From Bacteroidota bacterium (GTDB lineage Bacteria > Bacteroidota > Bacteroidia > AKYH767-A > OLB10), in the NCBI GenBank assembly GCA_029547265.1, contig JAKPPP010000178.1:8168-72167 (forward strand): a DNA stretch of 64,000 bases, given 5' to 3'. Shown one piece after another: positions 1 through 64,000 of the stretch. Positions within the stretch are counted from its first letter, which is position 1. Each line of letters starts with the position of its first letter. The notes below the pieces were generated by a model. It searched no databases, was not told where the DNA came from, and saw nothing but the letters and a program-made list of their open reading frames with translations. Both the position numbers and the translations under genes were made by a program.

Positions 1-461
1 TTCCCGATAAGCATAGGCAAACGTTGAGTTCCGCCGTAGCCCGGGATTAAACCCAATTTCACTTCAGGTTGTCCGAATTTAGCATTATCGGCAGCTACGC
101 GCATATGGCAAGCCATTGCTAATTCACAACCTCCACCGAGGGCGAATCCGTTAACGGCAGCAATTACCGGTTTAGAGCAATTTTCAACGCTATTAAACAC
201 ACGATGACCATGAGCGGCAAGTGCACTACCCTCTTCAATAGAAAACGAAGCAAACTCGCTAATATCGGCTCCTGCAATAAACGCTTTTGTTCCTGATCCG
301 GTTAAAATAACTCCACGAACATCGGTATTTTTTTCGGCGGCTTCAATGGCCATTCCTACTTCAGCAATTGTTTGTTTATTGAGGGCATTTAATTTATCGG
401 GACGATTAATAGTAATCGTCATAATTCCTTCGGCAACTTCGGCAAGTATATTCTGGTACAT
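1..461 (-). CDS. enoyl-CoA hydratase/isomerase (crotonase) family protein, C-terminally truncated by the window edge
   Basis: My own translation of the minus strand from the ATG at 461: MYQNILAEVAEGIMTITINRPDKLNALN...VIAAVNGFALGGGCELAMACHMRVAADNAKFGQPEVKLGLIPGYGGTQRL. This is the typical crotonase oxyanion-hole signature. Not in the ORF track because it has no stop in the window. Confidence 0.8.
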   Translation of the reverse strand, partial: MYQNILAEVAEGIMTITINRPDKLNALNKQTIAEVGMAIEAAEKNTDVRGVILTGSGTKAFIAGADISEFASFSIEEGSALAAHGHRVFNSVENCSKPVIAAVNGFALGGGCELAMACHMRVAADNAKFGQPEVKLGLIPGYGGTQRLPMLIG

Positions 462-475
462 CGTTTAATTCTTTT

Positions 476-883
476 TTAAGATTTGCGGTTTGTTTTAACC
501 CACTCGGTGATATAAGAGATAATATCTTTAGTATCGGTACCGGGAGGGAATAAAGATCCGCAGCCCATTTGCACCAATTTTTTCATGTCGTCATCGGGAA
601 TAATTCCACCTCCGGTTAAAAGTACGTCGTCCAATTTTTTCTCTTTCATGAGTGAGAGGATTTTAGGGAACACTGTCATGTGAGCACCGGAAAGGATACT
701 TACACCGATTACATCAACATCCTCCTGCAAAGCGGCATTAACCACCATATCGGGAGTTTGACGCAATCCGGTATAAATTACCTCCATACCGGCATCTCGT
801 AAAAATGAAGCAATAACCTTAGCACCTCTGTCGTGGCCATCCAGGCCTACTTTGGCGATTAATACACGAATCGGACGTTCCAT
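476..883 (-). CDS. cobalamin (B12)-binding domain protein, methylmalonyl-CoA mutase C-terminal-domain type
   Basis: 135 aa. Has the DxHxxG B12-binding motif ([10 protein letters not shown]) and a GGG(I)IP segment. Lies directly downstream of the crotonase gene. Confidence 0.85.
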
Positions 884-1041
884 ACTGCAAAAATGGTAAA
901 AAATGTTTGAAGTAGGGATTCGAGGGTAAAAGAAGCCATATAGTGGTTCTTTACGGAAAATTCAGCAGAATATTGTAGAAGGAAAATAGTTCTATTAAGG
1001 TTTGCAAACCGGGATAGGCCCTGCCATTAAAACGATAAAGA

Positions 1042-1335
1042 CTACTTTTTAGATGTCTTTTCTTTTAGTTTCATAAAAGCTTCCGCATCGGCTTGTTTTA
1101 AGACAATATTAGTCCGTAACAATTCTCCGGGGTTAACCTCTAAGATTGCCGCAATTTTTATCAACGTAATCAGCGTTATGTTTTTCCCCTGCTCAATTCG
1201 ATACATATTTGACTTATCAAGTCCAATATCACATCCAAGTTGATCAAGAGTATATCCCCTATCGGTTCTATACCTTCGAATATTCTCGCCAACTGCCTGT
1301 AAAAAGTCGTCAAAAACGGTGCGTTTTATTGCCAT
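1042..1335 (-). CDS. XRE-family helix-turn-helix transcriptional regulator
   Basis: HTH_3-like segment: IRRYRTDRGYTLDQLGCDIGLDKSNMYRIEQGKNITLITLIKIAAIL. I prefer the internal Met start (MAIKRT, 1335) because the upstream ORF extension looks non-protein-like. Confidence 0.75.
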   Translation of the reverse strand: MAIKRTVFDDFLQAVGENIRRYRTDRGYTLDQLGCDIGLDKSNMYRIEQGKNITLITLIKIAAILEVNPGELLRTNIVLKQADAEAFMKLKEKTSKK

Positions 1336-1710
1336 AATTTCCCCGACGCAAGTTGCATAACCTTTCAAAATAAGTGTTGTTCTAAAACACAACAAATTCG
1401 TTTCTGAGTATAAAATCAATTACTCAACTCTCTTTAATAAAATTTCTCCACTCTAATAAAAAAAGAAATCATGCGACGAGATTAAGTGAAAGGTAAGAAT
1501 AATTTACTATTCAATTGTCATGTTTCTGTGAAAGAAAGCACAAAAATAAAGAGGCAAGTTCTTGGATGCTATCTATTTCGATTGTATTTTTACACAACTA
1601 AACGATTTGTTTGAAACCTCACATTAATTGAAACAACGAGTAAGTCAGGCTGCTCCTATCAAGTAGGATTGCCTCAAGATACTTTTTCTTATTTTTCTAT
1701 TGCCCCCAGA

Positions 1711-1746
1711 AAAGACCGACCATTTAGCGTCGGTCTTTTTGCTTTT
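1711..1746. terminator. GC-stem hairpin (agaccgac/gtcggtct) with T-runs on both strands
   Basis: Arms at 1713-1720 and 1729-1736, followed by ttttt on the plus strand and tttt on the minus strand. No plus-strand ORF lies upstream. Confidence 0.5.
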
Positions 1747-1773
1747 AGCGATTTATTATCACGAACTTAAAAG

Positions 1774-1819
1774 CAAAAAAAATCCCCGAAGTAAGGAGTT
1801 TAAGCCTTGCTTCGGGGAT
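1774..1819 (-). terminator. rho-independent terminator of the T9SS cargo gene 1837-3891
   Basis: Arms atccccgaag (1782-1791) and cttcggggat (1810-1819), followed on the minus strand by a T8 run (1774-1781). Confidence 0.7.
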
Positions 1820-1836
1820 TAAATTATTCGGTTAAA

Positions 1837-3891
1837 TTATTTCACCATTAAACGGCTTGTTAAAACAGAACCGCCAACGTTTACTCTAACTAAATACATT
1901 CCTGAATGAAGATCACTTACGTTTAAAGTAATGTTGTTTTTACCTGCAGCTCCATTGAAGTTACGGCTCATTACATTTTGACCTAAGATATCGAACATAT
2001 CAACTGTATAGTTACCTGAACGCTTAAGGTTGATCTCTAATTGAGATGAAGACATTGCAGGATTAGGATATAAGCTCATTGAGAAGTTATCAGCTTCAAT
2101 TTGTTGAACTGAAGTTGTGATACCATAAGAACCACGGAAAACGTTTAAGATATTTCCTGTAGTTGCGTTATGTAAAACTCCGATAACACGCATTTGAGAA
2201 GCATCCCACGTTGTAGGAATAGTTGTTGAGAAGCTATAATTGTAAGTTGAGTTTGCAGAAATAGTAGCAGGAATTGAACCTACTTCACCATCGAAACCAC
2301 CTAAGATATCACGACCAACAAAATTATAATGCATAGAAGCTGCAGGTACTGATGCAGGTTCAGTTTGCCAGTTATGTCCAGCACCTGTTAAAGCGATGTT
2401 TTGAGAAGCACTGCTGTAATAGTTAGTTTGATTATAAGTCGTTCCTGTTCCTGTTACATCATCTTCAACAAGGATACAATTTAAACGATAGTCGCCTGAT
2501 AAATCAGCAGCGAATGTTGCAGAAACAGTAACATCAACCTGACGAGTTGAGCTATTGAAGAATGCGCTAACACCAACATCAGCCGGGCTAACATCATTGA
2601 TACGTTGAGAGAATGTAGTTTCAAAGTTTGTTGGATCTACATCATTACTCTTACGATCAACGCAACCGCTAGGATATCCACCAATCAAGGTTCCGATACC
2701 CGCATCGTAAATAGCATTTGTCATTGGATCAGCGTTGTGCACTGCAACAACAATTGCTTGATCTAAATGTACTGTATCGATTTGCTCAGTATAAACAGCA
2801 CCACGAGGGCACCATCCGCACCATGTTCCTGTTGCTTCTTCAATTAAAACTCGTTTAGTAGGAAGGAAAGTTAATCCTGAAACGAAAGTAGATAATGTAT
2901 CATCTGTGTGATCTGGATCGTTAGCAAGGTCAACCCAAACTTTCACTGGGTACATTACAGGATTTGCAACGTTTATAGGAGTATTGTGAGTGAAATTATA
3001 AGAAGCTCCGGAAGCAACATTTAATCCACTTAAAGTTTGAGTGTAAGTTGTTCCGCCTACTTCATACTTAATGTCAGCCGAAGTGATTGCACTTGCACCA
3101 ACATTTTGGATAGAACCTGTAACAGTACTTGTTCCAGGAACAACAATGTATTGATCAGCAGCAATTGTTTTCAATTTCACAGCATTTGCAGCCTGAGTTC
3201 CTTGAATGAATTGATAGTAAGTATTATCAGCAGAAGTTGGGTCTACACCTGCTTGAGAAGAAATAGTATTAGTTGCAGTTGCTTTTGTAGCAGTTGTAGC
3301 ATCGATTTGAACACCCGCAGATACTGTAACAGTGGCATTGTGACGTTGATCAACAATGTAGATGTTATTAGTTCCTTCTTCTAATACAATTGACCAATAC
3401 GTATAAACGTTAGCTGTTGCAGTTGAATAAGAAGAGAACATAACCCATAACTGTTGGTTAGGAGATGTTCCAAAAGTTTTTATAACGATATTATCGTTAG
3501 TGCCTGTTCCACGAATTCCTGTGATACAAACAGACTTGTCAGGAATACCTGCATTTGGCAATGTTACTGCTCCATAAGCAGGGATAGTAGTAGCTGATGT
3601 TGTAAACGTTAAAATACCGCTTGTAGATACTTTAAAGTCTGTTACAGGGCTACCATTAAATAAAAACGTAAATGGAATTGGGTTAGTAGTTGACCAAGCC
3701 GGAGTTCCTGCTGCACCCGCTTGAATTGAAGCCCATGATACGTCAAGGCCACCTCCTACAGGATATTCTGTATCGGCGTTAAGCCCTCCCGGGTTTGTGT
3801 TAGCTCCTACGTAAGGAACACTGTAATACTGAGCTTGAGCTGCACCTACAGTAAGGCCAAGCGCTGCAAGCAGTGCGTAAATTTTCTTCAT
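1837..3891 (-). CDS. secreted T9SS cargo protein with a thioredoxin-like WCGWCP motif (Omp28-like region)
   Basis: N-terminal signal peptide MKKIYALLAALGLTVGAAQAQ. Motif EEATGTWCGWCPRG. C-terminal Por-type sorting domain (LYPNPA...GMYLVRVNVGGSVLTSRLMVK). Confidence 0.8.
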   Translation of the reverse strand: MKKIYALLAALGLTVGAAQAQYYSVPYVGANTNPGGLNADTEYPVGGGLDVSWASIQAGAAGTPAWSTTNPIPFTFLFNGSPVTDFKVSTSGILTFTTSATTIPAYGAVTLPNAGIPDKSVCITGIRGTGTNDNIVIKTFGTSPNQQLWVMFSSYSTATANVYTYWSIVLEEGTNNIYIVDQRHNATVTVSAGVQIDATTATKATATNTISSQAGVDPTSADNTYYQFIQGTQAANAVKLKTIAADQYIVVPGTSTVTGSIQNVGASAITSADIKYEVGGTTYTQTLSGLNVASGASYNFTHNTPINVANPVMYPVKVWVDLANDPDHTDDTLSTFVSGLTFLPTKRVLIEEATGTWCGWCPRGAVYTEQIDTVHLDQAIVVAVHNADPMTNAIYDAGIGTLIGGYPSGCVDRKSNDVDPTNFETTFSQRINDVSPADVGVSAFFNSSTRQVDVTVSATFAADLSGDYRLNCILVEDDVTGTGTTYNQTNYYSSASQNIALTGAGHNWQTEPASVPAASMHYNFVGRDILGGFDGEVGSIPATISANSTYNYSFSTTIPTTWDASQMRVIGVLHNATTGNILNVFRGSYGITTSVQQIEADNFSMSLYPNPAMSSSQLEINLKRSGNYTVDMFDILGQNVMSRNFNGAAGKNNITLNVSDLHSGMYLVRVNVGGSVLTSRLMVK

Positions 3892-4041
3892 TAAATTTTG
3901 GTTTAGTGATTTTGAGAATTGAATGGTAAGTAAAAATATCTAAAACTTTCTGATTTTACAATGAGCTTTTTGCAAAATGACAAAGCATTTTTTCATTGAT
4001 TTACAATTAGATAGATCTATCGCAGGGGTATTTTTCTTCAT

Positions 4042-7000
4042 CTATTTCAAGAATCGGAGCGTAAAAACGGTTCCGGCGCCGACTTTTGTTTCGAAATTGA
4101 TACTTCCACCCATCCCTTCTACCATGCTTTTTACCATTGCCAAACCGAGGCCTGTTCCGGATGTTTTGGTGGTGAAATTTGGGACGAAAATCTTATCAAT
4201 TAACTCATCCGGAATTCCTGACCCATTATCTGCGACATCCACTTTATGAAAACTTCCATCATCAGATAATTGAATTTTAACTTCACCATGTTGCTCTTCG
4301 GGAATGGCTTGTACAGCATTCTTCACCAAATTAGAGAATACCCTTAGCAACTGGTCTTTATCGCCGGTAATAAAAACATCTTTTTCAGGTTTAGAAAAAG
4401 TGATATTCATATTTTCTGTTTGGTTATATAAATCGGCCGTAGCTTGCAGCACTGAAGTTAGATTCACCTCTTCAAATTCAGGCTTAGGTAGTTTTGCGAA
4501 ATTGCTGAATTCGGTGGCAATGTTTGATAAGGTTTCAATTTGTTCAATCAACGTATTACTGATACGTTTTATCATTTCATCTTTATTCGGATGATTGTCG
4601 TTCCACGCGCGCTGTAAGTGTTGCACACCAAGCTTCATTGGAGTTAAAGGATTCTTAATCTCATGCGCTACTTGCTTTGCCATCTCTCTCCACGCACTCT
4701 CACGTTCTGATTTCGCCAATAGTTCAGCACTTCGTTGTAGTTCTTCGAGCATTCGGTTATACTCGTTAATCAATGCTCCGATTTCATCTTGATTTCTCCA
4801 GTATATCGGTTGATTAAGCGCTCCTAATTTCGTTCTCTTTAATGATTGTTGAATAATTCTCAATGGCTCAGTAATCCGATTAGAAATTAAAAATGCAATT
4901 AAAATAGCTAAACTGAATAAGAGCACATAAATATTTATTAGGGCTACAAGAAAAGTGCTGATATCTCTCTTAAGTTCTGTCTCTTTAGCAAAGTAGGGCA
5001 AATTCAAATAACCAATAATTTTATTGTCGCTATTTCGTATTGGTTCATAAGCACCGATATAACTTAACTTTCCAACTTTTTCGATTTGCATAAACAAAGC
5101 TTTTTGGCTGGCGGTTAACTTTACATAAGCCGATCGATTCATAAGTGGTGAAACCAATTCTTGCTCGTAGATTTTGGGTTGAGTAGAAAACAACATTAAT
5201 CCGTTGAGACTATAAACATTGAAATCAGTTGTTAAAACAGACGATAATTGATTAAGATAAAATTCGAGATCATCGCCAATATTTCCATTGCCCAGCTCAC
5301 GATTTCCTATTTGATTCTCTACCAAACTTAAAATATTATTAAGCTTCTCTTGCGTTTTGGTCTTTTGCGCTTGCTCATAATTTTTGTATATGTAAATCAC
5401 CGTAGAAAGTCCTGTGAGCAACAACGTACAAACAACAATTGCAACGATAGTAACTTGAATTCGACTATTGAAATTTATTTCGAACTTCCATCCATTTCTA
5501 ATCAATTTAAACAAAAGGAACGTCAATAAGAAAATGACACTAAATACTGTAAACAAATAACTAAACAATGTGATGAACACCCATATTCCCTGAACCGGCA
5601 AACTTACAATGATCAACCCTTCTTTATCGTAAGGAAGAAAATAGTGTGTGTATCCATCGAATGAAAAATAATCTCCATTACCTCTGCTATAATACTCCTC
5701 ATACGGCGCAGAAGTGAGATAATAATTATAACTACCGGACTGTGAAATTAATTTACCTTGTCGATAGCGGGCGTAAGAATAATGATTTACATCACGATCA
5801 AAATTCCATTTGTTACCAAGCAATAAATCCGGGAATCCGTTATCTTCTTGAAATCGGCGACTATTTAATTCTATCACCACAATACCTTTCATTACTGAAT
5901 CTTTAAAAACATTAATAGTGCCTATGTAAGATATTCTTCCTGACGGATCGGCTAAACAATTAAAAGAAACGGAACCTGTTGGGCGAGAATTTTCGCTAAT
6001 GATCTTATTGAGATATTCTAAACTATAAGTCGGGTCACCTTTTTTATTTAATGGAATTCCATCCGGTGTGAAATATTTAAATCCTACTTCATATCGAGCT
6101 AAATACCCATTGAAATATTGACGGATTAATCGTCGATTAACAGACTCTTCAAAATCTGTTTTCGCATAAAGTTGCTGTTGAGCCAGTGTAAAAAAACTAA
6201 CTAACGCAGGATCTGCTTTCAACTTCTGCTCTATATCATCAAACAAATATTCGGCAACGATATCTTGTTCTATTTCGAGTTTGCCTGCGTATTGAATTCT
6301 CTTTGCTTTTTCTCTCTCTTGATTGAAAACATAAATGATCTGTGCGGCATACAACGAAAAAGCTAGTATCACCAAAACATTTCTGGTAAATGAAAACAAT
6401 TGCTGTTCTGTGCCTCGGATATATCCGATAAAAATTATTAATGAATTCGCAAGCAAGAAAGCGCTTACTCCATAATTTACGAAATAATCAGATGAACGAA
6501 AGAAATTTAAAATGAGAAGAAATAATCCTTGAGAAACAAGAAATAAAATCATTATTCGCCCTAAATTAAATTGAGAGCGTTTTATGAATTGCACTCCGGC
6601 ATCACAAATCAAATACAAAGCCACGAGCATCATACCTATCACGAACATACCGGCCATGCTATAGCCGGTGAGTTCAAAAACGTTGGCGATATTAAAAGAA
6701 ATTTGAGAGTAAATAATTAATCCGCTCATCAAATAATTAATGATGACAGATGATAAAAAAGTAATCAGCAAAATCCCTAAAATGTAAATCGACCATGTGA
6801 TTTTATTTACATGACGCTCTTTACGTCGCATCATAGAAGTGAAAAACATGTATGCGTACACAATCATCAGCACTGCTGAAGCTATGGTGAGTAATAAATC
6901 ACCGGGTGAGTTTAGTAAGAAAGAAATTGCATACATCTTCGGACTAAACAACTCGGTACTATACAAAGACGACGGCCATCTGAACGAAATCATTAAATAT

Positions 7001-7752
7001 CGTAACAGCCATAATCCGGCAATCAACAACATACCTGATTTAATTCTTCTTCGCCCCAAATGAATAAGCCAATCAAGTGCGCCAACAAAAAGGACAATAA
7101 ATGCCAATCCCAAGATTACGGCAATGAGAGGACTATCAGGAGTCGCGGCATCCTCCGGAGGAAAATAAAGAGAAAAAAGAAACTCACCATTTTTATCGTT
7201 CACGACGCTGGTACCTGCACGATCGGCAGTAATTAATCGCGCATCATCAGAAAGCTCTAAAACAGGATTAAAGCTATTCACCAAATACTTATTCTGAACA
7301 GCATATTGGTGTTTGATAAGTAAAAGGCCGATTACTTTGCGAGACTGCAATCCTGATTCAGCCACGTAATACCAACCATTTCCTAAGAAATTGATTTTAT
7401 TGGGACGAATCGTTTTAAGCAGTGAGGTATCTATCCACGATTTATTATCGGACCAATATCTGATTTGGTTGTGATCATACACAAACAAAGAAATGCCATC
7501 GGGTAGTTTTTCAGCATTGATACGAGCAGCAATTGCACGATCATTTAGCCAAATACCGTCGAGCAAAGGATGCACGGAATCAACCAAAGCATTGAGACGA
7601 TCAATTTGCGGGATGAGGTTAGACTGCGCTCTTTCAGCCAACTGCACAAAATTCAAAGCATGGCGATCCTCCCTTATCTTTAACGAAAAAGCTAGGACGA
7701 ATAATGCTACCGTTAGCAGCAAGTATCGAAACAATCGCCGGTTTAAACTCAT
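4042..7752 (-). CDS. large multi-pass membrane sensor histidine kinase
   Basis: 1236 aa with many hydrophobic segments. HAMP-like linker, H-box [11 protein letters not shown], and HATPase motifs DNGSGIP and GTGLGLAMV. Confidence 0.85.
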
Positions 7753-7884
7753 TGAGCTAAAATTAGGAGGAAGGAACGAATGAATTTTTGATGTTTCTCA
7801 ATAGTTTTCAACGAGATAATGTGGGCATAAATGAATTCTATCAGACATTTTCGGACTAATGCAAGTAACAATTACCTTTGTTGT

Positions 7885-8388
7885 ATGATTAAAGCAACTA
7901 TTAACGGAGAATCGACCCTAACGCTAGAGACGCAGCAGGGCGGACAAGTAGCGATAAACGGGAAAGTATTTCCTGCCGACATCAAGCATATCAACGGTGG
8001 AACCTATCATTTGATATTAAACGACAAAAGTTATAACGTAGAAGTTATTATCAGTGATACAAAGACCAAAAAACATACTTTAAAAATCAACGGCAAAATA
8101 CTTGAAGTAGAATTAAAAGACCGTTTTGACGAATTATTAAAAGAGTTAGGAATTGATGCTGCTGCCGGACAAAAAATCGGCGATTTGAAAGCACCTATGC
8201 CGGGCTTAGTAGTTGACATTCCTGTAGCAGAAGGTCAAGAAGTGAAGAAAGGAGATACGCTTGTTATCTTAGAAGCCATGAAGATGGAAAATGCTTTAAA
8301 AGCGATGGCTGATGCTGTTGTGAAAAAGGTAGTTGTGAAGAAAGGACAAGCGGTAGAAAAGAACGAACTATTAATTCAAATGGCATAA
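7885..8388 (+). CDS. biotin/lipoyl-attachment (biotin carboxyl carrier-like) protein
   Basis: C-terminal biotinylation motif LEAMKMEN. Start set at the internal Met (MIKATING); the upstream extension is implausible. Confidence 0.8.
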   Translation: MIKATINGESTLTLETQQGGQVAINGKVFPADIKHINGGTYHLILNDKSYNVEVIISDTKTKKHTLKINGKILEVELKDRFDELLKELGIDAAAGQKIGDLKAPMPGLVVDIPVAEGQEVKKGDTLVILEAMKMENALKAMADAVVKKVVVKKGQAVEKNELLIQMA

Positions 8389-8390
8389 TC

Positions 8391-9116
8391 ATGAACAAAA
8401 AAACCAATCGCCGTAAATTCATCCAACAGGTGGGTATGGCAACTTTAGGAACAATTGCTTTAAGTCAGATTAAGCCTGTTAGCGCTTTTGCAAACAGCTT
8501 AGATGGAGAAGTATTATTTACGCTGGACGCTCTTCCATACGAATTCAAAGCATTGGAACCGCATATTGATGCGCTTACGATGGAAATTCACCATGATAGA
8601 CATCACAAAGCATATGTTGACAATTTAAACAAGCTTTGTGCGAAAGAAGGAATTCAAGAGAAATCGATAGAAATGATTTTATCGAAAGTAGGAAGCTATT
8701 CAGCAGGAGTGAAAAACAATGCGGGCGGGCATTACAATCATTCTTTATTTTGGAAGATGATGAAAGCTAACGGTGGTGGCTTACCGACAGGAGCCGTGAA
8801 TGATGCCATCAATGCAAGTTTCGGAACTTTTGATCAATTCAAAGCGAAGTTTATTGAGACAGCGAAAGGAAGATTCGGATCGGGATGGGCTTGGTTAGTA
8901 GCGAAAGATGGCAAATTAAACATCGGTTCAACCGCGAATCAAGATAATCCATTAATGGATATAAGCGAATTAAAAGGAACTCCAGTTTTATGTTTAGATG
9001 TTTGGGAGCATGCGTACTATTTAAAATATCAAAATAAGCGCGCTGATTATATTGATGCTTGGTTTAACACCATCAACTGGGACACTGTAAATGCTCAGTT
9101 AAAATCAGCGAAATAA
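8391..9116 (+). CDS. Fe/Mn-family superoxide dismutase with a twin-arginine (Tat) signal
   Basis: Tat signal NRRKFIQQVGMATLG. SOD motifs HHDRHHKAYV and DVWEHAYYL. Confidence 0.9.
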   Translation: MNKKTNRRKFIQQVGMATLGTIALSQIKPVSAFANSLDGEVLFTLDALPYEFKALEPHIDALTMEIHHDRHHKAYVDNLNKLCAKEGIQEKSIEMILSKVGSYSAGVKNNAGGHYNHSLFWKMMKANGGGLPTGAVNDAINASFGTFDQFKAKFIETAKGRFGSGWAWLVAKDGKLNIGSTANQDNPLMDISELKGTPVLCLDVWEHAYYLKYQNKRADYIDAWFNTINWDTVNAQLKSAK

Positions 9117-9132
9117 AAGTTATTGAAAAAAT

Positions 9133-9161
9133 AAAAAGCCCCGTATCACTACGGGGCTTTT
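9133..9161. terminator. bidirectional rho-independent terminator between convergent genes
   Basis: aaaaa-gccccgta-tcac-tacggggc-tttt. Lies between the SOD gene (+) and the PfkB kinase gene (-). Confidence 0.75.
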
Positions 9162-9180
9162 CTATTATATAGATCTCTGA

Positions 9181-10104
9181 TTATACCAACGTAATTTCAA
9201 ATTGAACAAGATCAACAAACTGTTGAAGGCGTTCTTCCAATTCACCTTGCGATAAATTTTGAATGCGTTCTAATCCGAATTTCTCAACGCAGAAAGAAGC
9301 CATTGCAGAGCCATAGATTACTGCACGTTTCATACTTTCGAAAGAGATATCGCGAGTAGAGCTTAGGTAACCGATAAATCCGCCAGCGAAAGTATCGCCT
9401 GCGCCCGTTGGATCGAAAACATCTTCAAGAGGTAAAGCCGGAGCATAGAAAACATTATCGCCATGGAATAACAAAGCACCATGTTCACCTTTTTTAATGA
9501 TAAGGTATTTAGGTCCCATTGCTAATATTTTGCGAGCAGCTTTGATAAGAGAATATTCGCCGGTAAGCTGACGAGCTTCAGCATCGTTCACGGTAAGAAC
9601 ATCTACCATACCGATAGTTTCTGTTAACTCAGGTAAAGCGATATCCATCCAGAAGTTCATTGTATCCATTACGATCAACTTCGGACGATTACGAAGACCT
9701 TTGATCACCTGTTGTTGAACTGATGGGCTAAGGTTACCGAGCATTAAGAACTCGCAATCTTGGTAAGCCTCAGGAATAATTGGATTAAAATCGGCAAGTA
9801 CATTCAACTGAGTATCGAGTGTGTCACGAGAATTCATATCCTCATGATAGCGACCTGACCAGAAGAACGTTTTTTCTCCTTGTTTAATTTGAAGACCTTC
9901 GGTACTGATACCTTTACTTTGAAGCATCTCGATAGTTTGTTTCGGGAAATCTTCGCCGACAACAGAAACGAGATTAATATTTTTATGGAAGTAAGAAGCT
10001 GATACAGAGATATATGTAGCAGCACCACCAATGATTTTATCGGTTTTACCGAAAGGAGTCTCGATTGCATCGAAAGCAACCGTACCAATAACGAGAAGGC
10101 TCAT
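9181..10104 (-). CDS. PfkB-family carbohydrate/nucleoside kinase
   Basis: C-terminal PfkB signature DPTGAGDTFAGGF. 307 aa. Confidence 0.85.
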   Translation of the reverse strand: MSLLVIGTVAFDAIETPFGKTDKIIGGAATYISVSASYFHKNINLVSVVGEDFPKQTIEMLQSKGISTEGLQIKQGEKTFFWSGRYHEDMNSRDTLDTQLNVLADFNPIIPEAYQDCEFLMLGNLSPSVQQQVIKGLRNRPKLIVMDTMNFWMDIALPELTETIGMVDVLTVNDAEARQLTGEYSLIKAARKILAMGPKYLIIKKGEHGALLFHGDNVFYAPALPLEDVFDPTGAGDTFAGGFIGYLSSTRDISFESMKRAVIYGSAMASFCVEKFGLERIQNLSQGELEERLQQFVDLVQFEITLV

Positions 10105-10331
10105 ACTTTAAATTTTATTTGAGGGGATCCGGAAATTAGGAATTGGAATCCGGGCTGTAAAGATAAGGATTAAATGGAGTTGCCTAAGAAAAAAGGCATT
10201 GACAGTGCTAAAAACTCCAATCTCATGGAGCAAGGCAGAAAAACGGGCTATAAATTGTGGTTATTAACATAAAAATTCGCCGTTTTTTCACATATTATTG
10301 ATTAACAGACTAGTAATTAAATCAATTTCAT

Positions 10332-10362
10332 TTTGTAATTTTAAAAAGTCGCCTTATTTTTG
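10332..10362 (+). promoter_or_regulatory. candidate Bacteroidota sigma-A promoter (-33 TTTG, -7 TATTTTTG) upstream of tRNA-Asn
   Basis: TTTG at 10332-10335 and TATTTTTG at 10355-10362, with a 19-nt spacer. This matches the TTTG / TAnnTTTG consensus described for Bacteroides. Confidence 0.4.
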
Positions 10363-10526
10363 CAACCCGTTGAGGAAAAAATGCTCGTTCTTATCAACTC
10401 AACGGAAAGTTTCCTTGTCAAATATCCTATGACACGTGTTTTAGTCATGACGTTAAGCAAAACTTAGGTCATGATAGCATGAGCAAAAGAGATGGTCTTC
10501 ACCCTGTAAAGCAGAGTGAAGATTAT

Positions 10527-10600
10527 TCCTTCTTAGCTCAGCTGGTTAGAGCACATGACTGTTAATCATGGGGTCCCTGGTTCGAGCCCAGGAGAGGGAG
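10527..10600 (+). tRNA. tRNA-Asn: tRNA-Asn (anticodon GTT)
   Basis: Folded by hand. Acceptor stem tccttct/agaggga (one G-U pair). D arm gctc-agctggtta-gagc. Anticodon stem catga/tcatg with loop ctGTTaa. T arm cctgg-ttcgagc-ccagg. Discriminator G. No encoded CCA. Confidence 0.9.
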
Positions 10601-12113
10601 CATCGTCAAAAACGCCATCGGAAACGATGGCGTTTTGTTTTATATGCCCTTGTAATTCATTGATAGTCTTGGTTATTAGGAGGAAAGCTTCGTTCACTAT
10701 ACTGGTTCGATACGAGTTTTGGTCGAAAACCAGTTTTTGCGGAAATATCGAACCAACAATCTTTTGTTTAATCTCTACAGAAGCATTATGATAAAAACGT
10801 CTCAGGTTGTCAACCAATGAGAAACCTTTCTTGATGTAAAGTGAGAAATCCGACTCTTGTTCAAGGATTTGAGCTTCACGATTTTTCAATTCAACTATTT
10901 CTTCATCAAGCTTTTTTTTCATTGCAGAATAGGTTTCCACATCAATATGATCAGCTATGAATTTTTCATTCAGGGATTTGAGTTTCGCAGTTAAACCAGA
11001 CATCTCCATCTTAATCTTTTTCAAATCGGTTTCTTTGCCAGAGTTCATCTGAGAGAACTTCTTTTCCAGTATGAAACGATACAATTTTTTTATCTCTGGT
11101 TGAATCTTGAAGCTACCGAAATATTCTTCAAGCAAGTCATGCGCAACATTTGCCCGCACCCGGAAATCACAGTGGTATTTTTTCTGGCAGTGATAATAGT
11201 GGTGAAGACTTCCATTCCTACTTTTGCTGGCAGACCCGGTGAGATGTCTGCCACACCTTGGACAAACCAAAAGTGATCGAAGTGGAAATTCAGTTCGCCT
11301 TAATTCACTTTGCCCTTTTGACTTCTTTCTATTATTCATCACCCACTGAACTCGGTTGAAAAGCTCTTCACTAACCAAAGGTTCGTGAAGACCCTTCAAA
11401 CTAAACCCTGGTTCGTTACGCCAGGGTTTAACATCGATTAAGCCACAGTAAAACCTATTTCGAAGCAAATTCAGGAACTTTTGCTTAGTGAAGTAGTACC
11501 CATAATCATCCCGAATTAATCTTCTTACTTCTTCGGCATAATACATTCCTGTTGCCATCAGCTCATACGCTCGAATAACGAAAACTGACGCAATGGGGTC
11601 GAATAAAATACCCTTAGTAGTCTTGTCGTTCAGGTAACCGACCGGTGCTCTTCCCATAAATCTACCTGCTCGCATTGCCTCTCGCATTCCTTTAGTTGTA
11701 TTAAGTGAAAGCCTTGCGTTATACACTTCTGCCATCGCCATATCGATGACTTTCATTATAAGATCTTCCGGATTTCCTGTATTGTAGTCTCTATCCGCAA
11801 ATCGTAATTCAACACCAAGCTTTTTTAATCGGGTAATCATTTCCAATGAATCCTGAAGATTTCTACTGAAGCGATCTATCCGAACACATAGTAAAATATC
11901 AGGGCGGATTCTCTTTGTTTCAACATCTTGAAGGAATTTTTTAAACTGAGGGCGATTGAAGTCTTTCGCAGAATAATCATCTTGGTAATGTCCAATAATT
12001 TCCATGCCCGATCTTTCTGCAAAGGAACGTAGACTACGCTCCTGTTCTTGAAGTGAAAAACCCTGTTTTCGTTGTTCGTCTGTCGACACTCTTGTGTACA
12101 AAATAGCCTTCAT
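10566..12113 (-). CDS. large serine recombinase (serine integrase)
   Basis: N-terminal resolvase motif ILYTRVSTDEQ and IDRFSRN. Recombinase domain. Zn-ribbon CPRCGRHLTG...HCQKKYHC. C-terminal coiled coil. The ORF runs antisense through the terminator and 35 nt of the tRNA. Confidence 0.9.
   Translation of the reverse strand: MKAILYTRVSTDEQRKQGFSLQEQERSLRSFAERSGMEIIGHYQDDYSAKDFNRPQFKKFLQDVETKRIRPDILLCVRIDRFSRNLQDSLEMITRLKKLGVELRFADRDYNTGNPEDLIMKVIDMAMAEVYNARLSLNTTKGMREAMRAGRFMGRAPVGYLNDKTTKGILFDPIASVFVIRAYELMATGMYYAEEVRRLIRDDYGYYFTKQKFLNLLRNRFYCGLIDVKPWRNEPGFSLKGLHEPLVSEELFNRVQWVMNNRKKSKGQSELRRTEFPLRSLLVCPRCGRHLTGSASKSRNGSLHHYYHCQKKYHCDFRVRANVAHDLLEEYFGSFKIQPEIKKLYRFILEKKFSQMNSGKETDLKKIKMEMSGLTAKLKSLNEKFIADHIDVETYSAMKKKLDEEIVELKNREAQILEQESDFSLYIKKGFSLVDNLRRFYHNASVEIKQKIVGSIFPQKLVFDQNSYRTSIVNEAFLLITKTINELQGHIKQNAIVSDGVFDDAPSPGLEPGTP
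10573..10601 (+). repeat. attL-like copy of the direct repeat (intact tRNA-Asn 3' end)
   Basis: 29 nt: gtccctggttcgagcccaggagagggagc. Confidence 0.6.
10608..10641 (+). terminator. rho-independent terminator just 3' of tRNA-Asn (island-borne copy)
   Basis: aacgccatcg-gaaa-cgatggcgtt followed by ttgtttt. Lies inside the C-terminal tail of the antisense recombinase ORF. Confidence 0.7.
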
Positions 12114-12511
12114 ATTTTTTTCTTCCTTTTATAGTATGTTCCTAATATTTCAGATTCAACCCTACTAAATTCAATTTCATTTGGGGTGTCATCAATGAAT
12201 TTAATTTTCACTCCAGCATTCAGTAGTTTGTGCAACAACTCCACCGCCTTCAATAATGAACTACTGAACCTGTCTGAAGATGTACAGACAATCATTTTTA
12301 TTTTATTTTCTCGAGATTCGATGTCTTTCAACATTTGACCGAATTGTACACGGTTGAAATCATTCCCATTTGCGACATCGTAATATACACCAGAAATTGT
12401 GAGATCATTCTCCTTTGCATAAGTTGTTAATCTTGCGATCTGGTTTTGAATGGATTTATTTGGATTTTTGTCTTGCTTAGTTGCCGTTCTGGCATAAAGT
12501 GCTACTTTCAT
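12110..12511 (-). CDS. small resolvase-fold protein lacking the catalytic serine (pseudo-recombinase)
   Basis: MKVALYARTATKQ aligns with MKAILYTRVSTDEQ, so Ser is replaced by Ala. DRFSSS aligns with DRFSRN, so an active-site Arg is lost. Its stop overlaps the integrase start (ATGA at 12110-12113). Start set at the internal Met at 12511. Confidence 0.7.
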   Translation of the reverse strand: MKVALYARTATKQDKNPNKSIQNQIARLTTYAKENDLTISGVYYDVANGNDFNRVQFGQMLKDIESRENKIKMIVCTSSDRFSSSLLKAVELLHKLLNAGVKIKFIDDTPNEIEFSRVESEILGTYYKRKKKI

Positions 12512-12689
12512 TATTATTATTTTTAGAATTTGTGAAACTTTCGATTTGGTATTGTAAGTATTCAAGCTCAGCCATGCGTATAAGCACCTCACGAATTGCT
12601 TTAACTTCCTTATCACTGAACTTTCTTTTCCCTTTCGTTTGATTAAGTATAGCGGTGCATTTATCGAGCGGAATCATGAGGAGTATCAT
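12477..12689 (-). CDS. small hypothetical protein (about 66-70 aa)
   Basis: The only plausible ORF covering 12512-12660. Overlaps both neighbours in the way compact operons do. No recognisable motif. Confidence 0.35.
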   Translation of the reverse strand: MILLMIPLDKCTAILNQTKGKRKFSDKEVKAIREVLIRMAELEYLQYQIESFTNSKNNNNESSTLCQNGN

Positions 12690-12978
12690 GTTGAGCTAAT
12701 TGCCTTTTCAGGGGTTGATCAGCAGGGTCTCCTTGTTGTACAGTAAATTCAAATATTTCGGTAGTGATAATTTGCATGCCGGACTTCTTACCGTGTTTGT
12801 AGGTATTAATGGTTTTAAGATATAACTCTTCCCTTACAAGTTTGTTCTCCGTAATACACCCTCCCACATTTCTCGTATAGGTAACTTTCACTTTTCTTCG
12901 ATTTGGTTCGGGCTCGATTTGGATTTTTGTGTCACCCCTCTCAAGAACCTGTTTTAATTTTTGATACAGCTTTTGCAT
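12661..12978 (-). CDS. hypothetical protein
   Basis: 105-aa ORF in the same minus-strand operon. No recognisable motif. Confidence 0.5.
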   Translation of the reverse strand: MQKLYQKLKQVLERGDTKIQIEPEPNRRKVKVTYTRNVGGCITENKLVREELYLKTINTYKHGKKSGMQIITTEIFEFTVQQGDPADQPLKRQLAQHDTPHDSAR

Positions 12979-12985
12979 GGTATGT

Positions 12986-13408
12986 TTATTCTATAATGTC
13001 GCTGTTATAAAAAATTGAATCATCTTCATCTGTTTGGTCTGGTGCGTGCTTCAACAATTCATCTTCTTCTTGAATCATTTCAATAATTGTTCGCCTGTAC
13101 TGGTCGAGATCTTCATCAGTAATAGGGTCATCGGTTTCGAGGTATTCCCGAAGAAAGTACTCCGAGACAATGTGTAAATCAAATTCACGTACTAATGTTA
13201 TCAAAAATGGCATAACGTCATTACCGCCATACCGTGTAAATCCGTGAATCGGCTCATCATCGGAGTGAACGAACGTGTGAACGTAGTTTCCGTCTAACAC
13301 TAAAATGATGCCTCCATCTTCAGCGACCTCCTTTTTAATTGATGTTTTTTCTGCAATTTCCTTGTACGTAAGGCTTCGGCCTTTCATAAATGTCCAACTT
13401 GTACTCAT
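12986..13408 (-). CDS. hypothetical acidic protein
   Basis: 140-aa ORF with an acidic C-terminus. No recognisable motif. Confidence 0.55.
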   Translation of the reverse strand: MSTSWTFMKGRSLTYKEIAEKTSIKKEVAEDGGIILVLDGNYVHTFVHSDDEPIHGFTRYGGNDVMPFLITLVREFDLHIVSEYFLREYLETDDPITDEDLDQYRRTIIEMIQEEDELLKHAPDQTDEDDSIFYNSDIIE

Positions 13409-13447
13409 TCAATTGTAGTTTTTAGTAATTAGTGTTTAAATTTCAAC

Positions 13448-13960
13448 TTATAGTGGTTGTTCCTCATCGCTGTCGCCTTCGCTTTTTGATGATCCCAATG
13501 AATTCATTAATGATTCGAATTCGTCATCAAGTGTTAATGGAGGTTCTTTTTCTCGTAAGAAATTAATGGCAGAAAGAATGTCAGCAGCTTTGTATTTTCG
13601 ATTTCTGAAATAGCCTGAATTGTGGTAATTTCTTAAGAGGTCAATTGAGAATAGTGAACCCCGTCTATACAGGAAATGATCATACAAACCTACTTCGCTA
13701 ATAGCGTACTCTACTATTTCGGTAAATTGCTCTTTCGTAATTTTGTGATCCCGCTCTAACAAAGCATAGAAAGCTGGGTCTAAACGCAATTGAAAATGCT
13801 TGGAACGGCTCATGTATTCGCATATAGCAAGTAATACTGCTGTCCCAAGATGATCAAAGCGTTTGAATACGAAATTCCAACTCGGAGGTCGGTTATTTAA
13901 TAAGATGAAGTAGAACGGTACATTGTCCGGTGTTCTTCCCCCTTTGTTTGTTTTATTCAT
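13448..13960 (-). CDS. hypothetical protein, possibly DUF4373 (Lin1244-N)-like
   Basis: 170 aa. N-terminal VPFYFILL...LGTAVLLAICEYM...LRLDPAFYALL resembles the phage/island replication-associated DUF4373 pattern. This rests on weak recollection only. Confidence 0.4.
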   Translation of the reverse strand: MNKTNKGGRTPDNVPFYFILLNNRPPSWNFVFKRFDHLGTAVLLAICEYMSRSKHFQLRLDPAFYALLERDHKITKEQFTEIVEYAISEVGLYDHFLYRRGSLFSIDLLRNYHNSGYFRNRKYKAADILSAINFLREKEPPLTLDDEFESLMNSLGSSKSEGDSDEEQPL

Positions 13961-14090
13961 TTTGTTTTTTAGGCAAAGGAAGGAGGTAAGAAAAGGAGAA
14001 ATGCAAAAATCACGACACCACTTCTCCTTAAGGAAATCTTTTAAATGAGGAGTCTAACTTTAAGTCAGAATCTTAAGTCGAAAAGCATTA

Positions 14091-14966
14091 CTAATTCGCT
14101 TTATTTCGTTGCCTCTTTTTAGCATATGTAAACTGTTTAGCAATCCTATCTGCTATTCCACTTTTATAGACCTTTGCAACATTGCCATCCATATTTCGAT
14201 TTGCATGTTTATACTTAAGAAAATTAACCTTTGCGAGAAGTTCGTTGATAATAACATTCTTATCCCCTCGTTCTAAATCTGGGTCATCTAATATGATATC
14301 AAGATTTTCCAATGCAAACCTCCGGATGATAGACCCATTCTTTTTAGAATTGACATTATACCCTGTAAAATTCTTCAATTTAAAATCTAAACATGCCAAT
14401 TTGAAAAAACCATTAACATCCTCATTGTACCTCTCCTCATAACAACTAAGAATTTGAGATTGTAATTCCTCTTGATTAGGAATTGGTGTTAAAACTCCTT
14501 TGTTCTTGTAACAAATTACAATACCTGTCTTTTCTCCAAACCGCAATTGCATTAAGCTCTTTACAAATAAAGAGTGAATTGCTTGTGCATTTTCTGATAT
14601 CTCTGGATTAACGCTTTGAGTGAAGAATTTTTCGCAGTGCTTCAACATCAGTAGGAATAGACATATTGTTCCGCTATCAGACGAAATTGATAGATGGCTA
14701 ACATTATTTTCAACGAAATTGAAGAGTTCCGCTTCAACCCATAAATGGTTGTAGTACTCATCTTCATCAGCCGTTATACCGCTATAACTGTTAGGCTCAA
14801 ATTCTTGAACTAAATTTGGGATGTAATCTTTAAAATCCTCGAATAGAATATTTATAAGCTCTGAATTATAATTAACCTTAACTGCAACTTCCTTGTAGTT
14901 GCTGAAATTCACTCTCTCATCAAGCTCAAAATACTTGACTACTTCATAGGTGTTTTTTGTTTTCAT
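14091..14966 (-). CDS. hypothetical protein (first gene of the minus-strand integration-module operon)
   Basis: 291-aa ORF with a basic C-terminal tail (KKRQRNKAN). No recognisable motif. Confidence 0.6.
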   Translation of the reverse strand: MKTKNTYEVVKYFELDERVNFSNYKEVAVKVNYNSELINILFEDFKDYIPNLVQEFEPNSYSGITADEDEYYNHLWVEAELFNFVENNVSHLSISSDSGTICLFLLMLKHCEKFFTQSVNPEISENAQAIHSLFVKSLMQLRFGEKTGIVICYKNKGVLTPIPNQEELQSQILSCYEERYNEDVNGFFKLACLDFKLKNFTGYNVNSKKNGSIIRRFALENLDIILDDPDLERGDKNVIINELLAKVNFLKYKHANRNMDGNVAKVYKSGIADRIAKQFTYAKKRQRNKAN

Positions 14967-15444
14967 AGTTTAGAATCGTTTAAGTTATACTTGATAAAAC
15001 GGATCTTTTTTCAGGAAGTTACAAGTGTAAAATGCACATCAAAGCCGGTGAATTCTATTGTGTAATTTCACTATCATTTGATATACAAAAAAGTTCATTC
15101 AAAATGGAATTAAAATTGTTTTTCCAAACTCAGTGAACTTTGGAGTATATTGTGTAAGTTAGAAATTATCATGTTTTCGATCCAGGGAAAATCTGGCGTT
15201 ACGGTGATAATTTTCCGCTAAAATATTTGGCGAAATATTTTTTCAAAAGGGGCTTCTGAAATTTTGAAAAAAATTTGGGAGAAAAAATTTGTGCGAGTCT
15301 GTTAAGACAGTTTCTATGTAGATCTTTAGGTGTTAAATTTGATACGGTAAATAAGCCGTTAATTTGAGGGTTTAAATAAGAGCTTTCATTTTTTACAGCA
15401 AGTAAGCTGGTAAGCAACTGACAAACAGTTAGATGCAATGCGGG

Positions 15445-15462
15445 TTTTTTGAATTCAAAAAA
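15445..15462. promoter_or_regulatory. perfect 18-bp palindrome TTTTTTGAATTCAAAAAA upstream of the XRE-hsdM operon (candidate operator)
   Basis: Read directly from the sequence, 32 nt upstream of the XRE start codon at 15494. Confidence 0.4.
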
Positions 15463-15493
15463 AGACGTATTTTGTCCTGTCAAAATTATTCAG

Positions 15494-15799
15494 ATGAAAA
15501 GAGTTGGAGAAACATTGCGAGAGCTGCGAAATAGGAGACATCTTCTTATTCGTGAAGTAGCTGCCTCTGTTAATATGGATCAAACGCTATTGTCGAAGAT
15601 TGAAAGGGATGAGAGACTTCCGACTGTAGAGCAAGTGAAATCACTATCAAAGTTTTATAAGACAGACGGAAATGATATTCTACTCGCTTATCTAAGTGAT
15701 AAGGTGTTGATGGAGCTTAAAGACCAACCTCTCGCATTACAGGCAATTCAAATTGCCGAAGAAAAAATTCAGAAATCACAAGTAAATAAAAAGAAATAA
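15494..15799 (+). CDS. XRE-family HTH regulator translationally coupled to hsdM (controller-like)
   Basis: LRELRNRRHLLIREVAASVNMDQTLLSKIERDERLPTVEQV. Its stop overlaps the hsdM start as TAATG (15797-15801). Confidence 0.8.
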   Translation: MKRVGETLRELRNRRHLLIREVAASVNMDQTLLSKIERDERLPTVEQVKSLSKFYKTDGNDILLAYLSDKVLMELKDQPLALQAIQIAEEKIQKSQVNKKK

Positions 15800-18264
15800 T
15801 GGCGGTTAAGAAAAGTGAACTTTATACATCACTCTGGAAGGGTTGCGATGAACTACGTGGCGGAATGGATGCCTCTCAGTACAAAGACTACGTATTGACT
15901 TTGCTCTTCGTAAAGTATGTTAGCGACAAGTATGCCGGACGCAAAGATGCTGTGATTGAAATCCCTGAAGGTGGTTCGTTTTCTGATATGGTTCAACTCA
16001 AAGGGAAGAAAGACATAGGTGATGGATTAAATAAAATCATTGGTAAGCTGGCTACAGCAAATGATTTACGTGGGGTAATAGATGTGGCAGACTTTAACGA
16101 CAGTGATAAGCTTGGCAAGGATAAAGCCATGCAAGACCGCTTGTCAAACCTCATTTCCATTTTCGAGAATTCTTCTTTAGACTTTTCAAAAAATAGAGCT
16201 GACGGTGATGACCTTTTAGGTGATGCTTACGAATATTTGATGCGTCACTTTGCAACAGAATCAGGTAAATCAAAAGGACAGTTCTATACACCTGCCGAGG
16301 TTAGTCGCATTCTGGCTAACGTTATTGGAATTAAGCACGCTAAAAGCCAGGATCAAACGATTTATGATCCGACATGCGGAAGTGGCTCTCTCTTATTGAA
16401 AGCTGCTGATGAAACGGAAAAGGGTTTAACCATATACGGGCAAGAGAACGATAATGCTACAGCAGCCTTGGCGAAAATGAATATGATTCTGCACAATAAT
16501 CCAACTGGGGAAATCAAGCAAGATAATACTCTTGCTAACCCTCTTTTCCTTAACCCGGACAAAACGCTGAAGACTTTTGATTATGTAGTGGCTAATCCTC
16601 CCTTCAGTTATGCATCTTGGAGTAATGGATTGGATGCTGAAAATGACTTGTACGAGCGATTTAAAGGGTTTGGAATCCCTCCAACCAAAAATGGGGACTA
16701 TGCTTTCCTCTTGCACATCGTTCGTTCGTTAAAGAGCTCCGGAAAGGGTGCTGTGATTTTACCTCATGGTGTTTTATTCCGTGGTGGTGCCGAAGGCACT
16801 ATCCGGACTAACCTTATTCGTAGAGGTTATATCAAGGGAATTATAGGTTTGCCTGCAAACTTATTCTACGGTACGGGTATCCCTGCTGCGATTATCATCA
16901 TTGACAAGGAAAATGCGTTGGCTCGTAAGGGCATTTTCATGATTGATGCATCGAAAGGATTTGTGAAGGATGGCAACAAAAATCGTTTACGTGATCAAGA
17001 CATTCATAAAATTGTCGATGCCTTCAACAACCAAACTGAAATAGAAAAGTTCAGTCGATTAGTTCCTGTGGCTGAAATTGAAGCCAATGAATTTAACCTG
17101 AATATTCCTCGTTATATTGACTCGCAGGAGCAAGAGGACATACAAGACATCGAAGCTCATTTGTTAGGTGGAATACCATTGGCAGACATTGATGCGCTTC
17201 AACCGTATTGGGAAGTATATCCAGCATTGCGAAATACGCTTTTCAAAAAGAATGTTCGTCCCAAGTATGTTGATTTAAACGTACCAAAAGAAGAAATCAA
17301 AGCTACGATTTACAATCATCCGGAATTCAAGGCGTATAAAGCGGAAGTTGAAGATGTGTTTAATGGTTGGAAGAAAAGTGTTGTTCCTGTTCTTGAGGTT
17401 ATTCAAATAGGGGATAAACCAAAGCACTTGATTAAAGAGATTTCCGAAGATCTGTTAAACCGATTTTCGAATTTGAAGCTGATTGACAAATACGATGTTT
17501 ATCAAAACTTAATGCAATACTGGTCTGACACAATGCAAGACGATGTTTACACACTTGTTGTAGATGGTTGGTTAGCCGGAAGAGTTGTAGAAAAGCAGGA
17601 TAAAAAAAGGGAATGGGAAGGACTACTCATTCCTAAGGCATTGGTAATACAGAAATACTTTCAATCCGAGCAACAGACAATTGATGATTTGCAATTAAAA
17701 AGAGATGAACTCTCACAACAATTGAGTGATTTAGAAGAGGAACATGGTGGTGAAGAGGGATTGTTCTCTGAAGTGAAGAACGATAAAGACAAGGTGAATA
17801 AAGCAATGGTTCAAAAACGTATCAAGCATCTTGAAAAATCAGTGAACAAAAAGCAACTAAGTTTAGCTGCTGAACAAGTATACGATTACGCATCTAAAGA
17901 AGAATATTCTGATGCAGATGAGTTCATGATGTTGAGTAGGTGGATAAACTTAACCGACAAAATATCTGAGCAAGACAAATTAATCAAAGAAGCTGAGGCT
18001 AAACTGGACGAGGCATTATTGAAGAAATTCGGTTTGCTTTCTGAAAAGGAAATTAAGGATTTAATTGTTGGTGATAAGTGGCTTCATACATTAAATGATG
18101 CGGTTCATTCAGAGATGAATAGAATTAGCCAAAAATTAACCCAAAGGATAATTATACTCATTGAACGTTATCAAGAAACACTGTTAACTCAAATACAGAA
18201 GATTCAAGTACTTGAGAAGAAAGTTGAAAATAATCTTACCAAAATGGGCTTTACATGGCAGTAG
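15799..18264 (+). CDS. hsdM: Type I restriction-modification system methyltransferase subunit, with a C-terminal extension of about 380 aa
   Basis: HsdM_N-like N-terminus. SAM motif DPTCGSGSLL. Catalytic motif VVANPPFS. NIPRYID marks the end of the MTase core at about aa 441. A coiled-coil-rich extension follows to aa 821. Confidence 0.9.
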   Translation: MAVKKSELYTSLWKGCDELRGGMDASQYKDYVLTLLFVKYVSDKYAGRKDAVIEIPEGGSFSDMVQLKGKKDIGDGLNKIIGKLATANDLRGVIDVADFNDSDKLGKDKAMQDRLSNLISIFENSSLDFSKNRADGDDLLGDAYEYLMRHFATESGKSKGQFYTPAEVSRILANVIGIKHAKSQDQTIYDPTCGSGSLLLKAADETEKGLTIYGQENDNATAALAKMNMILHNNPTGEIKQDNTLANPLFLNPDKTLKTFDYVVANPPFSYASWSNGLDAENDLYERFKGFGIPPTKNGDYAFLLHIVRSLKSSGKGAVILPHGVLFRGGAEGTIRTNLIRRGYIKGIIGLPANLFYGTGIPAAIIIIDKENALARKGIFMIDASKGFVKDGNKNRLRDQDIHKIVDAFNNQTEIEKFSRLVPVAEIEANEFNLNIPRYIDSQEQEDIQDIEAHLLGGIPLADIDALQPYWEVYPALRNTLFKKNVRPKYVDLNVPKEEIKATIYNHPEFKAYKAEVEDVFNGWKKSVVPVLEVIQIGDKPKHLIKEISEDLLNRFSNLKLIDKYDVYQNLMQYWSDTMQDDVYTLVVDGWLAGRVVEKQDKKREWEGLLIPKALVIQKYFQSEQQTIDDLQLKRDELSQQLSDLEEEHGGEEGLFSEVKNDKDKVNKAMVQKRIKHLEKSVNKKQLSLAAEQVYDYASKEEYSDADEFMMLSRWINLTDKISEQDKLIKEAEAKLDEALLKKFGLLSEKEIKDLIVGDKWLHTLNDAVHSEMNRISQKLTQRIIILIERYQETLLTQIQKIQVLEKKVENNLTKMGFTWQ

Positions 18265-19529
18265 TAGAGAAAAGTTATAAGCAAACCGAAGTTGGATTAA
18301 TCCCAACAGATTGGGTGGTGTTTAGCTTTGGTGAAATTGTCGATTACACCAAGGGTTATGCATTTAAATCAAACGATTATAAAGATAATGGAATCCGGAT
18401 AATTCGAGTAAGTGATACTACGTATGATTCAGTTAAGAAAGAGAACGGTATATATTTGGAAGAGAAATTTGCTAAACAATTTAACAATTGGAAACTTGAC
18501 GAAGGCGACCTAATATTTTCAACCGTTGGTTCTAAACCGCCAATGTATGATTCAATGGTTGGAAAAGTAATAATGGTCTCCAAGGAGTTTGAAGGATGTT
18601 TATTAAATCAGAATGCTGTTCTAATAAGATCCAAAAAGCGCAAAAAGGAAATTCAGGCACTTTTGTTAAGCCATTTCCGGACGAAAAGGTATTTGCAATA
18701 CATAGAACTTATTTTTAGAGGTAACGCTAATCAAGCGAGTATCACATTAAAAGACTTATTTGAATTTAAAATCCCACTTCCTAAGAGTGACTCCGAACAA
18801 ACAGCCATTGCCACCGCCCTAAGCAATATAGATTCGCTGATCAGTAATTTGGAGAAGTTGATTGAGAAGAAGAGGATGATTAAGCAGGGAGTTATGCAGG
18901 AGTTGTTGAAGCCGACAGTGGATTGGGTCACTTATGATTTATATGAGTCATGTGAACTTATTACGAAAGGCACAACCCCAACTTCAATTGGTCAAGAGTT
19001 TAAAAATGGGGGAATAAATTTCATAAAAATAGAATCACTTACTTCGAAAGGTGAAATTGTCCCCGATAAAGTTGCATATATTGATAATCTTACTCATAAG
19101 ATATTAAACCGATCCCAACTCAAAGTCGGGGATCTTCTTTTTTCAATTGCAGGTGCTTTAGGTAGGGTTGCTTTGGTGAATGAAAGCATATTACCAGCAA
19201 ATACTAATCAAGCTCTTGCTATTATACGACTTAAGGATGATTCAAAAATAAATGGTGATTTCTTGTTCTACTATTTAAACAGCCGTAAAATCCAAAACCA
19301 TATTTTGGGAATTAGTGTACAAGGTGCGCAAGCGAACTTGTCTTTACAAAACATTTCTGACTTTAAAATTAACTGCCCAAAGATAAAAGAAGAACAATTT
19401 AATATAGCTAAAACTTTGCGATCTCTGGATGATGAACTTACATTATTGGAAAATCAACAATCTAAGTACAACCAAATTAAGCAAGGAATGATGCAATCAT
19501 TATTAACAGGTAAAATTAGGTTGATTTGA
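18255..19529 (+). CDS. hsdS: Type I restriction-modification specificity subunit
   Basis: Two target-recognition halves, each followed by a conserved helix (...EQTAIATALSNIDSLISNLEKLIEKKRMIKQGVMQELL and ...EQFNIAKTLRSLDDELTLLENQQSKYNQIKQGMMQSLLTGKIRL). Overlaps hsdM by 10 nt. Confidence 0.9.
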   Translation: MAVVEKSYKQTEVGLIPTDWVVFSFGEIVDYTKGYAFKSNDYKDNGIRIIRVSDTTYDSVKKENGIYLEEKFAKQFNNWKLDEGDLIFSTVGSKPPMYDSMVGKVIMVSKEFEGCLLNQNAVLIRSKKRKKEIQALLLSHFRTKRYLQYIELIFRGNANQASITLKDLFEFKIPLPKSDSEQTAIATALSNIDSLISNLEKLIEKKRMIKQGVMQELLKPTVDWVTYDLYESCELITKGTTPTSIGQEFKNGGINFIKIESLTSKGEIVPDKVAYIDNLTHKILNRSQLKVGDLLFSIAGALGRVALVNESILPANTNQALAIIRLKDDSKINGDFLFYYLNSRKIQNHILGISVQGAQANLSLQNISDFKINCPKIKEEQFNIAKTLRSLDDELTLLENQQSKYNQIKQGMMQSLLTGKIRLI

Positions 19530-19573
19530 ACCCCTTTTAGTGAGTAATTTATCATACATTAATTAAACAAAGA

Positions 19574-19876
19574 ATGGAATCAATACCTTTAAAAGATCTG
19601 CTTTATATTCTTTCAAGTGTTGTAGCAGTCGTAATAACTTTTTACACGACCAAACACAACCTAAAGGATTTCATGCGAGACAAAATGGACGAGTGTAACA
19701 ATAAGGTAAATGCAAATAAAGACCTTATTGCAAAACAGAATGTTGAGTTGGAAAGGTTGAAAACGAGCTTAGAGTATCAGAAGCAAATACTGGATCAATT
19801 TCAAAAGCAAATTGTACCACATCTTCCAGACATTTTCATGTTAATTGGTGAAAGGAGGAACAATGGAAACAAATAA
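19574..19876 (+). CDS. small membrane-anchored coiled-coil protein (unknown function)
   Basis: 100 aa. N-terminal hydrophobic helix LLYILSSVVAVVITFY, then a heptad-like region (NKDLIAKQNVELERLKTSLEYQKQILDQFQKQI). Confidence 0.55.
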   Translation: MESIPLKDLLYILSSVVAVVITFYTTKHNLKDFMRDKMDECNNKVNANKDLIAKQNVELERLKTSLEYQKQILDQFQKQIVPHLPDIFMLIGERRNNGNK

Positions 19877-20111
19877 CAATTTAGATTTTAACAGGTTATT
19901 TGAACTAAACCAAAAAGTTCAAAATAAGTTGGCATCAAAGCCAGAAGCCGATGAGTATATGCTATTGCTTTTGAAAAACAACTCTATTTCTAAAAAACAG
20001 TACGAGGACTATATAGCTGGTCGAAATAAAGAAGAGCTGTTCGATACGGCTGTTACTATAGGAGGTATTGTACTGCTTGGTTATTTGCTTGGCAAAATAT
20101 TTTCGAAATAG
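19863..20111 (+). CDS. small tail-anchored membrane protein (unknown function)
   Basis: 82 aa from METNNNL. Preceded by aaaggaggaacaATG. Overlaps the previous gene by 14 nt. C-terminal hydrophobic helix AVTIGGIVLLGYLLGKIF. Confidence 0.5.
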   Translation: METNNNLDFNRLFELNQKVQNKLASKPEADEYMLLLLKNNSISKKQYEDYIAGRNKEELFDTAVTIGGIVLLGYLLGKIFSK

Positions 20112-20166
20112 TTGGCACAAAAGATATATGAACGGGATACTACTATAACTTTTATTAGAAACACAA

Positions 20167-20910
20167 ATGGAACCATACATAAATGCCTTCATTGAAATAT
20201 TGAGATTCGGTTTGCCAAGTGTCTTATTGCCTCTTTTAATAATTAGATGGAACAATCAACACAATATAAAGCTAAAAGAACTCGAACAAAAATTGGAAGT
20301 GGAAAAACTTTCTACTTCGAAATCTATTGAAAAAACCTTTGTGGTTGATAATGAAAAGCGCATACACGAAAAGGATGTTTACGCCTGCCTCTTAAAAACA
20401 TTATTCGAAATACAAAAATTGCATATTGAACTTTCGGGAAATTGTGTAGACTTTAAATGTATTGATTCTGCGGTAATGAAATTCAAAGCATCTTTAACAA
20501 AGTATCAGGAGATCATCGCTGACAATCAAATTTATTTATCTGCTGAAGCAACGAATTACTTATACGGTTTCTATCAACTTACTGGTGAATTACTCATTGA
20601 ACTAAAAGAAATTCAGGATAAAAAGAAATATCACTTGGCTAATGCTTGCGTTTATTTGAAATCACAATTTTTAGCAATGAAAACATTGCAAGTAAGGCAC
20701 GGTTTCAATCAGGATTCACAGGAGCAAATTGATGAAGAACTGTTTGAAAAGGAATATAGCAATTTTATTTCATGTTGTGGAAACGCTCCAGGAAGTTCCC
20801 TAATGGAAGAGTACTTTGATTTTTCGAGTGAATTTAAGACTGGAGGCAAACAGGAGATTGAAGAGGAGGAAGGAACAGTCACAGCAGAAAGAACTATTCC
20901 TGAGAAATAA
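20167..20910 (+). CDS. hypothetical protein with an N-terminal hydrophobic segment and an acidic tail
   Basis: 247 aa. FGLPSVLLPLLIIRW near the N-terminus, a helical central region, and a C-terminal EIEEEEG tail. Ends 34 nt before hsdR. Confidence 0.6.
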   Translation: MEPYINAFIEILRFGLPSVLLPLLIIRWNNQHNIKLKELEQKLEVEKLSTSKSIEKTFVVDNEKRIHEKDVYACLLKTLFEIQKLHIELSGNCVDFKCIDSAVMKFKASLTKYQEIIADNQIYLSAEATNYLYGFYQLTGELLIELKEIQDKKKYHLANACVYLKSQFLAMKTLQVRHGFNQDSQEQIDEELFEKEYSNFISCCGNAPGSSLMEEYFDFSSEFKTGGKQEIEEEEGTVTAERTIPEK

Positions 20911-20944
20911 AGTACATAAGATATTTTTCGATAGAATAAATAGC

Positions 20945-23900
20945 ATGAGCAAAGTAGGCGAAATAGAACGCAAAACCCAGGATAGAATCGTAATGCTTTT
21001 AGCTAACGATTTGAAGTACGACTACCTGGGTAATTTTCAAGATAGAGAGGACAACTCTAATATTGAAGTAGAACTTCTGAAATCACATTTAACTGATCGT
21101 GGTTATTCCGAAGTTTTGATTAGTCGGGCTGTTGCTGAATTGATCAAGACTGCCGGAGATCAAAACAGGAGCCTTTACGATGTAAATAAGGATGTATATC
21201 AACTACTTCGTTATGGAGCAAAGCAAAAAGAAGAAGTTGGCAAACAAAAAGAAACGGTTCATTTCATAGATTGGGAGAAACCCAACAATAATACCTTTTC
21301 ATTTGCAGAGGAAGTTAGTATTAGAGGCGAAAACACAAAACGCCCTGATATTGTACTTTACATCAATGGGATTGCTATTGCTGTCTTGGAATTGAAGCGT
21401 AGTACGATTAGTGTGAGCGAAGGAATTCGTCAGAATATCGACAATCAGAAACGAACATTCATTCGTCCGTTTTTCACTACGATGCAATTAGTAATGGCGG
21501 GCAATGATACGGAGGGCTTACGTTACGGTTCGATTGAAACACCGGAGAAATATTACCTAATGTGGAAGGAAGAATACCCTTCAGAAAACTTATTGGACAA
21601 GCATATTCATTGCGTTTGCCGTAAGGAAAGAATTTTGGAACTGCTGCATGATTTCGTAGTCTTCGATAGAGGGATAAAGAAATTATCGAGGGTGAATCAG
21701 TATTTCGGAGTGAAGGCTGCACAAGATTTCTTAAAGAGAAGAGAAGGCGGTGTTATTTGGCATACGCAAGGTTCAGGTAAAAGTCTTGTGATGGTTTGGC
21801 TGACAAAATGGATTCGTGAGAATATTAACGGCTCCCGTGTACTGATCATCACAGATAGAGATGAACTTGATAAGCAGATTGAGAAAGTCTTTAAAGGAGT
21901 AAACGAAGAAATCATTCGAACTAAGTCAGGAGCCGATCTCATTGAAAAATTGAATTTAGCATCTCCGTGGTTGATGTGTTCCTTAATTCATAAATTCGGG
22001 AATAAAGAAGAGCCCGATTACGATGAATACATCGAAGATCTAAAAAAGAGCCTTCCAAAGGATTTCAAAGCGAAGGGTGATATTTATGTATTGGTAGATG
22101 AATGCCACCGGACACAAAGCGGAAAACTTCACAAGGCAATGAAAATGATATTGCCTAATTCCGTGTTTGTTGGATTTACCGGAACTCCACTCTTGAAGGC
22201 TGATAAGGAAACCAGTTTAGAAGTATTTGGCAGGTATATACACACCTATAAGTTCGATGAAGCAGTAAAAGATAAAGTTGTTCTTGACTTGTTATATGAA
22301 GCCCGTGATATTGATCAATATATCACTTCTCAAAGTAAAATTGACCAGTGGTTCGACTCAAAAACAAAAGGACTTAACGAATACCAACGAACTGAATTGA
22401 AAAAACGATGGGGAACGATGCAAAAAGTGTTGAGTTCTAAGTCTCGTCTTGAACAAATTGTCAAGGACATTGTATTCGACATGAGTACCAAACCACGTTT
22501 GATGAGTGGTCGTGGAAATGCAATGTTGGTGAGTGGAAGCATTTATCAAGCGTGTAAATTCTACGAACTTTTTCAGCATACAGACTTAGCTGGTAAATGT
22601 GCAATAGTTACAAGTTATAACCCATCGGTAAGCGATATTAAAGGAGAAGCAAGTTCCGACAATGCCATTACCGAAAAATTAAAGCAATACGAGATCTACA
22701 ATCAAATGTTGAACGGTAAAACTGCCGAAGCGTTTGAAGAAGAAGCAAAGACCAAGTTCATTGATGAGCCAGCACAATTAAAATTGTTGATAGTTGTAGA
22801 TAAATTATTGACCGGCTTTGATGCACCGAGTGCAACATACTTGTATATCGACAAGAGTATGCAAGATCACGGATTATTCCAAGCAATTTGTCGAGTGAAC
22901 AGATTGGATGGAGATGACAAAGAGTATGGTTATGTGATAGACTATAAAGACTTGTTTGATAGCTTGAAAAAATCCATTCAGGATTACACTTCAGAAGCAT
23001 TTGACGGATATAACGAAGAAGATGTAAAAGGTCTTTTGACTGATAGGCTTACCAAGAGTCGTGAACACTTGGAAGAAGTATTGGAAGGGTTACGTGCATT
23101 AATTGAACCAGTGGAAATGCCAAAAGGGCAAATCCAATACATACGTTACTTCTGCGGAGATCCCGAAAAGAGTACTGATTTAAAGGAGAATGAACCGAAG
23201 CGTGTTACATTGTATAAACAAACATCTTCACTCATTCGAGCTTATGCTGCATTAGCGAATGAAATGGAAGATGCCGGTTACACATACTGTGAATCAGAAT
23301 CAATCAAGAGCGAAGTTGACTTCTTTGTTAAATTGAGGGATGAAATAAAAAATGCAAGCGGGGAAAAGATTGATTTAAAAGCATACGAACCCGACATGCG
23401 TTACTTGATCGACTCGTACATTAAAGCAGATGAGAGCGAGAAATTATCTGAGATGGATGACCTTTCTTTAATTCAACTGATTGTTGAGCGAGGAATGGAT
23501 GAAGCCGAAAAGAGTTTGCCAAATTCCATCCGTAAAAGTAAAGAAGCGATGGCGGAAACCATTGAGAATAATATTCGAAGACTCATCATTGACGAAACAC
23601 CAACCAACCCCAAGTACTTTGAAAAAATGAGTGTTCTACTTGAAGAATTGGTTAAAGAACGTAAGAGGGCGAAGATTGAATACTTAGAATACCTCCGAAA
23701 GATTGTTGAGCTAAGTAAGAACGTTAAAAAACCTGAATCAAGCGGACAGTACCCTCCTACAGTAAATTCAAGAGGAAAGCGAGCAATTTACGATAACGTT
23801 AACAAGGATGAAAAGTTAACAGTAGCACTTGACCAAGAAATACTTTATACACGAAAAGATAGTTGGAGAGGGAATAAAGCCAAAGAGAAGGAGATAAGAA

Positions 23901-23980
23901 TAGCAATCCGCAAACATGTGCAGGACGATGAACTTGTTGATGCTATATTCGACATTATCAAGCAACAACCGGAGTATTAA
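20945..23980 (+). CDS. hsdR: Type I restriction endonuclease subunit R
   Basis: N-terminal PD-(D/E)xK (RPDIVLYINGIAIAVLELKR). SF2 helicase motifs HTQGSGKS, DECHRTQSG, GFTGTP and QAICRVNR. Start set at MSKVGEIERK (20945). Confidence 0.9.
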   Translation: MSKVGEIERKTQDRIVMLLANDLKYDYLGNFQDREDNSNIEVELLKSHLTDRGYSEVLISRAVAELIKTAGDQNRSLYDVNKDVYQLLRYGAKQKEEVGKQKETVHFIDWEKPNNNTFSFAEEVSIRGENTKRPDIVLYINGIAIAVLELKRSTISVSEGIRQNIDNQKRTFIRPFFTTMQLVMAGNDTEGLRYGSIETPEKYYLMWKEEYPSENLLDKHIHCVCRKERILELLHDFVVFDRGIKKLSRVNQYFGVKAAQDFLKRREGGVIWHTQGSGKSLVMVWLTKWIRENINGSRVLIITDRDELDKQIEKVFKGVNEEIIRTKSGADLIEKLNLASPWLMCSLIHKFGNKEEPDYDEYIEDLKKSLPKDFKAKGDIYVLVDECHRTQSGKLHKAMKMILPNSVFVGFTGTPLLKADKETSLEVFGRYIHTYKFDEAVKDKVVLDLLYEARDIDQYITSQSKIDQWFDSKTKGLNEYQRTELKKRWGTMQKVLSSKSRLEQIVKDIVFDMSTKPRLMSGRGNAMLVSGSIYQACKFYELFQHTDLAGKCAIVTSYNPSVSDIKGEASSDNAITEKLKQYEIYNQMLNGKTAEAFEEEAKTKFIDEPAQLKLLIVVDKLLTGFDAPSATYLYIDKSMQDHGLFQAICRVNRLDGDDKEYGYVIDYKDLFDSLKKSIQDYTSEAFDGYNEEDVKGLLTDRLTKSREHLEEVLEGLRALIEPVEMPKGQIQYIRYFCGDPEKSTDLKENEPKRVTLYKQTSSLIRAYAALANEMEDAGYTYCESESIKSEVDFFVKLRDEIKNASGEKIDLKAYEPDMRYLIDSYIKADESEKLSEMDDLSLIQLIVERGMDEAEKSLPNSIRKSKEAMAETIENNIRRLIIDETPTNPKYFEKMSVLLEELVKERKRAKIEYLEYLRKIVELSKNVKKPESSGQYPPTVNSRGKRAIYDNVNKDEKLTVALDQEILYTRKDSWRGNKAKEKEIRIAIRKHVQDDELVDAIFDIIKQQPEY

Positions 23981-23983
23981 TCG

Positions 23984-24697
23984 ATGAAGCAAATTCAGAT
24001 AAGCAATATAACAATTGATGTCGTAAAAAAAGACATCAAGAACATCCACTTGGCGGTCTATCCACCGACAGGTCGTGTTCGTATTGCTACTCCATTGCAT
24101 ACTACTGATGATTCCATTCGCTTGTTTGCTATTTCAAAATTGGGTTGGATAAAACGCCAACAGCGAAATTTTGAAAAACAAAAAAGACTTCCTTCAAAGG
24201 AGTACGTTAACCGTGAAAGCCATTTCTACTTGGGCAAGCGGTATTTGTTAAATGTAATTGAATCAATAGACAAGCCTAAAATTATTGTTCGGCATAGTAG
24301 AATTGACCTTTATGTTCGTCCCGGAACATCTATTGAACAAAAAAACGAACTTCTTTCTGATTGGTATCGCAATCAACTGAAAGACCATATCTCACCATTG
24401 ATTACGAAATGGGAAAAGATCTTGAAAGTAAAAGTTCAGCATTGGGGTATTCGTAAAATGAAAACAAAGTGGGGAAGTTGTACAATCGAAACACAACGAA
24501 TACTTCTCAACCTCGAATTGATTAAAAAGCCTGTAGCTTGTTTGGAGTACATAATTGCCCACGAATTGGTACACTTGCTCGAACGGCATCATAATGATCG
24601 CTTTCTTTCCATTCTTAGCAAGCATCTTCCAAATTGGAAACATTTAAAGGAAGAATTGAATCGTTTTCCACTTGATCATTCGGATTGGGAGTATTAA
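23984..24697 (+). CDS. DUF45/YgjP-like (M48/SprT-like) zinc metallopeptidase
   Basis: HExxH motif in IIAHELVHLLERHHN. Starts 3 nt after the hsdR stop. Confidence 0.85.
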   Translation: MKQIQISNITIDVVKKDIKNIHLAVYPPTGRVRIATPLHTTDDSIRLFAISKLGWIKRQQRNFEKQKRLPSKEYVNRESHFYLGKRYLLNVIESIDKPKIIVRHSRIDLYVRPGTSIEQKNELLSDWYRNQLKDHISPLITKWEKILKVKVQHWGIRKMKTKWGSCTIETQRILLNLELIKKPVACLEYIIAHELVHLLERHHNDRFLSILSKHLPNWKHLKEELNRFPLDHSDWEY

Positions 24698-24760
24698 GCA
24701 AGTTCTTGACATTTTTTTTCGTATTTATTTTCATAAGTCATTACTGAAAAATGTATCGCT

Positions 24761-25186
24761 ATGAAAACAACTCTACTTGCAAATAAAAAATTGAACAACT
24801 TTTTGCATAACAATTCGAAAAACGATTTTGAAATATCCGTTCGGGAAAACCTTTTATACAAAAATTTAAAAGTCAAAAATGGATTTATTGAATGTACAGT
24901 TGAAGACCTCTGGCATGTAGCTTATCGTGCATGGTTTTATGGAATAACAATCATAGGAATTGAATCGAATATTGATCAAGATTTTCCCTTCTATGATTTT
25001 TGCATTGAGGACTATGTTGAAGAAGTAGTAAACTTCGGTGAATACAATCCTTCTCAATGGATTTTGACTGCATTGATGCCAATTGTGATTGCTAATCCAG
25101 GCATTCAGTTAAGTTTTTACATAGACGTACCGGAAATGAATATCCCTGTTCTTAAAAAAACCATTGCAGTGAATTTAACATTGTAA
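24761..25186 (+). CDS. hypothetical protein
   Basis: 141-aa ORF. No recognisable motif. Confidence 0.5.
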   Translation: MKTTLLANKKLNNFLHNNSKNDFEISVRENLLYKNLKVKNGFIECTVEDLWHVAYRAWFYGITIIGIESNIDQDFPFYDFCIEDYVEEVVNFGEYNPSQWILTALMPIVIANPGIQLSFYIDVPEMNIPVLKKTIAVNLTL

Positions 25187-25201
25187 TTTTTCTATGGATT
25201 T

Positions 25202-25226
25202 GTTTCACTTTTATGAAAAGTGAAAC
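25202..25226. repeat. perfect 11-bp stem hairpin gtttcactttt-atg-aaaagtgaaac
   Basis: Read directly from the sequence. Lies between the 24761-25186 ORF and the tyrosine recombinase gene. GTTTCA/TGAAAC recurs at about 25293 and 25324. Confidence 0.6.
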
Positions 25227-25339
25227 ACTTTCTCACTATCAACACATTTTCAATAGTTTACGTCAAATAAGATTGTTTTGAAAAAGGAGTATGTTTCAAA
25301 ATCTGTAACAAATACAGGTTACTGAAACGTAACTCTATT

Positions 25340-25927
25340 ATGGCAACTAAATACTGTAAAACTGAATGTACGGCTCTTGAGTGGGAACAATTCCTAATTC
25401 TGGTTGACCGGCTTAAGAAAACTACTGAATACCGGTTCCTACTGTTGATTTGTATTGGATGTTATTGCGGACTTCGTTTATCAGATATACTTCAATTAAG
25501 ATGGCATGATATACTTGAGAAGGATTATTTTGAACTTGCAGAGAGGAAAACTGGTAAACACAGGAGGATAACTATTAACTCTTCTTTAAAGGAGATCATA
25601 GTATTCTCTTACTCAAATCTTCAGAGAAAAAAGCAAATCTGCGCTGGAGATTTCATTTTTACCAATCGCAAAGGTGGAGTACTCTCTAAACAGTTCGTCA
25701 ACCGGAAACTACATTCAATTTTCCAGTATTGTAGGGTTAAAGTTCAAAATGGCAGTTCTCATACTCTTCGCAAAACATTTGGGAAGCGAGTTTACGAAAT
25801 GAATGATCGCAGTGAAGCTGCCCTTATTCTGCTGAGTTCGATCTTCAATCACAATTCGGTTGCAGTTACCAGACGATATATCGGCTTATCACAAGAACAA
25901 ATCAAAGACGCTTATATCAACTTATAA
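25340..25927 (+). CDS. short tyrosine recombinase (catalytic domain only)
   Basis: 195 aa. Catalytic residues in the expected order: Arg I in GLRLSDILQLRW, H-x-x-R in HTLRKTFG, and His/Tyr in NHNSVAVTRRYI. Only about 40 aa precede Arg I, so there is no core-binding domain. Confidence 0.8.
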   Translation: MATKYCKTECTALEWEQFLILVDRLKKTTEYRFLLLICIGCYCGLRLSDILQLRWHDILEKDYFELAERKTGKHRRITINSSLKEIIVFSYSNLQRKKQICAGDFIFTNRKGGVLSKQFVNRKLHSIFQYCRVKVQNGSSHTLRKTFGKRVYEMNDRSEAALILLSSIFNHNSVAVTRRYIGLSQEQIKDAYINL

Positions 25928-26074
25928 AAGTGGATGGATTGCGATTACGCTCTGAATTCGATAGTTGTAAAAATCAACGATTCATTGAGTGAAAAATACA
26001 CCATAATGAACAATGCTATCAATTCACATGAAATACACTATTTATCCACTTTTAAAGTCCTATACTGACATTTG

Positions 26075-26401
26075 ATGTTGAAACTTACTGAAATACTGAA
26101 TAAACCGCTATCCAGTTATCATAATAAAATCCTCTTCGAACAAATGTTGGAGATGGGATTCAGTAAGATTATTTTGACAGAATGTGGGGTGATCTCACGC
26201 CTTGAGTTTGAAACTTATATCAAAGGATATTCTGAGCAAGTCAATGCCTATGTTGAAGTCTTTAATGAAATAAATCAATTCCGTATTGGCAATGATATCA
26301 TAGATGAACAAAGTTATTCTGTATTGTCTGGATTAAACGTTCAAGTTCCTATATTAATCATCATTCAACAAAACAGCCTATGTACACCATCAAGCGAATG
26401 A
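26075..26401 (+). CDS. hypothetical protein
   Basis: ORF starting at ATG 26075 (the track start at 26072 is TTG). No recognisable motif. Confidence 0.45.
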   Translation: MLKLTEILNKPLSSYHNKILFEQMLEMGFSKIILTECGVISRLEFETYIKGYSEQVNAYVEVFNEINQFRIGNDIIDEQSYSVLSGLNVQVPILIIIQQNSLCTPSSE

Positions 26402-26736
26402 AATTCGAACGGTTGGTTTATTACAATAAGTTCAAGCCCGATATTGACAAACCCATTTTCTCATTTTACAATTACACCATCTATCCAACCATCGTTTGGG
26501 CTCAGCACACAGAAGAAGAAAACAAAGAGGTTGTTTATCTGGCATTCAATACTACTCGCACCGAGCAAGTCATAATTTACCTTACCGAGCACAGAATTTC
26601 AAAACGGGTAACGGTCAAATATTGGCGTTCAAAAGAAATGGACGGTGAAATAGCCTGGTTATTGTTGCAGGCATTCATTCATGAGTTCTTGAATGCTTTG
26701 CCTAATGTCCGGGGGAAGTTGGCAAAACGGGGTTAG
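26398..26736 (+). CDS. hypothetical protein
   Basis: Preferred start is MKFERL, which overlaps the upstream stop as ATGA (26398-26401). The track start at 26380 is also possible. Confidence 0.45.
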   Translation: MKFERLVYYNKFKPDIDKPIFSFYNYTIYPTIVWAQHTEEENKEVVYLAFNTTRTEQVIIYLTEHRISKRVTVKYWRSKEMDGEIAWLLLQAFIHEFLNALPNVRGKLAKRG

Positions 26737-27125
26737 CCTTGGCGGACAGAGGCGGGTTTCTATTCTTTCCTACTCTATTGTTTATTCTTTTCTTTTTTAG
26801 GTTAGTTTAATCTTGTATTCTATCCTATTCTTTATTCTTCTATTGCGCAGTTAGCCGAGGTTAACCTTCGGTAGGCAAACATGACGTAAAAAGAAAACTT
26901 GGTAAAAGATAAAAAAACATTGATCTGGAGAAGAAGATAATTCAACAAGACCGAATTTTGAGATTCAAAGTAGATATTTTTGGCATATCACTTGAAACAA
27001 ACGAACAAATAACTTGTAAAGCACAGCTTTGTTAATTAAATTTGTCAATGATACCTCTTGAATATAATTTTATTTCATTAATCTCCAGTTCTTTTGGTTG
27101 GCATTAACTCAATCACAATAAGGTA

Positions 27126-27731
27126 ATGGCAGAGTTTTATCATAATATAGGAATTGATCGGGTAAACTTCAAGTTCACTGAAGACGAATTAACTTTATAC
27201 AATAACTTGTATGAAAGGTACCTTAAAATAGTAAATAAATTAGATGGGATTTGCCCGGAAAAATTTCCAGAAGCATATGTAATTAATCTCATTCGAATTG
27301 CTAATATTCAGCGAATAGTTATCTCGACTAGAAGTAAAAAGAATATAGCAAATCTCTTTATTAAGAACACTAAAGTCAATAGAGCAAAAGTCATTACGTC
27401 TCAAAAATTATCGATAGAACAAAATAATTATCGGCCCATTCATATTGCTGTTCAAATTCCCGAAAGCCATATTAATATTGTTGGTAAAGTATCGCTAATT
27501 GAAGAAATCAACAACGACTTTTCAAAGTATGATTGCTTTAATGAATTTATTGATAATAATGATAAAATCAATGATATGAACATACATGATATAGAAGAAG
27601 AGTTAACTAAAGAAGTTCCTGAAGTTGAATATAAATACAAGAAAAAACCTCGATATGAAGAAGAAGAAGATTACGAAAAAAATATAATGCGAGCATTGGC
27701 AAATGGGGATGGTGACTTATATGGCTTTTAA
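27126..27731 (+). CDS. hypothetical protein with an acidic/lysine-rich C-terminal region
   Basis: 201-aa ORF ending in ...NIMRALANGDGDLYGF. No family recognised. Confidence 0.55.
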   Translation: MAEFYHNIGIDRVNFKFTEDELTLYNNLYERYLKIVNKLDGICPEKFPEAYVINLIRIANIQRIVISTRSKKNIANLFIKNTKVNRAKVITSQKLSIEQNNYRPIHIAVQIPESHINIVGKVSLIEEINNDFSKYDCFNEFIDNNDKINDMNIHDIEEELTKEVPEVEYKYKKKPRYEEEEDYEKNIMRALANGDGDLYGF

Positions 27732-27928
27732 AGAATAAAGCAAATGATAAATATATTGACTAACTTGCAATTAAAAGCTGAGAGCTTTCTTCTTTAATAT
27801 TCGGCTAAATCCCTCTAAAAAACTGCCTCTTACAGTCTAATTAGTTGCAATATAAAATTTGATCGACCTAAGTGATTGAATTTTTTGAGTGGTGGCCTTT
27901 GAAGTTAGTCATGCCAAATCTTATGAGT

Positions 27929-27970
27929 AACCCCGGCAAATTGAAATGATTACCCTCATTTGCCGGGGTT
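27929..27970. terminator. 13-bp-stem hairpin between convergent genes
   Basis: Arms aaccccggcaaat (27929-27941) and atttgccggggtt (27958-27970). No clear T-run on either side. Confidence 0.5.
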
Positions 27971-27975
27971 ATTAC

Positions 27976-28101
27976 TTACTTGCCTTTCCCGCCTCCAGGA
28001 GGATTGTTTCCTCTACCTTTTCCGGAATCGTTACCAGTAGTGCTTGGCCAGTTTGGGTTTCCTGAGCGGAAAGCCGCATGAATGAATTGTTGCTCTTTCA
28101 T
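27976..28101 (-). CDS. 41-aa glycine/asparagine-rich cationic peptide (not in the ORF track)
   Basis: My own translation: MKEQQFIHAAFRSGNPNWPSTTGNDSGKGRGNNPPGGGKGK*. Starts 29 nt downstream of the LytTR-like gene and ends 5 nt before the strong hairpin. Confidence 0.35.
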   Translation of the reverse strand: MKEQQFIHAAFRSGNPNWPSTTGNDSGKGRGNNPPGGGKGK

Positions 28102-28130
28102 ACCTTTTAGTTTTTAAGTATGAAGCAAAC

Positions 28131-28850
28131 TTAAGGGCGTCCTGACCCGACTTTTCCATTCATGTAATCAGTTATTCGTTTCTGTAACGAATAATTTTCC
28201 TGCCAATGCATTTTTACCAACCAAAACAAATCGCCAGATTCTTTCATTTTAATCGAAAACCGTGAAAATCCCTGGTGCTTGTTCAAATCTCGTTCGAATA
28301 TGAGTTCATCCTTATTGTCAAAACGATAGTATGCAACATTAACCAAAGTATTCTTCGAAATTTGAACAAATCTATTGGAAATGGGGTCAATCATTTTCTT
28401 GATTTCATCATAATTGAGCTCGTTGCTATTTAGTTCATATTGGCGGTATACTTCACGAGATTGCCCGGCAGGAGAAATAATATCTTCCCGTAGTATAAAT
28501 GCCTTCTTGCGCCCCTTAATTGGTGTATAAACGCAAATTAAGTCCCTCGGATCAACACTTACCTCTTTACTGAACTTCCCATCTTTTAATTTGAAAGTAA
28601 CCGTACCAGGTTCGTAAAAAGCTCGTCTGTCTTGAAGGATAGATTGAAAGGCAGTGTAAATATGTAATTCAAAGTTATGTCTAAGATTATAAAGATCACT
28701 TTTCAATTGGTCGTTCTGTAAAGACAGCTCGTTGTTATTTTGTTTTAACCTTGCAAGTTCTGCTTCTACTTCTTTCATTTTTTCAATTCTTTTTTGTGGC
28801 TTATCGGTTTGCAGCTTGGCGTTCGGTTTGCCGAGCAAGATTTGCATCAA
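28131..28850 (-). CDS. coiled-coil protein with a C-terminal LytTR-like DNA-binding domain (no receiver domain)
   Basis: N-terminal coiled coil EVEAELARLKQNNNELSLQNDQLKSDLYNL. C-terminal pattern ...DLICVYTPIKGRKKAFIL...LNYDEIKKMI...FVQISKNTLVNVAYY resembles the LytTR consensus (F-x-R-x-H-R-S-x-x-V-N). Confidence 0.6.
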   Translation of the reverse strand: MMQILLGKPNAKLQTDKPQKRIEKMKEVEAELARLKQNNNELSLQNDQLKSDLYNLRHNFELHIYTAFQSILQDRRAFYEPGTVTFKLKDGKFSKEVSVDPRDLICVYTPIKGRKKAFILREDIISPAGQSREVYRQYELNSNELNYDEIKKMIDPISNRFVQISKNTLVNVAYYRFDNKDELIFERDLNKHQGFSRFSIKMKESGDLFWLVKMHWQENYSLQKRITDYMNGKVGSGRP

Positions 28851-28942
28851 AGTAAAGAGTAGGCGAGTAATTGTTAGATGGCAAACTGACGCAAAGCTAT
28901 GCTGTTACCTGCTGGCGCTTTTCCGTGAATATTTTCTTTCTT

Positions 28943-29503
28943 TTACTCGTCAATTCCAAAACAAGATACAATTGTCCTTTTCTGGTCTTTACTATTAGGA
29001 TTTGATACTACTATTCCATATTCTCCAGCTTTAAGGGTTCTAAGAATTATGAGGTAAGACGATGTTCCATATTTTTTGCCGCTAAATAGAATCATATCAT
29101 TAGAGTTAGTGCGACTTTTCATTAGGGTGCCGGAATTATCTTCGCTCAGCACCACCGACCTGGTATTCTTCTTGGCTTTGAATTTATATATTGTAATGAT
29201 TGTTAAAGGATCTGAGTTATTATCTACGGCACGAACTACTAATTGTAATTTTTCACTTGTAGAAAATCTTGTTTGTGCCTTTCCTCCAGCTATTTCAAGG
29301 GAAAGTGCATTCCATGAGTTTGATGACCAAGAAACACCCGAAGTATAATTGCCGAACTCTTTATCTAAATCAACATGAGAACTGTCAGCTTTTAATAAAT
29401 AAGTGTCGCCTACAAATTCGGGGTCTTTATTTTGTCCGTGCGTTGGTAAAACACTAAATAAAATTGATGTTAAAATAAAAATTGAGATTTTAATTATTTT
29501 CAT
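28943..29503 (-). CDS. secreted hypothetical protein
   Basis: Signal peptide MKIIKISIFILTSILFSVLPTHGQ. Beta-rich composition. 4-nt gap from the upstream gene. Confidence 0.6.
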   Translation of the reverse strand: MKIIKISIFILTSILFSVLPTHGQNKDPEFVGDTYLLKADSSHVDLDKEFGNYTSGVSWSSNSWNALSLEIAGGKAQTRFSTSEKLQLVVRAVDNNSDPLTIITIYKFKAKKNTRSVVLSEDNSGTLMKSRTNSNDMILFSGKKYGTSSYLIILRTLKAGEYGIVVSNPNSKDQKRTIVSCFGIDE

Positions 29504-29507
29504 GGTT

Positions 29508-30242
29508 CTATTTTTTTATAAAGTTAATTGTTCCAAATGGATGTTGAATAAAGTGAATACGATTAATTTTTGGTGCGGTTACCAAGTCAAAAAGAAATTG
29601 ATTTAATTCTGTCATTATAAACTCTATTGTACTCCACAAATCAAATTTAATTGGTTTGAACTTTTCAAAAGTAAAAATCTGAGACTTGTAAGTTACGGTC
29701 ATGTCGTCTTTAGTATGGAATCCTCCATTGTGATTTGAATTACGGATAGTTTGAAATATCTTAATCAAATTTTTATAGTCAGAATTAATAGCAGCATAAT
29801 CAATTAGATAGTCCCTTATTCTCCAAAAGTCTTCTAATGCGTCAGGAAATTTTGAATTTGGAATAGCTTTAACAATACTCCTTAAAGAGTTTTCAAAATG
29901 AGTAAAACTTAGAATAATGTAATTTGTGCTTAAGTCTACTCCATAAGAGTAAATTCTTGCTTCAGCATAACTTTCTAATTCTGTCGAAGGTAAAGAAAAA
30001 TTTTTGTTGTTTTTCCACCACTCCTTTTTTGTGAGATAATCTTTCAGAAAAACACTCGAAAGGAGTGAACTATTTGCAACTTCTCTAAGGGTTGTGAACA
30101 CTACAATTCGAGAGTCGTTCGTAATGTCGAGTACTGAATTATTTGTTTTGACTTTTTCAATTGAAGTCGAAAAATCATTGGTGATTTTAAAAAAGAAGTC
30201 TGTTATTTCTTCGGGCTTTTGTTTGGTTAAATAATTGTCCAT
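29508..30242 (-). CDS. hypothetical cytoplasmic protein (244 aa)
   Basis: Long ORF with no family recognised. Contains IRNSNHNGGFH; see noticed_but_rejected for the HEPN idea. Confidence 0.6.
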   Translation of the reverse strand: MDNYLTKQKPEEITDFFFKITNDFSTSIEKVKTNNSVLDITNDSRIVVFTTLREVANSSLLSSVFLKDYLTKKEWWKNNKNFSLPSTELESYAEARIYSYGVDLSTNYIILSFTHFENSLRSIVKAIPNSKFPDALEDFWRIRDYLIDYAAINSDYKNLIKIFQTIRNSNHNGGFHTKDDMTVTYKSQIFTFEKFKPIKFDLWSTIEFIMTELNQFLFDLVTAPKINRIHFIQHPFGTINFIKK

Positions 30243-30403
30243 TTATCAAATCTTATTTTTAGTATCTGCCTAAGGCGTGCATGTAACTTATTTACATGCG
30301 TTATAATAATATATTAATTACTTGTTCATTTTGTAAAAGTATCATTGAATATTGAAGTCTAATTGTCATATAGCTGATTTGCCTGGACTACCAAATTGTC
30401 ATG

Positions 30404-32098
30404 TCAAGCGCTATGTTCTTGTCTTGATGAGTCGTTTTTATAGCCTGCAAACTTTGGAAAAATCATTTTGTTTCTATTTTTAATGTCTAAACGATTTATT
30501 GTCACTCCAACCGGACGTGGAAAAATTGCTCCAGCTGAATTAATATTACAAACATCAAAAATACAATATGGAGTTCTATCAATCCCTGAACATAAACTTT
30601 CGAGATCTGACACATGAAAGACTGTCAGATTGAATATTGTAAGATTTCCCAAAGGTTTACCCTTTAAGTATTCCCGTAGTTTATCATTTAGTATTCCAAT
30701 TAAATATGGATTCATGGCAATTTTCTCATTAACGACTAAAATCGGGAATACATTTATTTTTTCCTTATGTTCAAGATTTACCTTAAACAAATCGGGTCTG
30801 TCTCTTAAATTAATTATACCACTTCCTAACTGGCTTATTCCGAAACTTTTATAAAACACTTCTGGATTCGACCGATATAATGAAAATTCTGTACTTTGTT
30901 TCTGGTCTGTGTAAACCCCTGAACTTTTAAACTCAAAAAGACAAACGTTGTTATCCTTCAACAATAATCCGTCCGCTAATTCAATCTGCCCCTTTGAAGT
31001 TTCCATAATTAATTCCTTCCCTGACTTAATTATGTATTCAGGATTATTAATGTAACTTCCGTGAAGTATTTTAAAACAATACTCTTCAAAAAACTTCCCA
31101 ATAACACCTCGGTACTCTGCAATTTTCCATTTTCTCTTCATATGATCAAACCAAAAATCATTGATAAAGGTTTCATATAATTTTTCAGCAAGAAGAAGGC
31201 TGTCAAGCAGTAAATAGCATCCTTTGCCATTGTCAAAGTAAACCGGGGATTTTTTCAATTCTGAAATTTCCAACGTAAGAGACGATGTGACAAGATCTCT
31301 CCGACTTAGAAAGTTGAATATTGATTCCGATATCTTCCGCTCTTCTCCCGTTTCTGGTAATTGATACAAATACATGTACTCATCAGAAATATTTTGGGCT
31401 AAATTATTTATATAGATTCCTGATATGTGAAGAATTAATTGCTCTGGAGTAAATCCGATTGAATCGAAATAAACCTGTATCTCATTTCTCAATATTTGAT
31501 CCTGACGGAACCAGCTAATTAATTCAACATATCGATCAAAAATTTGAAACGGATTAGTTACAACCATTAACTCATTTAAAAAGACTGATGCCGAGGTTAA
31601 CCTTTCTATTCCTGTTAGATTATTCGCCTCCTCACTTTTTTTGTATTCTGCAAGGACTGAATTAACGCAGGAATAATATTTCAAAATACAAGCAAACTCG
31701 TCTTGTCCCAAATGATCTTTGGTAACAGTTGTGGGATTATAATTGCTTATTATTTCCTGAATAGCAAATAAGGTAGCAGAACGATTAAACAATATAGGCA
31801 TTCCTCTGTCTCTTAGATCAACAACTGCATGATCATACGCCTTTATATAAGGTTTCTTTGTGCAATCATTGGATCCTGATAAATGATGTAACATTTGCAT
31901 TTGAAAAGGCTCATCATATTTGATCAATACACTAAGAGGTGGTAATTGGCGTAAATTTAATGATGCTAATTCATGAAGTATTGCATCTTTGTCAATACCT
32001 TCTAATAGCGAAATTCTACCGCTCTGATCTGGAGGATTCTCACCGAAAATTTCCTTGTGTCCAAGAATTAAAAGTGTACCAGGAATTTCAACATTCAT
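30404..32098 (-). CDS. 564-aa protein with a predicted PD-(D/E)xK nuclease core
   Basis: Motif order E338/E339 (GKFFEEYCFKIL) ... D376 (IELADGLLL) ... E389-x-K391 (VCLFEFKSSG), checked against the DNA at 30926-30973. The N-terminal 330 aa or so and the C-terminal 170 aa or so are unrecognised. Confidence 0.6.
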   Translation of the reverse strand: MNVEIPGTLLILGHKEIFGENPPDQSGRISLLEGIDKDAILHELASLNLRQLPPLSVLIKYDEPFQMQMLHHLSGSNDCTKKPYIKAYDHAVVDLRDRGMPILFNRSATLFAIQEIISNYNPTTVTKDHLGQDEFACILKYYSCVNSVLAEYKKSEEANNLTGIERLTSASVFLNELMVVTNPFQIFDRYVELISWFRQDQILRNEIQVYFDSIGFTPEQLILHISGIYINNLAQNISDEYMYLYQLPETGEERKISESIFNFLSRRDLVTSSLTLEISELKKSPVYFDNGKGCYLLLDSLLLAEKLYETFINDFWFDHMKRKWKIAEYRGVIGKFFEEYCFKILHGSYINNPEYIIKSGKELIMETSKGQIELADGLLLKDNNVCLFEFKSSGVYTDQKQSTEFSLYRSNPEVFYKSFGISQLGSGIINLRDRPDLFKVNLEHKEKINVFPILVVNEKIAMNPYLIGILNDKLREYLKGKPLGNLTIFNLTVFHVSDLESLCSGIDRTPYCIFDVCNINSAGAIFPRPVGVTINRLDIKNRNKMIFPKFAGYKNDSSRQEHSA

Positions 32099-32103
32099 TC
32101 TCG

Positions 32104-32334
32104 TTAATGTTTTTTATCTTTTGGAGGGTTTGAATCATGTCCATAGGAATCTTTATCTCGAATTATTCCATTGGAGCGGTGTATCACAACTTCAGATTTC
32201 TGATTGATTGCGATATCCCTTGCAATTTTAATAGCTTCAGCCTGTGTTGGGACAATTGCAGTGGCTCTTTCATTTCCTGCTCCTTTAACTGCCCAGTCTT
32301 TACCTTTCGGAACTACGTGTTGATTCTTTTTCAT
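32104..32334 (-). CDS. DUF2188-family small protein
   Basis: 76 aa. HVVPKGKDWAVKGAGNERATAIVPTQAEAIKIARDIAINQKSEVVIHRSNGIIRDKDSYGHDSNPPKD matches the DUF2188 pattern as I remember it. Confidence 0.75.
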   Translation of the reverse strand: MKKNQHVVPKGKDWAVKGAGNERATAIVPTQAEAIKIARDIAINQKSEVVIHRSNGIIRDKDSYGHDSNPPKDKKH

Positions 32335-32345
32335 TTCTAATTGTT

Positions 32346-32975
32346 TTATAAGTTAGGAATTGATGTTATCACAATACCTTGTAATTGAAAATCCTGTGTG
32401 AGAATGATTGGCTGGTGAATTGCATTTGTTGATCGTGGTAGAAGTATCACCATCTCATTTGTCTTTTGTAACTCTTTAATCGTTGCTGAATCATCAATTA
32501 ATGCCACAACCAAATCTCCATTAGTTGCGGTGTTTTGTTGTTTGATTAATACAAGATCCCCGTCATTAATACCTCGCTGATTCATCGAATCGCCTTTCGC
32601 TCGTAGAAAGAAATACTTGTTTGGTGCCTTAGCAAGTTTCACTGAAACCGGAATATAGGCTCGTATATTTTCTTCAGCGAAGATTGGTGTTCCACAAGCA
32701 ACTTCTCCAACAAGCGGAACGCCCACCGTTTCTGCTCTTTCGGAATCTTCAGTATCAACATCAATGAATTTTAAACTACCATCGGAAGCTCGTTGTAAAA
32801 CGCCTTTTGTTGCCAACTTTTCAAGTACTTCAGCAGCAGACCGTGGGGATTTGTACCCCATCTCAGACATAAGTTCACGAACAGTTGGTAATTCGCCTTC
32901 ATTCATGATGTAATTCCGGATTATGCGTACAGCGTTCTTTTCACGACTATTAAGCTCTTCTTTTTTAGAAACCAT
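32346..32975 (-). CDS. LexA-like repressor (winged-HTH plus S24 self-cleaving peptidase)
   Basis: N-terminal LexA_DNA_bind-like segment ELPTVRELMSEMGYKSPRSAAEVLEKLATKGVLQR. S24 nucleophile in AKGDSMN. General-base Lys in SATIKEL. Start at MVSKKEE (32975). Confidence 0.85.
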   Translation of the reverse strand: MVSKKEELNSREKNAVRIIRNYIMNEGELPTVRELMSEMGYKSPRSAAEVLEKLATKGVLQRASDGSLKFIDVDTEDSERAETVGVPLVGEVACGTPIFAEENIRAYIPVSVKLAKAPNKYFFLRAKGDSMNQRGINDGDLVLIKQQNTATNGDLVVALIDDSATIKELQKTNEMVILLPRSTNAIHQPIILTQDFQLQGIVITSIPNL

Positions 32976-33004
32976 ACACAAACATACAAAAACTATACAA
33001 GTTT

Positions 33005-33042
33005 TACAAAAAAACACCCAAACTGCTGATCTTATGGGTGTT
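33005..33042 (-). terminator. rho-independent terminator after abiEii
   Basis: Arms acaccca (33014-33020) and tgggtgt (33035-33041). Followed on the minus strand by T7 (33007-33013). Confidence 0.6.
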
Positions 33043-33067
33043 ATTGTTAATAAAAGGAGTTTCTTAT

Positions 33068-34114
33068 CTACGATTTGGACTCGGCATCTCCTGTATATAA
33101 CATTTCCCCTTTTTCCCTGAATCTCTTCTTTAGTGTTTCAAGACGGGCAATAATTTCAGGAAAACTTAATGTATTTTCATCATTCCTAAACATGTTTTCA
33201 GCCAAGTCAGCGTAATCCTCTTCCCAAGAGCCTCTTAGTTCAATTGGTGGGATGAAATCTATAGTTTGATGAGAGTGCGTACCGTAATCAACATTCTTTA
33301 CTTTAGTAAATTTGGCTCTAAATTTTACAATTGAATCATAAAGTGAAGTGTTTTCAATTGCTTCTCGACCAAATTCAGTATCCATGATCTTTTCAATATC
33401 ACTTAGATGTCTCGATCTAAATCGTCCATCTTTTGTTGATCCTGCTACAAACAATTCATGGAGAAGAAATATTTTTTCCAAGAATGTTTTTTGAGGATGA
33501 GCGCATACTACTTCAAAATTGGGATCCGTAAAGGAGGTATTCGGGAATTCGTCACCGATAAATGATCTAATTTGACGAACTTCATGTGGATTTAGCATTG
33601 AACGCACCATTACTTCGATTTTCACTTCAGGTTTAAAGTACTCGTTCGGCTCTGTCAAAGATTTGTACTTCACTAATAAAACATGCGGATCAGTTCCTTC
33701 TTCTTCAGTTTCGACAACCTCAATCGCAAATAGTTCGTCTGGAATTCCAATTCCATTTAACGCTTCTTTTAACTCATTTAATAGCGTTGTACTAACAAAT
33801 TGCTTAGATGCAGCACGCATCTTGGTAATTCCATTTCCGGAAATTTCATCATCATTTTTAGTAATTCCCAAAGCTGCTCTATCAAGTGCTAAATCAATGT
33901 CTTCTGAAAATCTTTGTATGAGACCCCATCCTTTGCTTAACGATGTTCCTCCTTTAAATACTAAGTAATTTGCCGATCTTGTAGTAAATAGTGCTCTCAA
34001 GGTTTGGGTTACCCACCAATCCTTTTCAACAGCTTGAGACAAGACTCCCATTTTTGCTGCCGTTTCATTTATTATATCTAGTCGCCTGCCTTCTTCGATT
34101 TTTAAAAATTCCAT
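33068..34114 (-). CDS. abiEii: AbiEii/AbiGii-family nucleotidyltransferase toxin (DUF1814)
   Basis: Signature VFKGGTSLSKGWGLIQRFSEDIDL. 348 aa. Overlaps the upstream antitoxin-like gene by 13 nt. Confidence 0.85.
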   Translation of the reverse strand: MEFLKIEEGRRLDIINETAAKMGVLSQAVEKDWWVTQTLRALFTTRSANYLVFKGGTSLSKGWGLIQRFSEDIDLALDRAALGITKNDDEISGNGITKMRAASKQFVSTTLLNELKEALNGIGIPDELFAIEVVETEEEGTDPHVLLVKYKSLTEPNEYFKPEVKIEVMVRSMLNPHEVRQIRSFIGDEFPNTSFTDPNFEVVCAHPQKTFLEKIFLLHELFVAGSTKDGRFRSRHLSDIEKIMDTEFGREAIENTSLYDSIVKFRAKFTKVKNVDYGTHSHQTIDFIPPIELRGSWEEDYADLAENMFRNDENTLSFPEIIARLETLKKRFREKGEMLYTGDAESKS

Positions 34115-34746
34115 CCTTCTAATTGATTTTTTTCGTTAGTAATATTTTTTAAAAAACTCCCTATCCAACCCGGAGCCTTTCTTCTATCGTTTTCAAATTT
34201 TTTCTCGTCTTCTTCCATTAGAACAATCTTCAATTTTTTGATTATTTTTTCATTGGTTAGATTAGATTCGCCAAGCTCCCTAAGGGCAAGAATTACTAAT
34301 TTGCTTATTTCTCCTTCTAAGGAAAGTAATTTGGGGCTTGCGCTTTTAAACTTAATCGTTCTGTTTCCGATATGTATTTCCCTTGGAGAGCCATCAGTAA
34401 GATAGACCGCCTTCATAGGAATTTGTGTAGTTAGTCCGAGTAGATACATCGCCATTATTCCAGTAGGTTCTATTTTGGCGTTATCTCTTCGAGCAATTGC
34501 TTTAGCAACAATTTCTATAGGAGGAGTAAGTGCTCCTATTTCTGGATCTTTCTTAGGCTTATCATAAATACCTTGTGCAATCCTTCTAATGACTCCTTCT
34601 TTTGCAAGTCTTGAAAGAGTTGTCTTAACTGCATCAATTCCTCCCAAATCATTAAAGTCTGAAGGCACAAAGATTTCTCCATCCTTTTTTGATAGGATTC
34701 TTTCTTCAATTTCCTTACTAATAGATCTTTTAACAATCGTTTCCAT
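34102..34746 (-). CDS. abiEi: AbiEi-like antitoxin / transcriptional regulator
   Basis: N-terminal winged-helix-like segment TTLSRLAKEGVIRRIAQGIYDKPK. Positioned and overlapping as expected for the type IV TA partner of AbiEii. Confidence 0.7.
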   Translation of the reverse strand: METIVKRSISKEIEERILSKKDGEIFVPSDFNDLGGIDAVKTTLSRLAKEGVIRRIAQGIYDKPKKDPEIGALTPPIEIVAKAIARRDNAKIEPTGIMAMYLLGLTTQIPMKAVYLTDGSPREIHIGNRTIKFKSASPKLLSLEGEISKLVILALRELGESNLTNEKIIKKLKIVLMEEDEKKFENDRRKAPGWIGSFLKNITNEKNQLEGWNF

Positions 34747-34857
34747 GTTACAAATATAGTCAATATTTGTGTCAATAACAATATCAGTTACAACTTTAAC
34801 ATAAATTTGTAACGCAAATTGATATGTTATGTTACTAAAATAGACAATATTTGTAAC
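34747..34857. promoter_or_regulatory. inverted-repeat set upstream of abiEi (candidate autoregulatory operators)
   Basis: GTTACAAATAT (34747-34757) pairs with ATATTTGTAAC (34847-34857). Additional half-sites ATATTTGT (34763-34770) and AAATTTGTAAC (34803-34813). Confidence 0.4.
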
Positions 34858-35219
34858 AAGTTTCTGAGTAGTAAACTAATCCACAAGCAGGTTATGATCC
34901 GAAGGAGCATTTAAATCATGTTTTAAACCTCAAAAACTGCCAAAATCACGAAAAAAACGACAAAACACTACTAACCATCTGTAATTCAGTGATTTATCAT
35001 AATCGAGTAGAACTTCCAATTATGAAAAATGCAATATGTCATGATAGATGGAAAGTTAATTGGTTATCTTCAAAAGAGAGTCAAGGCTATTTAAATGAGT
35101 TTAGTCTATTTGCCTTTAGTTTATTTTGCAACTCCCAAAAACGTATCAACTCATTGAATATCAACATATCATCCCTAAATCGGTTTGATATTTCCTGACC
35201 TTCGGGAGCGGTGCAGTAG

Positions 35220-35250
35220 AGGCTACCTTAATTAGGTAGCCTTTTTGCTT
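35220..35250 (+). terminator. orphan rho-independent terminator-like hairpin
   Basis: aggctacct-taatt-aggtagcct followed by ttttt. No convincing plus-strand ORF upstream. Confidence 0.45.
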
Positions 35251-35271
35251 TTTATGGATATTCCTTCTGCA

Positions 35272-35559
35272 ATGAATTTCGCTGTATACATCTTGTATTC
35301 TCAAAAACTTAATCGTTTTTATGTCGGTACTTCTGATGACCCTAATAGACGCGTTATTGAACATAATTCAGGAAAATATGATGATGCTTTTACTAAAAAT
35401 GGCGTCCCTTGGTCATTGTTTTTAGTCATTAGTGATCTAACCAGTGAACAAGCTTATAAAATTGAAAGGCACATCAAAAAAATGAAATCAAAAAAGTTCA
35501 TAGAAAATTTAGTGCAATTTCCTGAAATTATTGATAAGCTTAAAAAGAAATATTTATAG
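35272..35559 (+). CDS. GIY-YIG nuclease-domain protein (single domain, about 95 aa)
   Basis: FAVYILYSQKLNRFYVGTSDDPNRRVIEHNSG contains the GIY...YVG...R..EHN pattern. Start set at MNFAVY. The last base of its TAG stop is the first base of the tRNA-derived repeat. Confidence 0.8.
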   Translation: MNFAVYILYSQKLNRFYVGTSDDPNRRVIEHNSGKYDDAFTKNGVPWSLFLVISDLTSEQAYKIERHIKKMKSKKFIENLVQFPEIIDKLKKKYL

Positions 35560-35601
35560 TCCCTGGTCGACCCCGATAGCTATCGGGGCAGGAGAGGGAG
35601 C
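35559..35601 (+). repeat. attR-like degenerate copy of the tRNA-Asn 3' end, with an 18-bp perfect palindrome in place of the T-loop
   Basis: gtccctggt-cga-c-cc[cgatagctatcgggg]caggagagggagc. 27 of the 29 tRNA positions are retained, with a 15-nt insertion. Palindrome ccccgatagctatcgggg at 35571-35588. Confidence 0.6.
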
Positions 35602-35663
35602 GGTGAAGCGTGAATCGAGCAACGCGAGATTCTCTACTGCAGGGCGGGATATAAATCAAACAA

Positions 35664-35697
35664 AAAACCCTGAAGCTTGCTTCGGGGTTTTTTGTTT
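35664..35697 (+). terminator. rho-independent terminator (likely the native tRNA-Asn terminator displaced by the island)
   Basis: aaccctgaag-cttg-cttcggggtt followed by ttttgtttt, 65 nt after the repeat. Confidence 0.65.
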
Positions 35698-35740
35698 TAA
35701 GAAAAGCCTTCATTTTTTATTGAGGCATGAACTATTTTAT

Positions 35741-36106
35741 ATGGAACATCCAAAATATGGCGTATACGTGTTATACAGCTTGAAAGACCAACTATTTTAT
35801 ATTGGATACACGACAGATTTTGTTCGGAGAATGAAAGAACATGCTGAGGGGAACTCAGCAAGCACCGCACCTCGCCGACCATTCATCCCTTTACTATGCG
35901 AATATTATTTTAGCAAAGCAGATGCAATGCGGCGCGAGCAGTACTTTAAAACGACGCCCGGTAAACGCGTTTTAAGGTTCATGTTAGAGAATAGTTTGAA
36001 AGAGGTAAAGTTTCATTTATCCCCTGAAAAAATGATTTATACATCTATGCTCGTTAAAAAATATTCAAACTGCGTAAGGCGATTTTTAAAATTAATGCGG
36101 AAATAA
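35741..36106 (+). CDS. GIY-YIG nuclease-domain protein (second copy)
   Basis: YGVYVLYSLKDQLFYIGYTTDFVRRMKEHAEG. Start set at MEHPKYG (35741). The track's upstream extension crosses the repeat and the terminator. Confidence 0.8.
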   Translation: MEHPKYGVYVLYSLKDQLFYIGYTTDFVRRMKEHAEGNSASTAPRRPFIPLLCEYYFSKADAMRREQYFKTTPGKRVLRFMLENSLKEVKFHLSPEKMIYTSMLVKKYSNCVRRFLKLMRK

Positions 36107-36286
36107 ATGTTGGTAAAGAGATCGATCAATTTAGTTTTTAGACGAATAAATGAATTATACCATTTTCACTTTTACCAATATAAACTCTCCATTCTCATTA
36201 CAAAGCTTTATTTTTAACATCAATTAAAAAAGGGTTGTCGCACAAGTGAAACAACCCCAACCAGAATTGGTTAATTAAAAACGGGA

Positions 36287-38041
36287 TTAACGAATCATTG
36301 CAAATCGGTGTGTATTTCTATTGTGAGAGGATGATACTTCTGCGAAATACATACCGACCGGAAGGAAAGAAGTACTTAGAGAATATTCTCCATTTTTTTC
36401 ATTAATAACATTATCCAAGATTAGTTTCCCTTCTGCAGTATACAGTTTAATTGAGGATTTTTCTTGAGGTAAATTTTTCACCACCAAGATCTGGTTTTCT
36501 GAATCATAATAAATACTAGAAGCGTTCAACATCACCTCTCCCACTCCAACATTGGTGAGTACAAATGGATCACTCATATAGGTACAACCATATGCTCCTG
36601 TTAGTTCAACTGTATACGAGCCATTTTGCGTAAAGCCGTAAACGTTAGAAGTTGCTCCGGGAATTAAAACACCATTAAAGTACCATTGATAGGTTCCGAT
36701 ACCTGTTGTGGTAAATGAAGTACTATTAAGTAAACTGATATGAGGAACATTAGAGGCATTTGTTAAACGTGTTGCATCAAATCCAAAACCTTGTCCAAAG
36801 TAAAGTGTTTCACCTCCCGGAAGAGTAGTATAATTTACCATTTTCTGATTTCCACTAACGTTAGCACGAAAATCGATTAATTGCAGCCCATTTGAGGCAA
36901 AGGTTGAGTCTATTGAGCCATTAGCATTTAATTGAATAATTAGTCCGTTGCCGGCTAAACTACTTGCTCCGGCTAAAAGCTGAAGCTTTCCTCCCACTGA
37001 TTTTAACCCATTAAAATTGATCAACATTGGATCGTTTATCAGTGTACTTCCATTGGTACCGAAGGTAGAATCTACCTGTCCGTTTGCATCCAATTTTATT
37101 AACGCTACGATATTTGAAGAACTAATTAAACTTGCTCCTAGAATAATACTATTGTTATTTAGTTGCACAGAAAATACGCTGGTGCTAATATCATAAAAGG
37201 CATCCGTATAAACACCAGCGTTTCCATAAGTGCTCATTAATGCTCCTGTGGAGTCAAAGCATATTGTAATGAATCTTGCATTGAAGGAAGGATCATAACG
37301 AACTCCGGTGACAACCAATGACAAATCATTGCTATTCAAGTACGATTGAGAGAAAGTTCCATTTGCTGAATTAATATCATAACGAGCTATTCCATCACCA
37401 TCGAATGTACCATCGAGCGTACCATTTTGAAAAAATCGCATTGCGCCAATTCCCGGAGTGCCTCCATTGATATTAGTTGCACTGTATCCGCCGCATATGA
37501 TTCTTCCATCAGGTAGTTGATGAACGCTATTTAATTTTCCACTTGCTGCCGGGTCGAAGCGTTGCATTACCGAGCCCATAGTTCCAAATGTAGTGTCCGG
37601 TGACCCGTCGGCATTAAATCTCGCCACAAATGGGAGTTGGCCTGAGCCTGCATTTGAAGATGCTTGTGTTCCGCACGTTAGTATTTTCCCATCAGATTGC
37701 AAAGCAAAGTCATACGCCAAATTGCGGAAGTCGAAGGCATGTCTTACCTCACCATTTATTCCAAAAGAAGGATCATGATTACCACAAAAATCAGTTACAA
37801 GCATATCTATTAAGTAATCATGCCCGGTAGCACCTGTCGGATCTATATCATATCCACACATTAGAATTCTTTGCCCGCTCAACCTAAGCAATTTCGTTGG
37901 CGTCAAATTACCAAACGTTAACGTATAATGTAATACAGACTGATCAGCATACAATGAATCGGGAATTAGATTCTGTGCTTGTGTTTTTAAACTAATTAGT
38001 GAACAAATAAGAAGTAAGGAAATGGTAAATTTTCTTTTCAT
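36287..38041 (-). CDS. T9SS cargo protein with delta-60-type repeats
   Basis: Signal peptide MKRKFTISLLLICSLISLKTQAQ. Recurrent D-x-[ST]-F-G-x-x-G motifs (DPSFGINGEV, DTTFGTMGSV, DSTFGTNGST, DSTFASNGLQ). C-terminal sorting-domain-like end. Confidence 0.7.
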   Translation of the reverse strand: MKRKFTISLLLICSLISLKTQAQNLIPDSLYADQSVLHYTLTFGNLTPTKLLRLSGQRILMCGYDIDPTGATGHDYLIDMLVTDFCGNHDPSFGINGEVRHAFDFRNLAYDFALQSDGKILTCGTQASSNAGSGQLPFVARFNADGSPDTTFGTMGSVMQRFDPAASGKLNSVHQLPDGRIICGGYSATNINGGTPGIGAMRFFQNGTLDGTFDGDGIARYDINSANGTFSQSYLNSNDLSLVVTGVRYDPSFNARFITICFDSTGALMSTYGNAGVYTDAFYDISTSVFSVQLNNNSIILGASLISSSNIVALIKLDANGQVDSTFGTNGSTLINDPMLINFNGLKSVGGKLQLLAGASSLAGNGLIIQLNANGSIDSTFASNGLQLIDFRANVSGNQKMVNYTTLPGGETLYFGQGFGFDATRLTNASNVPHISLLNSTSFTTTGIGTYQWYFNGVLIPGATSNVYGFTQNGSYTVELTGAYGCTYMSDPFVLTNVGVGEVMLNASSIYYDSENQILVVKNLPQEKSSIKLYTAEGKLILDNVINEKNGEYSLSTSFLPVGMYFAEVSSSHNRNTHRFAMIR

Positions 38042-38124
38042 GAGAGAAGTGTTAGGTTGCTTTATTAAAAAACAAAATTGCCTTAATCCACTTTCCATAT
38101 CAAGCCCTAATATTATGGATGTAA

Positions 38125-38754
38125 TTAGAACAGCTGATCTCTTACCGACTTTGCAATTGCTTCGCCGGCTGAATGAACTTGCAACTTTTCGTACACTTTC
38201 TTTAAATGTGAATTAACTGTATTGAAAGTGATTTCAAGTTGATCTGCTATCATTTTATACGAATTGCCTTGAGTAAGTAATCTTAACACATCGGTTTCGC
38301 GATCAGTTAAGCCATAATCCGGTTTAACAGTCTTTTCATTTCTAAAAAATGTTAGAACTCTTTGAGCAATAGCAGGAGTCATAGGCGCACCACCGTGAAG
38401 TACTTCGCGAATGGCACTTAAAATAACTTTAGACGATGCATTTTTCAAAAGGTAACCGGCAGCTCCGGCTTTCAATGCTTGAAATATTTTGTCATCATCG
38501 TCGAATACAGTTTGAATGATAACTGGAAGAGAAGGGAAAGTTGCATGAATAAGTCGTGTTGCTTCAATCCCATTAGTTCCCGGCATGTCAATATCCATTA
38601 GTACCACGTCTGGCTTAAGAATAGCAACTTTTTCAATCACATTGTTGGCCTGAGACAATGCCCCAGAGACCGCGAAGTCAGAAACAGATTCTATCAATAA
38701 AGCGAGGCTGTCTCTCCGATCTTCATTATCATCAAAAATTAATACTCTTATCAT
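38125..38754 (-). CDS. NarL/LuxR-family response regulator
   Basis: REC domain (VLIFDDNEDRRD...VLMDIDMPGTNG) plus a LuxR HTH (LTDRETDVLRLLTQGNSYKMIADQLEITFNTVNSHLKKVYEKL). Confidence 0.9.
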   Translation of the reverse strand: MIRVLIFDDNEDRRDSLALLIESVSDFAVSGALSQANNVIEKVAILKPDVVLMDIDMPGTNGIEATRLIHATFPSLPVIIQTVFDDDDKIFQALKAGAAGYLLKNASSKVILSAIREVLHGGAPMTPAIAQRVLTFFRNEKTVKPDYGLTDRETDVLRLLTQGNSYKMIADQLEITFNTVNSHLKKVYEKLQVHSAGEAIAKSVRDQLF

Positions 38755-38802
38755 AGTCCAAACAAAAATAGTAAATGAATTATCAATTATATATCCCTAA
38801 TT

Positions 38803-40724
38803 TTAGCGAGCAATGGGTCCTAATATTTGATCTTCCCAGTTCAACTGAATTGAAACTCCACCGGAGTGAGAACCTGATATATCCAATGTTCCGCCAATGG
38901 CATACATTCGATTTCGCCTGTTTTTAAGTCCAATTCCTGCTGAAATTTTAGAATTATCAAATCCCATTCCATTATCACTAATTGAAAGTTGGAAGCGATT
39001 TTTTTCAATACTCATTCGACAATCGATTCTCGTACATTTACTATGTTTCATCGCATTTGAAATAGCCTCTCTAAACACGAGTAAAAGGTTCCTCTTTACT
39101 TCAGGTAAAAACTCAAGTAGTTCATGAGTTACTTCTTCTTCAAAATAAAATTCAATAGAAGACTCCTGCAACAAACTATGGGCGGTTTCTCTTAACTTCA
39201 ACGACCAATTTAATTGGTTGTTGTCGGAAGTATGCGTTGCCCACACAATATCACGCATTGCATCAATTACACGCTTTGAGCTATTCCGAATTCTCATTAA
39301 TATGGAATGTGTTTTCTCCGGCTCCGTATCAACATAATTATCGGCAACTTCACTATAAATTATTATACTACTTAAGGTGGATCCAACCTCATCATGCAAG
39401 TCGGCTGCCAGTCGATTCCTAATATTTAGGAATTGTTCTTGAGATTTCCTCTTCTCCTCCAATTGAAGGATTAATTCATCTTGCATTCGAAGTTTCGCCT
39501 CTTGTTCCGCTTTAGATTTATATCCTAATCCCGTATTAAAGTAAAAGATTTCGAATAAATTCCTATCATAGTAAAATAAAGCGGAGGAAAAGAAAGCCAC
39601 CAATTCATCGACATAAGAATAGTTGAAGTCATTGCGAAGAGATGACCGGTAGCTGCGAAGGCTGATCCCAACAGAATAAAGCGAATCAGTTTATCGCGTT
39701 TTTGATAGAAAAAATGGATTAACCATAACGTACAGACATAGATAATCAATAAAAAAACAAGAGATAATTGGCCAATCAGTTTCTGATATCCAAGATAATT
39801 CAGAACAAAAACCGGGATTAGAAACAGAATGATAAGTCGTTCAATATTTATAACAACCTTATTAACTTTAGGATAAAGTTCAGTCATGTTGATATAATTA
39901 CGAGTAAATTCCAAATAGAAATAATATGGCAAGAAAAGCATAATACTACTGAGGTATTGGTTCATTCCGGGGTGAATATCAGACAAAACAGGAAGGCTAT
40001 AAACCAATTCAAATCTCAATCCGAAATATAATTCTATACAGATGAGGTAAGATAAATAATTAAGGTATTAAACGCGGCGATGGTATAACCATTGAATCAA
40101 AATATACAACAACTGAAAAATAATAAATGCATTAAATGTAAACAACGCAAAAACAAAAACTGTTTCATTGTTCAATAATTCTAAGCGATCATCCTTCAAT
40201 TCTTGAGGCAAGAGAATATCAATATTGTTGATGCCACTTTTATAGTAAATTGGACCTGTAGAAAGAAAAAAATCAAATTGTCCCGGAGGCAATTCAAACA
40301 TCAAGGCTTTGTAAAATGGTTGACCTAGAGTATCAACACTAAGTTTAGATTCCGTTGTAAATTTTTCAATTGTCCCATTTCCTCTTCTATACAAGCAGAA
40401 GTTTCCTGCCCCTCTATTTAACCTTAAGGCTAAATAATAATTACTCTTACCGGTATTTTCAAGCGACCATTTAATCCAACACTCCGAAATTTTTGTAGGC
40501 CAAGGGAACTTACTACCTGACATGCTATCCGGGAAAGCAATAAATAAGTTTTCGGGCGGCACGTTTTTAAATTCACCAAACACATAACTCGGTTTTTGAA
40601 TTATGTGAATTCCACTTATCTCATCTAACCTTAAATAATTTCTGTTCCCCCACACTTCAGCATGTAGGCAGTTAGTTTTTAGAAACAAGAGAAACAAATA
40701 GAAATATAGGATACAGTATCTCAT
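38803..40724 (-). pseudogene. 7TM-receptor-type sensor histidine kinase (HisKA_3/HATPase), split by one in-frame TAA and one frameshift
   Basis: ORFs 40068-40724 and 39525-40019 share a frame and are separated only by the TAA at 40068-40070; read-through gives ...HRRV*YLNYLSYLICIELYFGLRFELVYS. ORFs 39525-40019 and 38803-39603 overlap by 79 nt in different frames. The last ORF has the H-box LAADLHDEVGSTLS and an ATPase domain. Confidence 0.6.
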
Positions 40725-40849
40725 TTAGTCGTGTGACTTGCGTAATTTTAAAATTGCAGTATCCACTATTTATACAGGTTTATCAAAACACAACTTGAGC
40801 AGACAATATAATATACTCTTTTGGGAGCTCCTTCTTCTTTGGATAATCG

Positions 40850-41626
40850 TTACTTATTCTTCACACATCTGACCGAAAATCCTACATTCTTGGATGTTTT
40901 AAATCTATCGATATTGCTGTTGAAATAGCTAAGCAATCGTCCGTATGCTTCATTAGTTGATGAAGGTGTTGCCGTCCACCAATAGCCATAAGCACCAACA
41001 TCATTACATTTTCCATCAGGACTTTTATTGCCTCCGGAAAAGCCTAAGAAATTAGCTGTTCCAGTTGCACCTGTATTCGGGCTTGCCCAATGAGTAATTC
41101 CAACTTCTTTCATTGCACCTCCTGCAATTTCACTTTGTATTCTCTTAAGTTCAGTTGTGTCTGCATATGAATCAAGGTAGGCTACCAGTTTATTCCAATC
41201 AGTATCCTTTGCTACATGCCAACCAACAGGGCATAATCCGGCAGGATTAGCCACTGCATACCAATTGTATAATTGTCCGAATGCTTGCTCTTTAATTGAA
41301 TCATTATTGTAAACTGCACAAGCACCGGTTTTATTCGCTTTCCATTGCGCATTGCTCAATTTCTTGGCAATCGGTTTCCCGTTACGATAAGTTCTAGTGC
41401 GCAAGTTTTCTTGCATCCAAACTTGTTTCCCAATGACAACCGTTTTATAAACATTACCTTCAATATCTTTTATTGTTCCTGGAATTGAATCTTCCGAACC
41501 AACATCCATATGTGAATTATTATTCGCGATTTGACTTATTTTTCGGGGCTTTAATTCTGCATAATTTACAAATGCAACTGCAATTAATGCCAATACTAAC
41601 ACTTTGGATTTAAATGACACTTTCAT
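40850..41626 (-). CDS. FISUMP (Fibrobacter succinogenes major paralogous) domain protein
   Basis: DIEGNVYKTVVIGKQVWMQENLR...YNWYAV...CPVGWHVAKDTDWNKL...GFSVRCVK. Start set at MKVSFKS, which begins the signal peptide. Confidence 0.8.
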   Translation of the reverse strand: MKVSFKSKVLVLALIAVAFVNYAELKPRKISQIANNNSHMDVGSEDSIPGTIKDIEGNVYKTVVIGKQVWMQENLRTRTYRNGKPIAKKLSNAQWKANKTGACAVYNNDSIKEQAFGQLYNWYAVANPAGLCPVGWHVAKDTDWNKLVAYLDSYADTTELKRIQSEIAGGAMKEVGITHWASPNTGATGTANFLGFSGGNKSPDGKCNDVGAYGYWWTATPSSTNEAYGRLLSYFNSNIDRFKTSKNVGFSVRCVKNK

Positions 41627-41732
41627 AATACTAGGTTGTATAATGATAACAGTAAGAAGTTTTAATGAAGAAATGAATTTATAAATAAACGAGTTAAGTT
41701 CTTCATTCATATATTTAATTTTTTTCATAATC

Positions 41733-43730
41733 CTAATTCCCTTTAAGGACTACAAATTTATTTGAATAAGTATCGCTGCCTATTGTAAGAGTTAATGTAT
41801 ATAAGCCATCATTAAAGGAAGAAGTGTTAATCATAATAGTAGACCCAGACCATTTCTCTTCTATTTTAATTATTCTTCCAAAATTATCAGTAATAACAAT
41901 ATGATAAATTCCATTTTTCGGATTTCTCGTCTCAATTGTAATCTTATCATTCGCCGGATTAGGATAAATGCTAAACGTTTTATCTTTATTGTAGGAATTA
42001 ACCCCAAGTATTCCCGGCTGTAAAATGATTCCTTTTTGAGCATCAACGCTATCGCCTAAATTACTGATAAGAGTAAGTTTCAATTCATAGTTGCCTTGAG
42101 TAAGTCCTATAGTATTCCAATTCGCTAATGAAGCGTGACGAATTTCTATAGTACTATCAATGACAATAGCATGCCATGTAGTATCGCCTACCGCACGATA
42201 ATACAAACTGTACGCGTAAAAGTCCATCCATGAGCCCAATGGTCCTTGATCGATGAAAGCGGTTCCGGTAATTGGCACAATATTATTTGTATAAGAAGAG
42301 GCGGGGCCATTGATATTAGCATACCAAGCAACAGCATGTTCTTGTGCGATTGGATCTTGTGGCAGAGAACTTTGGGCAACGATCATTACACTGCTTCCAA
42401 TAGCAGTTGGCGGATTACTATTACAAGTTCCGTATCCGAAAACAAAAATACCATTGCGTTCACTTCTAACAATTGTCATTGCGCTACTAAGAGAACTTAC
42501 AATAAAGCTGGTATCGGTTGCCCAAAAATATCCTCCTGAACCATCCATTAAAAAATTCTCGGCTAGGCACATCGACTTATATTGCGTACCTACTTCGCCT
42601 AAAATGCATCCGGTGATATGCAAGTAAGATGTATCGAAAACATATAAACTCCATGTTTGAACATTACAGTTATTAAAATGTAAATTACGATCGGGTAATG
42701 GTGCAGTGAAATTCGAATATACCGAATTATTTACTAGTCCGGAAGCGTTTACTGAATCGCCATTTTGAAACCAGCAACCAATAGCTCGAATAACAGAATT
42801 ATTGATGGTAACATCAGAACCATTTACGGGCATTAGTCCCCACCAAACATTAGTACAAGTATCTAATTGCACATCATACCCTACTCCACTGATTCCGGGT
42901 TGAAATTGGTTAACTGTATAACTGTTTACTAAAGATCCGACAGGATACGTTGTATTAATGACAGCAGAATCAGCATACTGTTGCCAAAGTAATAATGTAT
43001 CTGAATTACTGACGTTGAAATGACTTGTGCCTGCAATGATATATTCTCCCATCAAATTGCAATCGTTGATATTAACTATGGGATTGCCCCATAACCCTGC
43101 AGTTGTCCAATCGTTCTGATAAATATGGTTTAAATTCACTTGAGCCTCTCCTTGAAAAATAAAATTATGCGACATTCCACTGAACTCGAAAGCACAATTA
43201 TTTAATGCTAGCGATGCACTATCAACAATCATCACAGAACGTTGGTAGAACCAAGCTTGAGGGATATGAAATTGTGTAGAGTCTCCAATTAAGGTTCCAT
43301 TTCCCCAAACATAAATATCTCCCAATACGGTGGCATTTGCATGATCAAAAATTAGCACTCCATCATTAAAGACATAAATCGGACCATTGCATGTCCAGTT
43401 GCCTGTTACAACTAAAGTATCGTGAGGGACAGCCCCAACAAAAGCAGTATCAATTTGAGCAGGGCTTACAATAGAAGAGCGACGATTGAAAGTCCGTTGC
43501 AAGTCGGGCTTGACTATTGACCTATTAACAGCGCTCATAACAGCTCCGGGAAGCTTAGTAACGGCTTTATTGGGTACAGGAATTGAATTTAATGATGAAG
43601 ATGAATTCTTAAGGATATTTAAGCTTTGGCTGATACGGTCGGCGGGTAATCGCAAAGCGGGTGATTGCTGTGCATAAGCAAATTTTACAAAAAGAATTGA
43701 TGCCAAGAATATGCGAACGAAGCGAAGCAT
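41733..43730 (-). CDS. secreted T9SS cargo protein (unknown passenger, beta-helix-like composition)
   Basis: Signal peptide. C-terminal sorting domain FSIYPNPANDKITIE...GLYTLTLTIGSDTYSNKFVV. Confidence 0.7.
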   Translation of the reverse strand: MLRFVRIFLASILFVKFAYAQQSPALRLPADRISQSLNILKNSSSSLNSIPVPNKAVTKLPGAVMSAVNRSIVKPDLQRTFNRRSSIVSPAQIDTAFVGAVPHDTLVVTGNWTCNGPIYVFNDGVLIFDHANATVLGDIYVWGNGTLIGDSTQFHIPQAWFYQRSVMIVDSASLALNNCAFEFSGMSHNFIFQGEAQVNLNHIYQNDWTTAGLWGNPIVNINDCNLMGEYIIAGTSHFNVSNSDTLLLWQQYADSAVINTTYPVGSLVNSYTVNQFQPGISGVGYDVQLDTCTNVWWGLMPVNGSDVTINNSVIRAIGCWFQNGDSVNASGLVNNSVYSNFTAPLPDRNLHFNNCNVQTWSLYVFDTSYLHITGCILGEVGTQYKSMCLAENFLMDGSGGYFWATDTSFIVSSLSSAMTIVRSERNGIFVFGYGTCNSNPPTAIGSSVMIVAQSSLPQDPIAQEHAVAWYANINGPASSYTNNIVPITGTAFIDQGPLGSWMDFYAYSLYYRAVGDTTWHAIVIDSTIEIRHASLANWNTIGLTQGNYELKLTLISNLGDSVDAQKGIILQPGILGVNSYNKDKTFSIYPNPANDKITIETRNPKNGIYHIVITDNFGRIIKIEEKWSGSTIMINTSSFNDGLYTLTLTIGSDTYSNKFVVLKGN

Positions 43731-43862
43731 AGGGAATAGATTTTGATGCTAATATAAGTAAATTAAAATAAATCATTAAAAATCAGTCGCTTTAAAACTA
43801 CGAGAATGTCACATCAAAATAAGACAAATAAATTTCATACATTATGTTAAACTTATTACTTC

Positions 43863-44753
43863 CTATTTTACAATTCTTGACGGAGCAACCAAGTATTCAT
43901 TCTTAAAAGCTTTTGAAAAGGAGTGTATATCGGGAAAACCACAAAGAAGAGCTGCATCAGAAACTGAACATCGATGTTTTTGCAGTAAACTCTTTGCGTA
44001 GTTCAATCGTTTTTGAATAACAAATTGCATTGGACTTACTCCATAGACAGTTTTAAACAATCGATAGAAATAATATTCAGACAATCCGCAATTTGTTGCA
44101 ACATCTGGAACATGGATTTCATTGGTAAAATTATGATCTAGAAAATCATGTCCGGCGCGTAATTTTCTAAATATCTCTTTGCGTGTTTGAGTCTTTACAG
44201 TATTTATACTTCTAAGTTGTTTAACGATTGGAGTATAATCCTTCACTAACTGTTCAGCGATATGGAAATAAAAAGAATTGTCGAACAGGTGATTATCATA
44301 CGGATTTTTAGAGAGCAGATGATCTAACTTTGTTAAAACAGTACCGAGATTAGTATTGTCCGACTTAAACTTACTTTCAAAAAACTCATCCGAATCGAAG
44401 AATGACTTTGTAGATAAATCAGGATTTGTTGTATTAGGATACAAGATTGAACACATCACATCGTTTAAAAGATCGGGTGACAAGTCTATGCATAATCCCG
44501 TCACAGGGACTCTACTATCAATCTCAACTGATCCATTAGAAAAATTATTGGCGAGAATATATTCGCCGGAATCAACTTTAAACTTCGTTGAATTTATAGT
44601 GTAACATTCATGTCCCCCGCTAACGTACTTTATAGAAAAACTTCTAAAAGGAATCTTGCAATAGTATTCACTCAGCAAAGAATAATTTATTAGATTACTC
44701 CTTGGGGGAAGTTTAATTACAGACTTAGTTGTATTTGTAAATACGGAATACAT
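43863..44753 (-). CDS. AraC-family transcriptional regulator
   Basis: C-terminal double HTH: VATNCGLSEYYFYRLFKTVYGVSPMQF...VSDAALLCGFPDIHSFSKAFKNEY. Confidence 0.85.
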   Translation of the reverse strand: MYSVFTNTTKSVIKLPPRSNLINYSLLSEYYCKIPFRSFSIKYVSGGHECYTINSTKFKVDSGEYILANNFSNGSVEIDSRVPVTGLCIDLSPDLLNDVMCSILYPNTTNPDLSTKSFFDSDEFFESKFKSDNTNLGTVLTKLDHLLSKNPYDNHLFDNSFYFHIAEQLVKDYTPIVKQLRSINTVKTQTRKEIFRKLRAGHDFLDHNFTNEIHVPDVATNCGLSEYYFYRLFKTVYGVSPMQFVIQKRLNYAKSLLQKHRCSVSDAALLCGFPDIHSFSKAFKNEYLVAPSRIVK

Positions 44754-44873
44754 TGGTTGATTACACTGTGCTATTAATCAACAACCAATATAAGGACCTT
44801 CAACTAATTTCTTAAAACAAATACGACCGAAGGTAAAAATACAACGACGAAACCGCTAATATGGCCTATAAAA

Positions 44874-46286
44874 TTACTTAATCATTCGAGAAACTGCTAC
44901 AACATTTCCATGGTCTTCAAGTTGAACCAAGTAGTAACCGTTTTGCAATTGACCTAAATTACTGATTGAGCAAACATATCCATTTTTAGAAGAATGAAAT
45001 TCAGCTGTGCTATTGATTTCTTGTCCCAAAGTATTTCGAAGTACTACTCGAAGATCATTTACATTAATAGAGGTCTTAAAATCAATGCTAATTTGATCAT
45101 TAAACGGATTAGGATAAGCATTTAATTTCTGAATGGAAGTTACTCCTTCATTTATTGAAGCAATATTTAACCAATTGTTATAAGTCTTCAACAAAGCAGA
45201 AACAACAGGCAAGAGTGTCCAACTAGTAAACCCGTTATGATTCATCAAAACAGAAATACTTATATCTCTATCTGGGATATACCATGAACTGGCTGCGTAA
45301 GCTAAATCACCTCCGTGTCCATAGGCTACTAATCCTTGGAAAGTATTTCTCATCAGCCCTAGTCCATACTTTCCGCCTTGAGAACCGGAAGCATTCACAA
45401 CAGTTTTCGCTTCATTCATCATTGCTTGAGAAACAACATCTCCACGCATATAGGTTCTCATCCAGCGCGAAAGATCAGAGGCAGTAGCATAATACCCTCC
45501 TGCAGCTCCTGCGGCTGAGTTTAATGCAAGATAATTGTAATAGAAGTTATGTGCGTCATCTAGCACACCATCACCGTTTAAATCGAGCCATAGATGTGCT
45601 ACGGGTTGAGAATAGGGTTCGAATGCAGGTATTCCGAAAGTGGAATAACCGAAATTTGAATAGAACCGATTTCTGATTTCAACCCAAAACGGATTGCCGG
45701 TTGCTGATTCAATGATCATACCTAAAAGAAAATAATTCGTATTACAATAGCTCCATGCTCCACCGGGTACTGCAGGAGGAGGTAAAATAAAATTGTTAAC
45801 TAAATCACTTGCCGACCAAACCAAAGACTGATTCGCCATTAACGCAGGTTGGCAATTGGGGTTATTCAATACATCATACAACCCGCTTTGATGGCGAAGT
45901 AATTGTCGGATAGTAATATCAGGATTGATATATTGAATTGTATCTAACCATTGATGAATACTATCATCGAGTGCTAATACACCATCATCAACAAGCTGAA
46001 GAATACAAGCCGATGTGATCGTTTTTGTTACGCTTCCGATAAGATAAGCATCATTGGTTGTTGCATTAACGAAAGCGCCTGAAATACCGGATGCTCCTGC
46101 CCAAACTGCAGTATCAGGAAATTGAACCGCTGCATTCAGTGACTTAGCATTCAAAACTGTTCGCATGCTATCTAATGTGGTAGAAAGCATGGCATCTAAA
46201 ACAGGGTATCCGCTAGATTGAGCAGATATATTCCTGTTCATTAATATCACGCAAAGAATTAAAAATAATCGGATATGCTTCATCAT
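44874..46286 (-). CDS. beta-lactamase-fold serine hydrolase with a T9SS sorting domain
   Basis: S-x-x-K motif in LIGSVTKTITS. Signal peptide from MMKHIRLFLILCV. C-terminal LNAYPNPFNDQISIDF...YYLVQLEDHGNVVAVSRMIK. Confidence 0.8.
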   Translation of the reverse strand: MMKHIRLFLILCVILMNRNISAQSSGYPVLDAMLSTTLDSMRTVLNAKSLNAAVQFPDTAVWAGASGISGAFVNATTNDAYLIGSVTKTITSACILQLVDDGVLALDDSIHQWLDTIQYINPDITIRQLLRHQSGLYDVLNNPNCQPALMANQSLVWSASDLVNNFILPPPAVPGGAWSYCNTNYFLLGMIIESATGNPFWVEIRNRFYSNFGYSTFGIPAFEPYSQPVAHLWLDLNGDGVLDDAHNFYYNYLALNSAAGAAGGYYATASDLSRWMRTYMRGDVVSQAMMNEAKTVVNASGSQGGKYGLGLMRNTFQGLVAYGHGGDLAYAASSWYIPDRDISISVLMNHNGFTSWTLLPVVSALLKTYNNWLNIASINEGVTSIQKLNAYPNPFNDQISIDFKTSINVNDLRVVLRNTLGQEINSTAEFHSSKNGYVCSISNLGQLQNGYYLVQLEDHGNVVAVSRMIK

Positions 46287-46502
46287 AGTATTTGAATATA
46301 TTCCAAAGCTAAGAAAAGTAAAGTGCAGAACATTTGTCAAATCCTGCAAAAAGTGTGCAAATCGGGATATTTGCTTGATAATCTGCCAATTCTGCGCATA
46401 ACTGCATATCAAATATTGATATTTCTTCCGTGCTGATTAAAGTGGTATATCAATTTATTTAATCCCCTTCCATACATTTGTTAGACACCCAAAACACTAC
46501 CT

Positions 46503-48689
46503 ATGAAAAAGTACATTTTTATTGCTTGTCTGTTGATGCAGGCGGCTACGACATTTGCGCAGAGTCGAAGTTGCTCTCCTTTTTTTTCAAAAACTAATAT
46601 TCCGCCGAATATTATTACAAATGAAATTCAGCTGAATGAAAAAGCTGCTAATGCAATCGCCAATGGATTTACACATGCAAACAAACTAGTTACACTTACA
46701 GTTCCAATGGTCTTTCATGTTGTTCACCAGAATGGTCCTGAGAATATTCCTGATAGTGTAATAATTAATTCTGTTAATGTATTAAACCAACGTTTTAGTA
46801 ATAGTGGTCCGTATAATTTTGGCAATGGCGTTAATGTTAACATTCAATTTTGTTTAGCGAGTACAGACCCTTGGGGAAATCCAACTAACGGAATAACGAG
46901 AGACACATCTTATTGGTCGGTATTTCCTGCGAATGCAGGTGGCAATGCCGATTTCATGATGAAAAATGTGAATCGTTGGAATCCCATGCGTTATTTGAAT
47001 GTATGGCTTCCAAAATCGACCATTTTTGCGATGCCTTCAAATGCATATAGCAGTTACCCATGGTATATCGGTTTGCCCATTGATGGTATTGTGATTGAAG
47101 CATTATCATTAGGAAATCCACATTTTCTTTTAGCACATGAAGTTGGACATTACTTAGGTTTGTATCACAACGACGAAGGAAATTCCTGTGTGAATCTTAA
47201 TTGCTTATTAGATGGAGATCATGTTTGCGATACTCCTCCGGAATATCAACCATTAGATTGTGCATTGAGTAGTTGCAATACTGATTTAGATGATACGACA
47301 GGATTTAGTCCTTTTACAATTGACACTATTGATATTTCAAACCTAATGTTACCTGTTCTTCCTTGCTTAAACTATGTGTTTACACAAGGGCAAGCTGATC
47401 GAATGAATTATTTTTTGAGTACAACGAGATCGTTGTTATTAGATGGGGCTTCATGTAGTGGAATTATTCCCAATATTCCTCAACCTACTGCGGGGATTCA
47501 AATTACGGGAAATGGATGTAATGGCTATGAATTCACATACACAGGAGCAAATGGTGAATATGTTGCATGGGATTTAAATAACGACGGACGAATCGACAAC
47601 AGCGGTACAACTTTCACTTACAGTTACCCGGCGCCCGGAACATATACCGTAGTACAATACGTATTCAACGGAGCAGGTTATACATCTGACAGCGTTGTAA
47701 TAAATGCATTGAACACCTCTAATACTAATTTCCCCATTCAAACGATAACCAGTTCAAATCAATCAAATAATGGTAATCTGTTATGCATGGGATCAACACT
47801 AACGTTAACGGCTATACCCAATATGGCTCATTATTATTGGAGCACAGGCGATACAACACAAACAATTTCGTTAACTGTAAATGGCCCTATAACTGTTTCT
47901 TTATCTTGCATAGATTCATTAGGAATTGTTTGGAAACATTGTCCGGATTCAACATTTACATGGGGTACATTACCTATTCCTGCTCCAATTACATTACAGC
48001 CCCTAACAAACGACACTCTTTGTGAAGGGCAGACTTTTAAGGCGCTAGTACCTTCACAGCTCGGCGCAAATGTGTGGCAATATTTAGGAAATGGATTCCC
48101 ATCCATTAATCAAGATACAATTTCCATTTCATATTGGAATAATCAATACATATGGTGTGCTGTAGTTATGGCTACTGCGAATTATTGCAAAAGGAACTCA
48201 GACACCTTATTAATTACGTTTAGCAGAAATATTGCGGGACCGATAATTCCTGGGCAAAACGGATTAACTCTCTGGATAAATGACTCAGCCAATTTTCATC
48301 AGTGGTATTTAAATGGAGTATTACTTCAAGGCGTAACATCGGATACGATTACTGTATCGACCAATGGTTGCTTTACCTATGCAGCATGGGATGTTGATTC
48401 TTCATGCTCAACTACATCAGATCCAATTTGTATAACAACAGCAGGTATAAACGCATACGACAAAAGTGAAATCAATTTATATCCTAATCCTACCGAAGGA
48501 ATTTGTTACTTTGAAATGAAAGGAATAAAAGGGAATCAAGTAAGGTTATTTGATGCTATAGGAAGAATTATTCCTGTAAAAGTGGAGCAACTAACCGACA
48601 GTAAAATAAAGATAACTTTAGAAAATATTATTCCGGGATTTTACTTTGTATATTTAGAAGGCTTAAGAAAAATTTTAATTGTAAAATAA
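46503..48689 (+). CDS. M43 (pappalysin/cytophagalysin)-like zinc metalloprotease with a T9SS sorting domain
   Basis: Metzincin motif HEVGHYLGLYHN. Signal peptide. C-terminal INLYPNPTEGICYFE...GFYFVYLEG. Confidence 0.8.
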   Translation: MKKYIFIACLLMQAATTFAQSRSCSPFFSKTNIPPNIITNEIQLNEKAANAIANGFTHANKLVTLTVPMVFHVVHQNGPENIPDSVIINSVNVLNQRFSNSGPYNFGNGVNVNIQFCLASTDPWGNPTNGITRDTSYWSVFPANAGGNADFMMKNVNRWNPMRYLNVWLPKSTIFAMPSNAYSSYPWYIGLPIDGIVIEALSLGNPHFLLAHEVGHYLGLYHNDEGNSCVNLNCLLDGDHVCDTPPEYQPLDCALSSCNTDLDDTTGFSPFTIDTIDISNLMLPVLPCLNYVFTQGQADRMNYFLSTTRSLLLDGASCSGIIPNIPQPTAGIQITGNGCNGYEFTYTGANGEYVAWDLNNDGRIDNSGTTFTYSYPAPGTYTVVQYVFNGAGYTSDSVVINALNTSNTNFPIQTITSSNQSNNGNLLCMGSTLTLTAIPNMAHYYWSTGDTTQTISLTVNGPITVSLSCIDSLGIVWKHCPDSTFTWGTLPIPAPITLQPLTNDTLCEGQTFKALVPSQLGANVWQYLGNGFPSINQDTISISYWNNQYIWCAVVMATANYCKRNSDTLLITFSRNIAGPIIPGQNGLTLWINDSANFHQWYLNGVLLQGVTSDTITVSTNGCFTYAAWDVDSSCSTTSDPICITTAGINAYDKSEINLYPNPTEGICYFEMKGIKGNQVRLFDAIGRIIPVKVEQLTDSKIKITLENIIPGFYFVYLEGLRKILIVK

Positions 48690-48768
48690 TTAATCTAATT
48701 TTTGCCTGTATAAAAAGAAAAGCTGCTAACAATAGCAGCTTTTCTTTTTATTATGAAAGATGGAATTA

Positions 48769-49350
48769 TTAATTCGACTTCCTCACATATTTTGTTAAGA
48801 TAATAATCGATTGCCCTTCAATTTTACCTTCAATTTGTTCGGTATTATCAGAAACTAGTTTAATATTCTTAACTACAGTTCCGATTTTAGCGTTAATTTG
48901 AGAACCTTTAACATCTAACGATTTAGTTAAAGTGATAGAATCACCTGAAACTAATACAGCTCCATTGCAATCTCGGTGCATATCATTACTGTCAGATTCC
49001 AAATGATCACCTGTAGCTTTTGCCCACTCTAAATTATCATCATCGAGGTACAATTGATCGATAAGGTCAGCTGCCCATGTTTCGTTTTTCATTCGGTTGA
49101 GCATTCTCCAGGAAACCACTTGCACGGCAGGAACTTCACTCCACATACTTCCGCTCAAACACGACCAATGCTTTACATCTATTTCCTCTTTCTTATCAAG
49201 TTGAGCTAAACACTTATCGCATACAAACACACAAGTATCGGGACGAGAGCCGCCATCAGGTGGAACTGTATATACTGATAAGTCATTTGTTGATTGGCAA
49301 AGTTCGCAGGAATTACCACTCCTTTCTTTCAATTGTGTTTCGAAAGCCAT
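48769..49350 (-). CDS. phnA: PhnA-domain protein (long form)
   Basis: N-terminal Cys4 zinc ribbon (CELC...CDKC). C-terminal PhnA domain DCNGAVLVSGDSITLTKSLDVKGS...IEGKIEGQSIIILTKYVRK. Confidence 0.75.
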   Translation of the reverse strand: MAFETQLKERSGNSCELCQSTNDLSVYTVPPDGGSRPDTCVFVCDKCLAQLDKKEEIDVKHWSCLSGSMWSEVPAVQVVSWRMLNRMKNETWAADLIDQLYLDDDNLEWAKATGDHLESDSNDMHRDCNGAVLVSGDSITLTKSLDVKGSQINAKIGTVVKNIKLVSDNTEQIEGKIEGQSIIILTKYVRKSN

Positions 49351-49502
49351 GATTAATTATTTGAGGGTGCAAAAGTACGGATTTTTATGTCAAGTTAAAA
49401 GCAGACATCAATCATATGTTATGACCTCAGGATTTTGAAAAAGGCTTTTTAACCCATTCGCAAATCACTTCATTTAGCATTTCAACCATTTTACCTTCAT
49501 TT

Positions 49503-50744
49503 ATGCCTATCTTTGAGTATTATCTATACAAATTACCATTGAACTTTAAAGATTTCCCATTTGTTTCAGCGCTTCAAGAAGGATTGGATGCGATGAATTT
49601 CAACAATCCTACACCAATACAAGAGCTAGCTATTCCAATTATACTCGAAGGGAATGATTTGGTGGCTTGTGCACAAACCGGTACTGGTAAGACAGCTGCA
49701 TATGTGCTACCAATTCTTGATCGTATAGCTCGATCAGACCATAATCATTTAAATACTTTAATCATTGCACCTACACGCGAGTTAGCACAACAAATAGATC
49801 AACAGATTGAAGGATTCAGTTATTTTACTCGTGCTTGTTCAATATCAATTTATGGCGGCGGCGATGGTAAGGCTTGGGAACAACAGCAAAAAGCGTTACG
49901 AGAAGGAGCAGACATAATTATCGCTACTCCGGGGCGACTACTTGCATTGATGGCACAAAAAGATGTTGATTTCAGTTTTTTAAAACATTTAGTATTAGAT
50001 GAAGCGGACAGAATGCTCGATATGGGATTTTATGAAGACATCCTTCGCATCATTAAAGAGCTTCCTGTTAAACGACAAACTTTGCTGTTTTCGGCAACGA
50101 TGCCTCCGCGTATTCGTAAAATGGCCAATCAGATTTTAAATCATCCGAAGGAAATAAGTATTGCAGTATCTAAACCTGCTGAAAAAATCAGACAAGATTT
50201 CTACTCGATAGAAAACACACAGAAGATTCCAATGATTCTTGACATTTTAAAGAATCCAGAATTTGAATCTGTTATCATTTTTGCATCAACGAAAGAAAAT
50301 GTAAAAAAGTTAAATATCGTTTTACAAAAATCGGGATTAAAAACTTCAGCCTTTCACTCCGACTTAGAACAAAGTCAACGAGAAGAGTTGATGCGTGATT
50401 TCAAAAGTAAGAGAACAAAAGTTCTAGTAGGAACCGATGTATTATCGAGGGGAATCGACGTAGAAGGAATTAGTTTGGTAGTCAATTTTGATGTGCCACC
50501 TGATCCGGAGGATTATATTCACCGAATAGGAAGAACAGCGCGAGCAAAAGAATCGGGAGTAGCAATAACGTTTGTTAATTCACATGACAAGCAACGATTT
50601 CATCGAATAGAAAAACTCATCGGACATACCATTAAATTTATTCCAATTCCTGAGCATATTGGTGTATCAGAAGCGATTTCTGAAGCCCCTAAACGCAAGC
50701 ATCCACAGAGAAGACCACCGCAGAAAGGGAATGGACCGAAATAG
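49503..50744 (+). CDS. DEAD-box ATP-dependent RNA helicase
   Basis: Q motif (PTPIQ), AQTGTGKT, DEAD (VLDEADRML), SAT, and HRIGRTARA. Basic C-terminal tail. Confidence 0.9.
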   Translation: MPIFEYYLYKLPLNFKDFPFVSALQEGLDAMNFNNPTPIQELAIPIILEGNDLVACAQTGTGKTAAYVLPILDRIARSDHNHLNTLIIAPTRELAQQIDQQIEGFSYFTRACSISIYGGGDGKAWEQQQKALREGADIIIATPGRLLALMAQKDVDFSFLKHLVLDEADRMLDMGFYEDILRIIKELPVKRQTLLFSATMPPRIRKMANQILNHPKEISIAVSKPAEKIRQDFYSIENTQKIPMILDILKNPEFESVIIFASTKENVKKLNIVLQKSGLKTSAFHSDLEQSQREELMRDFKSKRTKVLVGTDVLSRGIDVEGISLVVNFDVPPDPEDYIHRIGRTARAKESGVAITFVNSHDKQRFHRIEKLIGHTIKFIPIPEHIGVSEAISEAPKRKHPQRRPPQKGNGPK

Positions 50745-50749
50745 GTTAT

Positions 50750-51748
50750 TTAGTACTTAATTCTCTTTGATATTTTCAAAAATATTTTTTCTACACTTAC
50801 ATAATAGAGGAAAGCAAAAGCGATCGAAATAACTATCGCCAGCGAAAACCTGATTTCTTGTGAAAACATTTTTATTGTGAATAATCCTACTGCTCCTCCT
50901 ACTAAACCATGAGTCAGATATAGTGAATATGATATCTTCCCGAAAAAATCGGAAACTTTTGTTTTTACATTGAAATAGAAAATGCCCAAAAGTGTAAATA
51001 AGGCGGCTATTGATGCAGTGTCCAGAACATAAAAATAAATAAAGAGAATTCCTGCAGCTGCAGATAAAAGATATTCTCTTACCTCGATTCTCTTAATTAC
51101 AAACAAAAATGTTTGAAAGCCTAGTGCAAAAAAGACGTAATAATTTAGCACAGTAAAATATTTTTCAGGAATCAACATTCCAATTCCTATTAAGGCTAAC
51201 ATTATAGTGTATCTTATTGATGCCTTTTTCAAGAGTAAATTATATGTTAGCCCTGTTAGAATATAAAACTGGAATTCTACGGCGAGAGTCCAAAAGATAA
51301 CTATAATCCATTTTACTCCGAAGAAAGGAGCTAAATAAGTAACATTCAAAATAAATTGTTTGGCATCATAGAGGATTTCTTTTCCTTGTCCTCGAAAATG
51401 AAATAGCCAATAATTCCATATTAGCAATATCATTATGAATATTACATATGGTGGTTCTATCCTGACCGTTCTCTTTGCAATATACTTCCAGAAACTTTTC
51501 AGTTGATAATTCTTAACATACATCGAATACGGTATTACAAATCCTGAAACGATAAAGAAAATGTAAACCCCTAGATAGCCTTGTTCAAATGCTTTTGTGA
51601 TCCAATTAGGATTGAATGTCCACCAAATATACTTCTTTACATGAAAAATACAAACCATTAATGAAGCAATTCCTCGTAACCAATCGAGGCTGACTATGGG
51701 TGCACTTAACCCGATATCGGGTATAGAAGATTGACGAGATTCACTCAT
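50750..51748 (-). CDS. acyltransferase family 3 integral membrane protein
   Basis: About 10 hydrophobic segments. N-terminal LDWLRGIASLMVCIFH motif. Confidence 0.8.
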   Translation of the reverse strand: MSESRQSSIPDIGLSAPIVSLDWLRGIASLMVCIFHVKKYIWWTFNPNWITKAFEQGYLGVYIFFIVSGFVIPYSMYVKNYQLKSFWKYIAKRTVRIEPPYVIFIMILLIWNYWLFHFRGQGKEILYDAKQFILNVTYLAPFFGVKWIIVIFWTLAVEFQFYILTGLTYNLLLKKASIRYTIMLALIGIGMLIPEKYFTVLNYYVFFALGFQTFLFVIKRIEVREYLLSAAAGILFIYFYVLDTASIAALFTLLGIFYFNVKTKVSDFFGKISYSLYLTHGLVGGAVGLFTIKMFSQEIRFSLAIVISIAFAFLYYVSVEKIFLKISKRIKY

Positions 51749-51882
51749 TATTATAAAAGCAACATGATATTCCTATCTGTTGCCAAATTGCAGTTGATTA
51801 GATTGGTATTAAGGGTGCAAAGTTATTTAAATAACCAATGTAATCTGTTTTAAAATTCCAATCCTAAAATAGCGATTCGGGA

Positions 51883-54800
51883 TTAGTTCACTACAATTTT
51901 TAACAAGCTCGGACCAGAGAAATCTTCTATTTTCAAAGCATACATTCCTGAAGCAATACCCGGCATTGTTATCTCGACATCTTTCCCTTTTATATGATCG
52001 CTTTGAGCAACAATTTGTCCGGCCATATCCATCACTTGAACAGAGATTAAATCTGTTTCACCATTTGAAGATACAAGATGAATTGATTGATGTTTTGGAT
52101 CGTAATATCCATAAAAACTATTTCCCGATTGATCGAATCGAACACTAATAATATCAGAATATGCAAATTTTCCGTCGAAATCTGTTTGCTTCAAACGATA
52201 ATATGAAACACCTTGAAGAGGATGCAAATCAAAATCTTCGTAGCTATGTAACAAAGTTGATGTTCCTGCTCCGTCTTTTGTTAGTAAATCATAAAAGTTA
52301 ATTGCATCATTAGATCTTTCAACAGTAAAATAATCATTGTTAATTTCGGTTGCTGTTGACCAAGCTAGTTTCACATCACGATTTCTTGCAGTTGCATCAA
52401 ATGCCAGTAATGTAATTGGCAAAGGAGCGCCGAGTAAGACTATAGTACCTGTAGAAATACAATCGTTGGTATCCTTTATAGAAATGCTATAAGAGCCGGC
52501 GGCAAGGCAAGGAAAAACATTTGAAGTTTGATAGGTGGTTCCATCAATGCTGTATACAAATGGTGCTGCTCCGCCCGAAGATGTTACTACAATATTTCCT
52601 GTTCCACAAATACTAATTGAGTCAGTTAGCGTTATTGTTGGTCCAGGAACATTCGGAATTAATACTGATGAAGTGCTAATACAATTATTAGAATCTTTTA
52701 CAGTAAGGGTTACTGTACCTGCTACTAAGCCTGTGAATAAAAATCCTGGTTGGTAGTTTATTGCATCTAGCGAATATTGATACGGCATCGTTCCTGAAGT
52801 TACTGTAGCAATTAATTTTCCGGTCGGTTTATTGCAATAGGAATCAGTAGTAGTTGTTGAAACAGAAGGTCCGGGAATATTTCCAAGTGTTACATTAGTT
52901 GTACTTACACAATTATTCGCATCTTTTAATGTTACGGCATAAGGACCTGATGCTAATCCGGAAAATACAGAAGACACCTGAAATGTTATTCCGTCGATTG
53001 AATATTTATATGGTGTTGTTCCATTTGTTCCGCTGACTGAAATTTTTCCGTTACTATTTCCACAAGTAGATGCTTGAGGTGATACAGAAATAATAGGTTC
53101 TGAAACTGCAGTAACAGACACTGTAGAGGCATTTGAACAATTAGTAGCATCTTTCACAACAACAGAGTAAGAACCTGAAGTTAATCCCGTGAAGAAATTA
53201 CTCACTTGAAAGTTCACCCCATCTAAACTGTACGTATATGGAGCAGTACCTCCACCTGCATTTATGGTAATGGTTCCATTGTTAGTAGAACATGAAGCAT
53301 TTGTTATTGCTGTTGCAACTGTTGGACCATTTGAATTAGGAATAACAACAATGATTGAGTTACGACAAACGTTATCGGCATCGCGAACTGTTAAAGTATA
53401 AGAACCCGCTGACAATCCTGTAAACAAAGTTCCCGGTTGAAATGTAACTCCTCCATCGATACTATATCTATATGGTGCAGTACCAGAGAAACCAGTTGCG
53501 TTAATCGTTCCATTTACACTACCGCAAGAAGCAGGTGTAACTACTGCAGAAACCTGAGGACCTGCAATATTTCCAACAGTTACAGTTACTGTATTGATAC
53601 AACCATTATCATCTCTAACAATTACAGTATATACACCAGGAGGAACATTGTTGAATGTTGTGCTTCCTTGAAAATTAACTCCGTCGATACTATATTTCTT
53701 AGGGTTTTTTCCTCCATTCCCATTTGCATCTATTCTTCCATTCGCTTGACCGCATTCCGCTGCTGTTGTTGTTGCAGTAACAGTAGGGCCGGAACCACCA
53801 CCCACATTTGAAACAATAACAGTTGTAGTCGCAGTACAATTGATTGCATCTTTAATTGACACTGTATATACTCCTTGAGCTAATGCTGAAAAGACATTGC
53901 TAGTTTGATATGTAACTCCATTAATGGAATATACATATGGTGACGTTCCACTTGATCCTAACGCGGTAATGCTTCCATTCGGATTATTACACGAGGTAGC
54001 GGTAGCAGTTGCTGTTACAGACGGCGGATTAACTGAAGTTACAGTTACTAACATCTTCGCAGTACAGTTTCCGGCATCTTTAACAATGACATTATATGTA
54101 CCTGCTGCGACAGCAGTAAATGAACCTGAACTTTGAAAGGAAACACCATTAATTGAATATTGCAGAGGAGCAACTCCTCCGGTTCCAACTAATATTATTG
54201 TCCCAGTTGGTGCAGAGCATGATGTTACAGTTGAAGTTGCTGCTATTGTTAATCCGTTAGCGTTAGGAACAACAACTGAAGTTAAAGTATGCGTACAACC
54301 TGCTGCATCTTTTATAATAAGATTATACGTACCGGATGCTAATCCGCTGAATACTGTCGAGGCTTGAAAAGTGATTCCATCAAGTGAAAACAAATATGGC
54401 AAAATTCCTCCTGTTCCAGTCGCTGTAATTACTCCATCATTCACTCCACATGTTGCTGCAGTAGCTGTTGCTGCAACTTGAGGAGTAGTTACTCCAATAG
54501 CAATTGCCACAGTATTTTGACAACCATTTGCATCACGTGCAATAATTGTATATGTCCCTGCCGTTAACCCAGAGAAAGTTAGCCCTGCTTGAAATGTAAC
54601 TCCTCCATTCACGCTAAAAAGAACGGGGGCTTTACCTCCGGTTGAACTTACTGTAATAGTTCCTGTAGGTAAGCTGCAAGAAGAAGGAGTTGTAGTTGCA
54701 GTAACCAGCGGTGCAGGTTGATCAACAATAGTAAATGGAGTTGAATTAAAACAATTGACTGCATCTTTAATTGTTAAAGAATATGTCCCGGCAGGAAGTC

Positions 54801-57576
54801 CTGTAAATACATCTCCCACTTGATAATTCACTCCGTTAATTGAATATAGATATGGCGGGGTTCCTCCTGAAACAACTGCGGTAACACTTCCATTACTATT
54901 TCCGCAACTTGCCGCAAGAGGATTAGCAGCGAGTGTTGTCCCTCCCGTACTATTCAAAGTTATACTCGTGCTATTAGTACAATCGGTATTATCACGGATT
55001 GTTACAATATAACTTCCGCTTGATAATCCTGAAAATGCGTTTGATGTTTGAAAGGCTCCGTTATTAAGAGAATACTGATATGGTGCAGTTCCAAGAGAAC
55101 CTGTAATTGTAATTGTTCCGCTAGCTGTTCCGCAAAAAGCATCTGTTTTAGTTACTGACAATGCCGGTCCGTTGGAGTTTGCAACAGAAACAATTGAAGA
55201 ACTCAAGCATCCATTTGCATCCTGTGCATAAACAGTATAGCTACCTGCTGTTAAACTATTAAATGTACCGGACGGGAAAAAATTAGTGCCGTTTATACTA
55301 TATGATACTGCACCTACTCCACCGGTTGATGATAAATTAATTATTCCTGTTGCGTTTCCGCAAGTAGTATTCGTTACTGTGTTAGAAATTACCGGTCCCG
55401 CAATTGTAAAATTGGTAATCGTTTCTGTTCCGCTGCATACTTGATTAACGATTGCATGCATCGAATAATTTACATTCAAGGATAGATTATTAAATACTCC
55501 TGTTGTATTCGATGCAATTTGCGTTACGCCGTTGTAGAGAAGATAAGTAACTGTTGAGCCTGCAGGTGGCGCCGGACTAATACTTGCTGTTGCAGAATTA
55601 GTGCTACAGTTTTTCAAAACATTGACTGAGTACACAGCGCTACCGCAACTATAAGAAGAGATATCGAATGAAGCTACAAAGCCATCGCCGCAAGCGTATA
55701 GTAAATGTTGTGCATTATTTAGGACTAAATCGTACACCGACTGCAAAGCAAATCCGGGGATAGTAATATCCGGTTGCAATGCATCATCGAAAATAGTTCC
55801 ATTGAATTTGTAAACTTTAATTGTTCCGTTGGGAAATCCTACGAAGATATTATTACACTCATCGGCGATAATTCCTCCTTGCATCAGAGCTACATTGGCT
55901 GCTATTGCTAATGGTGTTCCTACTCCGGCTCCTGTAGCCTTATTAAAAGCCTTTAAATTTTTTCCGTCCCAATAAAAAAGATAATTACTGTTTACCGCGA
56001 ATAAATTTGCTGAGTTATCAATTTGTCCTGCTACAAAATAAGGGCGGTTTGCAATTTCTTGTAGAGTAGCAAAACCTGAAGGTACATTCCAAGCAAGAGT
56101 TGTATTTGTATATGGTGCAGGATTCTTGTAAATACGATTACTGATAGTAGGAGTACCAATTAACGATGCATAAATAGTGTACATATCGTTATTAGTGGGA
56201 TCAATAATAATATCGACAACATCTTGAGCCCATCCTGTTGTTCCAACGAAAGGAACATTTGTAACGTTGGTAGCTGTTAATGTTGTATTCGGAGGAGAAA
56301 ACACACCAATATTAATATTGGAGTTTGTTCCTCCACCTGCAATAACAATTTGCGGAGTTCCATTATTACAACTCCATAACATTTTCCAATCTTCAAGGAA
56401 ATTAGGATTAGCAGTCGTGATATAGTTATCATAAAGTCCGGCAGCATTTAATCTAATTACGCGAAATCCGCCGGTTGGTGCGAAACCTTGTCCAAGATAA
56501 ACATTACCCGAATTTTTTTCTACCACCCATCCTCCGTAATAAGTTCCAAATGTCCATGCCGGCACAGTTAACGTACCCGAGAAAGTCCATTGTAAAACAC
56601 CGTTGGCATCGAACTTCGCCATCTTATAAATATTACCATCACCACCACCGGTAACAAAAACATTCCCTGCATAATCGAAATCGACATCTTTCGCTTTTCC
56701 TGCATTTCCTCCAGTTAAATTGCTTGTTGAAGAAACAAAGGGATCTAAAATGAAAGTTTCTGATTTATTGATTTCAGTATTTACGTGAAATGAAATAGTA
56801 TGATCATTGATTATAAAATTAGAAGCAATATTTTGATCTGAATTAATTCGTCCTGTTGATTGATAATAAGAAATTGGGAGTGACTCTTTGAAACCTGTGA
56901 TATCTGATTTTACAATTAAATTTCCATGACGATCTTTTTTTATTGACCTTACATCACCACCAACATTAAACTTTACGATTGACAAATCGGCGCCCGGGTG
57001 AACAATCAATTGATATTCGAATCCCGGACGTGTAGCATCAACGAAAAAATATTCTAAGTCTATTCCAGGATAAAGATCTTTGTAAGTAATCTTTTTAAAA
57101 CCATACGCTACTGCTTGAAGATAACCGTAAGTATTATAACCCGGTGCAGAATCGCTGCATGCAATTTTACAATTGGGATTAGCGTTTATCCATTCAATTG
57201 AAATTGCTCTATCAGTTACTTTTACTTTTTTCGCAATATCTTCTTTAGTCATTCCTTTCTTCTCCATGCGTTCTCTTTCCTCTTCGCCGGGTTGTTTTAC
57301 TTTACGTTGGAGATGGATGATCCCTTTTGGGGTAAAAAGCACCGGCATATCGAAGCCTTCGTAACCGTAAAGAATTGGTCCCATTTTCGAAAATCCGGCT
57401 AAAGTGTCGCCATATTGACCTGCATTTGTGACAAATCGTGTACGAGTGCCATACAAATCTGAAGTACCCTTTGAATTGGTTCTAGTTGTATAAATTGAAT
57501 TCTCCTGAGCCTTTGACGAAATTGTCATTGTGCTCATTATCAACACTATAAACACGTAACGGAGAAAGTAATTCAT
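51883..57576 (-). CDS. giant (1897-aa) cell-surface adhesin with 13 tandem SprB repeats and a C-terminal sorting region
   Basis: Signal peptide. Repeats of about 76 aa with the pattern C-G/S-x-x-x-G-x-I...GG-x-x-P-Y-x-YS-[IL]-[DN]-G...F-x-G-L-x-x-G-x-Y...[KR]D-x-x-x-C. C-terminal domain ending GMYALKIEDFSGPSLLKIVVN. Confidence 0.85.
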   Translation of the reverse strand: MNYFLRYVFIVLIMSTMTISSKAQENSIYTTRTNSKGTSDLYGTRTRFVTNAGQYGDTLAGFSKMGPILYGYEGFDMPVLFTPKGIIHLQRKVKQPGEEERERMEKKGMTKEDIAKKVKVTDRAISIEWINANPNCKIACSDSAPGYNTYGYLQAVAYGFKKITYKDLYPGIDLEYFFVDATRPGFEYQLIVHPGADLSIVKFNVGGDVRSIKKDRHGNLIVKSDITGFKESLPISYYQSTGRINSDQNIASNFIINDHTISFHVNTEINKSETFILDPFVSSTSNLTGGNAGKAKDVDFDYAGNVFVTGGGDGNIYKMAKFDANGVLQWTFSGTLTVPAWTFGTYYGGWVVEKNSGNVYLGQGFAPTGGFRVIRLNAAGLYDNYITTANPNFLEDWKMLWSCNNGTPQIVIAGGGTNSNINIGVFSPPNTTLTATNVTNVPFVGTTGWAQDVVDIIIDPTNNDMYTIYASLIGTPTISNRIYKNPAPYTNTTLAWNVPSGFATLQEIANRPYFVAGQIDNSANLFAVNSNYLFYWDGKNLKAFNKATGAGVGTPLAIAANVALMQGGIIADECNNIFVGFPNGTIKVYKFNGTIFDDALQPDITIPGFALQSVYDLVLNNAQHLLYACGDGFVASFDISSYSCGSAVYSVNVLKNCSTNSATASISPAPPAGSTVTYLLYNGVTQIASNTTGVFNNLSLNVNYSMHAIVNQVCSGTETITNFTIAGPVISNTVTNTTCGNATGIINLSSTGGVGAVSYSINGTNFFPSGTFNSLTAGSYTVYAQDANGCLSSSIVSVANSNGPALSVTKTDAFCGTASGTITITGSLGTAPYQYSLNNGAFQTSNAFSGLSSGSYIVTIRDNTDCTNSTSITLNSTGGTTLAANPLAASCGNSNGSVTAVVSGGTPPYLYSINGVNYQVGDVFTGLPAGTYSLTIKDAVNCFNSTPFTIVDQPAPLVTATTTPSSCSLPTGTITVSSTGGKAPVLFSVNGGVTFQAGLTFSGLTAGTYTIIARDANGCQNTVAIAIGVTTPQVAATATAATCGVNDGVITATGTGGILPYLFSLDGITFQASTVFSGLASGTYNLIIKDAAGCTHTLTSVVVPNANGLTIAATSTVTSCSAPTGTIILVGTGGVAPLQYSINGVSFQSSGSFTAVAAGTYNVIVKDAGNCTAKMLVTVTSVNPPSVTATATATSCNNPNGSITALGSSGTSPYVYSINGVTYQTSNVFSALAQGVYTVSIKDAINCTATTTVIVSNVGGGSGPTVTATTTAAECGQANGRIDANGNGGKNPKKYSIDGVNFQGSTTFNNVPPGVYTVIVRDDNGCINTVTVTVGNIAGPQVSAVVTPASCGSVNGTINATGFSGTAPYRYSIDGGVTFQPGTLFTGLSAGSYTLTVRDADNVCRNSIIVVIPNSNGPTVATAITNASCSTNNGTITINAGGGTAPYTYSLDGVNFQVSNFFTGLTSGSYSVVVKDATNCSNASTVSVTAVSEPIISVSPQASTCGNSNGKISVSGTNGTTPYKYSIDGITFQVSSVFSGLASGPYAVTLKDANNCVSTTNVTLGNIPGPSVSTTTTDSYCNKPTGKLIATVTSGTMPYQYSLDAINYQPGFLFTGLVAGTVTLTVKDSNNCISTSSVLIPNVPGPTITLTDSISICGTGNIVVTSSGGAAPFVYSIDGTTYQTSNVFPCLAAGSYSISIKDTNDCISTGTIVLLGAPLPITLLAFDATARNRDVKLAWSTATEINNDYFTVERSNDAINFYDLLTKDGAGTSTLLHSYEDFDLHPLQGVSYYRLKQTDFDGKFAYSDIISVRFDQSGNSFYGYYDPKHQSIHLVSSNGETDLISVQVMDMAGQIVAQSDHIKGKDVEITMPGIASGMYALKIEDFSGPSLLKIVVN
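52430..55390 (-). repeat. 13 tandem SprB-type coding repeats of about 228 bp
   Basis: I counted 13 units by their Cys-Gly/Ser...Gly starts (TTCGNATG, AFCGTASG, ASCGNSNG, SSCSLPTG, ATCGVNDG, TSCSAPTG, TSCNNPNG, AECGQANG, ASCGSVNG, ASCSTNNG, STCGNSNG, SYCNKPTG, SICGTGN). Boundaries are approximate. Confidence 0.75.
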
Positions 57577-57867
57577 ATTTTTGGTCAGGTTAGGCCTGAT
57601 ATTAGAAGGCCTGCAGAACCGCCTTTTTGTATCATTAATGTAAAGATAAAGTCACATTAATGAATGTTTAAACAATAAACGCTGAGCAGGTCAAATTATG
57701 TGTTGAAACAGCTTTTGGCGAGAAATGTTGCGTCTGAAACCTGCGATTTGGCATGTTTGCTGATAAAAATTAGTTGACTGTTTAATGGACTGTTTCTTTT
57801 TTAAAAAGCAGAATCGCTAATCCGATTTTGTATTTTTCAAACTTTCACGGAAATCACTTCAACAAAA

Positions 57868-57896
57868 AACATCACCTCAAATACCGAAGTGATGTT
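57868..57896 (-). terminator. rho-independent terminator of gene 57926-59491
   Basis: The minus strand reads aacatcacttcggtatttgaggtgatgtt followed by ttttt. Confidence 0.6.
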
Positions 57897-57925
57897 TCTA
57901 ACAAAATGAAATAAAGGTGGATAGC

Positions 57926-59491
57926 TTATTGCTTTACAATTTTAAATTTTGCTTTTGTTGTAATTCCGATCATTTCCGCTAAATAAATTCCGGGAGTTAA
58001 TATGGATATATCAATTGTTGTTTTGTTGTTTTGGAAATTCGGATTAGTGATGTTCTTAACTTCTCTTCCTGACATATCATTAATTCGAATTGAACTAAAG
58101 TTTTCTCCGGCATCTCCCTCTAATGTAACTGTATTACTTGAAGGGTTAGGGTAAGCTTTTACGATACTGTTTTGTATAATCGAATTTAATCCCACAGATG
58201 TCGAATTATAGTGGTAAACCGACATATTGTAATAACTGATAACGTATAAACTTTGATCACTTGCAAGCATACAAGCCAATGCCTGTCCTCCATAAACATT
58301 TGGTGTGTCTAACCAAATTTGACTTCCTGTATTACTATATTCAAGAATAACCATTTGAATATACGAGAGAGATCCCGAAGGGTTTGGCGATGGACCTCCT
58401 ACTCCGGCTACAATAACATTTCCATTAGGCTTAGCAAGTATTGCATAAGGATATTCGTCATTGTAAACAGTGCCATCAAAACGTGCATTCCATAGAATAT
58501 TTCCGGCAGTGTCAAGTTGGAAAGTTTTCCAATCAAAGTAAGGTGAAGTAGAAGTGCTAACCGGGCCGTATGCAATCCCGCTTAATCTATCGTTAAGCAT
58601 TGTGAATTTAACAGGAATATCATTTCCTCCCATGTCAATTGAACGCGACCATAATTGTTGTCCCGTCTGGTTGTATTTATCCACAACCACATCTTGTGCT
58701 GAAGTAGGAGAAACCGCATTTTCTACACTTGTTAATTTATACCAGTTTCCAGTATTGTCCATTTCGATATCGATTCCACTTGATGTACCGGCTGAAATTG
58801 ACCATATTTGTGTTCCCGATGTATCCCATGAAACAAAAGGAGCAGAAGAAAGAACACCATTGCCTGCCATAATAATTTGGTTTCCTTTCATTCGCATAGA
58901 AGCTAATCCTCGCGGCGAATGAGTATTATCGGTTTTCGCAAACACTTGATTTCCATTACCATCGTATTTAATTAAATTAAATCCAGCAGGTGTAACGGCA
59001 ACTGTACCAATGTATAAATTTCCTTGATTATCAACTTCACTTCTTATATTAAGTGATGGAACTGAAGTACCAACTAAAACCGTAACAGGATAAATATTTT
59101 TCCATTGCAAAATGCCCGCAGAATTATACTTCATTGCAATTACTGCATCAGGGTATTCGAACGAACTCCCGATTGAATATCTTTTTCCAACAACAAAAAC
59201 ATTCCCGATTGAATCGCAGTTTACCCACATCGGCTTTTCATACAGACTTTGAATCCCTGATGAATCTTCTACTTCCCAAAGTAAGGTACCATTGATATCA
59301 TACTTACGTGTATAGATATTCTCACTTTGATAATAGCCTGTAACTATAATATTATCGCCATTATCAACAACGGACCGTGAGCCAATCTTATTAAACAAAG
59401 ATGCATCATGTAACCAATGCAGGCTGTACTGAGCATTAAGAATTTGGACGCTTAATAAAACAAATAATGCAAGAAGGAGGTGCTTTTTCAT
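57926..59491 (-). CDS. secreted T9SS cargo protein (beta-propeller-like repeats, unknown function)
   Basis: Signal peptide MKKHLLLALFVLLSVQILNAQ. C-terminal VKAYPNPSSNTVTLE...GIYLAEMIGITTKAKFKIVKQ. Confidence 0.7.
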   Translation of the reverse strand: MKKHLLLALFVLLSVQILNAQYSLHWLHDASLFNKIGSRSVVDNGDNIIVTGYYQSENIYTRKYDINGTLLWEVEDSSGIQSLYEKPMWVNCDSIGNVFVVGKRYSIGSSFEYPDAVIAMKYNSAGILQWKNIYPVTVLVGTSVPSLNIRSEVDNQGNLYIGTVAVTPAGFNLIKYDGNGNQVFAKTDNTHSPRGLASMRMKGNQIIMAGNGVLSSAPFVSWDTSGTQIWSISAGTSSGIDIEMDNTGNWYKLTSVENAVSPTSAQDVVVDKYNQTGQQLWSRSIDMGGNDIPVKFTMLNDRLSGIAYGPVSTSTSPYFDWKTFQLDTAGNILWNARFDGTVYNDEYPYAILAKPNGNVIVAGVGGPSPNPSGSLSYIQMVILEYSNTGSQIWLDTPNVYGGQALACMLASDQSLYVISYYNMSVYHYNSTSVGLNSIIQNSIVKAYPNPSSNTVTLEGDAGENFSSIRINDMSGREVKNITNPNFQNNKTTIDISILTPGIYLAEMIGITTKAKFKIVKQ

Positions 59492-59534
59492 TTGAAAAAG
59501 TGCTTTAGGTTGTTTATATTTTTTTCTTAAGAAA

Positions 59535-59969
59535 CTACAACTTTTCGAAAGTTAAATAATCAGTTCCACTTCCTCCTCCACTCACATCTTCCAATGTAAC
59601 TTTACTTGATGTTTGAGTAATGATATGCCAATCGCTATTTAATTCAGAAAATGTTGGTGTAGAGTTAAAATTGATAACAAGTTTTTGTTGACTATCATCT
59701 GTTGCAGTTGACCAAGATCCTGTTGCCGATACTGTGCCATTTGTAGCAGACAAAGCACCGTTTGATGCAAACGTAAAGCTATGACCTGTAAAATGATTTG
59801 TGTGATTTATACCGTTCTCCGTAAACGAAGTTATTTGCCATTGACCTTGTGTTACAATACCAACAGTTGGAGAAGAAGATGAACTTGATGAATTGTCGTC
59901 TTTTTTGCATGAGGCAAATACAAATAAGAAGGCAGTTGCAATGAGGTATACTAGTCGTGTGGTTTTCAT
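59535..59969 (-). CDS. small lipoprotein
   Basis: Lipobox-like sequence LFVFASC followed by a Ser-rich linker. 144 aa. Confidence 0.65.
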   Translation of the reverse strand: MKTTRLVYLIATAFLFVFASCKKDDNSSSSSSSPTVGIVTQGQWQITSFTENGINHTNHFTGHSFTFASNGALSATNGTVSATGSWSTATDDSQQKLVINFNSTPTFSELNSDWHIITQTSSKVTLEDVSGGGSGTDYLTFEKL

Positions 59970-60315
59970 AATGATGCTTCGTTAAAAGGTTTTTAAATTT
60001 AATTGTTTAAACAACGATTGCAAAGAAATGCATAGCTTTACCCGTATACAACAAAAAACTGCTGAGTGGGGTTAAAATGGCGCGGAATAGGTATTGAATC
60101 TAAATTAATACTGATTATTGAGTATCGTCTTTAAAGAAAGGGGAATCGTCTATTTGCATAATTACCTAAGCACAATTAAAACAATCAAATTGACTATTTG
60201 AATACCCCAAACCTGACAAAACATCTAATTTGTCGACTGAAATGATCGTAACATAGTACCAACTTTGGATGAAATAACTGATATTAGCAAAATAAAACCA
60301 CCTACCTTCTTCTTT

Positions 60316-61602
60316 ATGTCCTTTCAAAAAAAACTTTCTCTTTCGATTTCGTTTATTGTTCTTCTATCGCTTTTTGGAAAGTATAATCCTGCATTTGGAC
60401 AATCTACAAAACTAATAAGCGGAAACGTTATTGATGCAACCACAAAAGAATATCTTCCCTTTGTGACTGTTACTTTGAAGAAATCATTAATTGGAACTGT
60501 AACAAATGAAAACGGCTTTTTCGATTTAAAGTATCCCGATGAAATTACAAACGACTCTCTATTTATTACGTTGTTAGGATTTCAAAGTGTGACACTTCCA
60601 TTATCAGACATCAAAGATTCAGTAAGTGTAACATTAATTAAAAGCGATATTGAATTAAAAGAAGTTGTTATTCGTCCGTTGCCACCAACTTATTATATCA
60701 AACAAGCAATTGCCAACTTAAAACAAACGAATCCAAAGGACCCATTTCAAACGCAAGCATATTACCGTGAAATCATGACAGAAAACGGTAATTTTATAGT
60801 AAGTAATGAAGCAGTCTTTAAAACATTTTACCCTAGCTTTCAAGACACGATTAAGAACCAACATCAAGCTCTTTTATTCAGGAAAGCCGACGATATTAAA
60901 GAAGTTGCATTCATGAAAGCACAACGCGATAAAAAGGCGGCAAAGAAAGAAGCGAGGGCTAAAAAGAAAGGGAAAATATTAACAGAAGAAGAAAGCAAAG
61001 GAATTGCGGCCAATTTCGGAGGGCCTGAAGCAATACTTCGTCAAGCGGATTTATCAAAAAGCGGTGATGAGTATTTAGATAGTACTTCTTTTAAACATTA
61101 TGAGTACAATTTTGCTCCATCATCATCATATGACAGTAAAGAATTGATGGTAATCAATTTTAAATCGAAAGGTAAAGTTGATCATTCGCATCAAGTAGGG
61201 AAGATTTACATTGATATAGCAAGCAACGCTATCGTAAAAATTGAAGAAAGTGGAGACTTTGTTATTCCATTAGCTTTACGTCCGGTATTATTCCTTTACG
61301 GATTTTCAATTGACGATGCTAAGTATTCAACGGTAACAGAGTTTCAAGAAGTGAACAATCGTTGGTATCCTAAAAACATTTCGTTCAACTTAGGAGCAAT
61401 GCTTACTAAAAAGCATTGGTTTGCCGATAATGAACATTCGCTATTTGAAGTTGAAAGTATGTTTACTGTCAATAAAATTAAAATTAACGGAACGTCACCC
61501 ATACCAAAAGAAAAACGATTTGATGCAAAGAAAAAAATCGAGCCTCAAGTTTTCAATGATGAAGGTTTGAATTGGGCTGATGTTAACATCATCAAAAAAT
61601 AA
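60316..61602 (+). CDS. carboxypeptidase-regulatory-like (CarboxypepD_reg) domain protein
   Basis: ISGNVIDATTKEYLPFVTVTLKKSLIGTVTNENGFFDL follows a signal peptide. Start set at MSFQKKL. Confidence 0.7.
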   Translation: MSFQKKLSLSISFIVLLSLFGKYNPAFGQSTKLISGNVIDATTKEYLPFVTVTLKKSLIGTVTNENGFFDLKYPDEITNDSLFITLLGFQSVTLPLSDIKDSVSVTLIKSDIELKEVVIRPLPPTYYIKQAIANLKQTNPKDPFQTQAYYREIMTENGNFIVSNEAVFKTFYPSFQDTIKNQHQALLFRKADDIKEVAFMKAQRDKKAAKKEARAKKKGKILTEEESKGIAANFGGPEAILRQADLSKSGDEYLDSTSFKHYEYNFAPSSSYDSKELMVINFKSKGKVDHSHQVGKIYIDIASNAIVKIEESGDFVIPLALRPVLFLYGFSIDDAKYSTVTEFQEVNNRWYPKNISFNLGAMLTKKHWFADNEHSLFEVESMFTVNKIKINGTSPIPKEKRFDAKKKIEPQVFNDEGLNWADVNIIKK

Positions 61603-61610
61603 TTTTTGCG

Positions 61611-61823
61611 ATGAGGAATACTACAAAACTGAAGCATCTATTAATTAAGTACACTGCAACTTTCAATTTAGAAGATGAGGGACTTTTTCAATTGATGATT
61701 CAAGATAAGTTCAATAGAAACAAGAGTGCAGTATTCGAAGGCAAGAGTTATGCAATAGTGCTAGGTCAAGCATATCGATATATGCTAAAAGAGATTAAAG
61801 CAGCAAACATCCTCGAAGAATAG
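61611..61823 (+). CDS. hypothetical small protein
   Basis: 70-aa ORF starting 8 nt after the upstream gene. No motif recognised. Confidence 0.4.
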   Translation: MRNTTKLKHLLIKYTATFNLEDEGLFQLMIQDKFNRNKSAVFEGKSYAIVLGQAYRYMLKEIKAANILEE

Positions 61824-61888
61824 TGAAAAATAAAATTGGGGTTTGAATCTTTTTTATACATTAGCAATTCAACTTTTATTCTTCCAAA

Positions 61889-64000
61889 ATGAACTGTTCG
61901 AAATTATTCATTGGATTACTTTTAGTATTCAATAGCGCATTTGCACAAACCAATTTACTTCAGTCTTTTAAAACAGACAGTTATGGAGGGCCCTCTCAAA
62001 GTGTTAAATGTGGCTCTAATTTATTCTTTAGTGCTTATGACGATGTACACGGCAGAGAACTATGGGTATCGGACGGAACGGCGGTTGGCACTCGACTAGT
62101 AAAAGACATCTATAGCGGAACAACAGGAAGCATTGGAGATTATTTTAATTTATTAGCTTGTGATGTAAACGGTATATTATATTTCCGTGCAAAGGACAGT
62201 TTATTTGGCAATGAATTATGGAGAAGTGACGGAACTACTGCCGGAACCTATATGGTTAAAGATATTAGTCCGGGAACAGCCGATTCAAACGTAGGCGAAT
62301 TTGAGGCGCTTAACGGAAACATTTATTTTACAGCAAACACAGGCTCACAAGTTTGGAGAAGTGACGGCACAGGGACGGGAACGACCTTGCTCGGCAGTTT
62401 TAATGTAGCTACAAACCTTTGTGCCTTTAATGGAAACTTATATTTCGCAGCAGATAACAATAATAACGGTCAAGAACTTTGGAAAAGCAACGGGACAGCC
62501 GGCGGAACGGTATTGCTTAAGGATTTGAATGGCACAGTTGGAGCAAGTCTTCCATGTAATTTCCATTCAACCCCTTCATTGCTTTATTTTATGGCCAATA
62601 CTTCGTCGGGATGGGAACTTTGGAAATCAAACGGAACATCAGGAGGGACAACTATAGTAAAAGAAATTAATCCTTCAGGAAATGGAGTTCTAGATTTTTA
62701 TTCAGAAGCTTCAATGGCCAATATTGGCGATACTATTTTTTTTAGAGCTCAAGATGGAATTAACGGATATCAATTTTGGCGAAGTGATGGAACGGTTAAC
62801 GGAACTTATGCATTATCCAACCTTACCAACGGGCCTGATAGTTATTGTTCGCTACCAACTACAAATGGGAAAGTATATTTCAATAATTATTTAGATCCAT
62901 ATTTCTATCAATACAATAGTTTTGATGGAACTCTTTCACAAAGTAATTATCCGTCGAGTTATTATTTCAACATATATCAAGGTAAATACCTGTTTTTATC
63001 AGACTATTTATTTTATGCAGGGAAAGACAGCATCTATGGATGTGAACTTTATTACGCTAATGGTGTATCATCACCTCAAATTGTTCAAGAAACACATTTG
63101 ACCGACAATTGGTTTTCTAATAATAGTCAAGGGTTCAATACAATAATAGGAAGTGTTGGAAGTAAAGTATTATTTACGCTTGCGCGGAACCCGTTGAATA
63201 CAGAAATTCCGATTTATGTTATCGATACGGCGTCTATTGGTTCGGGATATCCACCATCAATAATTGTTCCCGTTTATAATGGAAGTACAGCGATGAACCT
63301 TGTGTGGAACAGAACTGAAAACACAGATTCTTATGAAATAAGATATAAAAAGGAAAATGATCTACCTTGGAGTACCCTAACATCCGACTTAAGCTTTACA
63401 AATATTAACAACCTCGACAGCACAAGCAATTATCAACTACAACTTCGCTCAGTAAATAGTGGTAATAATACCGGCTGGTCTGATACCATACTTTACAATC
63501 CGGTGTACATAAGCAATAGTTATAACATCAATATCATTGCAGAACGAGCAGAAGATGATTCAACGGTAAGAATTTATTGGGAACCGAGTTTACAAATTAC
63601 GAACTTACAAATACGCTATAGACTATATGGTTCAACAGCGTGGACGAATGTATATAATTCTACAGGAATGAAAAAACTGACAGGACTTCAACCAAATAGT
63701 TTTTACGAGTATCAGTATAGAGCAAATTACTCCGGAACATGGGATGTATGGCAAAACATTAATAGATATTTTGTTACTCCTTCATTGAGTGTAGGATTTC
63801 CTTCGGTTGAAAATTTGAAATCATCAACTATAAAAATATATCCCAATCCTTGTTCTAAGGAATTAAGTATAATATCGGGAAAATCGATTGGGGATTTTAT
63901 TATTCAAGATAATGCAGGGCGTACACTAAAAACAGAAAAAACTTATCAGAAACAAATTCGAATTAATGTAGAGGAAATCCCGAATGGAATTTACTTCATA
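61889..64000 (+). CDS. ELWxxDGT-repeat T9SS cargo protein, 3' end cut by the window edge
   Basis: My own translation from ATG 61889: MNCSKLFIGLLLVFNSAFAQ..., with repeats RELWVSDGTAVGT, NELWRSDGTTAGT, QELWKSNGTAGGT, WELWKSNGTSGGT and YQFWRSDGTVNGT. Fn3-like segments follow, then a sorting-domain start IYPNPCSKELSII...NGIYFI at the edge. Absent from the track because no stop falls in the window. Confidence 0.8.
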   Translation, partial: MNCSKLFIGLLLVFNSAFAQTNLLQSFKTDSYGGPSQSVKCGSNLFFSAYDDVHGRELWVSDGTAVGTRLVKDIYSGTTGSIGDYFNLLACDVNGILYFRAKDSLFGNELWRSDGTTAGTYMVKDISPGTADSNVGEFEALNGNIYFTANTGSQVWRSDGTGTGTTLLGSFNVATNLCAFNGNLYFAADNNNNGQELWKSNGTAGGTVLLKDLNGTVGASLPCNFHSTPSLLYFMANTSSGWELWKSNGTSGGTTIVKEINPSGNGVLDFYSEASMANIGDTIFFRAQDGINGYQFWRSDGTVNGTYALSNLTNGPDSYCSLPTTNGKVYFNNYLDPYFYQYNSFDGTLSQSNYPSSYYFNIYQGKYLFLSDYLFYAGKDSIYGCELYYANGVSSPQIVQETHLTDNWFSNNSQGFNTIIGSVGSKVLFTLARNPLNTEIPIYVIDTASIGSGYPPSIIVPVYNGSTAMNLVWNRTENTDSYEIRYKKENDLPWSTLTSDLSFTNINNLDSTSNYQLQLRSVNSGNNTGWSDTILYNPVYISNSYNINIIAERAEDDSTVRIYWEPSLQITNLQIRYRLYGSTAWTNVYNSTGMKKLTGLQPNSFYEYQYRANYSGTWDVWQNINRYFVTPSLSVGFPSVENLKSSTIKIYPNPCSKELSIISGKSIGDFIIQDNAGRTLKTEKTYQKQIRINVEEIPNGIYFI

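Follow-up and report, generated by a model that had tools for sequence, protein, structure and literature searches.

What could a serine-recombinase catalytic domain do when it has lost its nucleophile and is encoded directly in front of an intact large serine recombinase (LSR)? This question was raised by two overlapping genes in the window, by which we mean the whole 64,000-nucleotide stretch of Bacteroidota DNA that was analyzed. An earlier note had described the smaller gene as a catalytically dead, resolvase-fold relative of the integrase and had suggested that it could be a directionality factor, a dominant-negative regulator, or a synapsis partner. The features on which the question turns are as follows.

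12511..12110, minus strand: small resolvase-core paralog P0001, 133 aa, begins MKVALYARTATKQ
12113..10566, minus strand: LSR P0002, 515 aa, begins MKAILYTRVSTDEQ
12110..12113, minus strand: ATGA overlap of the small-ORF stop and the LSR start (TCAT in plus-strand letters)

Catalytic core of P0001 and its intact partner

P0001 consists of the serine-recombinase catalytic core only. It matched the Pfam Resolvase profile (PF00239) with an E value of 1.4e-18 and 67.8 bits against a cut-off of 23.3, its residues 3 to 115 covering profile positions 1 to 105 of 145, and beyond Resolvase the Pfam scan found no second domain. BLASTP against its own integrase, P0002, aligned 107 residues gaplessly at 34% identity (E 2e-21), with Ala10 facing Ser10 and D80-R81-F-S-S84 facing D80-R81-F-S-R84. 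HMMER alignments to solved structures paired Ala10 with Ser12, which is the nucleophile in TP901-1 integrase (3bvp), and with the Ser in 3guv. The early description of a resolvase-fold paralog with Ala at the position of the nucleophilic Ser was therefore borne out. As the alignment is gapless from strand 1 to the motif, a register shift is unlikely.

The AF2 model of P0001 (pLDDT 72.5) is a strand-helix core, and its top Foldseek matches were serine-recombinase catalytic domains, with TM values of 0.60 to 0.66 to 6dgc, 3guv, and 3bvp. The protein runs from strand 1 to strand 4, including helix D, and continues with a stub aligned to the start of helix E and a basic C-terminal tail; residues 115 to 129 were modeled as a low-confidence hairpin instead of the long helix. 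Full helix E is lacking, as is any DNA-binding domain, whether HTH or recombinase plus zinc ribbon. Cleavage by Tn3 resolvase requires Y6, R8, S10, D36, R68, and R71 (PMC2794168). Among the equivalents of these residues, P0001 keeps Y6, R8, D45 (D36), and R81 (R68), and the set is incomplete, with Ala10 in place of S10 and Ser84 in place of R71. The nucleophilic Ser, the set of essential residues, and helix E with a DNA-binding domain were each tested and not found in P0001, which places it outside the active serine recombinases. Since P0001 has neither the nucleophile nor one of the essential Arg residues and is devoid of a DNA-binding part, it alone, judged from its sequence, cannot cleave DNA or be a recombinase. 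The DRFSSS motif is not an assembly slip, since contigs from another activated-sludge sample agreed with the window at codon 84 without any difference. A 168-aa form of the small ORF starting from GTG 12616 was rejected, as the extension overlaps the upstream gene g70 in another frame; it was also disfavored by the homologs P0004-P0007 and P0009, which begin at MK.

The partner carries the Pfam domains Resolvase, Recombinase, and Zn_ribbon_recom and intact catalytic motifs, YTRVST (RVST) and DRFSR, and has all that defines the LSR class, namely, the three domains and the intact motifs. Both the active-looking partner and the overlap of the small-ORF stop with the integrase start, which the earlier note had reported, were thus confirmed in the letters of the window.

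Operon and island

The two genes form the end of a longer co-directional series at one border of an integrated element, with the following further features.

10527..10601, plus strand: tRNA-Asn(GTT), left island junction
10589..10601, plus strand: 13-nt direct repeat CAGGAGAGGGAGC, left copy (att core region)
35589..35601, plus strand: right copy of the 13-nt repeat CAGGAGAGGGAGC, right end of the ~25-kb island
12477..12677, minus strand: g70, a 66-aa helical protein, overlapping the small-ORF start by 35 nt
12661..14966, minus strand: upstream co-directional genes of 105, 140, 170, and 291 aa, in one tight array with g70, the small ORF, and the LSR
15449..15799, plus strand: XRE-type HTH protein (Pfam HTH_31 / HTH_3), divergent from the operon

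The LSR gene ends, with its final 11 sense codons and its stop, antisense to the 3' part of tRNA-Asn(GTT). The same layout was found in L001, L029, and L133, and of 36 related loci that were checked, 31 had an LSR gene ending within the 3' terminus of a tRNA or tmRNA gene. In a genome of the same genus (G003), the sequence of window positions 35604 to 35726 was found about 220 nt downstream of tRNA-Asn, and the interval of ~220 nt after the tRNA contained a second copy of its 3' 50 nt. Together, this junction and the 13-nt repeats indicate that the LSR is part of an island of about 25 kb (10589 to 35601), inside which P0001 is encoded in the same operon as the LSR. Short, low-depth DNA contigs from sequencing runs displayed no joints. 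The cargo comprises a type I restriction-modification system, a YgjP-like peptidase, a tyrosine-recombinase fragment, and an AbiEii/AbiEi pair, and the ~25-kb element is a defense island.

The packed, co-directional gene order is 291, 170, 140, 105, and 66 to 70 aa, followed by the small ORF, which is second-last, and the LSR. The 105-, 140-, 170-, and 291-aa genes are syntenic in L001, L029, and L010, and the 170-aa protein has a weak likeness to Lin1244_N and replication initiators. The best-conserved accessory gene is g70 (63 to 88% identity), for which Pfam, NCBIfam, PHROG, and PADLOC gave no match and which has a predicted fold of one short and one long helix. The divergent XRE-type protein is a candidate repressor of the operon. 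Scans for promoters of the sigma-70 type and of the Bacteroidota type (TTTG...TAnnTTTG) gave no more matches than chance, and for this reason no internal integrase promoter can be claimed.

Conservation, decay of the active site, and spread of the pairing

A word-based search found eight close relatives of P0001, all of which carry YARTAT. They also carry DRFSRS, except for the window's own cluster (DRFSSS) and one fragment (DRFSQS). By this comparison, the change from Ser to Ala characterizes the family, and the loss of Arg that the earlier note had set beside it is real in the window copy but private to it. Every LSR found that was at least 66% identical to P0002 was preceded by a small ORF, which added four further loci (L001, L005/L010, L006, and L029); P0002 is 88 to 89% identical to the LSRs of L001, L010, and L029. 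The L001 locus, from a Cyclobacteriaceae MAG, has the same island at the same tRNA-Asn with the ATGA overlap, and its small ORF is 77% (tblastn) or 76% (global alignment) identical to P0001. Two genomes of the window's own family, G056 and G039, have far more divergent small ORFs, with LSRs that are 89% and about 67 to 71% identical to P0002, respectively. The G056 small ORF (131 aa) retains Ser in the motif RAST and has DR changed to DQ, and that of G039 (119 aa) has the motif RVAS and Asp changed to Ser, next to a fragmented integrase. On L029, a metagenome contig with tRNA-Asn, an LSR with 89% identity is combined with a small ORF of the G056 type.

For the small ORF, dN/dS was 0.12 between the window and L001 and 0.15 between L029 and L010, compared with 0.02 to 0.06 for the LSR at comparable dS, with dS values near saturation in these comparisons. 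These ratios point to purifying selection, and by this measure the small ORF is a real gene, one with a rate of evolution about eight times that of the LSR. Recent swapping of LSR genes was considered as the source of the high LSR identity and was rejected, as the dS of the LSR is as high as that of its neighbors.

In the near-family alignment, at least one essential residue was replaced in each lineage, at differing positions (Ser, Asp, or Arg). Clade A carries S10A, clade B retains Ser and has DR changed to DQ, clade C combines S10A with Asp changed to Ser, and other lineages have Thr/Lys and Arg changed to Asn/Lys. The invariant residues were Y6, R8, Y43, and D45, with Q24 nearly so, and the helix E stub was absent from clades B and C. 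With losses that are specific to lineages while Y6, R8, Y43, and D45 stay, the small ORFs, as aligned, show the pattern of a pseudoenzyme, unlike a decaying fragment. The Ser-less state as such, which had been stressed at the outset, was conserved among the close homologs but not in some sister lineages, which keep Ser and lose the equivalent of Arg81 or Asp80.

The retained Ser of clade B (RAST), like the Thr residues that flank Ala10 in RTAT, leaves room for the view that P0001 is still a catalytic subunit that works through Thr9, Thr11, or that Ser. We consider this extremely improbable: no other position with a hydroxyl residue is kept family-wide, the lineages that keep Ser lack the equivalent of Arg68, which is essential in Tn3 resolvase (PMC2794168), and P0001 has neither a DNA-binding domain nor a full helix E.

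Among more distant relatives, most integrases had no partner. No small ORF was present upstream of ~85 related tRNA-targeting LSRs with 32 to 43% identity, and thus it is dispensable for the recombination reaction itself. The expectation that homologous integrases elsewhere would be preceded by the same dead paralog therefore held for all LSRs with at least 66% identity but failed for these ~85. In the window's order, 15 LSRs at 33 to 39% identity had no small ORF within 1.5 kb, and the small paralog was absent from five related LSRs at tRNA-Asn. A metagenome survey of 80 loci, 69 of which had at least 600 nt upstream, yielded a small ORF at L029 only. When 150 genomes of the class were scanned with PF00239, one further Ser-less resolvase ORF (G555) was found among the matches listed (24 matches were outside the list). 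This ORF, at locus L133, encodes 153 aa with the motif RVAT and lies just upstream of a co-directional LSR that is 39% identical to P0002, at tRNA-Asn. An IMG/VR contig, L121, carries a 128-aa small protein in which Asn replaces Ser and whose gene overlaps that of its LSR at an ATGA. As the L121 protein is 46% identical to its own LSR and only 28% identical to P0001, the comparison argues for repeated birth of such ORFs by partial duplication. Tblastn of P0001 against phage records gave only three weak matches to integrase N termini and against a plasmid collection gave nothing, and IMG/VR scans with P0019, A10, and A11 returned just ordinary Ser-bearing recombinases. These surveys indicate that the pairing is limited to one narrow clade of integrases, with sporadic independent cases elsewhere.

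The possible birth by duplication, together with the ATGA overlap, the lineage-specific decay of catalytic residues, and the fragmented integrase of G039, would also fit a small ORF without a role of its own, that is, a remnant left when the 5' end of the integrase gene was partially duplicated in tandem, serving only as a translated leader that delivers ribosomes to the integrase start. This explanation appears very unlikely to us, as the dN/dS values are far from about 1 and the frame has stayed open at a similar length (119 to 133 aa) in lineages that are 33 to 40% identical. Moreover, the fold-core residues are kept, the AF2 and Foldseek models are confident, and coupling is not universal: the junction is a 4-nt overlap in L001, L005/L010, and L121 but a gap of 2 nt in L029 and of 230 nt in L133.

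Short resolvase-core proteins were also found outside the clade of P0001. HMMER, run exhaustively against 1.84 billion cluster representatives, returned 610 hits with an E value of 1e-10 or better, in which short, mostly Ser-less resolvase-core proteins form dozens of clusters. Among the best 150 of these hits, Ser was absent from 65 of the 81 domain rows from proteins of at most 175 aa, with Ala instead in most cases, and from 3 of the 70 rows from proteins of at least 400 aa, a contrast that is somewhat biased because the profile was built from Ser-less proteins. Several of the short proteins that do bear Ser resemble gene fragments. In P0074, P0161, and P0162, the dead domain is fused in frame to the LSR N terminus. 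A tree of the core domain nested the near family in a cluster made up almost wholly of small proteins (support, 87 to 90), and this cluster fell on the side of the partner LSR group, in a tree of 107 columns with poor resolution. Wherever the context of a nucleophile-less small ORF was readable, at seven loci in three LSR lineages, the ORF lay directly upstream of an LSR and was co-directional with it.

This last result bears on a function outside recombination, in which the remaining half-pocket would bind phosphate, a nucleotide, or nucleic acid for the regulation, replication, or defense of the island, and the operon would merely be shared. The invariance of Y6, R8, and D45 and the near-invariance of Q24 across very divergent members agree with such a function, as do the D-R-x-x-R retained by many other short Ser-less families, the many short Ser-less proteins of unseen context, and a basic tail that could bind nucleic acid. 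The placement before an LSR in seven out of seven readable cases, the in-frame fusions to LSRs, and the absence of a PADLOC match speak against it, and we regard it as improbable.

Possible action on the integrase

The reading that we prefer, with a confidence somewhat short of even, is that P0001 is a noncatalytic partner that modulates the integrase through contacts with its catalytic domain; both the binding and the direction of the effect are inferred. A functional link to the LSR is suggested by the operon position with the start-stop overlap, the strict co-occurrence within the clade, the independent recurrences, and the fusions. P0001 would be made together with the tRNA-Asn-targeting LSR of the island and would dock on the LSR's own N-terminal domain, probably at the surface of helix D and the N-terminal part of helix E that is used for both the inactive dimer and the active tetramer. 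Docking would then gate the assembly of the LSR into a complex competent for cutting. Helix D, strand 4, and a stub of the helix E start are retained in P0001, so the free core could compete at the LSR dimer interface, where it might act either as a brake or as a licence for excision. The dimer of phiC31 integrase must open for synapsis and for the cleaving tetramer (10.1101/2025.05.02.651858).

Some observations run against a partner role. Most of helix E, the main oligomerization element, is missing from P0001 and all of it from clades B and C, and the retained Y6, R8, and D45 could mean binding of a ligand or phosphate and no protein interface. The prediction of a complex between P0001 and LSR residues 1 to 160 only gave a score of 0.02, which was given no weight for or against binding. 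The N-terminal domain of the LSR is nearly invariant and none of its positions co-varies with partner type, while clade A and clade B partners share just 34 to 39% identity; a tight co-evolving interface is therefore not evident.

P0001 might instead be a classical recombination directionality factor (RDF), one that, by binding the zinc-ribbon or coiled-coil part of the LSR, would turn the enzyme toward attL x attR excision and inhibit integration. The gene layout puts P0001 and the integrase on the same element with probable joint expression, the operon diverges from a candidate XRE repressor as expected for excision coupled to induction, and known RDFs are structurally unrelated, "scavenged" proteins (PMC11795197). 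In addition, the phiC31 attB-Int-RDF complex has the N-terminal domain packed against the zinc-ribbon domain and the RDF (10.1101/2025.05.02.651858). However, obligatory translational coupling would supply the RDF whenever the integrase is made, which is awkward for integration, and the gene is missing from most relatives of the LSR family. The partner clades also diverge from each other by over 60% against a constant LSR, and other small conserved genes, such as g70 and g105, are equally good RDF candidates. Overall, we judge a classical RDF to be unlikely.

A broader form of the partner reading would make core-only, nucleophile-less copies a recurrent class of integrase cofactors, repeatedly born by partial duplication of the 5' end, that dock on helix D and the start of helix E of the integrase N-terminal domain and decide whether DNA-bound dimers open to give the tetramer that cleaves. 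We hold this generalization to be rather doubtful, and less probable than a partner role for P0001 itself. If it were true, it would be a third form of LSR control beside coiled-coil autoinhibition and classical RDFs.

P0001 resembles several known systems in part. It is like the N-terminal catalytic domains of LSRs (TP901-1 integrase, 3bvp; 3guv; TnpX, 2mhc; PF00239) in fold and order of elements and shares with them Y6, R8, and the equivalents of D36 and D67/R68. It differs from them in being a stand-alone protein of 133 aa with Ala as nucleophile and Ser at the R71 equivalent, in ending at profile position 105 of 145, and in having no recombinase or zinc-ribbon domain. Nucleophile mutants of serine recombinases are dead for cleavage, yet they form DNA-bound and synaptic complexes. 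In the engineered mutants S10A of Tn3 and gamma-delta resolvase and S12A of phiC31 integrase, the substitution and its position are the same as in P0001, but those proteins are full-length and bind DNA, whereas P0001 is natural, consists of the core only, and occurs beside the wild-type enzyme. The nucleophile-mutant resolvase is inactive (PMC2794168), and S12A was used for the phiC31 cryo-EM complexes (10.1101/2025.05.02.651858).

The RDFs Bxb1 gp47, phiC31 gp3, and SPbeta SprB are likewise small proteins of the same element as their integrase, although they bind the zinc-ribbon or coiled-coil region, whereas P0001 is resolvase-fold and has putative control over its LSR. CcrA and CcrB of SCCmec are also two serine-recombinase paralogs side by side, both serving one element; unlike P0001, both are full-length, DNA binding, and catalytic. 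The Tn5 inhibitor Inh and the P-element KP repressor are catalytically useless derivatives of the element's own recombinase that act through mixed oligomers. Like P0001, they are encoded by the element, without catalytic use and without DNA binding, but they belong to another enzyme superfamily and are products of the same gene, whereas P0001 is a diverged paralog with a hypothetical inhibitory role.

Pfam, NCBIfam, PHROGs, and PADLOC contained no dedicated model for such proteins and gave generic recombinase matches, which were below the cut-off in NCBIfam, PHROGs, and PADLOC, or nothing; ESM Atlas labels the look-alike clusters "recombinase family protein." In the portions of the RDF literature covered by our search, no resolvase-fold RDF was described, and neither the full-text literature, the recent RDF surveys, nor the review of IMEs, as far as the searched text extends, described a natural Ser-less resolvase-core partner of an LSR. 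This agrees with the earlier note, which knew of no described RDF class with this arrangement. The P0001/LSR pair is probably an LSR integration module with an added pseudoenzyme paralog that is undescribed in the literature searched.

Large serine integrases are central tools of genome engineering, and their control is an active structural question. To our knowledge, all known directionality factors act on the zinc-ribbon or coiled-coil region. A partner that acts on the catalytic domain, if confirmed, would be a new principle of control and possibly an orthogonal switch. Such a partner would, in addition, illustrate neatly how an enzyme can give rise to its own pseudoenzyme, with lineage-specific knock-outs in a fold that is under selection. 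For annotation, the results suggest that dozens of clusters now named "recombinase family protein" are probably not recombinases.

Integrases ending in tRNA genes

The integrase gene stopped within a tRNA or tmRNA gene, in the 3' end of the latter, at nearly all (31 of 36) of the loci checked for the large serine recombinases (LSRs) around P0002, the integrase of the tRNA-Asn island (32 to 43% identity; loci L012 to L105). The genes targeted were those for tRNA Asn, Glu, Lys, Met, Arg, Leu, and Phe, together with tmRNA, and the final integrase codons ran antisense to the tRNA, both in the window (10566-10601) and at L012 to L105. The LSRs around P0002 thus form a large family of serine integrases that target tRNA genes.

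Additionally, eight proteins of approximately 1,100 amino acids (P0022, P0024, P0058, P0086, P0102, P0116, P0126, and P0145) carried a pair of serine-recombinase catalytic domains separated by about 570 residues, with the Ser present in both; they look like two LSRs fused head to tail. Three others (P0063, P0084, and P0093; 272 to 330 amino acids) had two resolvase cores in tandem, with the nucleophile Ser absent from both.

The tRNA-Asn island and its junction

The tRNA-Asn gene carried an island of approximately 25 kb (10589-35601), whose features included the following:

15799-18264, type I restriction-modification hsdM
18255-19529, type I restriction-modification hsdS
20816-23980, type I restriction-modification hsdR
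23984-24697, YgjP-like peptidase
25340-25927, tyrosine-recombinase fragment (195 amino acids)
28131-32098, several unassigned ORFs
33068-34746, AbiEii/AbiEi-like pair

Immediately 3' of the tRNA-Asn, within the integrase coding region, was the following element:

10609-10636, plus strand, strong terminator-like hairpin

The terminator of the tRNA-Asn seems to be provided by the island. At a site without the island in the same genus (L110, G003:C23), the last 50 nt of tRNA-Asn were duplicated 171 nt downstream of the gene, and this extra copy may be a scar from an earlier integration.

A second cofactor candidate

Upstream of the small ORF, the resolvase-core paralogue lacking the nucleophile Ser, was a gene that overlapped its start:

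12477-12677, minus strand, g70 (66 amino acids, helical)

Conservation of g70 was 63 to 88%, well above that of the other accessory genes, and no family match was found in Pfam, NCBIfam, PHROG, or PADLOC. It is as good a candidate for an integrase cofactor as the small ORF.

Broken integrase and habitat

In G039:C20 (L006/L011), the integrase 3' of the clade C small ORF, a divergent type, was duplicated and fragmented into pieces of 235, 292, and 207 amino acids; the element is decaying, or else the breakage is an artefact of assembly.

Short contigs identical to window positions 10400-13100 were found in activated-sludge metagenomes from four studies (2016 to 2023); activated sludge is a habitat in which the carrier strain, or else the island, occurs widely.

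What the first reader, a model, noticed from the sequence alone, without database searches (positions are those of the whole stretch)
19574..20910. Three small membrane/coiled-coil genes embedded between hsdS and hsdR: candidate R-M-linked abortive-infection module
The hsdMS and hsdR genes are interrupted by three co-directional ORFs:
- a 100-aa protein with an N-terminal TM helix and a coiled coil
- an 82-aa tail-anchored protein, with an AGGAGG-like site and a 14-nt overlap with the first
- a 247-aa protein with an N-terminal hydrophobic segment and an acidic tail

None shows a recognisable catalytic motif. This is the position occupied by the anticodon nuclease gene prrC in the E. coli prr locus (prrA/hsdM, prrB/hsdS, prrC, prrD/hsdR). 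There, the R-M complex holds a suicide effector in check until phage anti-restriction triggers it. A holin-like, membrane-acting trio at that position would be a different effector logic, and I cannot assign it to any described system.
Basis: partly seen in the sequence, partly recalled or inferred. Interest (0 to 1): 0.8.

Follow-up and report, generated by a model that had tools for sequence, protein, structure and literature searches.

The report
Orphan membrane-protein cassettes inside a restriction operon
Three small membrane-protein genes do sit inside a Type I restriction-modification operon, but they are two separately mobile cassettes of unknown function in a known hotspot for defence genes, not one three-gene system tied to the restriction enzyme.

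Summary
ORF1 (19574-19876, 100 aa), ORF2 (19863-20111, 82 aa, 14-nt overlap) and ORF3 (20167-20910, 247 aa) lie between hsdS and hsdR. The operon reads HTH-hsdM-hsdS-[slot]-hsdR-YgjP/M48 peptidase. All three are real genes under purifying selection, each has one hydrophobic helix, and none matches a known family or fold.

The trio is not a unit.
- ORF1+ORF2 is a conserved, always-overlapping two-gene module. It occurs in the same slot of orthologous operons with different downstream cargo. It also occurs beside other Type I R-M loci, SIR2-HerA, AbiE, KAP NTPase/Qat-like and MmeI-like genes, and once in a prophage-like element.
- ORF3 is a solitary gene found elsewhere without ORF1/2 or Type I R-M. 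Only one other locus has all three, and there ORF3 is much less diverged than its flanks.
- The same R-M family exists with an empty slot or with other cargo.

The hsdS-hsdR slot is a published embedding hotspot (PrrC, DarTG2, TgvAB, "guilt-by-embedding").

Best reading: two independent, uncharacterised, membrane-anchored candidate defence cassettes. A PrrC-like R-M-guarded suicide trio is not supported. Function and mechanism remain inferred.

The parts
15449..15799 (+). XRE-type HTH regulator, first gene of the operon. The true start may be the internal Met near 15494.
   Evidence: Pfam HTH_31/HTH_3. A homologue occupies the same position in L007, L015 and L017. It is analogous in position to RptR of the EPEC island.
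15799..18264 (+). hsdM, long form (821 aa)
   Evidence: Pfam HsdM_N + N6_Mtase. PADLOC MTase_I PDLC03027 matches full length.
18255..19529 (+). hsdS (424 aa), overlapping hsdM by 10 nt
   Evidence: Pfam Methylase_S, two stretches. Only the central region around 18763-18915 is conserved at DNA level with related loci.
19574..19876 (+). ORF1: a 100-aa single-pass membrane protein. It has a short N-terminus, a TM helix at ~9-25, a basic juxtamembrane stretch and a helical (coiled-coil-like) C-terminal part with a conserved QxQ..D...LP motif. It is the first gene of the mobile pair.
   Evidence: dN/dS is 0.035-0.16.
19863..20111 (+). ORF2: an 82-aa tail-anchored protein. It has three short helices carrying an invariant DEYM...N..I...Q...Y motif, then a C-terminal TM helix (IGGIVLLGYLLG). 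It is the second gene of the pair, and its start overlaps the end of ORF1.
   Evidence: The AF2 model has pLDDT 82. The overlap with ORF1 is kept in every locus.
20112..20944 (+). Variable cargo segment of the slot. Homology with sister operons stops at the ORF2 stop codon and resumes just before the hsdR ATG.
   Evidence: blastn breakpoints at 20107-20110 and 20935-20945. No convincing flanking repeats were found.
20167..20910 (+). ORF3: a 247-aa protein with an N-terminal TM helix, a long helix, a four-helix bundle and an acidic disordered tail. Four Cys are invariant (C93, C98, C203, C204). It is a separate single-gene cassette.
   Evidence: It is unrelated to the 255/256-aa cargo of sister loci. 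It is less diverged from L017 than its flanks are.
20945..23980 (+). hsdR (1011 aa)
   Evidence: Pfam HSDR_N, SWI2_SNF2, T1R_D3-like. It is 55-62% identical to HsdR on plasmids of several phyla.
23984..24697 (+). YgjP-like/SprT-like (M48-type) metallopeptidase, last gene of the conserved operon
   Evidence: Pfam YgjP-like, E = 5.8e-58. The same gene follows hsdR in L005, L007, L015, L017 and L043-L045 and in the EPEC RRDM island.

Best explanation
The hsdS-hsdR gap of this Type I R-M operon is a cargo slot. Here it holds two independent cassettes, not one system.

**Cassette A: ORF1 + ORF2.**
- It is an autonomous two-gene module encoding two single-pass inner-membrane proteins.
- Their starts and stops always overlap, which suggests translational coupling.
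- By the positive-inside rule and the tail anchor, their soluble helical parts should face the cytoplasm.
- The two proteins most likely form a hetero-oligomeric membrane complex.

**Cassette B: ORF3.**
- It is an autonomous single gene encoding a membrane-tethered, cytoplasm-facing four-helix bundle with a conserved four-cysteine site.

**Evolution and function.**
- Both cassettes move between defence islands and mobile elements.
- Both are transcribed here with the hsd genes.
- They most likely act as stand-alone anti-phage modules at the membrane, of the exclusion, abortive-infection or toxin-antitoxin type, complementing restriction rather than being held in check by it.

**What is shown and what is inferred.**
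- Shown: gene reality, architecture, modularity, separate evolutionary histories and defence-island association.
- Inferred: topology, complex formation, defence function and membrane mode of action.
For: **Modularity**
- Sister operons share hsdM to ORF2 and hsdR to ygjP at about 71-77% nucleotide identity. Between the ORF2 stop and the hsdR ATG they carry unrelated cargo: 255/256 aa + DUF8426-NucS_C, with or without Fic.
- Only L017 has all three genes.
- Between the window and L017, ORF3 is 85% identical in nucleotides, with third-position identity 0.68 and dS 0.94. Every flanking gene is 67-74% identical, with third-position identity 0.41-0.54 and dS saturated in all except the HTH gene (1.6).

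**The pair is a unit**
- An ORF1-like gene precedes every ORF2-like gene and overlaps it by 4-17 nt in 13 distinct contexts.
- No third gene recurs with them.

**Defence association of the pair**
- Five Type I R-M-linked contexts covering four different hsd arrangements, plus one next to a YgjP-like gene: window lineage, L012-14, L022/L031, L019, L021.
- SIR2-HerA (L018, L027).
- AbiEi/AbiEii (L020/L028).
- KAP NTPase with a QueC-like gene (L030).
- KAP + PIN (L025).
- MmeI-like + AAA_15 + NucS + KAP (L029).
- A prophage-like element (L011).

**ORF3 relatives stand alone** next to Mrr_cat_2-SNF2, RNase_T/ExoVII + GmrSD, DUF4145/RES and AAA_21 genes, or inside an integrase-bearing element.

**The R-M family does not need them.** The slot is empty in L045 and holds other cargo in L043 and L044.

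**The slot is a published hotspot**.

**Real proteins.** dN/dS is 0.02-0.16. AF2 pLDDT is 81-82.

**Topology.** K/R residues follow the TM helix in ORF1 and ORF3. The ORF3 homologue P0019 carries a lipoprotein-like signal peptide ahead of its TM helix.
Against: - No functional evidence of any kind exists. There is no homology to a tested defence protein: PADLOC, which includes its candidate systems, gave no significant hit.
- Guilt by association is weaker for such rare families: 7, 15 and 19 clusters at 90% identity among 5.8 billion proteins.
- The association is counted on about 13 contexts for the pair and about 7 for ORF3, without a computed background rate.
- One pair context (L034) shows no defence neighbour.
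- In the window's own operon lineage the pair is always present and has diverged about as much as the hsd genes. A lineage-specific functional link to this R-M enzyme therefore cannot be excluded.
- Topology, oligomerisation and the Cys4 site were not tested.
Confidence: 0.55

Rival explanations
1. One reading: the three proteins form one suicide effector that the HsdMSR complex keeps silent. Phage anti-restriction releases it, as with PrrC/EcoprrI, but the effector here is a membrane (holin-like) one.
For: The genes are in the same position as prrC, between hsdS and hsdR. In the window's operon lineage the ORF1-ORF2 pair is always present and is as old as the hsd genes. Five of about 13 pair contexts involve Type I R-M.
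Against: - The trio is found in only 2 loci.
- ORF3 is swapped for unrelated cargo in sister operons and has a younger history.
- Both cassettes occur far from any hsd gene.
- In L012-14 the pair lies outside the R-M operon, on the opposite strand.
- The same R-M family exists with an empty slot.
- Payne et al. report PrrC as almost exclusively embedded in Type I R-M, unlike these genes.
Confidence: 0.07
2. ORF1-ORF2 is a membrane toxin/antitoxin (addiction) pair whose main role is to stabilise the mobile island or operon, not to stop phages. ORF2's glycine-rich tail anchor would be the toxic part, and ORF1 would neutralise it.
For: - The operon is a compact two-gene unit with overlapping, probably translationally coupled genes in all loci.
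- The ORF2 TM helix has conserved small-residue motifs: invariant GG and G, and GxxxG/S.
- The pair sits on mobile or integrated elements: serine recombinases and tRNA-Asn at 10.5-12.6 kb here, and integrases in L007, L011 and L015.
- It neighbours other TA systems such as AbiE.
Against: No homology to known membrane toxins was found; the GhoT hit is E = 0.12 in 3 of 11 members. The neighbours are mostly nuclease/NTPase-type defence systems rather than plasmid maintenance genes, and neither gene is found on PLSDB plasmids. This model is not exclusive of defence, since many TA pairs defend.
Confidence: 0.15
3. The pair is a captured phage gene set, either a lysis function (holin/antiholin or spanin-like) or a prophage superinfection-exclusion function.
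For: ORF1 gives weak PHROG hits: phrog_8369 'hol-like' at E = 5e-5 and an Rz-like spanin family at E = 1e-3. One homologous pair sits at the end of the late-gene block of a prophage-like element, just before the integrase/CI module, which is a typical moron position. Size and single-pass topology resemble T4 Imm/Sp-type exclusion proteins (my own knowledge).
Against: - There are no relatives in IMG/VR or in 50,697 GenBank phage records.
- In L011 the pair is not adjacent to a CHAP gene; it lies about 3.5 kb and 8 genes away.
- ORF2 has no PHROG hit.
- The predicted soluble parts face the cytoplasm, unlike periplasm-facing exclusion proteins (inference).
Confidence: 0.1
4. The proteins are membrane tethers or adaptors that localise neighbouring nucleases/NTPases (HsdR, SIR2-HerA, KAP NTPases, Mrr-SNF2) to the site of phage DNA entry.
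For: ORF3 relatives lie directly upstream of, and co-directional with, a nuclease, helicase or ATPase gene in 5 of about 7 contexts, including hsdR here. The pair recurs next to membrane-associated KAP NTPases in 3 contexts.
Against: The partners are too diverse for a specific protein-protein interface. Both cassettes also occur without such a neighbour. The identical R-M family functions without them, given the empty slot in L045.
Confidence: 0.08
5. The cassettes are hitch-hiking accessory genes with a non-defence role (for example envelope stress or cell-cell competition immunity), sitting in a recombination hotspot by chance.
For: More than half of the genes embedded in defence systems have no assigned role. 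L034 shows a pair next to a GH9 glycosidase with no defence gene seen. An ORF3 relative lies beside NAD-salvage genes.
Against: Association with defence genes is consistent across loci of 25-63% GC and across many architectures. Strong purifying selection is seen in these contexts.
Confidence: 0.1

Closest known systems
PrrC anticodon nuclease in the E. coli prr locus (EcoprrI hsdM-hsdS-prrC-hsdR)
   Same: The genomic position is identical, between hsdS and hsdR of a Type I R-M operon, co-directional and co-transcribed.
   Different: PrrC is a soluble ~400-aa ABC-ATPase-like protein with a tRNA nuclease domain (my own knowledge), and it is almost exclusively embedded in Type I R-M. The genes here encode 82-247-aa membrane-anchored helical proteins with no nuclease or ATPase signature. 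They occur widely outside R-M loci.
DarTG2 in the EPEC RptR-RMS-DarTG-M48 island, and TgvAB in V. cholerae VPI-2
   Same: The operon plan is the same: small regulator, hsdM, hsdS, embedded autonomous cassette, hsdR and, in EPEC, an M48 peptidase. The embedded cassette acts independently of restriction, and the site is described as a probable recombination hotspot. An E. coli plasmid with the same HsdR family carries two DUF262 genes in the slot.
   Different: Those cargos are enzymatic (ADP-ribosyltransferase/glycohydrolase; GmrSD-like nuclease) and experimentally validated. The cargos here are orphan membrane proteins, and nothing is known of their activity.
Phage defence candidates found by 'guilt-by-embedding' (Payne et al. 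2024, PADLOC PDC/HEC sets)
   Same: The same logic applies: uncharacterised cassettes nested in Type I R-M that also have non-embedded homologues near other defence systems.
   Different: None of the three proteins matches a PADLOC-DB v2.0.0 model at a meaningful score. The families are very rare and would fall below abundance cut-offs.
Small membrane-protein defences: lambda RexAB, T4 Imm/Sp, lactococcal AbiP/AbiC
   Same: They work alike in outline: small or N-terminally anchored, non-enzymatic membrane proteins that exclude or abort infection. AbiP is a single-gene protein with one N-terminal TM helix and a helical extra-membrane domain, which resembles ORF3's layout.
   Different: No sequence or fold relationship was detected. 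RexB is a multi-pass channel with a soluble partner (my own knowledge), whereas here both partners are single-pass. ORF3's Cys4 four-helix bundle has no counterpart in those proteins as far as tested.

Membership tests
PrrC-type R-M-guarded anticodon nuclease | Gene lies between hsdS and hsdR of a Type I R-M operon | tested here: met
PrrC-type R-M-guarded anticodon nuclease | ABC-ATPase-like N-domain plus C-terminal nuclease domain; matches PrrC models | tested here: not met
   No PADLOC, Pfam or NCBIfam hit. The models are all-helical membrane proteins.
PrrC-type R-M-guarded anticodon nuclease | Near-exclusive association with Type I R-M (as reported) | tested here: not met
   The pair and ORF3 are found in many loci without R-M.
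PrrC-type R-M-guarded anticodon nuclease | Physical masking by the R-M complex and activation by a phage anti-restriction factor | not testable with these tools
   Needs biochemistry and genetics.
Defence cassette embedded in a defence operon ('guilt-by-embedding' candidate) | Nested inside a multi-gene defence system, co-directional, with no mobilome or housekeeping domain | tested here: met
Defence cassette embedded in a defence operon ('guilt-by-embedding' candidate) | Homologues recur, embedded or not, next to other known defence systems | tested here: met
   No background rate was computed.
Defence cassette embedded in a defence operon ('guilt-by-embedding' candidate) | Already catalogued as a PADLOC candidate or known system | tested here: not met
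   The only hit is Cas10_Id at E = 0.0024, 14 bits, for ORF1, which is a coiled-coil artefact. ORF2 and ORF3 have none.
Defence cassette embedded in a defence operon ('guilt-by-embedding' candidate) | Measurable anti-phage activity | not testable with these tools
   Needs plaque assays.
Phage lysis genes (holin/antiholin, spanin) | Encoded in phage genomes, adjacent to an endolysin | tested here: not met
   Absent from IMG/VR and INPHARED. In the one prophage-like locus the pair is about 3.5 kb from the CHAP genes.
Phage lysis genes (holin/antiholin, spanin) | Significant match to a holin or spanin family | tested here: inconclusive
   ORF1 only: phrog_8369 at E = 5e-5 (24 bits) and phrog_739 at E = 1e-3. 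ORF2 has none. The pattern is typical of a TM + coiled-coil composition.
Two-gene toxin-antitoxin operon | Compact, overlapping two-gene operon conserved as a unit | tested here: met
   Overlaps of 4-17 nt in all loci. No third partner recurs.
Two-gene toxin-antitoxin operon | One product is toxic and is neutralised by the other | not testable with these tools
   Needs expression experiments.
Lactococcal AbiC/AbiP-type membrane-anchored single-gene Abi (considered for ORF3) | N-terminal TM helix or helices plus a helical extra-membrane domain in one protein | tested here: met
   AF2 model and hydropathy.
Lactococcal AbiC/AbiP-type membrane-anchored single-gene Abi (considered for ORF3) | Sequence or profile relationship to Abi models | tested here: not met
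   No PADLOC or Pfam hit. hhalign against the Pfam Abi_C-domain protein of L012 gives probability 0.1%. That Pfam family was used only as an available comparator, and AbiP itself was not at hand.

The most novel reading that the evidence does not exclude
ORF1-ORF2 would define a previously undescribed, minimal anti-phage system made only of two single-pass membrane proteins. Together they would be both sensor and effector, acting at the inner membrane, and the cassette would spread through Bacteroidota-type defence islands. ORF3 would define a second, single-protein membrane-tethered Cys4 four-helix-bundle defence. The hsdS-hsdR slot of this R-M family would then behave like a cassette array that stacks such modules behind one regulated promoter.
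Probability: 0.3. Interest if true: 0.6.

Novelty: new member of a known kind. Interest (0 to 1): 0.4.

Why it matters
If the cassettes defend against phages, they add two new, very small, non-enzymatic membrane modules to the defence catalogue. Both come from a poorly sampled phylum. Because the systems are so minimal, how they sense infection could be dissected directly.

The locus also shows cassette turnover at the hsdS-hsdR hotspot. One cassette (the pair) stays fixed while the next position is exchanged, and the ORF3 cassette was shared more recently than its flanks.

As it stands, this is one more uncharacterised cargo in a known hotspot, and the families are rare.

Tried and rejected
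**Family and fold searches that gave nothing usable**
- Pfam, NCBIfam, PADLOC and PHROGs on the three proteins, and on every member of the ORF1 and ORF2 alignments at E <= 10. Only coiled-coil or compositional noise appeared.
- Pfam on 10 distant ORF3 relatives, looking for informative domain fusions: none.
- A profile search of 1.84 billion representatives with the ORF3 alignment: only 58 proteins, all the same orphan family.
- AF2 + Foldseek for ORF3 against PDB and BFVD, and for ORF2 against PDB: no match with E < 0.2. The top ORF3 hits are generic four-helix bundles such as the Tar sensor and FAT domains.
- Profile searches of PDB sequences with all three alignments: nothing.

**Specific ideas rejected**
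- ORF3 homologous to the 255/256-aa cargo of sister loci: rejected.
- ORF3 related to the Pfam Abi_C protein embedded in the L012 R-M: rejected.
- SHOCT-like motif in ORF2, which I suspected by eye: no Pfam support.
- Flanking repeats or scars around the trio or ORF3: only short, weak, chance-level repeats, and the junctions are seamless.

**Collection searches with no result**
- Phage and plasmid collections: no relatives of ORF2 or ORF3, and none of ORF1 in IMG/VR.
- Identifying L011 as a known phage through its 620-aa protein: no match.
- An att repeat for the tRNA-Asn island: none longer than 13 nt.

**Low-value steps**
- The sigma-70 promoter scan is not informative: counts equal the shuffles, and Bacteroidota promoters differ.
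- One literature query was too broad to be useful.
Full report
**1. What is in the sequence**

Between hsdS (18255-19529) and hsdR (20945-23980) lie three co-directional ORFs:
- ORF1: 19574-19876, 100 aa.
- ORF2: 19863-20111, 82 aa. GGAGGA lies 5 nt upstream of its ATG, and it overlaps ORF1 by 14 nt.
- ORF3: 20167-20910, 247 aa, with an acidic tail.

Pfam confirms the flanks. HsdM is a long form of 821 aa (HsdM_N + N6_Mtase). HsdS has Methylase_S. HsdR has HSDR_N, SWI2_SNF2 and T1R_D3-like. PADLOC's MTase_I model PDLC03027 matches HsdM end to end. An XRE-type HTH gene (15449-15799) opens the operon and a YgjP-like metallopeptidase gene (23984-24697) closes it.

Gaps between genes are 34-55 nt or overlaps, and no terminator-like site lies between hsdS and hsdR on the + strand. 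Each of the three proteins has one hydrophobic stretch above the usual Kyte-Doolittle threshold: N-terminal in ORF1 and ORF3, C-terminal in ORF2.

**2. They are real genes, and orphans**

All three have homologues. Where synonymous sites are not saturated, dN/dS is 0.02-0.16. None matches a family in Pfam, NCBIfam, PADLOC or PHROGs beyond coiled-coil or compositional noise.

The families are tiny:
- ORF1, ORF2 and ORF3 have 7, 15 and 19 clusters at 90% identity among 5.8 billion proteins.
- A profile search of 1.84 billion representatives with the ORF3 alignment finds 58 proteins.
- Ten distant ORF3 relatives carry no Pfam domain.

**3. The trio is not a unit**

Orthologous operons have the same HTH, an 800-aa-class HsdM, HsdS, a 1011-aa HsdR, a YgjP-like gene and a 195-aa integrase-like gene. 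This holds for L005, L007-L010 and L015-L016.
- All of them carry ORF1 and ORF2 directly after hsdS.
- ORF2 is then followed by a 255/256-aa protein and a DUF8426-NucS_C nuclease, with or without a Fic gene, and not by ORF3.
- The 255/256-aa protein is unrelated to ORF3.
- DNA homology with these loci runs through the ORF2 stop (20107-20110) and resumes at 20935-20945, just before the hsdR ATG.
- There are no convincing flanking repeats.

Only one other locus, L017, has all three genes. There ORF3 is 85% identical in nucleotides, with third-position identity 0.68 and dS 0.94. Every flanking gene, ORF1 and ORF2 included, is 67-74% identical, with third-position identity 0.41-0.54 and dS saturated in all except the HTH gene (1.6). 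ORF3 therefore has a younger, separate history.

ORF3 relatives elsewhere stand alone. No ORF1/2 relative lies within the fetched flanks and vice versa. Their contexts are:
- upstream of an Mrr_cat_2-SNF2 helicase;
- beside RNase_T/ExoVII genes near GmrSD and AAA genes;
- inside an integrase-bearing element;
- upstream of DUF4145 and RES genes;
- upstream of an AAA_21 ATPase;
- next to NAD-salvage genes.

**4. ORF1-ORF2 is a mobile two-gene module of defence islands**

Every ORF2-like gene is preceded by an ORF1-like gene that overlaps it by 4-17 nt. The ORF1-like partners share the same layout and a conserved Q-x-Q...D...L-P motif down to 21% identity. No third gene recurs with them.

Outside the window's operon lineage, the pair is found in these contexts:
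- between an Mrr gene and a different, convergent Type I R-M that itself embeds an Abi_C gene (L012-14);
- at the end of an hsdR-hsdM-hsdS-pentapeptide-DUF5655 operon (L022/L031);
- after Fic-hsdM-hsdS (L019) and after a YgjP-like gene (L021);
- before SIR2-HerA (L018/L026) and after it (L027);
- after AbiEi/AbiEii (L020/L028);
- before a KAP NTPase and a QueC-like gene, which looks like a Qat-type system by my own knowledge (L030);
- after a KAP NTPase and a PIN_8 gene (L025);
- inside an MmeI-like/AAA_15/NucS/KAP cluster (L029);
- at the end of the late-gene block of a prophage-like element, before the integrase/CI genes (L011);
- once with no defence neighbour seen (L034).

These loci span 25-63% GC. 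Record titles and T9SS sorting domains in the flanks point mostly to Bacteroidota. No relative occurs in IMG/VR, in GenBank phages or on PLSDB plasmids.

**5. The R-M family does not need these genes, and the slot is a known hotspot**

HsdR proteins 55-62% identical to this one occur on plasmids of Pseudomonas, E. coli, cyanobacteria and actinobacteria, within the same hsdM-hsdS-[slot]-hsdR-SprT/YgjP operon.
- In Mycolicibacterium the slot is empty.
- In P. juntendi it holds one hypothetical gene.
- In E. coli it holds two DUF262 genes.
- None of these loci has ORF1-3 relatives.

Published work describes the same plan. DarTG2 lies between hsdS and hsdR in the EPEC RptR-RMS-DarTG-M48 island, where the site is called a potential recombination hotspot. 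TgvAB is embedded in the Vibrio cholerae VPI-2 Type I R-M and acts independently of restriction. Payne et al. use "guilt-by-embedding", note that more than half of embedded genes are unassigned, and report that PrrC is almost exclusively embedded in Type I R-M.

**6. Protein anatomy**

ORF1:
- a short N-terminus with a conserved K-D..Y;
- a TM helix at about residues 9-25;
- a basic juxtamembrane stretch;
- about 70 helical residues.

ORF2 (AF2 pLDDT 82):
- three short helices at 9-20, 26-38 and 44-51, carrying the invariant D30-E-Y-M...N39..I42...Q46...Y50;
- a C-terminal TM helix whose IGGIVLLG core is almost entirely invariant, followed by a GxxxG/S motif.

ORF3 (AF2 pLDDT 81):
- an N-terminal TM helix continuing into a long helix;
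- a four-helix bundle;
- a disordered acidic tail;
- four invariant cysteines, C-x4-C at 93/98 and CC at 203/204.

Basic residues after the TM helix in ORF1 and ORF3 suggest that all three soluble parts face the cytoplasm. So does a lipoprotein-type signal peptide ahead of the TM helix in homologue P0019, and so does the tail-anchor layout of ORF2. This topology is an inference. On that topology the ORF3 cysteines would more likely bind a metal than form disulfides, which is also an inference. Foldseek and PDB sequence searches gave nothing significant for any of the three.

**7. Most likely explanation**

The slot carries two independent cassettes. The pair is an autonomous, probably translationally coupled two-protein membrane complex. 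ORF3 is an autonomous membrane-tethered protein. Their near-constant company of restriction, Abi, SIR2-HerA, KAP/Qat-like and nuclease genes, together with their mobility, makes a stand-alone defence or toxin-antitoxin-type role at the membrane the best guess. In that role they would complement restriction rather than be controlled by it.

My confidence differs by step:
- Modular architecture and separate histories: about 0.85-0.9.
- Defence-related function: about 0.5.
- A membrane-permeabilising or exclusion mechanism: about 0.3.

The PrrC-like reading gets about 0.07. It keeps some weight because the pair is fixed in this operon lineage and five of about 13 contexts involve Type I R-M.

**8. 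Novelty and interest**

The phenomenon of cargo in the hsdS-hsdR hotspot is known. The cargos are new and uncatalogued, so they are new members of a known kind. Interest is moderate. However, candidate defence cassettes are numerous, these families are rare, and nothing yet ties them to a mechanism.

**9. Limits**
- No background rate for defence-gene neighbourhoods was computed.
- Context counts are small.
- Several loci are metagenomic bins with doubtful labels.
- Three contigs that carry an ORF3 relative were available only as gene tables without DNA.

Noticed in passing
window 10527-12616: tRNA-Asn (10527-10601, +) is overlapped by the 3' end of a 515-aa large serine recombinase gene (10566-12113, -), which is followed by a small resolvase gene (12110-12616, -). 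The R-M operon therefore probably sits on an island integrated at tRNA-Asn. The same recombinase pair flanks the sister operons L007 and L016. No att repeat longer than 13 nt was found.
   Followed up: partly
window 25340-25927: A short (195-aa) Phage_integrase-family gene is conserved about 0.6-1 kb downstream of ygjP in the window, L007, L015 and L017 (82% amino-acid identity to L017). It could be a truncated integrase or a small site-specific recombinase belonging to the island. No second hsdS or inverted repeats were looked for.
   Followed up: no
L005 12233-12383 (compare window 20935-20980): Upstream of the Fic gene, L005 and L010 carry a 46-aa ORF whose start is a copy of the hsdR 5' end (83-87% identical to the window's hsdR start). 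This looks like a footprint of cargo insertion by recombination at the hsdR start.
   Followed up: partly
L007 6276-8749: hsdM is split into 174-aa and 615-aa ORFs in L007 but is intact (824 aa) in the otherwise similar L008 and L009. This could be a frameshift, a phase variant or an assembly error.
   Followed up: no
L018 663-4134 and L027 6790-10234: SIR2-HerA genes that are 90-95% identical have an ORF1/ORF2-type pair upstream in one genome and a different, more divergent pair downstream in another.
   Followed up: partly
L025 3983-8518; L029 9593-13760; L030 125-4697: KAP-family P-loop NTPases recur within two genes of the pair in three otherwise different loci. L030 (pair, KAP, 291 aa, QueC-like) resembles a Qat-type system. 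A possible functional link between the pair and these NTPases, which are reported to be membrane-associated, was not explored.
   Followed up: partly
window 20167-20945; L003 10001-12836; L037 8001-9388; L039 1089-3257; contigs: ORF3 relatives lie immediately upstream of, and co-directional with, a nuclease, helicase or ATPase gene in 5 of about 7 contexts: hsdR, Mrr_cat_2-SNF2, RNase_T, DUF4145 and AAA_21.
   Followed up: partly
window 18255-19529: hsdS is only 31-33% identical in amino acids to hsdS of sister operons, while a central ~150-nt block (18763-18915) stays 80-88% identical in DNA. This is the usual pattern of swapped target-recognition domains around a conserved central region.
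   Followed up: no
L017, L019, L021 (record titles): Bin labels look unreliable. L017 is titled 'uncultured Bifidobacterium' but has 40% GC and the Bacteroidota-type operon. L019 and L021 are titled Chryseobacterium but have 62% GC. One ORF3 homologue (P0003) is named 'RaiA' by JGI with no support from any search here.
   Followed up: no
L023 812-1057: An activated-sludge metagenome contig (UOWE01056278) encodes ORF2 at 100% identity, which hints at the habitat of the window's organism.
   Followed up: no

Follow-up and report, generated by a model that had tools for sequence, protein, structure and literature searches.

An open question in phage defence is what keeps costly or suicidal immune systems silent until they are needed, and to our knowledge only a few dedicated defence regulators (CapW, CapH/CapP and BrxR) are known. 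Here we ask whether a LexA-type repressor could act in this way at a locus where a lexA-like gene, a DUF2188 gene and a gene for a 564-aa candidate nuclease follow one another within a 64-kb stretch of DNA (hereafter the window). An earlier interpretation made from the letters alone (the sequence-only reading) had proposed that these genes form a damage- or infection-triggered nuclease operon. The features concerned are as follows.

30404-32098, minus strand: 564-aa candidate nuclease of an unnamed family, with a PD-(D/E)xK core at about residues 326-500 (E338, E373, D376, E389, K391)
32104-32334, minus strand: DUF2188 protein, 76 aa, optional second gene of the regulator cassette
32346-32975, minus strand: lexA-like gene, 209 aa, with a winged-helix LexA DNA-binding domain and an S24 peptidase (Cys94-Gly95, Ser130, Lys167)
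32974-32999, minus strand: putative LexA operator over the promoter, three direct TGTAT repeats with an embedded -7 box
32104-33010, minus strand: portable cassette, comprising operator/promoter, lexA and DUF2188
33008-33042, minus strand: terminator-like hairpin between abiEii and lexA, with an 8-bp stem, a 14-nt loop and a U7 run
33068-34746, minus strand: abiEi (DUF6088; 34102-34746) and abiEii (33068-34114), a type IV toxin-antitoxin/abortive-infection pair, separate from the operon

The operon, its island and its repressor

The proposed layout of three tightly spaced, co-directional genes beside AbiE on a mobile island held up on inspection. The three ORFs share the minus strand, with intergenic gaps of 11 and 5 nt, AbiEi/AbiEii lie immediately upstream, and the island context is supported by a tRNA-Asn gene (10527-10601) that adjoins serine recombinases and, at 35560-35601, by a degenerate repeat of that tRNA's 3' end. 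The island is integrated at the tRNA-Asn of an uncultured Bacteroidota and carries defence genes, including a type I R-M system. It is a mosaic, with AbiE nearer to the sister island L001, the nuclease nearer to the sister island L007, and a second, window-specific insert at 28851-30390. The position of AbiE next to the operon looks like co-location within the island, and a functional AbiE-nuclease system was rejected, given that this adjacency is restricted to one island family and, besides it, L010 and L028, the latter with an AbiEii fragment ~5.7 kb upstream. Nor was the 244-aa ORF at 29508-30242 accepted as a fourth gene of the operon; it is 161 nt off and, like a 186-aa ORF, missing from all sister islands. 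CBASS (CD-NTase plus effector) is absent from the window operon and occurs downstream of relatives of this LexA gene; 27-37 kb scanned against Rfam gave no informative match.

The first gene had been read as a LexA-type repressor with an intact S24 Ser/Lys dyad, and profile searches identified a canonical LexA, with an N-terminal winged helix (PF01726, 46.8 bits, cut-off 23.7), a C-terminal S24 peptidase (PF00717, 102 bits) and a match to the NCBIfam equivalog TIGR00498 (166.7 bits versus a cut-off of 110.95). It aligns at full length with E. coli LexA (E=3e-31), such that Ser130 (in GDSM), Lys167 and Cys94-Gly95 are in register with E. coli S119, K156 and A84-G85, and these residues are invariant in 39/39 sequences of its clade. 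A longer GTG ORF reaching 33017 was discarded as the lexA start, since it misfits the 207-209-aa homologues that the ATG fits. The 76-aa protein was likewise recovered as DUF2188, through PF09954 (6.6e-24) and the PADLOC candidate PDC-S16 (2.6e-34), with no informative match among PDB sequences.

Evaluating the DNA upstream of lexA revealed TGTAT repeats at 32999-32995, 32988-32984 and 32978-32974 (spacing 11 and 10 nt), the last of which overlaps the ATG. Inside this putative operator sits a Bacteroidota-type -7 box TAnnTTTG (TATGTTTG, 32986-32979), whose position implies a leaderless or near-leaderless transcript. The element TGTAT-N6-TGTAT-N5-TGTATG is kept in the window and at four related loci (L064, L066, L069 and L274), and across 84 loci from many phyla TGTAT/ATACA half-sites occur upstream of lexA at 2.85 per 48 nt versus 0.105 in control windows, a 27-fold enrichment, with at least two half-sites at 80/84. 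The half-site resembles that of E. coli LexA, CTGTAT, and the computed pattern points to LexA autoregulation through a putative operator in its own promoter. LexA dimers normally bind inverted repeats and direct-repeat operators are unusual; the direct-repeat geometry seen here counts against our preferred explanation. A sigma-70 promoter and terminator scan performed no better than shuffles, as expected for Bacteroidota promoters. The hairpin between abiEii and lexA (stem arms AACACCCA/UGGGUGUU, U7 run after the loop; dG -12.4 kcal/mol, z -2.8) was equalled in 2/200 shuffles; with a loop longer than 8 nt, it escaped the simple terminator scan.

Could this gene be the sole canonical LexA of its host, running the standard SOS regulon? 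In complete Bacteroidetes genomes, canonical LexA was reported missing and SOS was attributed to CI-like HTH-S24 proteins (PMC8565304; Sanchez-Osuna et al. 2021); the window LexA is not the regulator described there. The order Bacteroidales was reported to be without any SOS regulator. Neither GGA-N5-TCC nor CTAA-N5-TTAG occurs in the 92-nt region upstream of the window lexA. Elsewhere in the window, TGTAT-N5-7-TGTAT is found at one place only (35283-35298), where it encodes the conserved residues VYILYS in a GIY-YIG protein, and was rejected as a second operator. As to a role as SOS master repressor, there is no second operator within the 64 kb, and the clade is multi-copy per genome and horizontally spread. 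The sole-LexA alternative, raised by the sequence-only reading itself, may be less likely in view of the CI-like nature of the literature regulator and of this horizontal spread. Some Bacteroidales MAGs do carry a canonical LexA, which heads error-prone polymerase cassettes; canonical LexA exists in Bacteroidota, on mobile DNA, despite its reported absence from the phylum.

A large family of candidate nucleases

The third gene product had been described as a large protein whose recognisable feature was the motif E338/339-D376-E389-K391, and this description stood in part. D376 and K391 are present in every one of 82 diverse homologues (82/82), and E338 (78/82) and E373 (81/82) in nearly all, whereas E339 is not conserved. 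At position 389, 45 homologues have E and 36 have Q, and the conserved set extends to E373 and Q423. The protein matched nothing in Pfam, NCBIfam, PHROGs, PADLOC or PDB sequences, and its family profile found nothing in PDB. AlphaFold2 models (pLDDT 76 and 75.5) place a helix and then four strands bearing the motif, in line with an alpha-beta-beta-beta-alpha-beta core, after an N-terminal region of ~280 residues predicted to be all-helical and the conserved FINDFWF helix at 311-317. The top Foldseek matches were almost all PD-(D/E)xK proteins, among them the R.BspD6I small subunit (prob 1.0, TM 0.51), BstEII, LmuA, SduA, McrC, Hjc and RecU, at marginal support (best E-value 1.8e-3, TM-scores ≤0.52). 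The check proposed for a nuclease fold therefore came out in its favour, if with marginal E-values, and the C-terminal half of the protein is predicted to belong to the PD-(D/E)xK fold class.

Named effectors did not account for it. Neither the window protein nor the 82 family members matched DUF4263 or PADLOC Shedu, SduA itself matching the core only weakly (prob 0.33-0.57, TM 0.14-0.23), and the 82 members gave only one weak NERD and two weak CARF_PDDEXK matches against Pfam/PADLOC. A CARF or other sensor N-domain, suggested by a Can2 match, was rejected on the predicted all-helical N-terminal region and a TM-score of 0.19. The type II R-M option found no methyltransferase adjacent in the window and no recurrent one among 45 family loci, where the 141 neighbours include N6_Mtase twice and no family more than three times.

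The family is large (>1,000 clusters at 50% identity), mostly from Bacteroidota, and a stand-alone gene at ~105 loci. Its neighbours are variable and often belong to defence or mobile elements (AbiE, type I R-M, nSTAND, AAA_15, DUF4238), and the locus flags a large unnamed nuclease family as a defence candidate. Viral contigs yielded no nuclease-family match and one LexA-clade match, counts from which neither appears to be typically phage-borne.

A portable cassette and its proposed wiring to the nuclease

The sequence-only reading had tied the LexA to defence, and the company kept by its relatives bears this out. A single-sequence scan of GTDB genomes recovered only Bacillota LexA proteins at 37-38% identity, and a clade alignment was needed to reach the relatives, which are 51-88% identical across many phyla (51-65% across Bacteroidota, Nitrospirota, Omnitrophota, Planctomycetota, CPR groups and others), with two copies in one MAG (L080 and L092). 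The clade has at least 577 GTDB matches; 84 loci were surveyed for cargo, with downstream operons delimited by a simple in-house ORF caller. Behind the clade LexA we found CBASS at 18/84 loci, TLS polymerases at 17/84, DNA methyltransferases or type IIG-like genes at ~26/84, caspase-like genes twice, and Pycsar (PycC, 1e-120), a NACHT/STAND protein and a short pAgo (4e-198) once each. At L064, which has the closest LexA (87% identical), the cargo is a type II CBASS, in an AbiE/GIY-YIG island resembling that of the window. On these sequence comparisons the clade is one that has spread horizontally and heads defence operons, and related cassettes at the head of many defence and polymerase operons across phyla suggest a general plug-in DNA-damage switch. 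DUF2188 directly follows lexA at 15/84 loci, with 10/42 of the defence-type cargoes and 0/17 of the TLS cassettes having it (Fisher p=0.049). It may be an optional accessory of the regulator cassette rather than of the nuclease, and possibly a co-regulator.

DNA comparisons outline the cassette. Homology with the CBASS locus L066 (69% over 914 bp) begins ~10 nt upstream of the operator and stops exactly at the DUF2188 stop codon, and homology with L064 begins at the first TGTAT. From the other side, sister islands L007/L008, whose nuclease gene is 86% identical to that of the window at the nucleotide level, lack 32099-33106, a segment that includes the hairpin. In L007/L008, as in L001-3, AbiEii is followed directly by the nuclease with no LexA and no intact DUF2188. 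L001-3 retain DUF2188 residues 44-76 as a fusion to AbiEii, and 5 nt separate this remnant from the nuclease gene, just as in the window.

A conserved triad of S24 repressor, DUF2188 and nuclease had been anticipated, and this part of the reading fell, as ~105 other family loci lack both LexA and an intact DUF2188 and the nuclease family accordingly does not need a LexA regulator. The neighbourhood survey did reveal that the LexA-nuclease adjacency recurs once, at L274, besides the DUF2188-nuclease remnant of L001-3. At L274, a LexA 82% identical to that of the window, with the same operator, precedes a 584-aa distant member of the nuclease family (family HMM 3.6e-37, 24% identity), across a gap of 189 nt that makes a separate promoter possible at that locus.

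The locus is probably a composite, in which a mobile LexA cassette was inserted between abiEii and a stand-alone nuclease gene that it would now drive. The cassette would bring the terminator-like hairpin, a promoter with three TGTAT repeats, the canonical lexA and DUF2188. LexA dimers on the repeats, covering promoter and start codon, would repress one lexA-DUF2188-nuclease transcript, expected to be single because intergenic promoters would not fit into gaps of 11 and 5 nt; internal promoters within lexA or DUF2188 are possible. Judging from the LexA family, ssDNA from damage or phage replication would lead to a RecA filament and to LexA self-cleavage at Cys94-Gly95 by Ser130/Lys167, and with repression lifted the level of the nuclease, presumably a DNA endonuclease that works as a one-gene effector of the restriction-like or abortive-infection type, would rise. 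A damage- or infection-inducible nuclease at this locus is plausible.

A first alternative is that the juxtaposition is incidental, the cassette having landed in a recombination hot spot, maybe after losing a CBASS cargo, in front of a nuclease gene unrelated to it, with the wiring unselected. The mosaic structure and the CBASS headed by the closest LexA in a similar island would fit, as would L001-3, which deleted lexA yet kept the nuclease. However, the 5-nt DUF2188-nuclease junction is common to two lineages (the window and L001-3) whose nucleases are only 65% identical, L274 independently pairs the same type of LexA with a very divergent family member, and the short gaps make read-through from the LexA promoter hard to avoid, and we regard an incidental arrangement as unlikely.

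We give still less credence to a DNA-repair module, with a small SOS-like regulon under the acquired LexA and the nuclease co-induced as an enzyme of damage processing or repair. The 17/84 clade members with TLS cargo head Y-family polymerase/DnaE2 or UmuD-like/UmuC-like cassettes, and one nuclease-family member (P0005, L009) lies 78 nt downstream of imuB-dnaE2, but this is the sole such case in ~105 nuclease loci. No repair gene recurs beside the nuclease, moreover, where genes of defence systems and mobile elements predominate; DUF2188 goes with defence-type cargo but is absent from the TLS cassettes, and the window has no other operator.

Finally, an inactive 564-aa protein that binds or scaffolds DNA through a PD-(D/E)xK-like fold, giving the operon a different role, would suit the lack of a significant sequence match to any characterised nuclease, the weak structural matches and the Gln at position 389 in 36/82 members, but it is very improbable, as the conservation of D376/K391 and E338/E373 among members 17-30% identical is what selection on a catalytic site would be expected to leave, and some PD-(D/E)xK enzymes tolerate Q at the (D/E) position.

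Comparison with known systems

Against E. coli LexA (PDB 1JHH/3JSO), the window LexA has the same full-length architecture with aligned cleavage site and Ser/Lys dyad, and it resembles canonical LexA/SOS in having a putative operator within its own promoter. It differs in that its gene belongs to a defence island and its host to a phylum from which canonical LexA was reported absent (PMC8565304), in the direct-repeat operators abutting the start codon in the Bacteroidota examples, and in a clade cargo that is mostly defence systems, with no genome-wide regulon suggested. Like the CI-like HTH-S24 LexA of Bacteroidota, it would be a self-cleaving S24 repressor linked to DNA damage, but its N-domain is the LexA winged helix (PF01726) and not a CI/XRE-type HTH. 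Some clade members head TLS polymerase cassettes, as in the lexA-imuA-imuB-dnaE2 mutagenesis cassettes.

With Shedu SduA, Lamassu LmuA, R.BspD6I/BstEII and McrC, the 564-aa protein has in common its place in a defence island, a sizeable N-terminal region outside the catalytic part and a C-terminal PD-(D/E)xK core with E...D...(E/Q)xK. Structural similarity is confined to the core (TM ≤0.52), however; DUF4263 is absent, PADLOC, Pfam and PDB sequences gave no match, and the family has no conserved methyltransferase or ATPase partner.

The LexA-nuclease locus appears to vary a known regulatory logic, and we found no description of it in the literature searched, nor any of LexA/S24 regulators in defence operons, an absence that is weak evidence given that the search missed many subscription papers. 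We put forward tentatively that LexA, with or without DUF2188, may be a third class of plug-in immunity regulator beside CapW and CapH/CapP, with DUF2188 as a co-regulator of defence cargo and the 564-aa family as a new single-gene anti-phage nuclease. If so, the cassette would consist of an insulating terminator, a leaderless promoter with a TGTAT operator and a RecA*-cleavable repressor, and its passage between phyla would place CBASS, Pycsar, pAgo, R-M and nuclease under SOS-type control. Through a travelling LexA with its operator, many defence systems would respond directly to the RecA/ssDNA signal, and a ready-made inducible unit would be at hand for testing.

The nearest precedents are the CBASS regulators CapH/CapP (Lau et al. 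2022, 10.1101/2022.04.27.489752) and CapW (Blankenchip et al. 2022, PMC9122588). In both, as we propose here, a repressor beside a defence operon is inactivated upon DNA damage or ssDNA and immune genes go up; the modules are promiscuous across defence systems, and DUF2188 genes occur in CapH/CapP-linked operons as well. The window regulator, in contrast, has no WYL domain and no Zn-metallopeptidase, none being adjacent to lexA, and unites the predicted DNA-binding and self-cleaving S24 functions in one polypeptide. It is the co-directional first gene of its operon where theirs are divergent, and its presumed signal is the RecA filament and not direct ssDNA binding by a peptidase.

The gene triad and its island

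The features discussed here are the following, with window coordinates.

Genes and segments of the window
32346-32975, minus strand: lexA-like gene; its ATG start gives 209 aa, matching homologue lengths
32104-32334, minus strand: DUF2188 gene (PF09954; PADLOC candidate PDC-S16)
30404-32098, minus strand: 564-aa ORF, third gene of the triad
29508-30242: 244-aa ORF with no family match
28943-29503: 186-aa ORF with signal peptide
15449-24697: complete type I R-M system (HTH gene, hsdM, hsdS, 247-aa ORF, hsdR)

Much of what a sequence-only reading had described was upheld, namely three co-directional genes separated by 11 and 5 nt, a LexA-type repressor with an intact S24 Ser/Lys dyad, a DUF2188 gene in second place, and a setting beside AbiE on a mobile island. 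The first product matches PF01726 and PF00717, scores 166.7 bits against TIGR00498 (NCBIfam; cut-off 110.95), and has E. coli LexA as its best solved relative (E=3e-31), with an end-to-end alignment in which the cleavage site (VACG in the window protein, VAAG in E. coli) and the dyad residues, Ser in G(M/D)SM and Lys in T(V/I)K, are in register. This product is a canonical LexA.

AbiEi and AbiEii lie directly upstream, with a hairpin and U7 run (dG -12.4 kcal/mol, z -2.8) between abiEii and the lexA-DUF2188 cassette. A tRNA-Asn (10527-10601) adjoins serine recombinases, the large serine recombinase ORF overlapping the tRNA, and, ~25 kb away at 35560-35601, the 3' end of the tRNA recurs as a degenerate direct copy (TCCCTGGT...CAGGAGAGGGAGC; 8 + 13 nt match, with a 21-nt insert between them). 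The pair, plausible attL/attR sites, brackets an island of ~25 kb that carries the triad, AbiE, the type I R-M system and an integrase fragment. A YgjP-like metallopeptidase gene follows the R-M system in the same island. Tandem small GIY-YIG ORFs flank the island family in every related locus (window 35245-36106, L001, L007, L064 and L274), and may mark an insertion hot spot or belong to the element. Several window proteins carry C-terminal T9SS sorting domains, and a DEAD-box helicase shares 92% identity with its counterpart in an uncultured Bacteroidetes MAG, its next relatives being Cytophagales.

A predicted nuclease family and its neighbourhoods

The 564-aa protein had no match in Pfam, NCBIfam, PHROGs, PADLOC or PDB sequences. 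A word-indexed search gave 13 relatives, and an exhaustive profile search gave 1,160 representatives at E<=1e-3, of which 159 also pass E<=1e-30; the majority are ~550 aa proteins matched over their full length, and 82 diverse members searched against Pfam and PADLOC yielded no significant match. Among these 82, D376, K391, G334 and G420 are invariant, and E338 (78/82), E373 (81/82) and Q423 (79/82) nearly so. Of the nuclease motif proposed earlier (E338/339, D376, E389, K391), E339 is unconserved, and position 389 is E in 45 members and Q in 36.

An AlphaFold2 model (pLDDT 76, pTM 0.77) has an all-helical N-terminal region of ~280 residues and a C-terminal alpha/beta domain in which the motif sits on a helix and on successive strands. 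Foldseek searches with the whole model and with this domain alone returned mostly PD-(D/E)xK enzymes, among them the R.BspD6I small subunit (prob 1.0, TM 0.51), BstEII, LmuA, SduA, Nt.BspD6I, the R2 endonuclease domain, MGME1, Hjc, RecU and McrC, with a best E-value of 1.8e-3; a viral structure library gave the same picture. We conclude that the fold is that of a nuclease at the superfamily level; the protein can be assigned to no family, and nothing matches its N-terminal region.

The triad, which had been proposed as a damage- or infection-triggered operon, is not conserved: no LexA was found in the contexts of nine nuclease homologues, 45 GTDB loci and 44 metagenome loci, nor any intact DUF2188 by tblastn or clade-built HMMs. 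The 141 genes flanking family members represent 135 different Pfam families, none recurring more than 3 times, and many are defence-type (nSTAND, DUF4238, R-M, AAA_15, YhcG, EndoU). Because LexA and DUF2188 are absent and the flanks do not recur, the family, whose loci are almost all from Bacteroidota, is a stand-alone gene in variable, defence-rich neighbourhoods. The sole repair-type context seen was L009:3197-9662, where an imuB-like gene and dnaE2 precede a 553-aa member by 78 nt and phage-like genes follow it.

In the closest sister islands, the order AbiEi-AbiEii-nuclease is uninterrupted, and relative to two of them (L007/L008; nuclease gene 86% identical in nucleotides) window 32099-33106 is extra DNA. 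A second extra segment, 28851-30390, absent from all sister islands, holds the 244-aa and 186-aa ORFs between the nuclease gene and a conserved 239-aa ORF. In the sister islands L001-3, the last 33 codons of a DUF2188 gene are fused to abiEii as a C-terminal extension (L001:6874-7995; also L002 and L003), and the same stop-5 nt-ATG junction leads into a nuclease that shares only 65% identity with the one in the window. This lineage therefore formerly carried DUF2188 upstream of the nuclease gene and has since lost lexA through a deletion; the extension is the scar left when lexA and the 5' part of DUF2188 were removed and the frames fused. At another locus, L274, the same triple operator precedes a LexA 82% identical to the window's; 189 nt after lexA comes a 584-aa protein (family HMM 3.6e-37; 24% identity to the window protein), and then a homologue of window ORF 28131-28850. 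No other LexA-clade locus held a family member. Given L001-3 and L274, the LexA-nuclease link is probably more than accident.

A LexA cassette with varied cargo

The closest relatives of the window LexA head defence operons, and operons downstream of LexA were delineated by combining simple ORF calling of our own with BLAST clustering, and Pfam and PADLOC supplied their annotation.

Closest LexA relatives (identity to the window LexA) and cargo behind LexA
L064: 87%; heads type II CBASS
L066-68: 69%; LexA-DUF2188 with the same 11-nt gap, then type II CBASS
L069: 65%; heads Cap15-type CBASS
DNA methyltransferases or type IIG-like genes: ~26/84 loci
CD-NTase / CBASS: 18/84
Y-family polymerase, DnaE2 or UmuD-like cassettes: 17/84
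Caspase-like: 2/84
Pycsar cyclase, short pAgo, NACHT/STAND, large helicase, patatin: 1/84 each
Unclassified: 21/84

DNA homology defines the cassette limits, since that between the window and L066 runs from 33010, ~10 nt upstream of the operator, to exactly the DUF2188 stop codon at 32104, and that with L064 begins at the first operator repeat. DUF2188 occurs in 15 of the 84 operons (directly after lexA in 14, second in L133), and where their cargo is identifiable it is defence-type and never a TLS cassette (Fisher p=0.049), a result that is no more than suggestive. In five Nitrospirota loci (L075, L085, L087, L088, L096), our ORF calls place a 57-59-aa ORF after lexA and ahead of methyltransferase/type IIG-like genes, overlapping the lexA stop by 4 nt in four and starting 2 nt past it in L096; by analogy, this could be a small partner like DUF2188.

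A GTDB search with the clade alignment gave at least 577 matches, the best 80 of which are 51-65% identical to the window protein and come from Bacteroidota (~35), Nitrospirota, Omnitrophota, Planctomycetota, Elusimicrobiota, proteobacteria, CPR groups and one Methanobacterium MAG. The clade has spread horizontally, and two copies (L080 and L092) occur in a single MAG. Contigs binned as Methanobacterium (L125) or CPR (L120, L139) carry clade genes with CD-NTase or methyltransferase cargo, reflecting either very wide transfer or mis-binning.

Putative operator, proposed regulation and known systems

TGTAT-N6-TGTAT-N5-TGTATG precedes the lexA ATG in the window, L064, L066, L069 and L274, and across the 84 loci the 48 nt before lexA hold 2.85 TGTAT/ATACA half-sites vs 0.105 in control windows, with at least two in 80. 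Outside Bacteroidota, TTGACA and TATAAT boxes can be recognised and the half-sites overlap them; within Bacteroidota the half-sites embed a TAnnTTTG box. Because the last half-site abuts the ATG in both groups, we infer that the mRNA is leaderless or nearly so. Elsewhere in the 64-kb window, TGTAT-N5-7-TGTAT matches once, inside coding sequence.

That this gene is instead the host's sole canonical SOS LexA was not borne out. Complete Bacteroidetes genomes were reported to have no LexA homologues, and their SOS response was shown to be run by CI-like HTH-S24 proteins on GGA-N5-TCC or CTAA-N5-TTAG (Sanchez-Osuna et al. 2021, PMC8565304). The window protein carries the winged helix of LexA, and the region upstream of its gene contains neither motif. 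Because of these differences, the phyletic spread and the local operator, it is, as judged from the 64-kb window, unlikely to be the host SOS regulator. Separately, Bacteroidales MAG loci (L081, L084, L086, L100, L101, L113, L129, L146 and others) have the same clade and TGTAT operators heading Y-family polymerase/DnaE2 cassettes; Bacteroidales are reported to lack both non-canonical regulators, and the clade could be their missing one.

For the window's cassette, LexA most likely represses the operon at the TGTAT repeats, and RecA-ssDNA would trigger its self-cleavage at Cys94-Gly95, inducing the operon and raising a predicted stand-alone endonuclease that would act on invading or damaged DNA, with DUF2188 most likely belonging to the regulator rather than the effector. 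Neither canonical LexA cassettes at the head of defence operons nor this nuclease family turned up in a literature where subscription papers were only partly covered, which hints weakly at novelty. Published work also places DUF2188 with CapH/CapP modules and CBASS/Thoeris islands, and damage-responsive CBASS control by CapH/CapP and by CapW has already been reported (bioRxiv 10.1101/2022.04.27.489752; PMC9122588).
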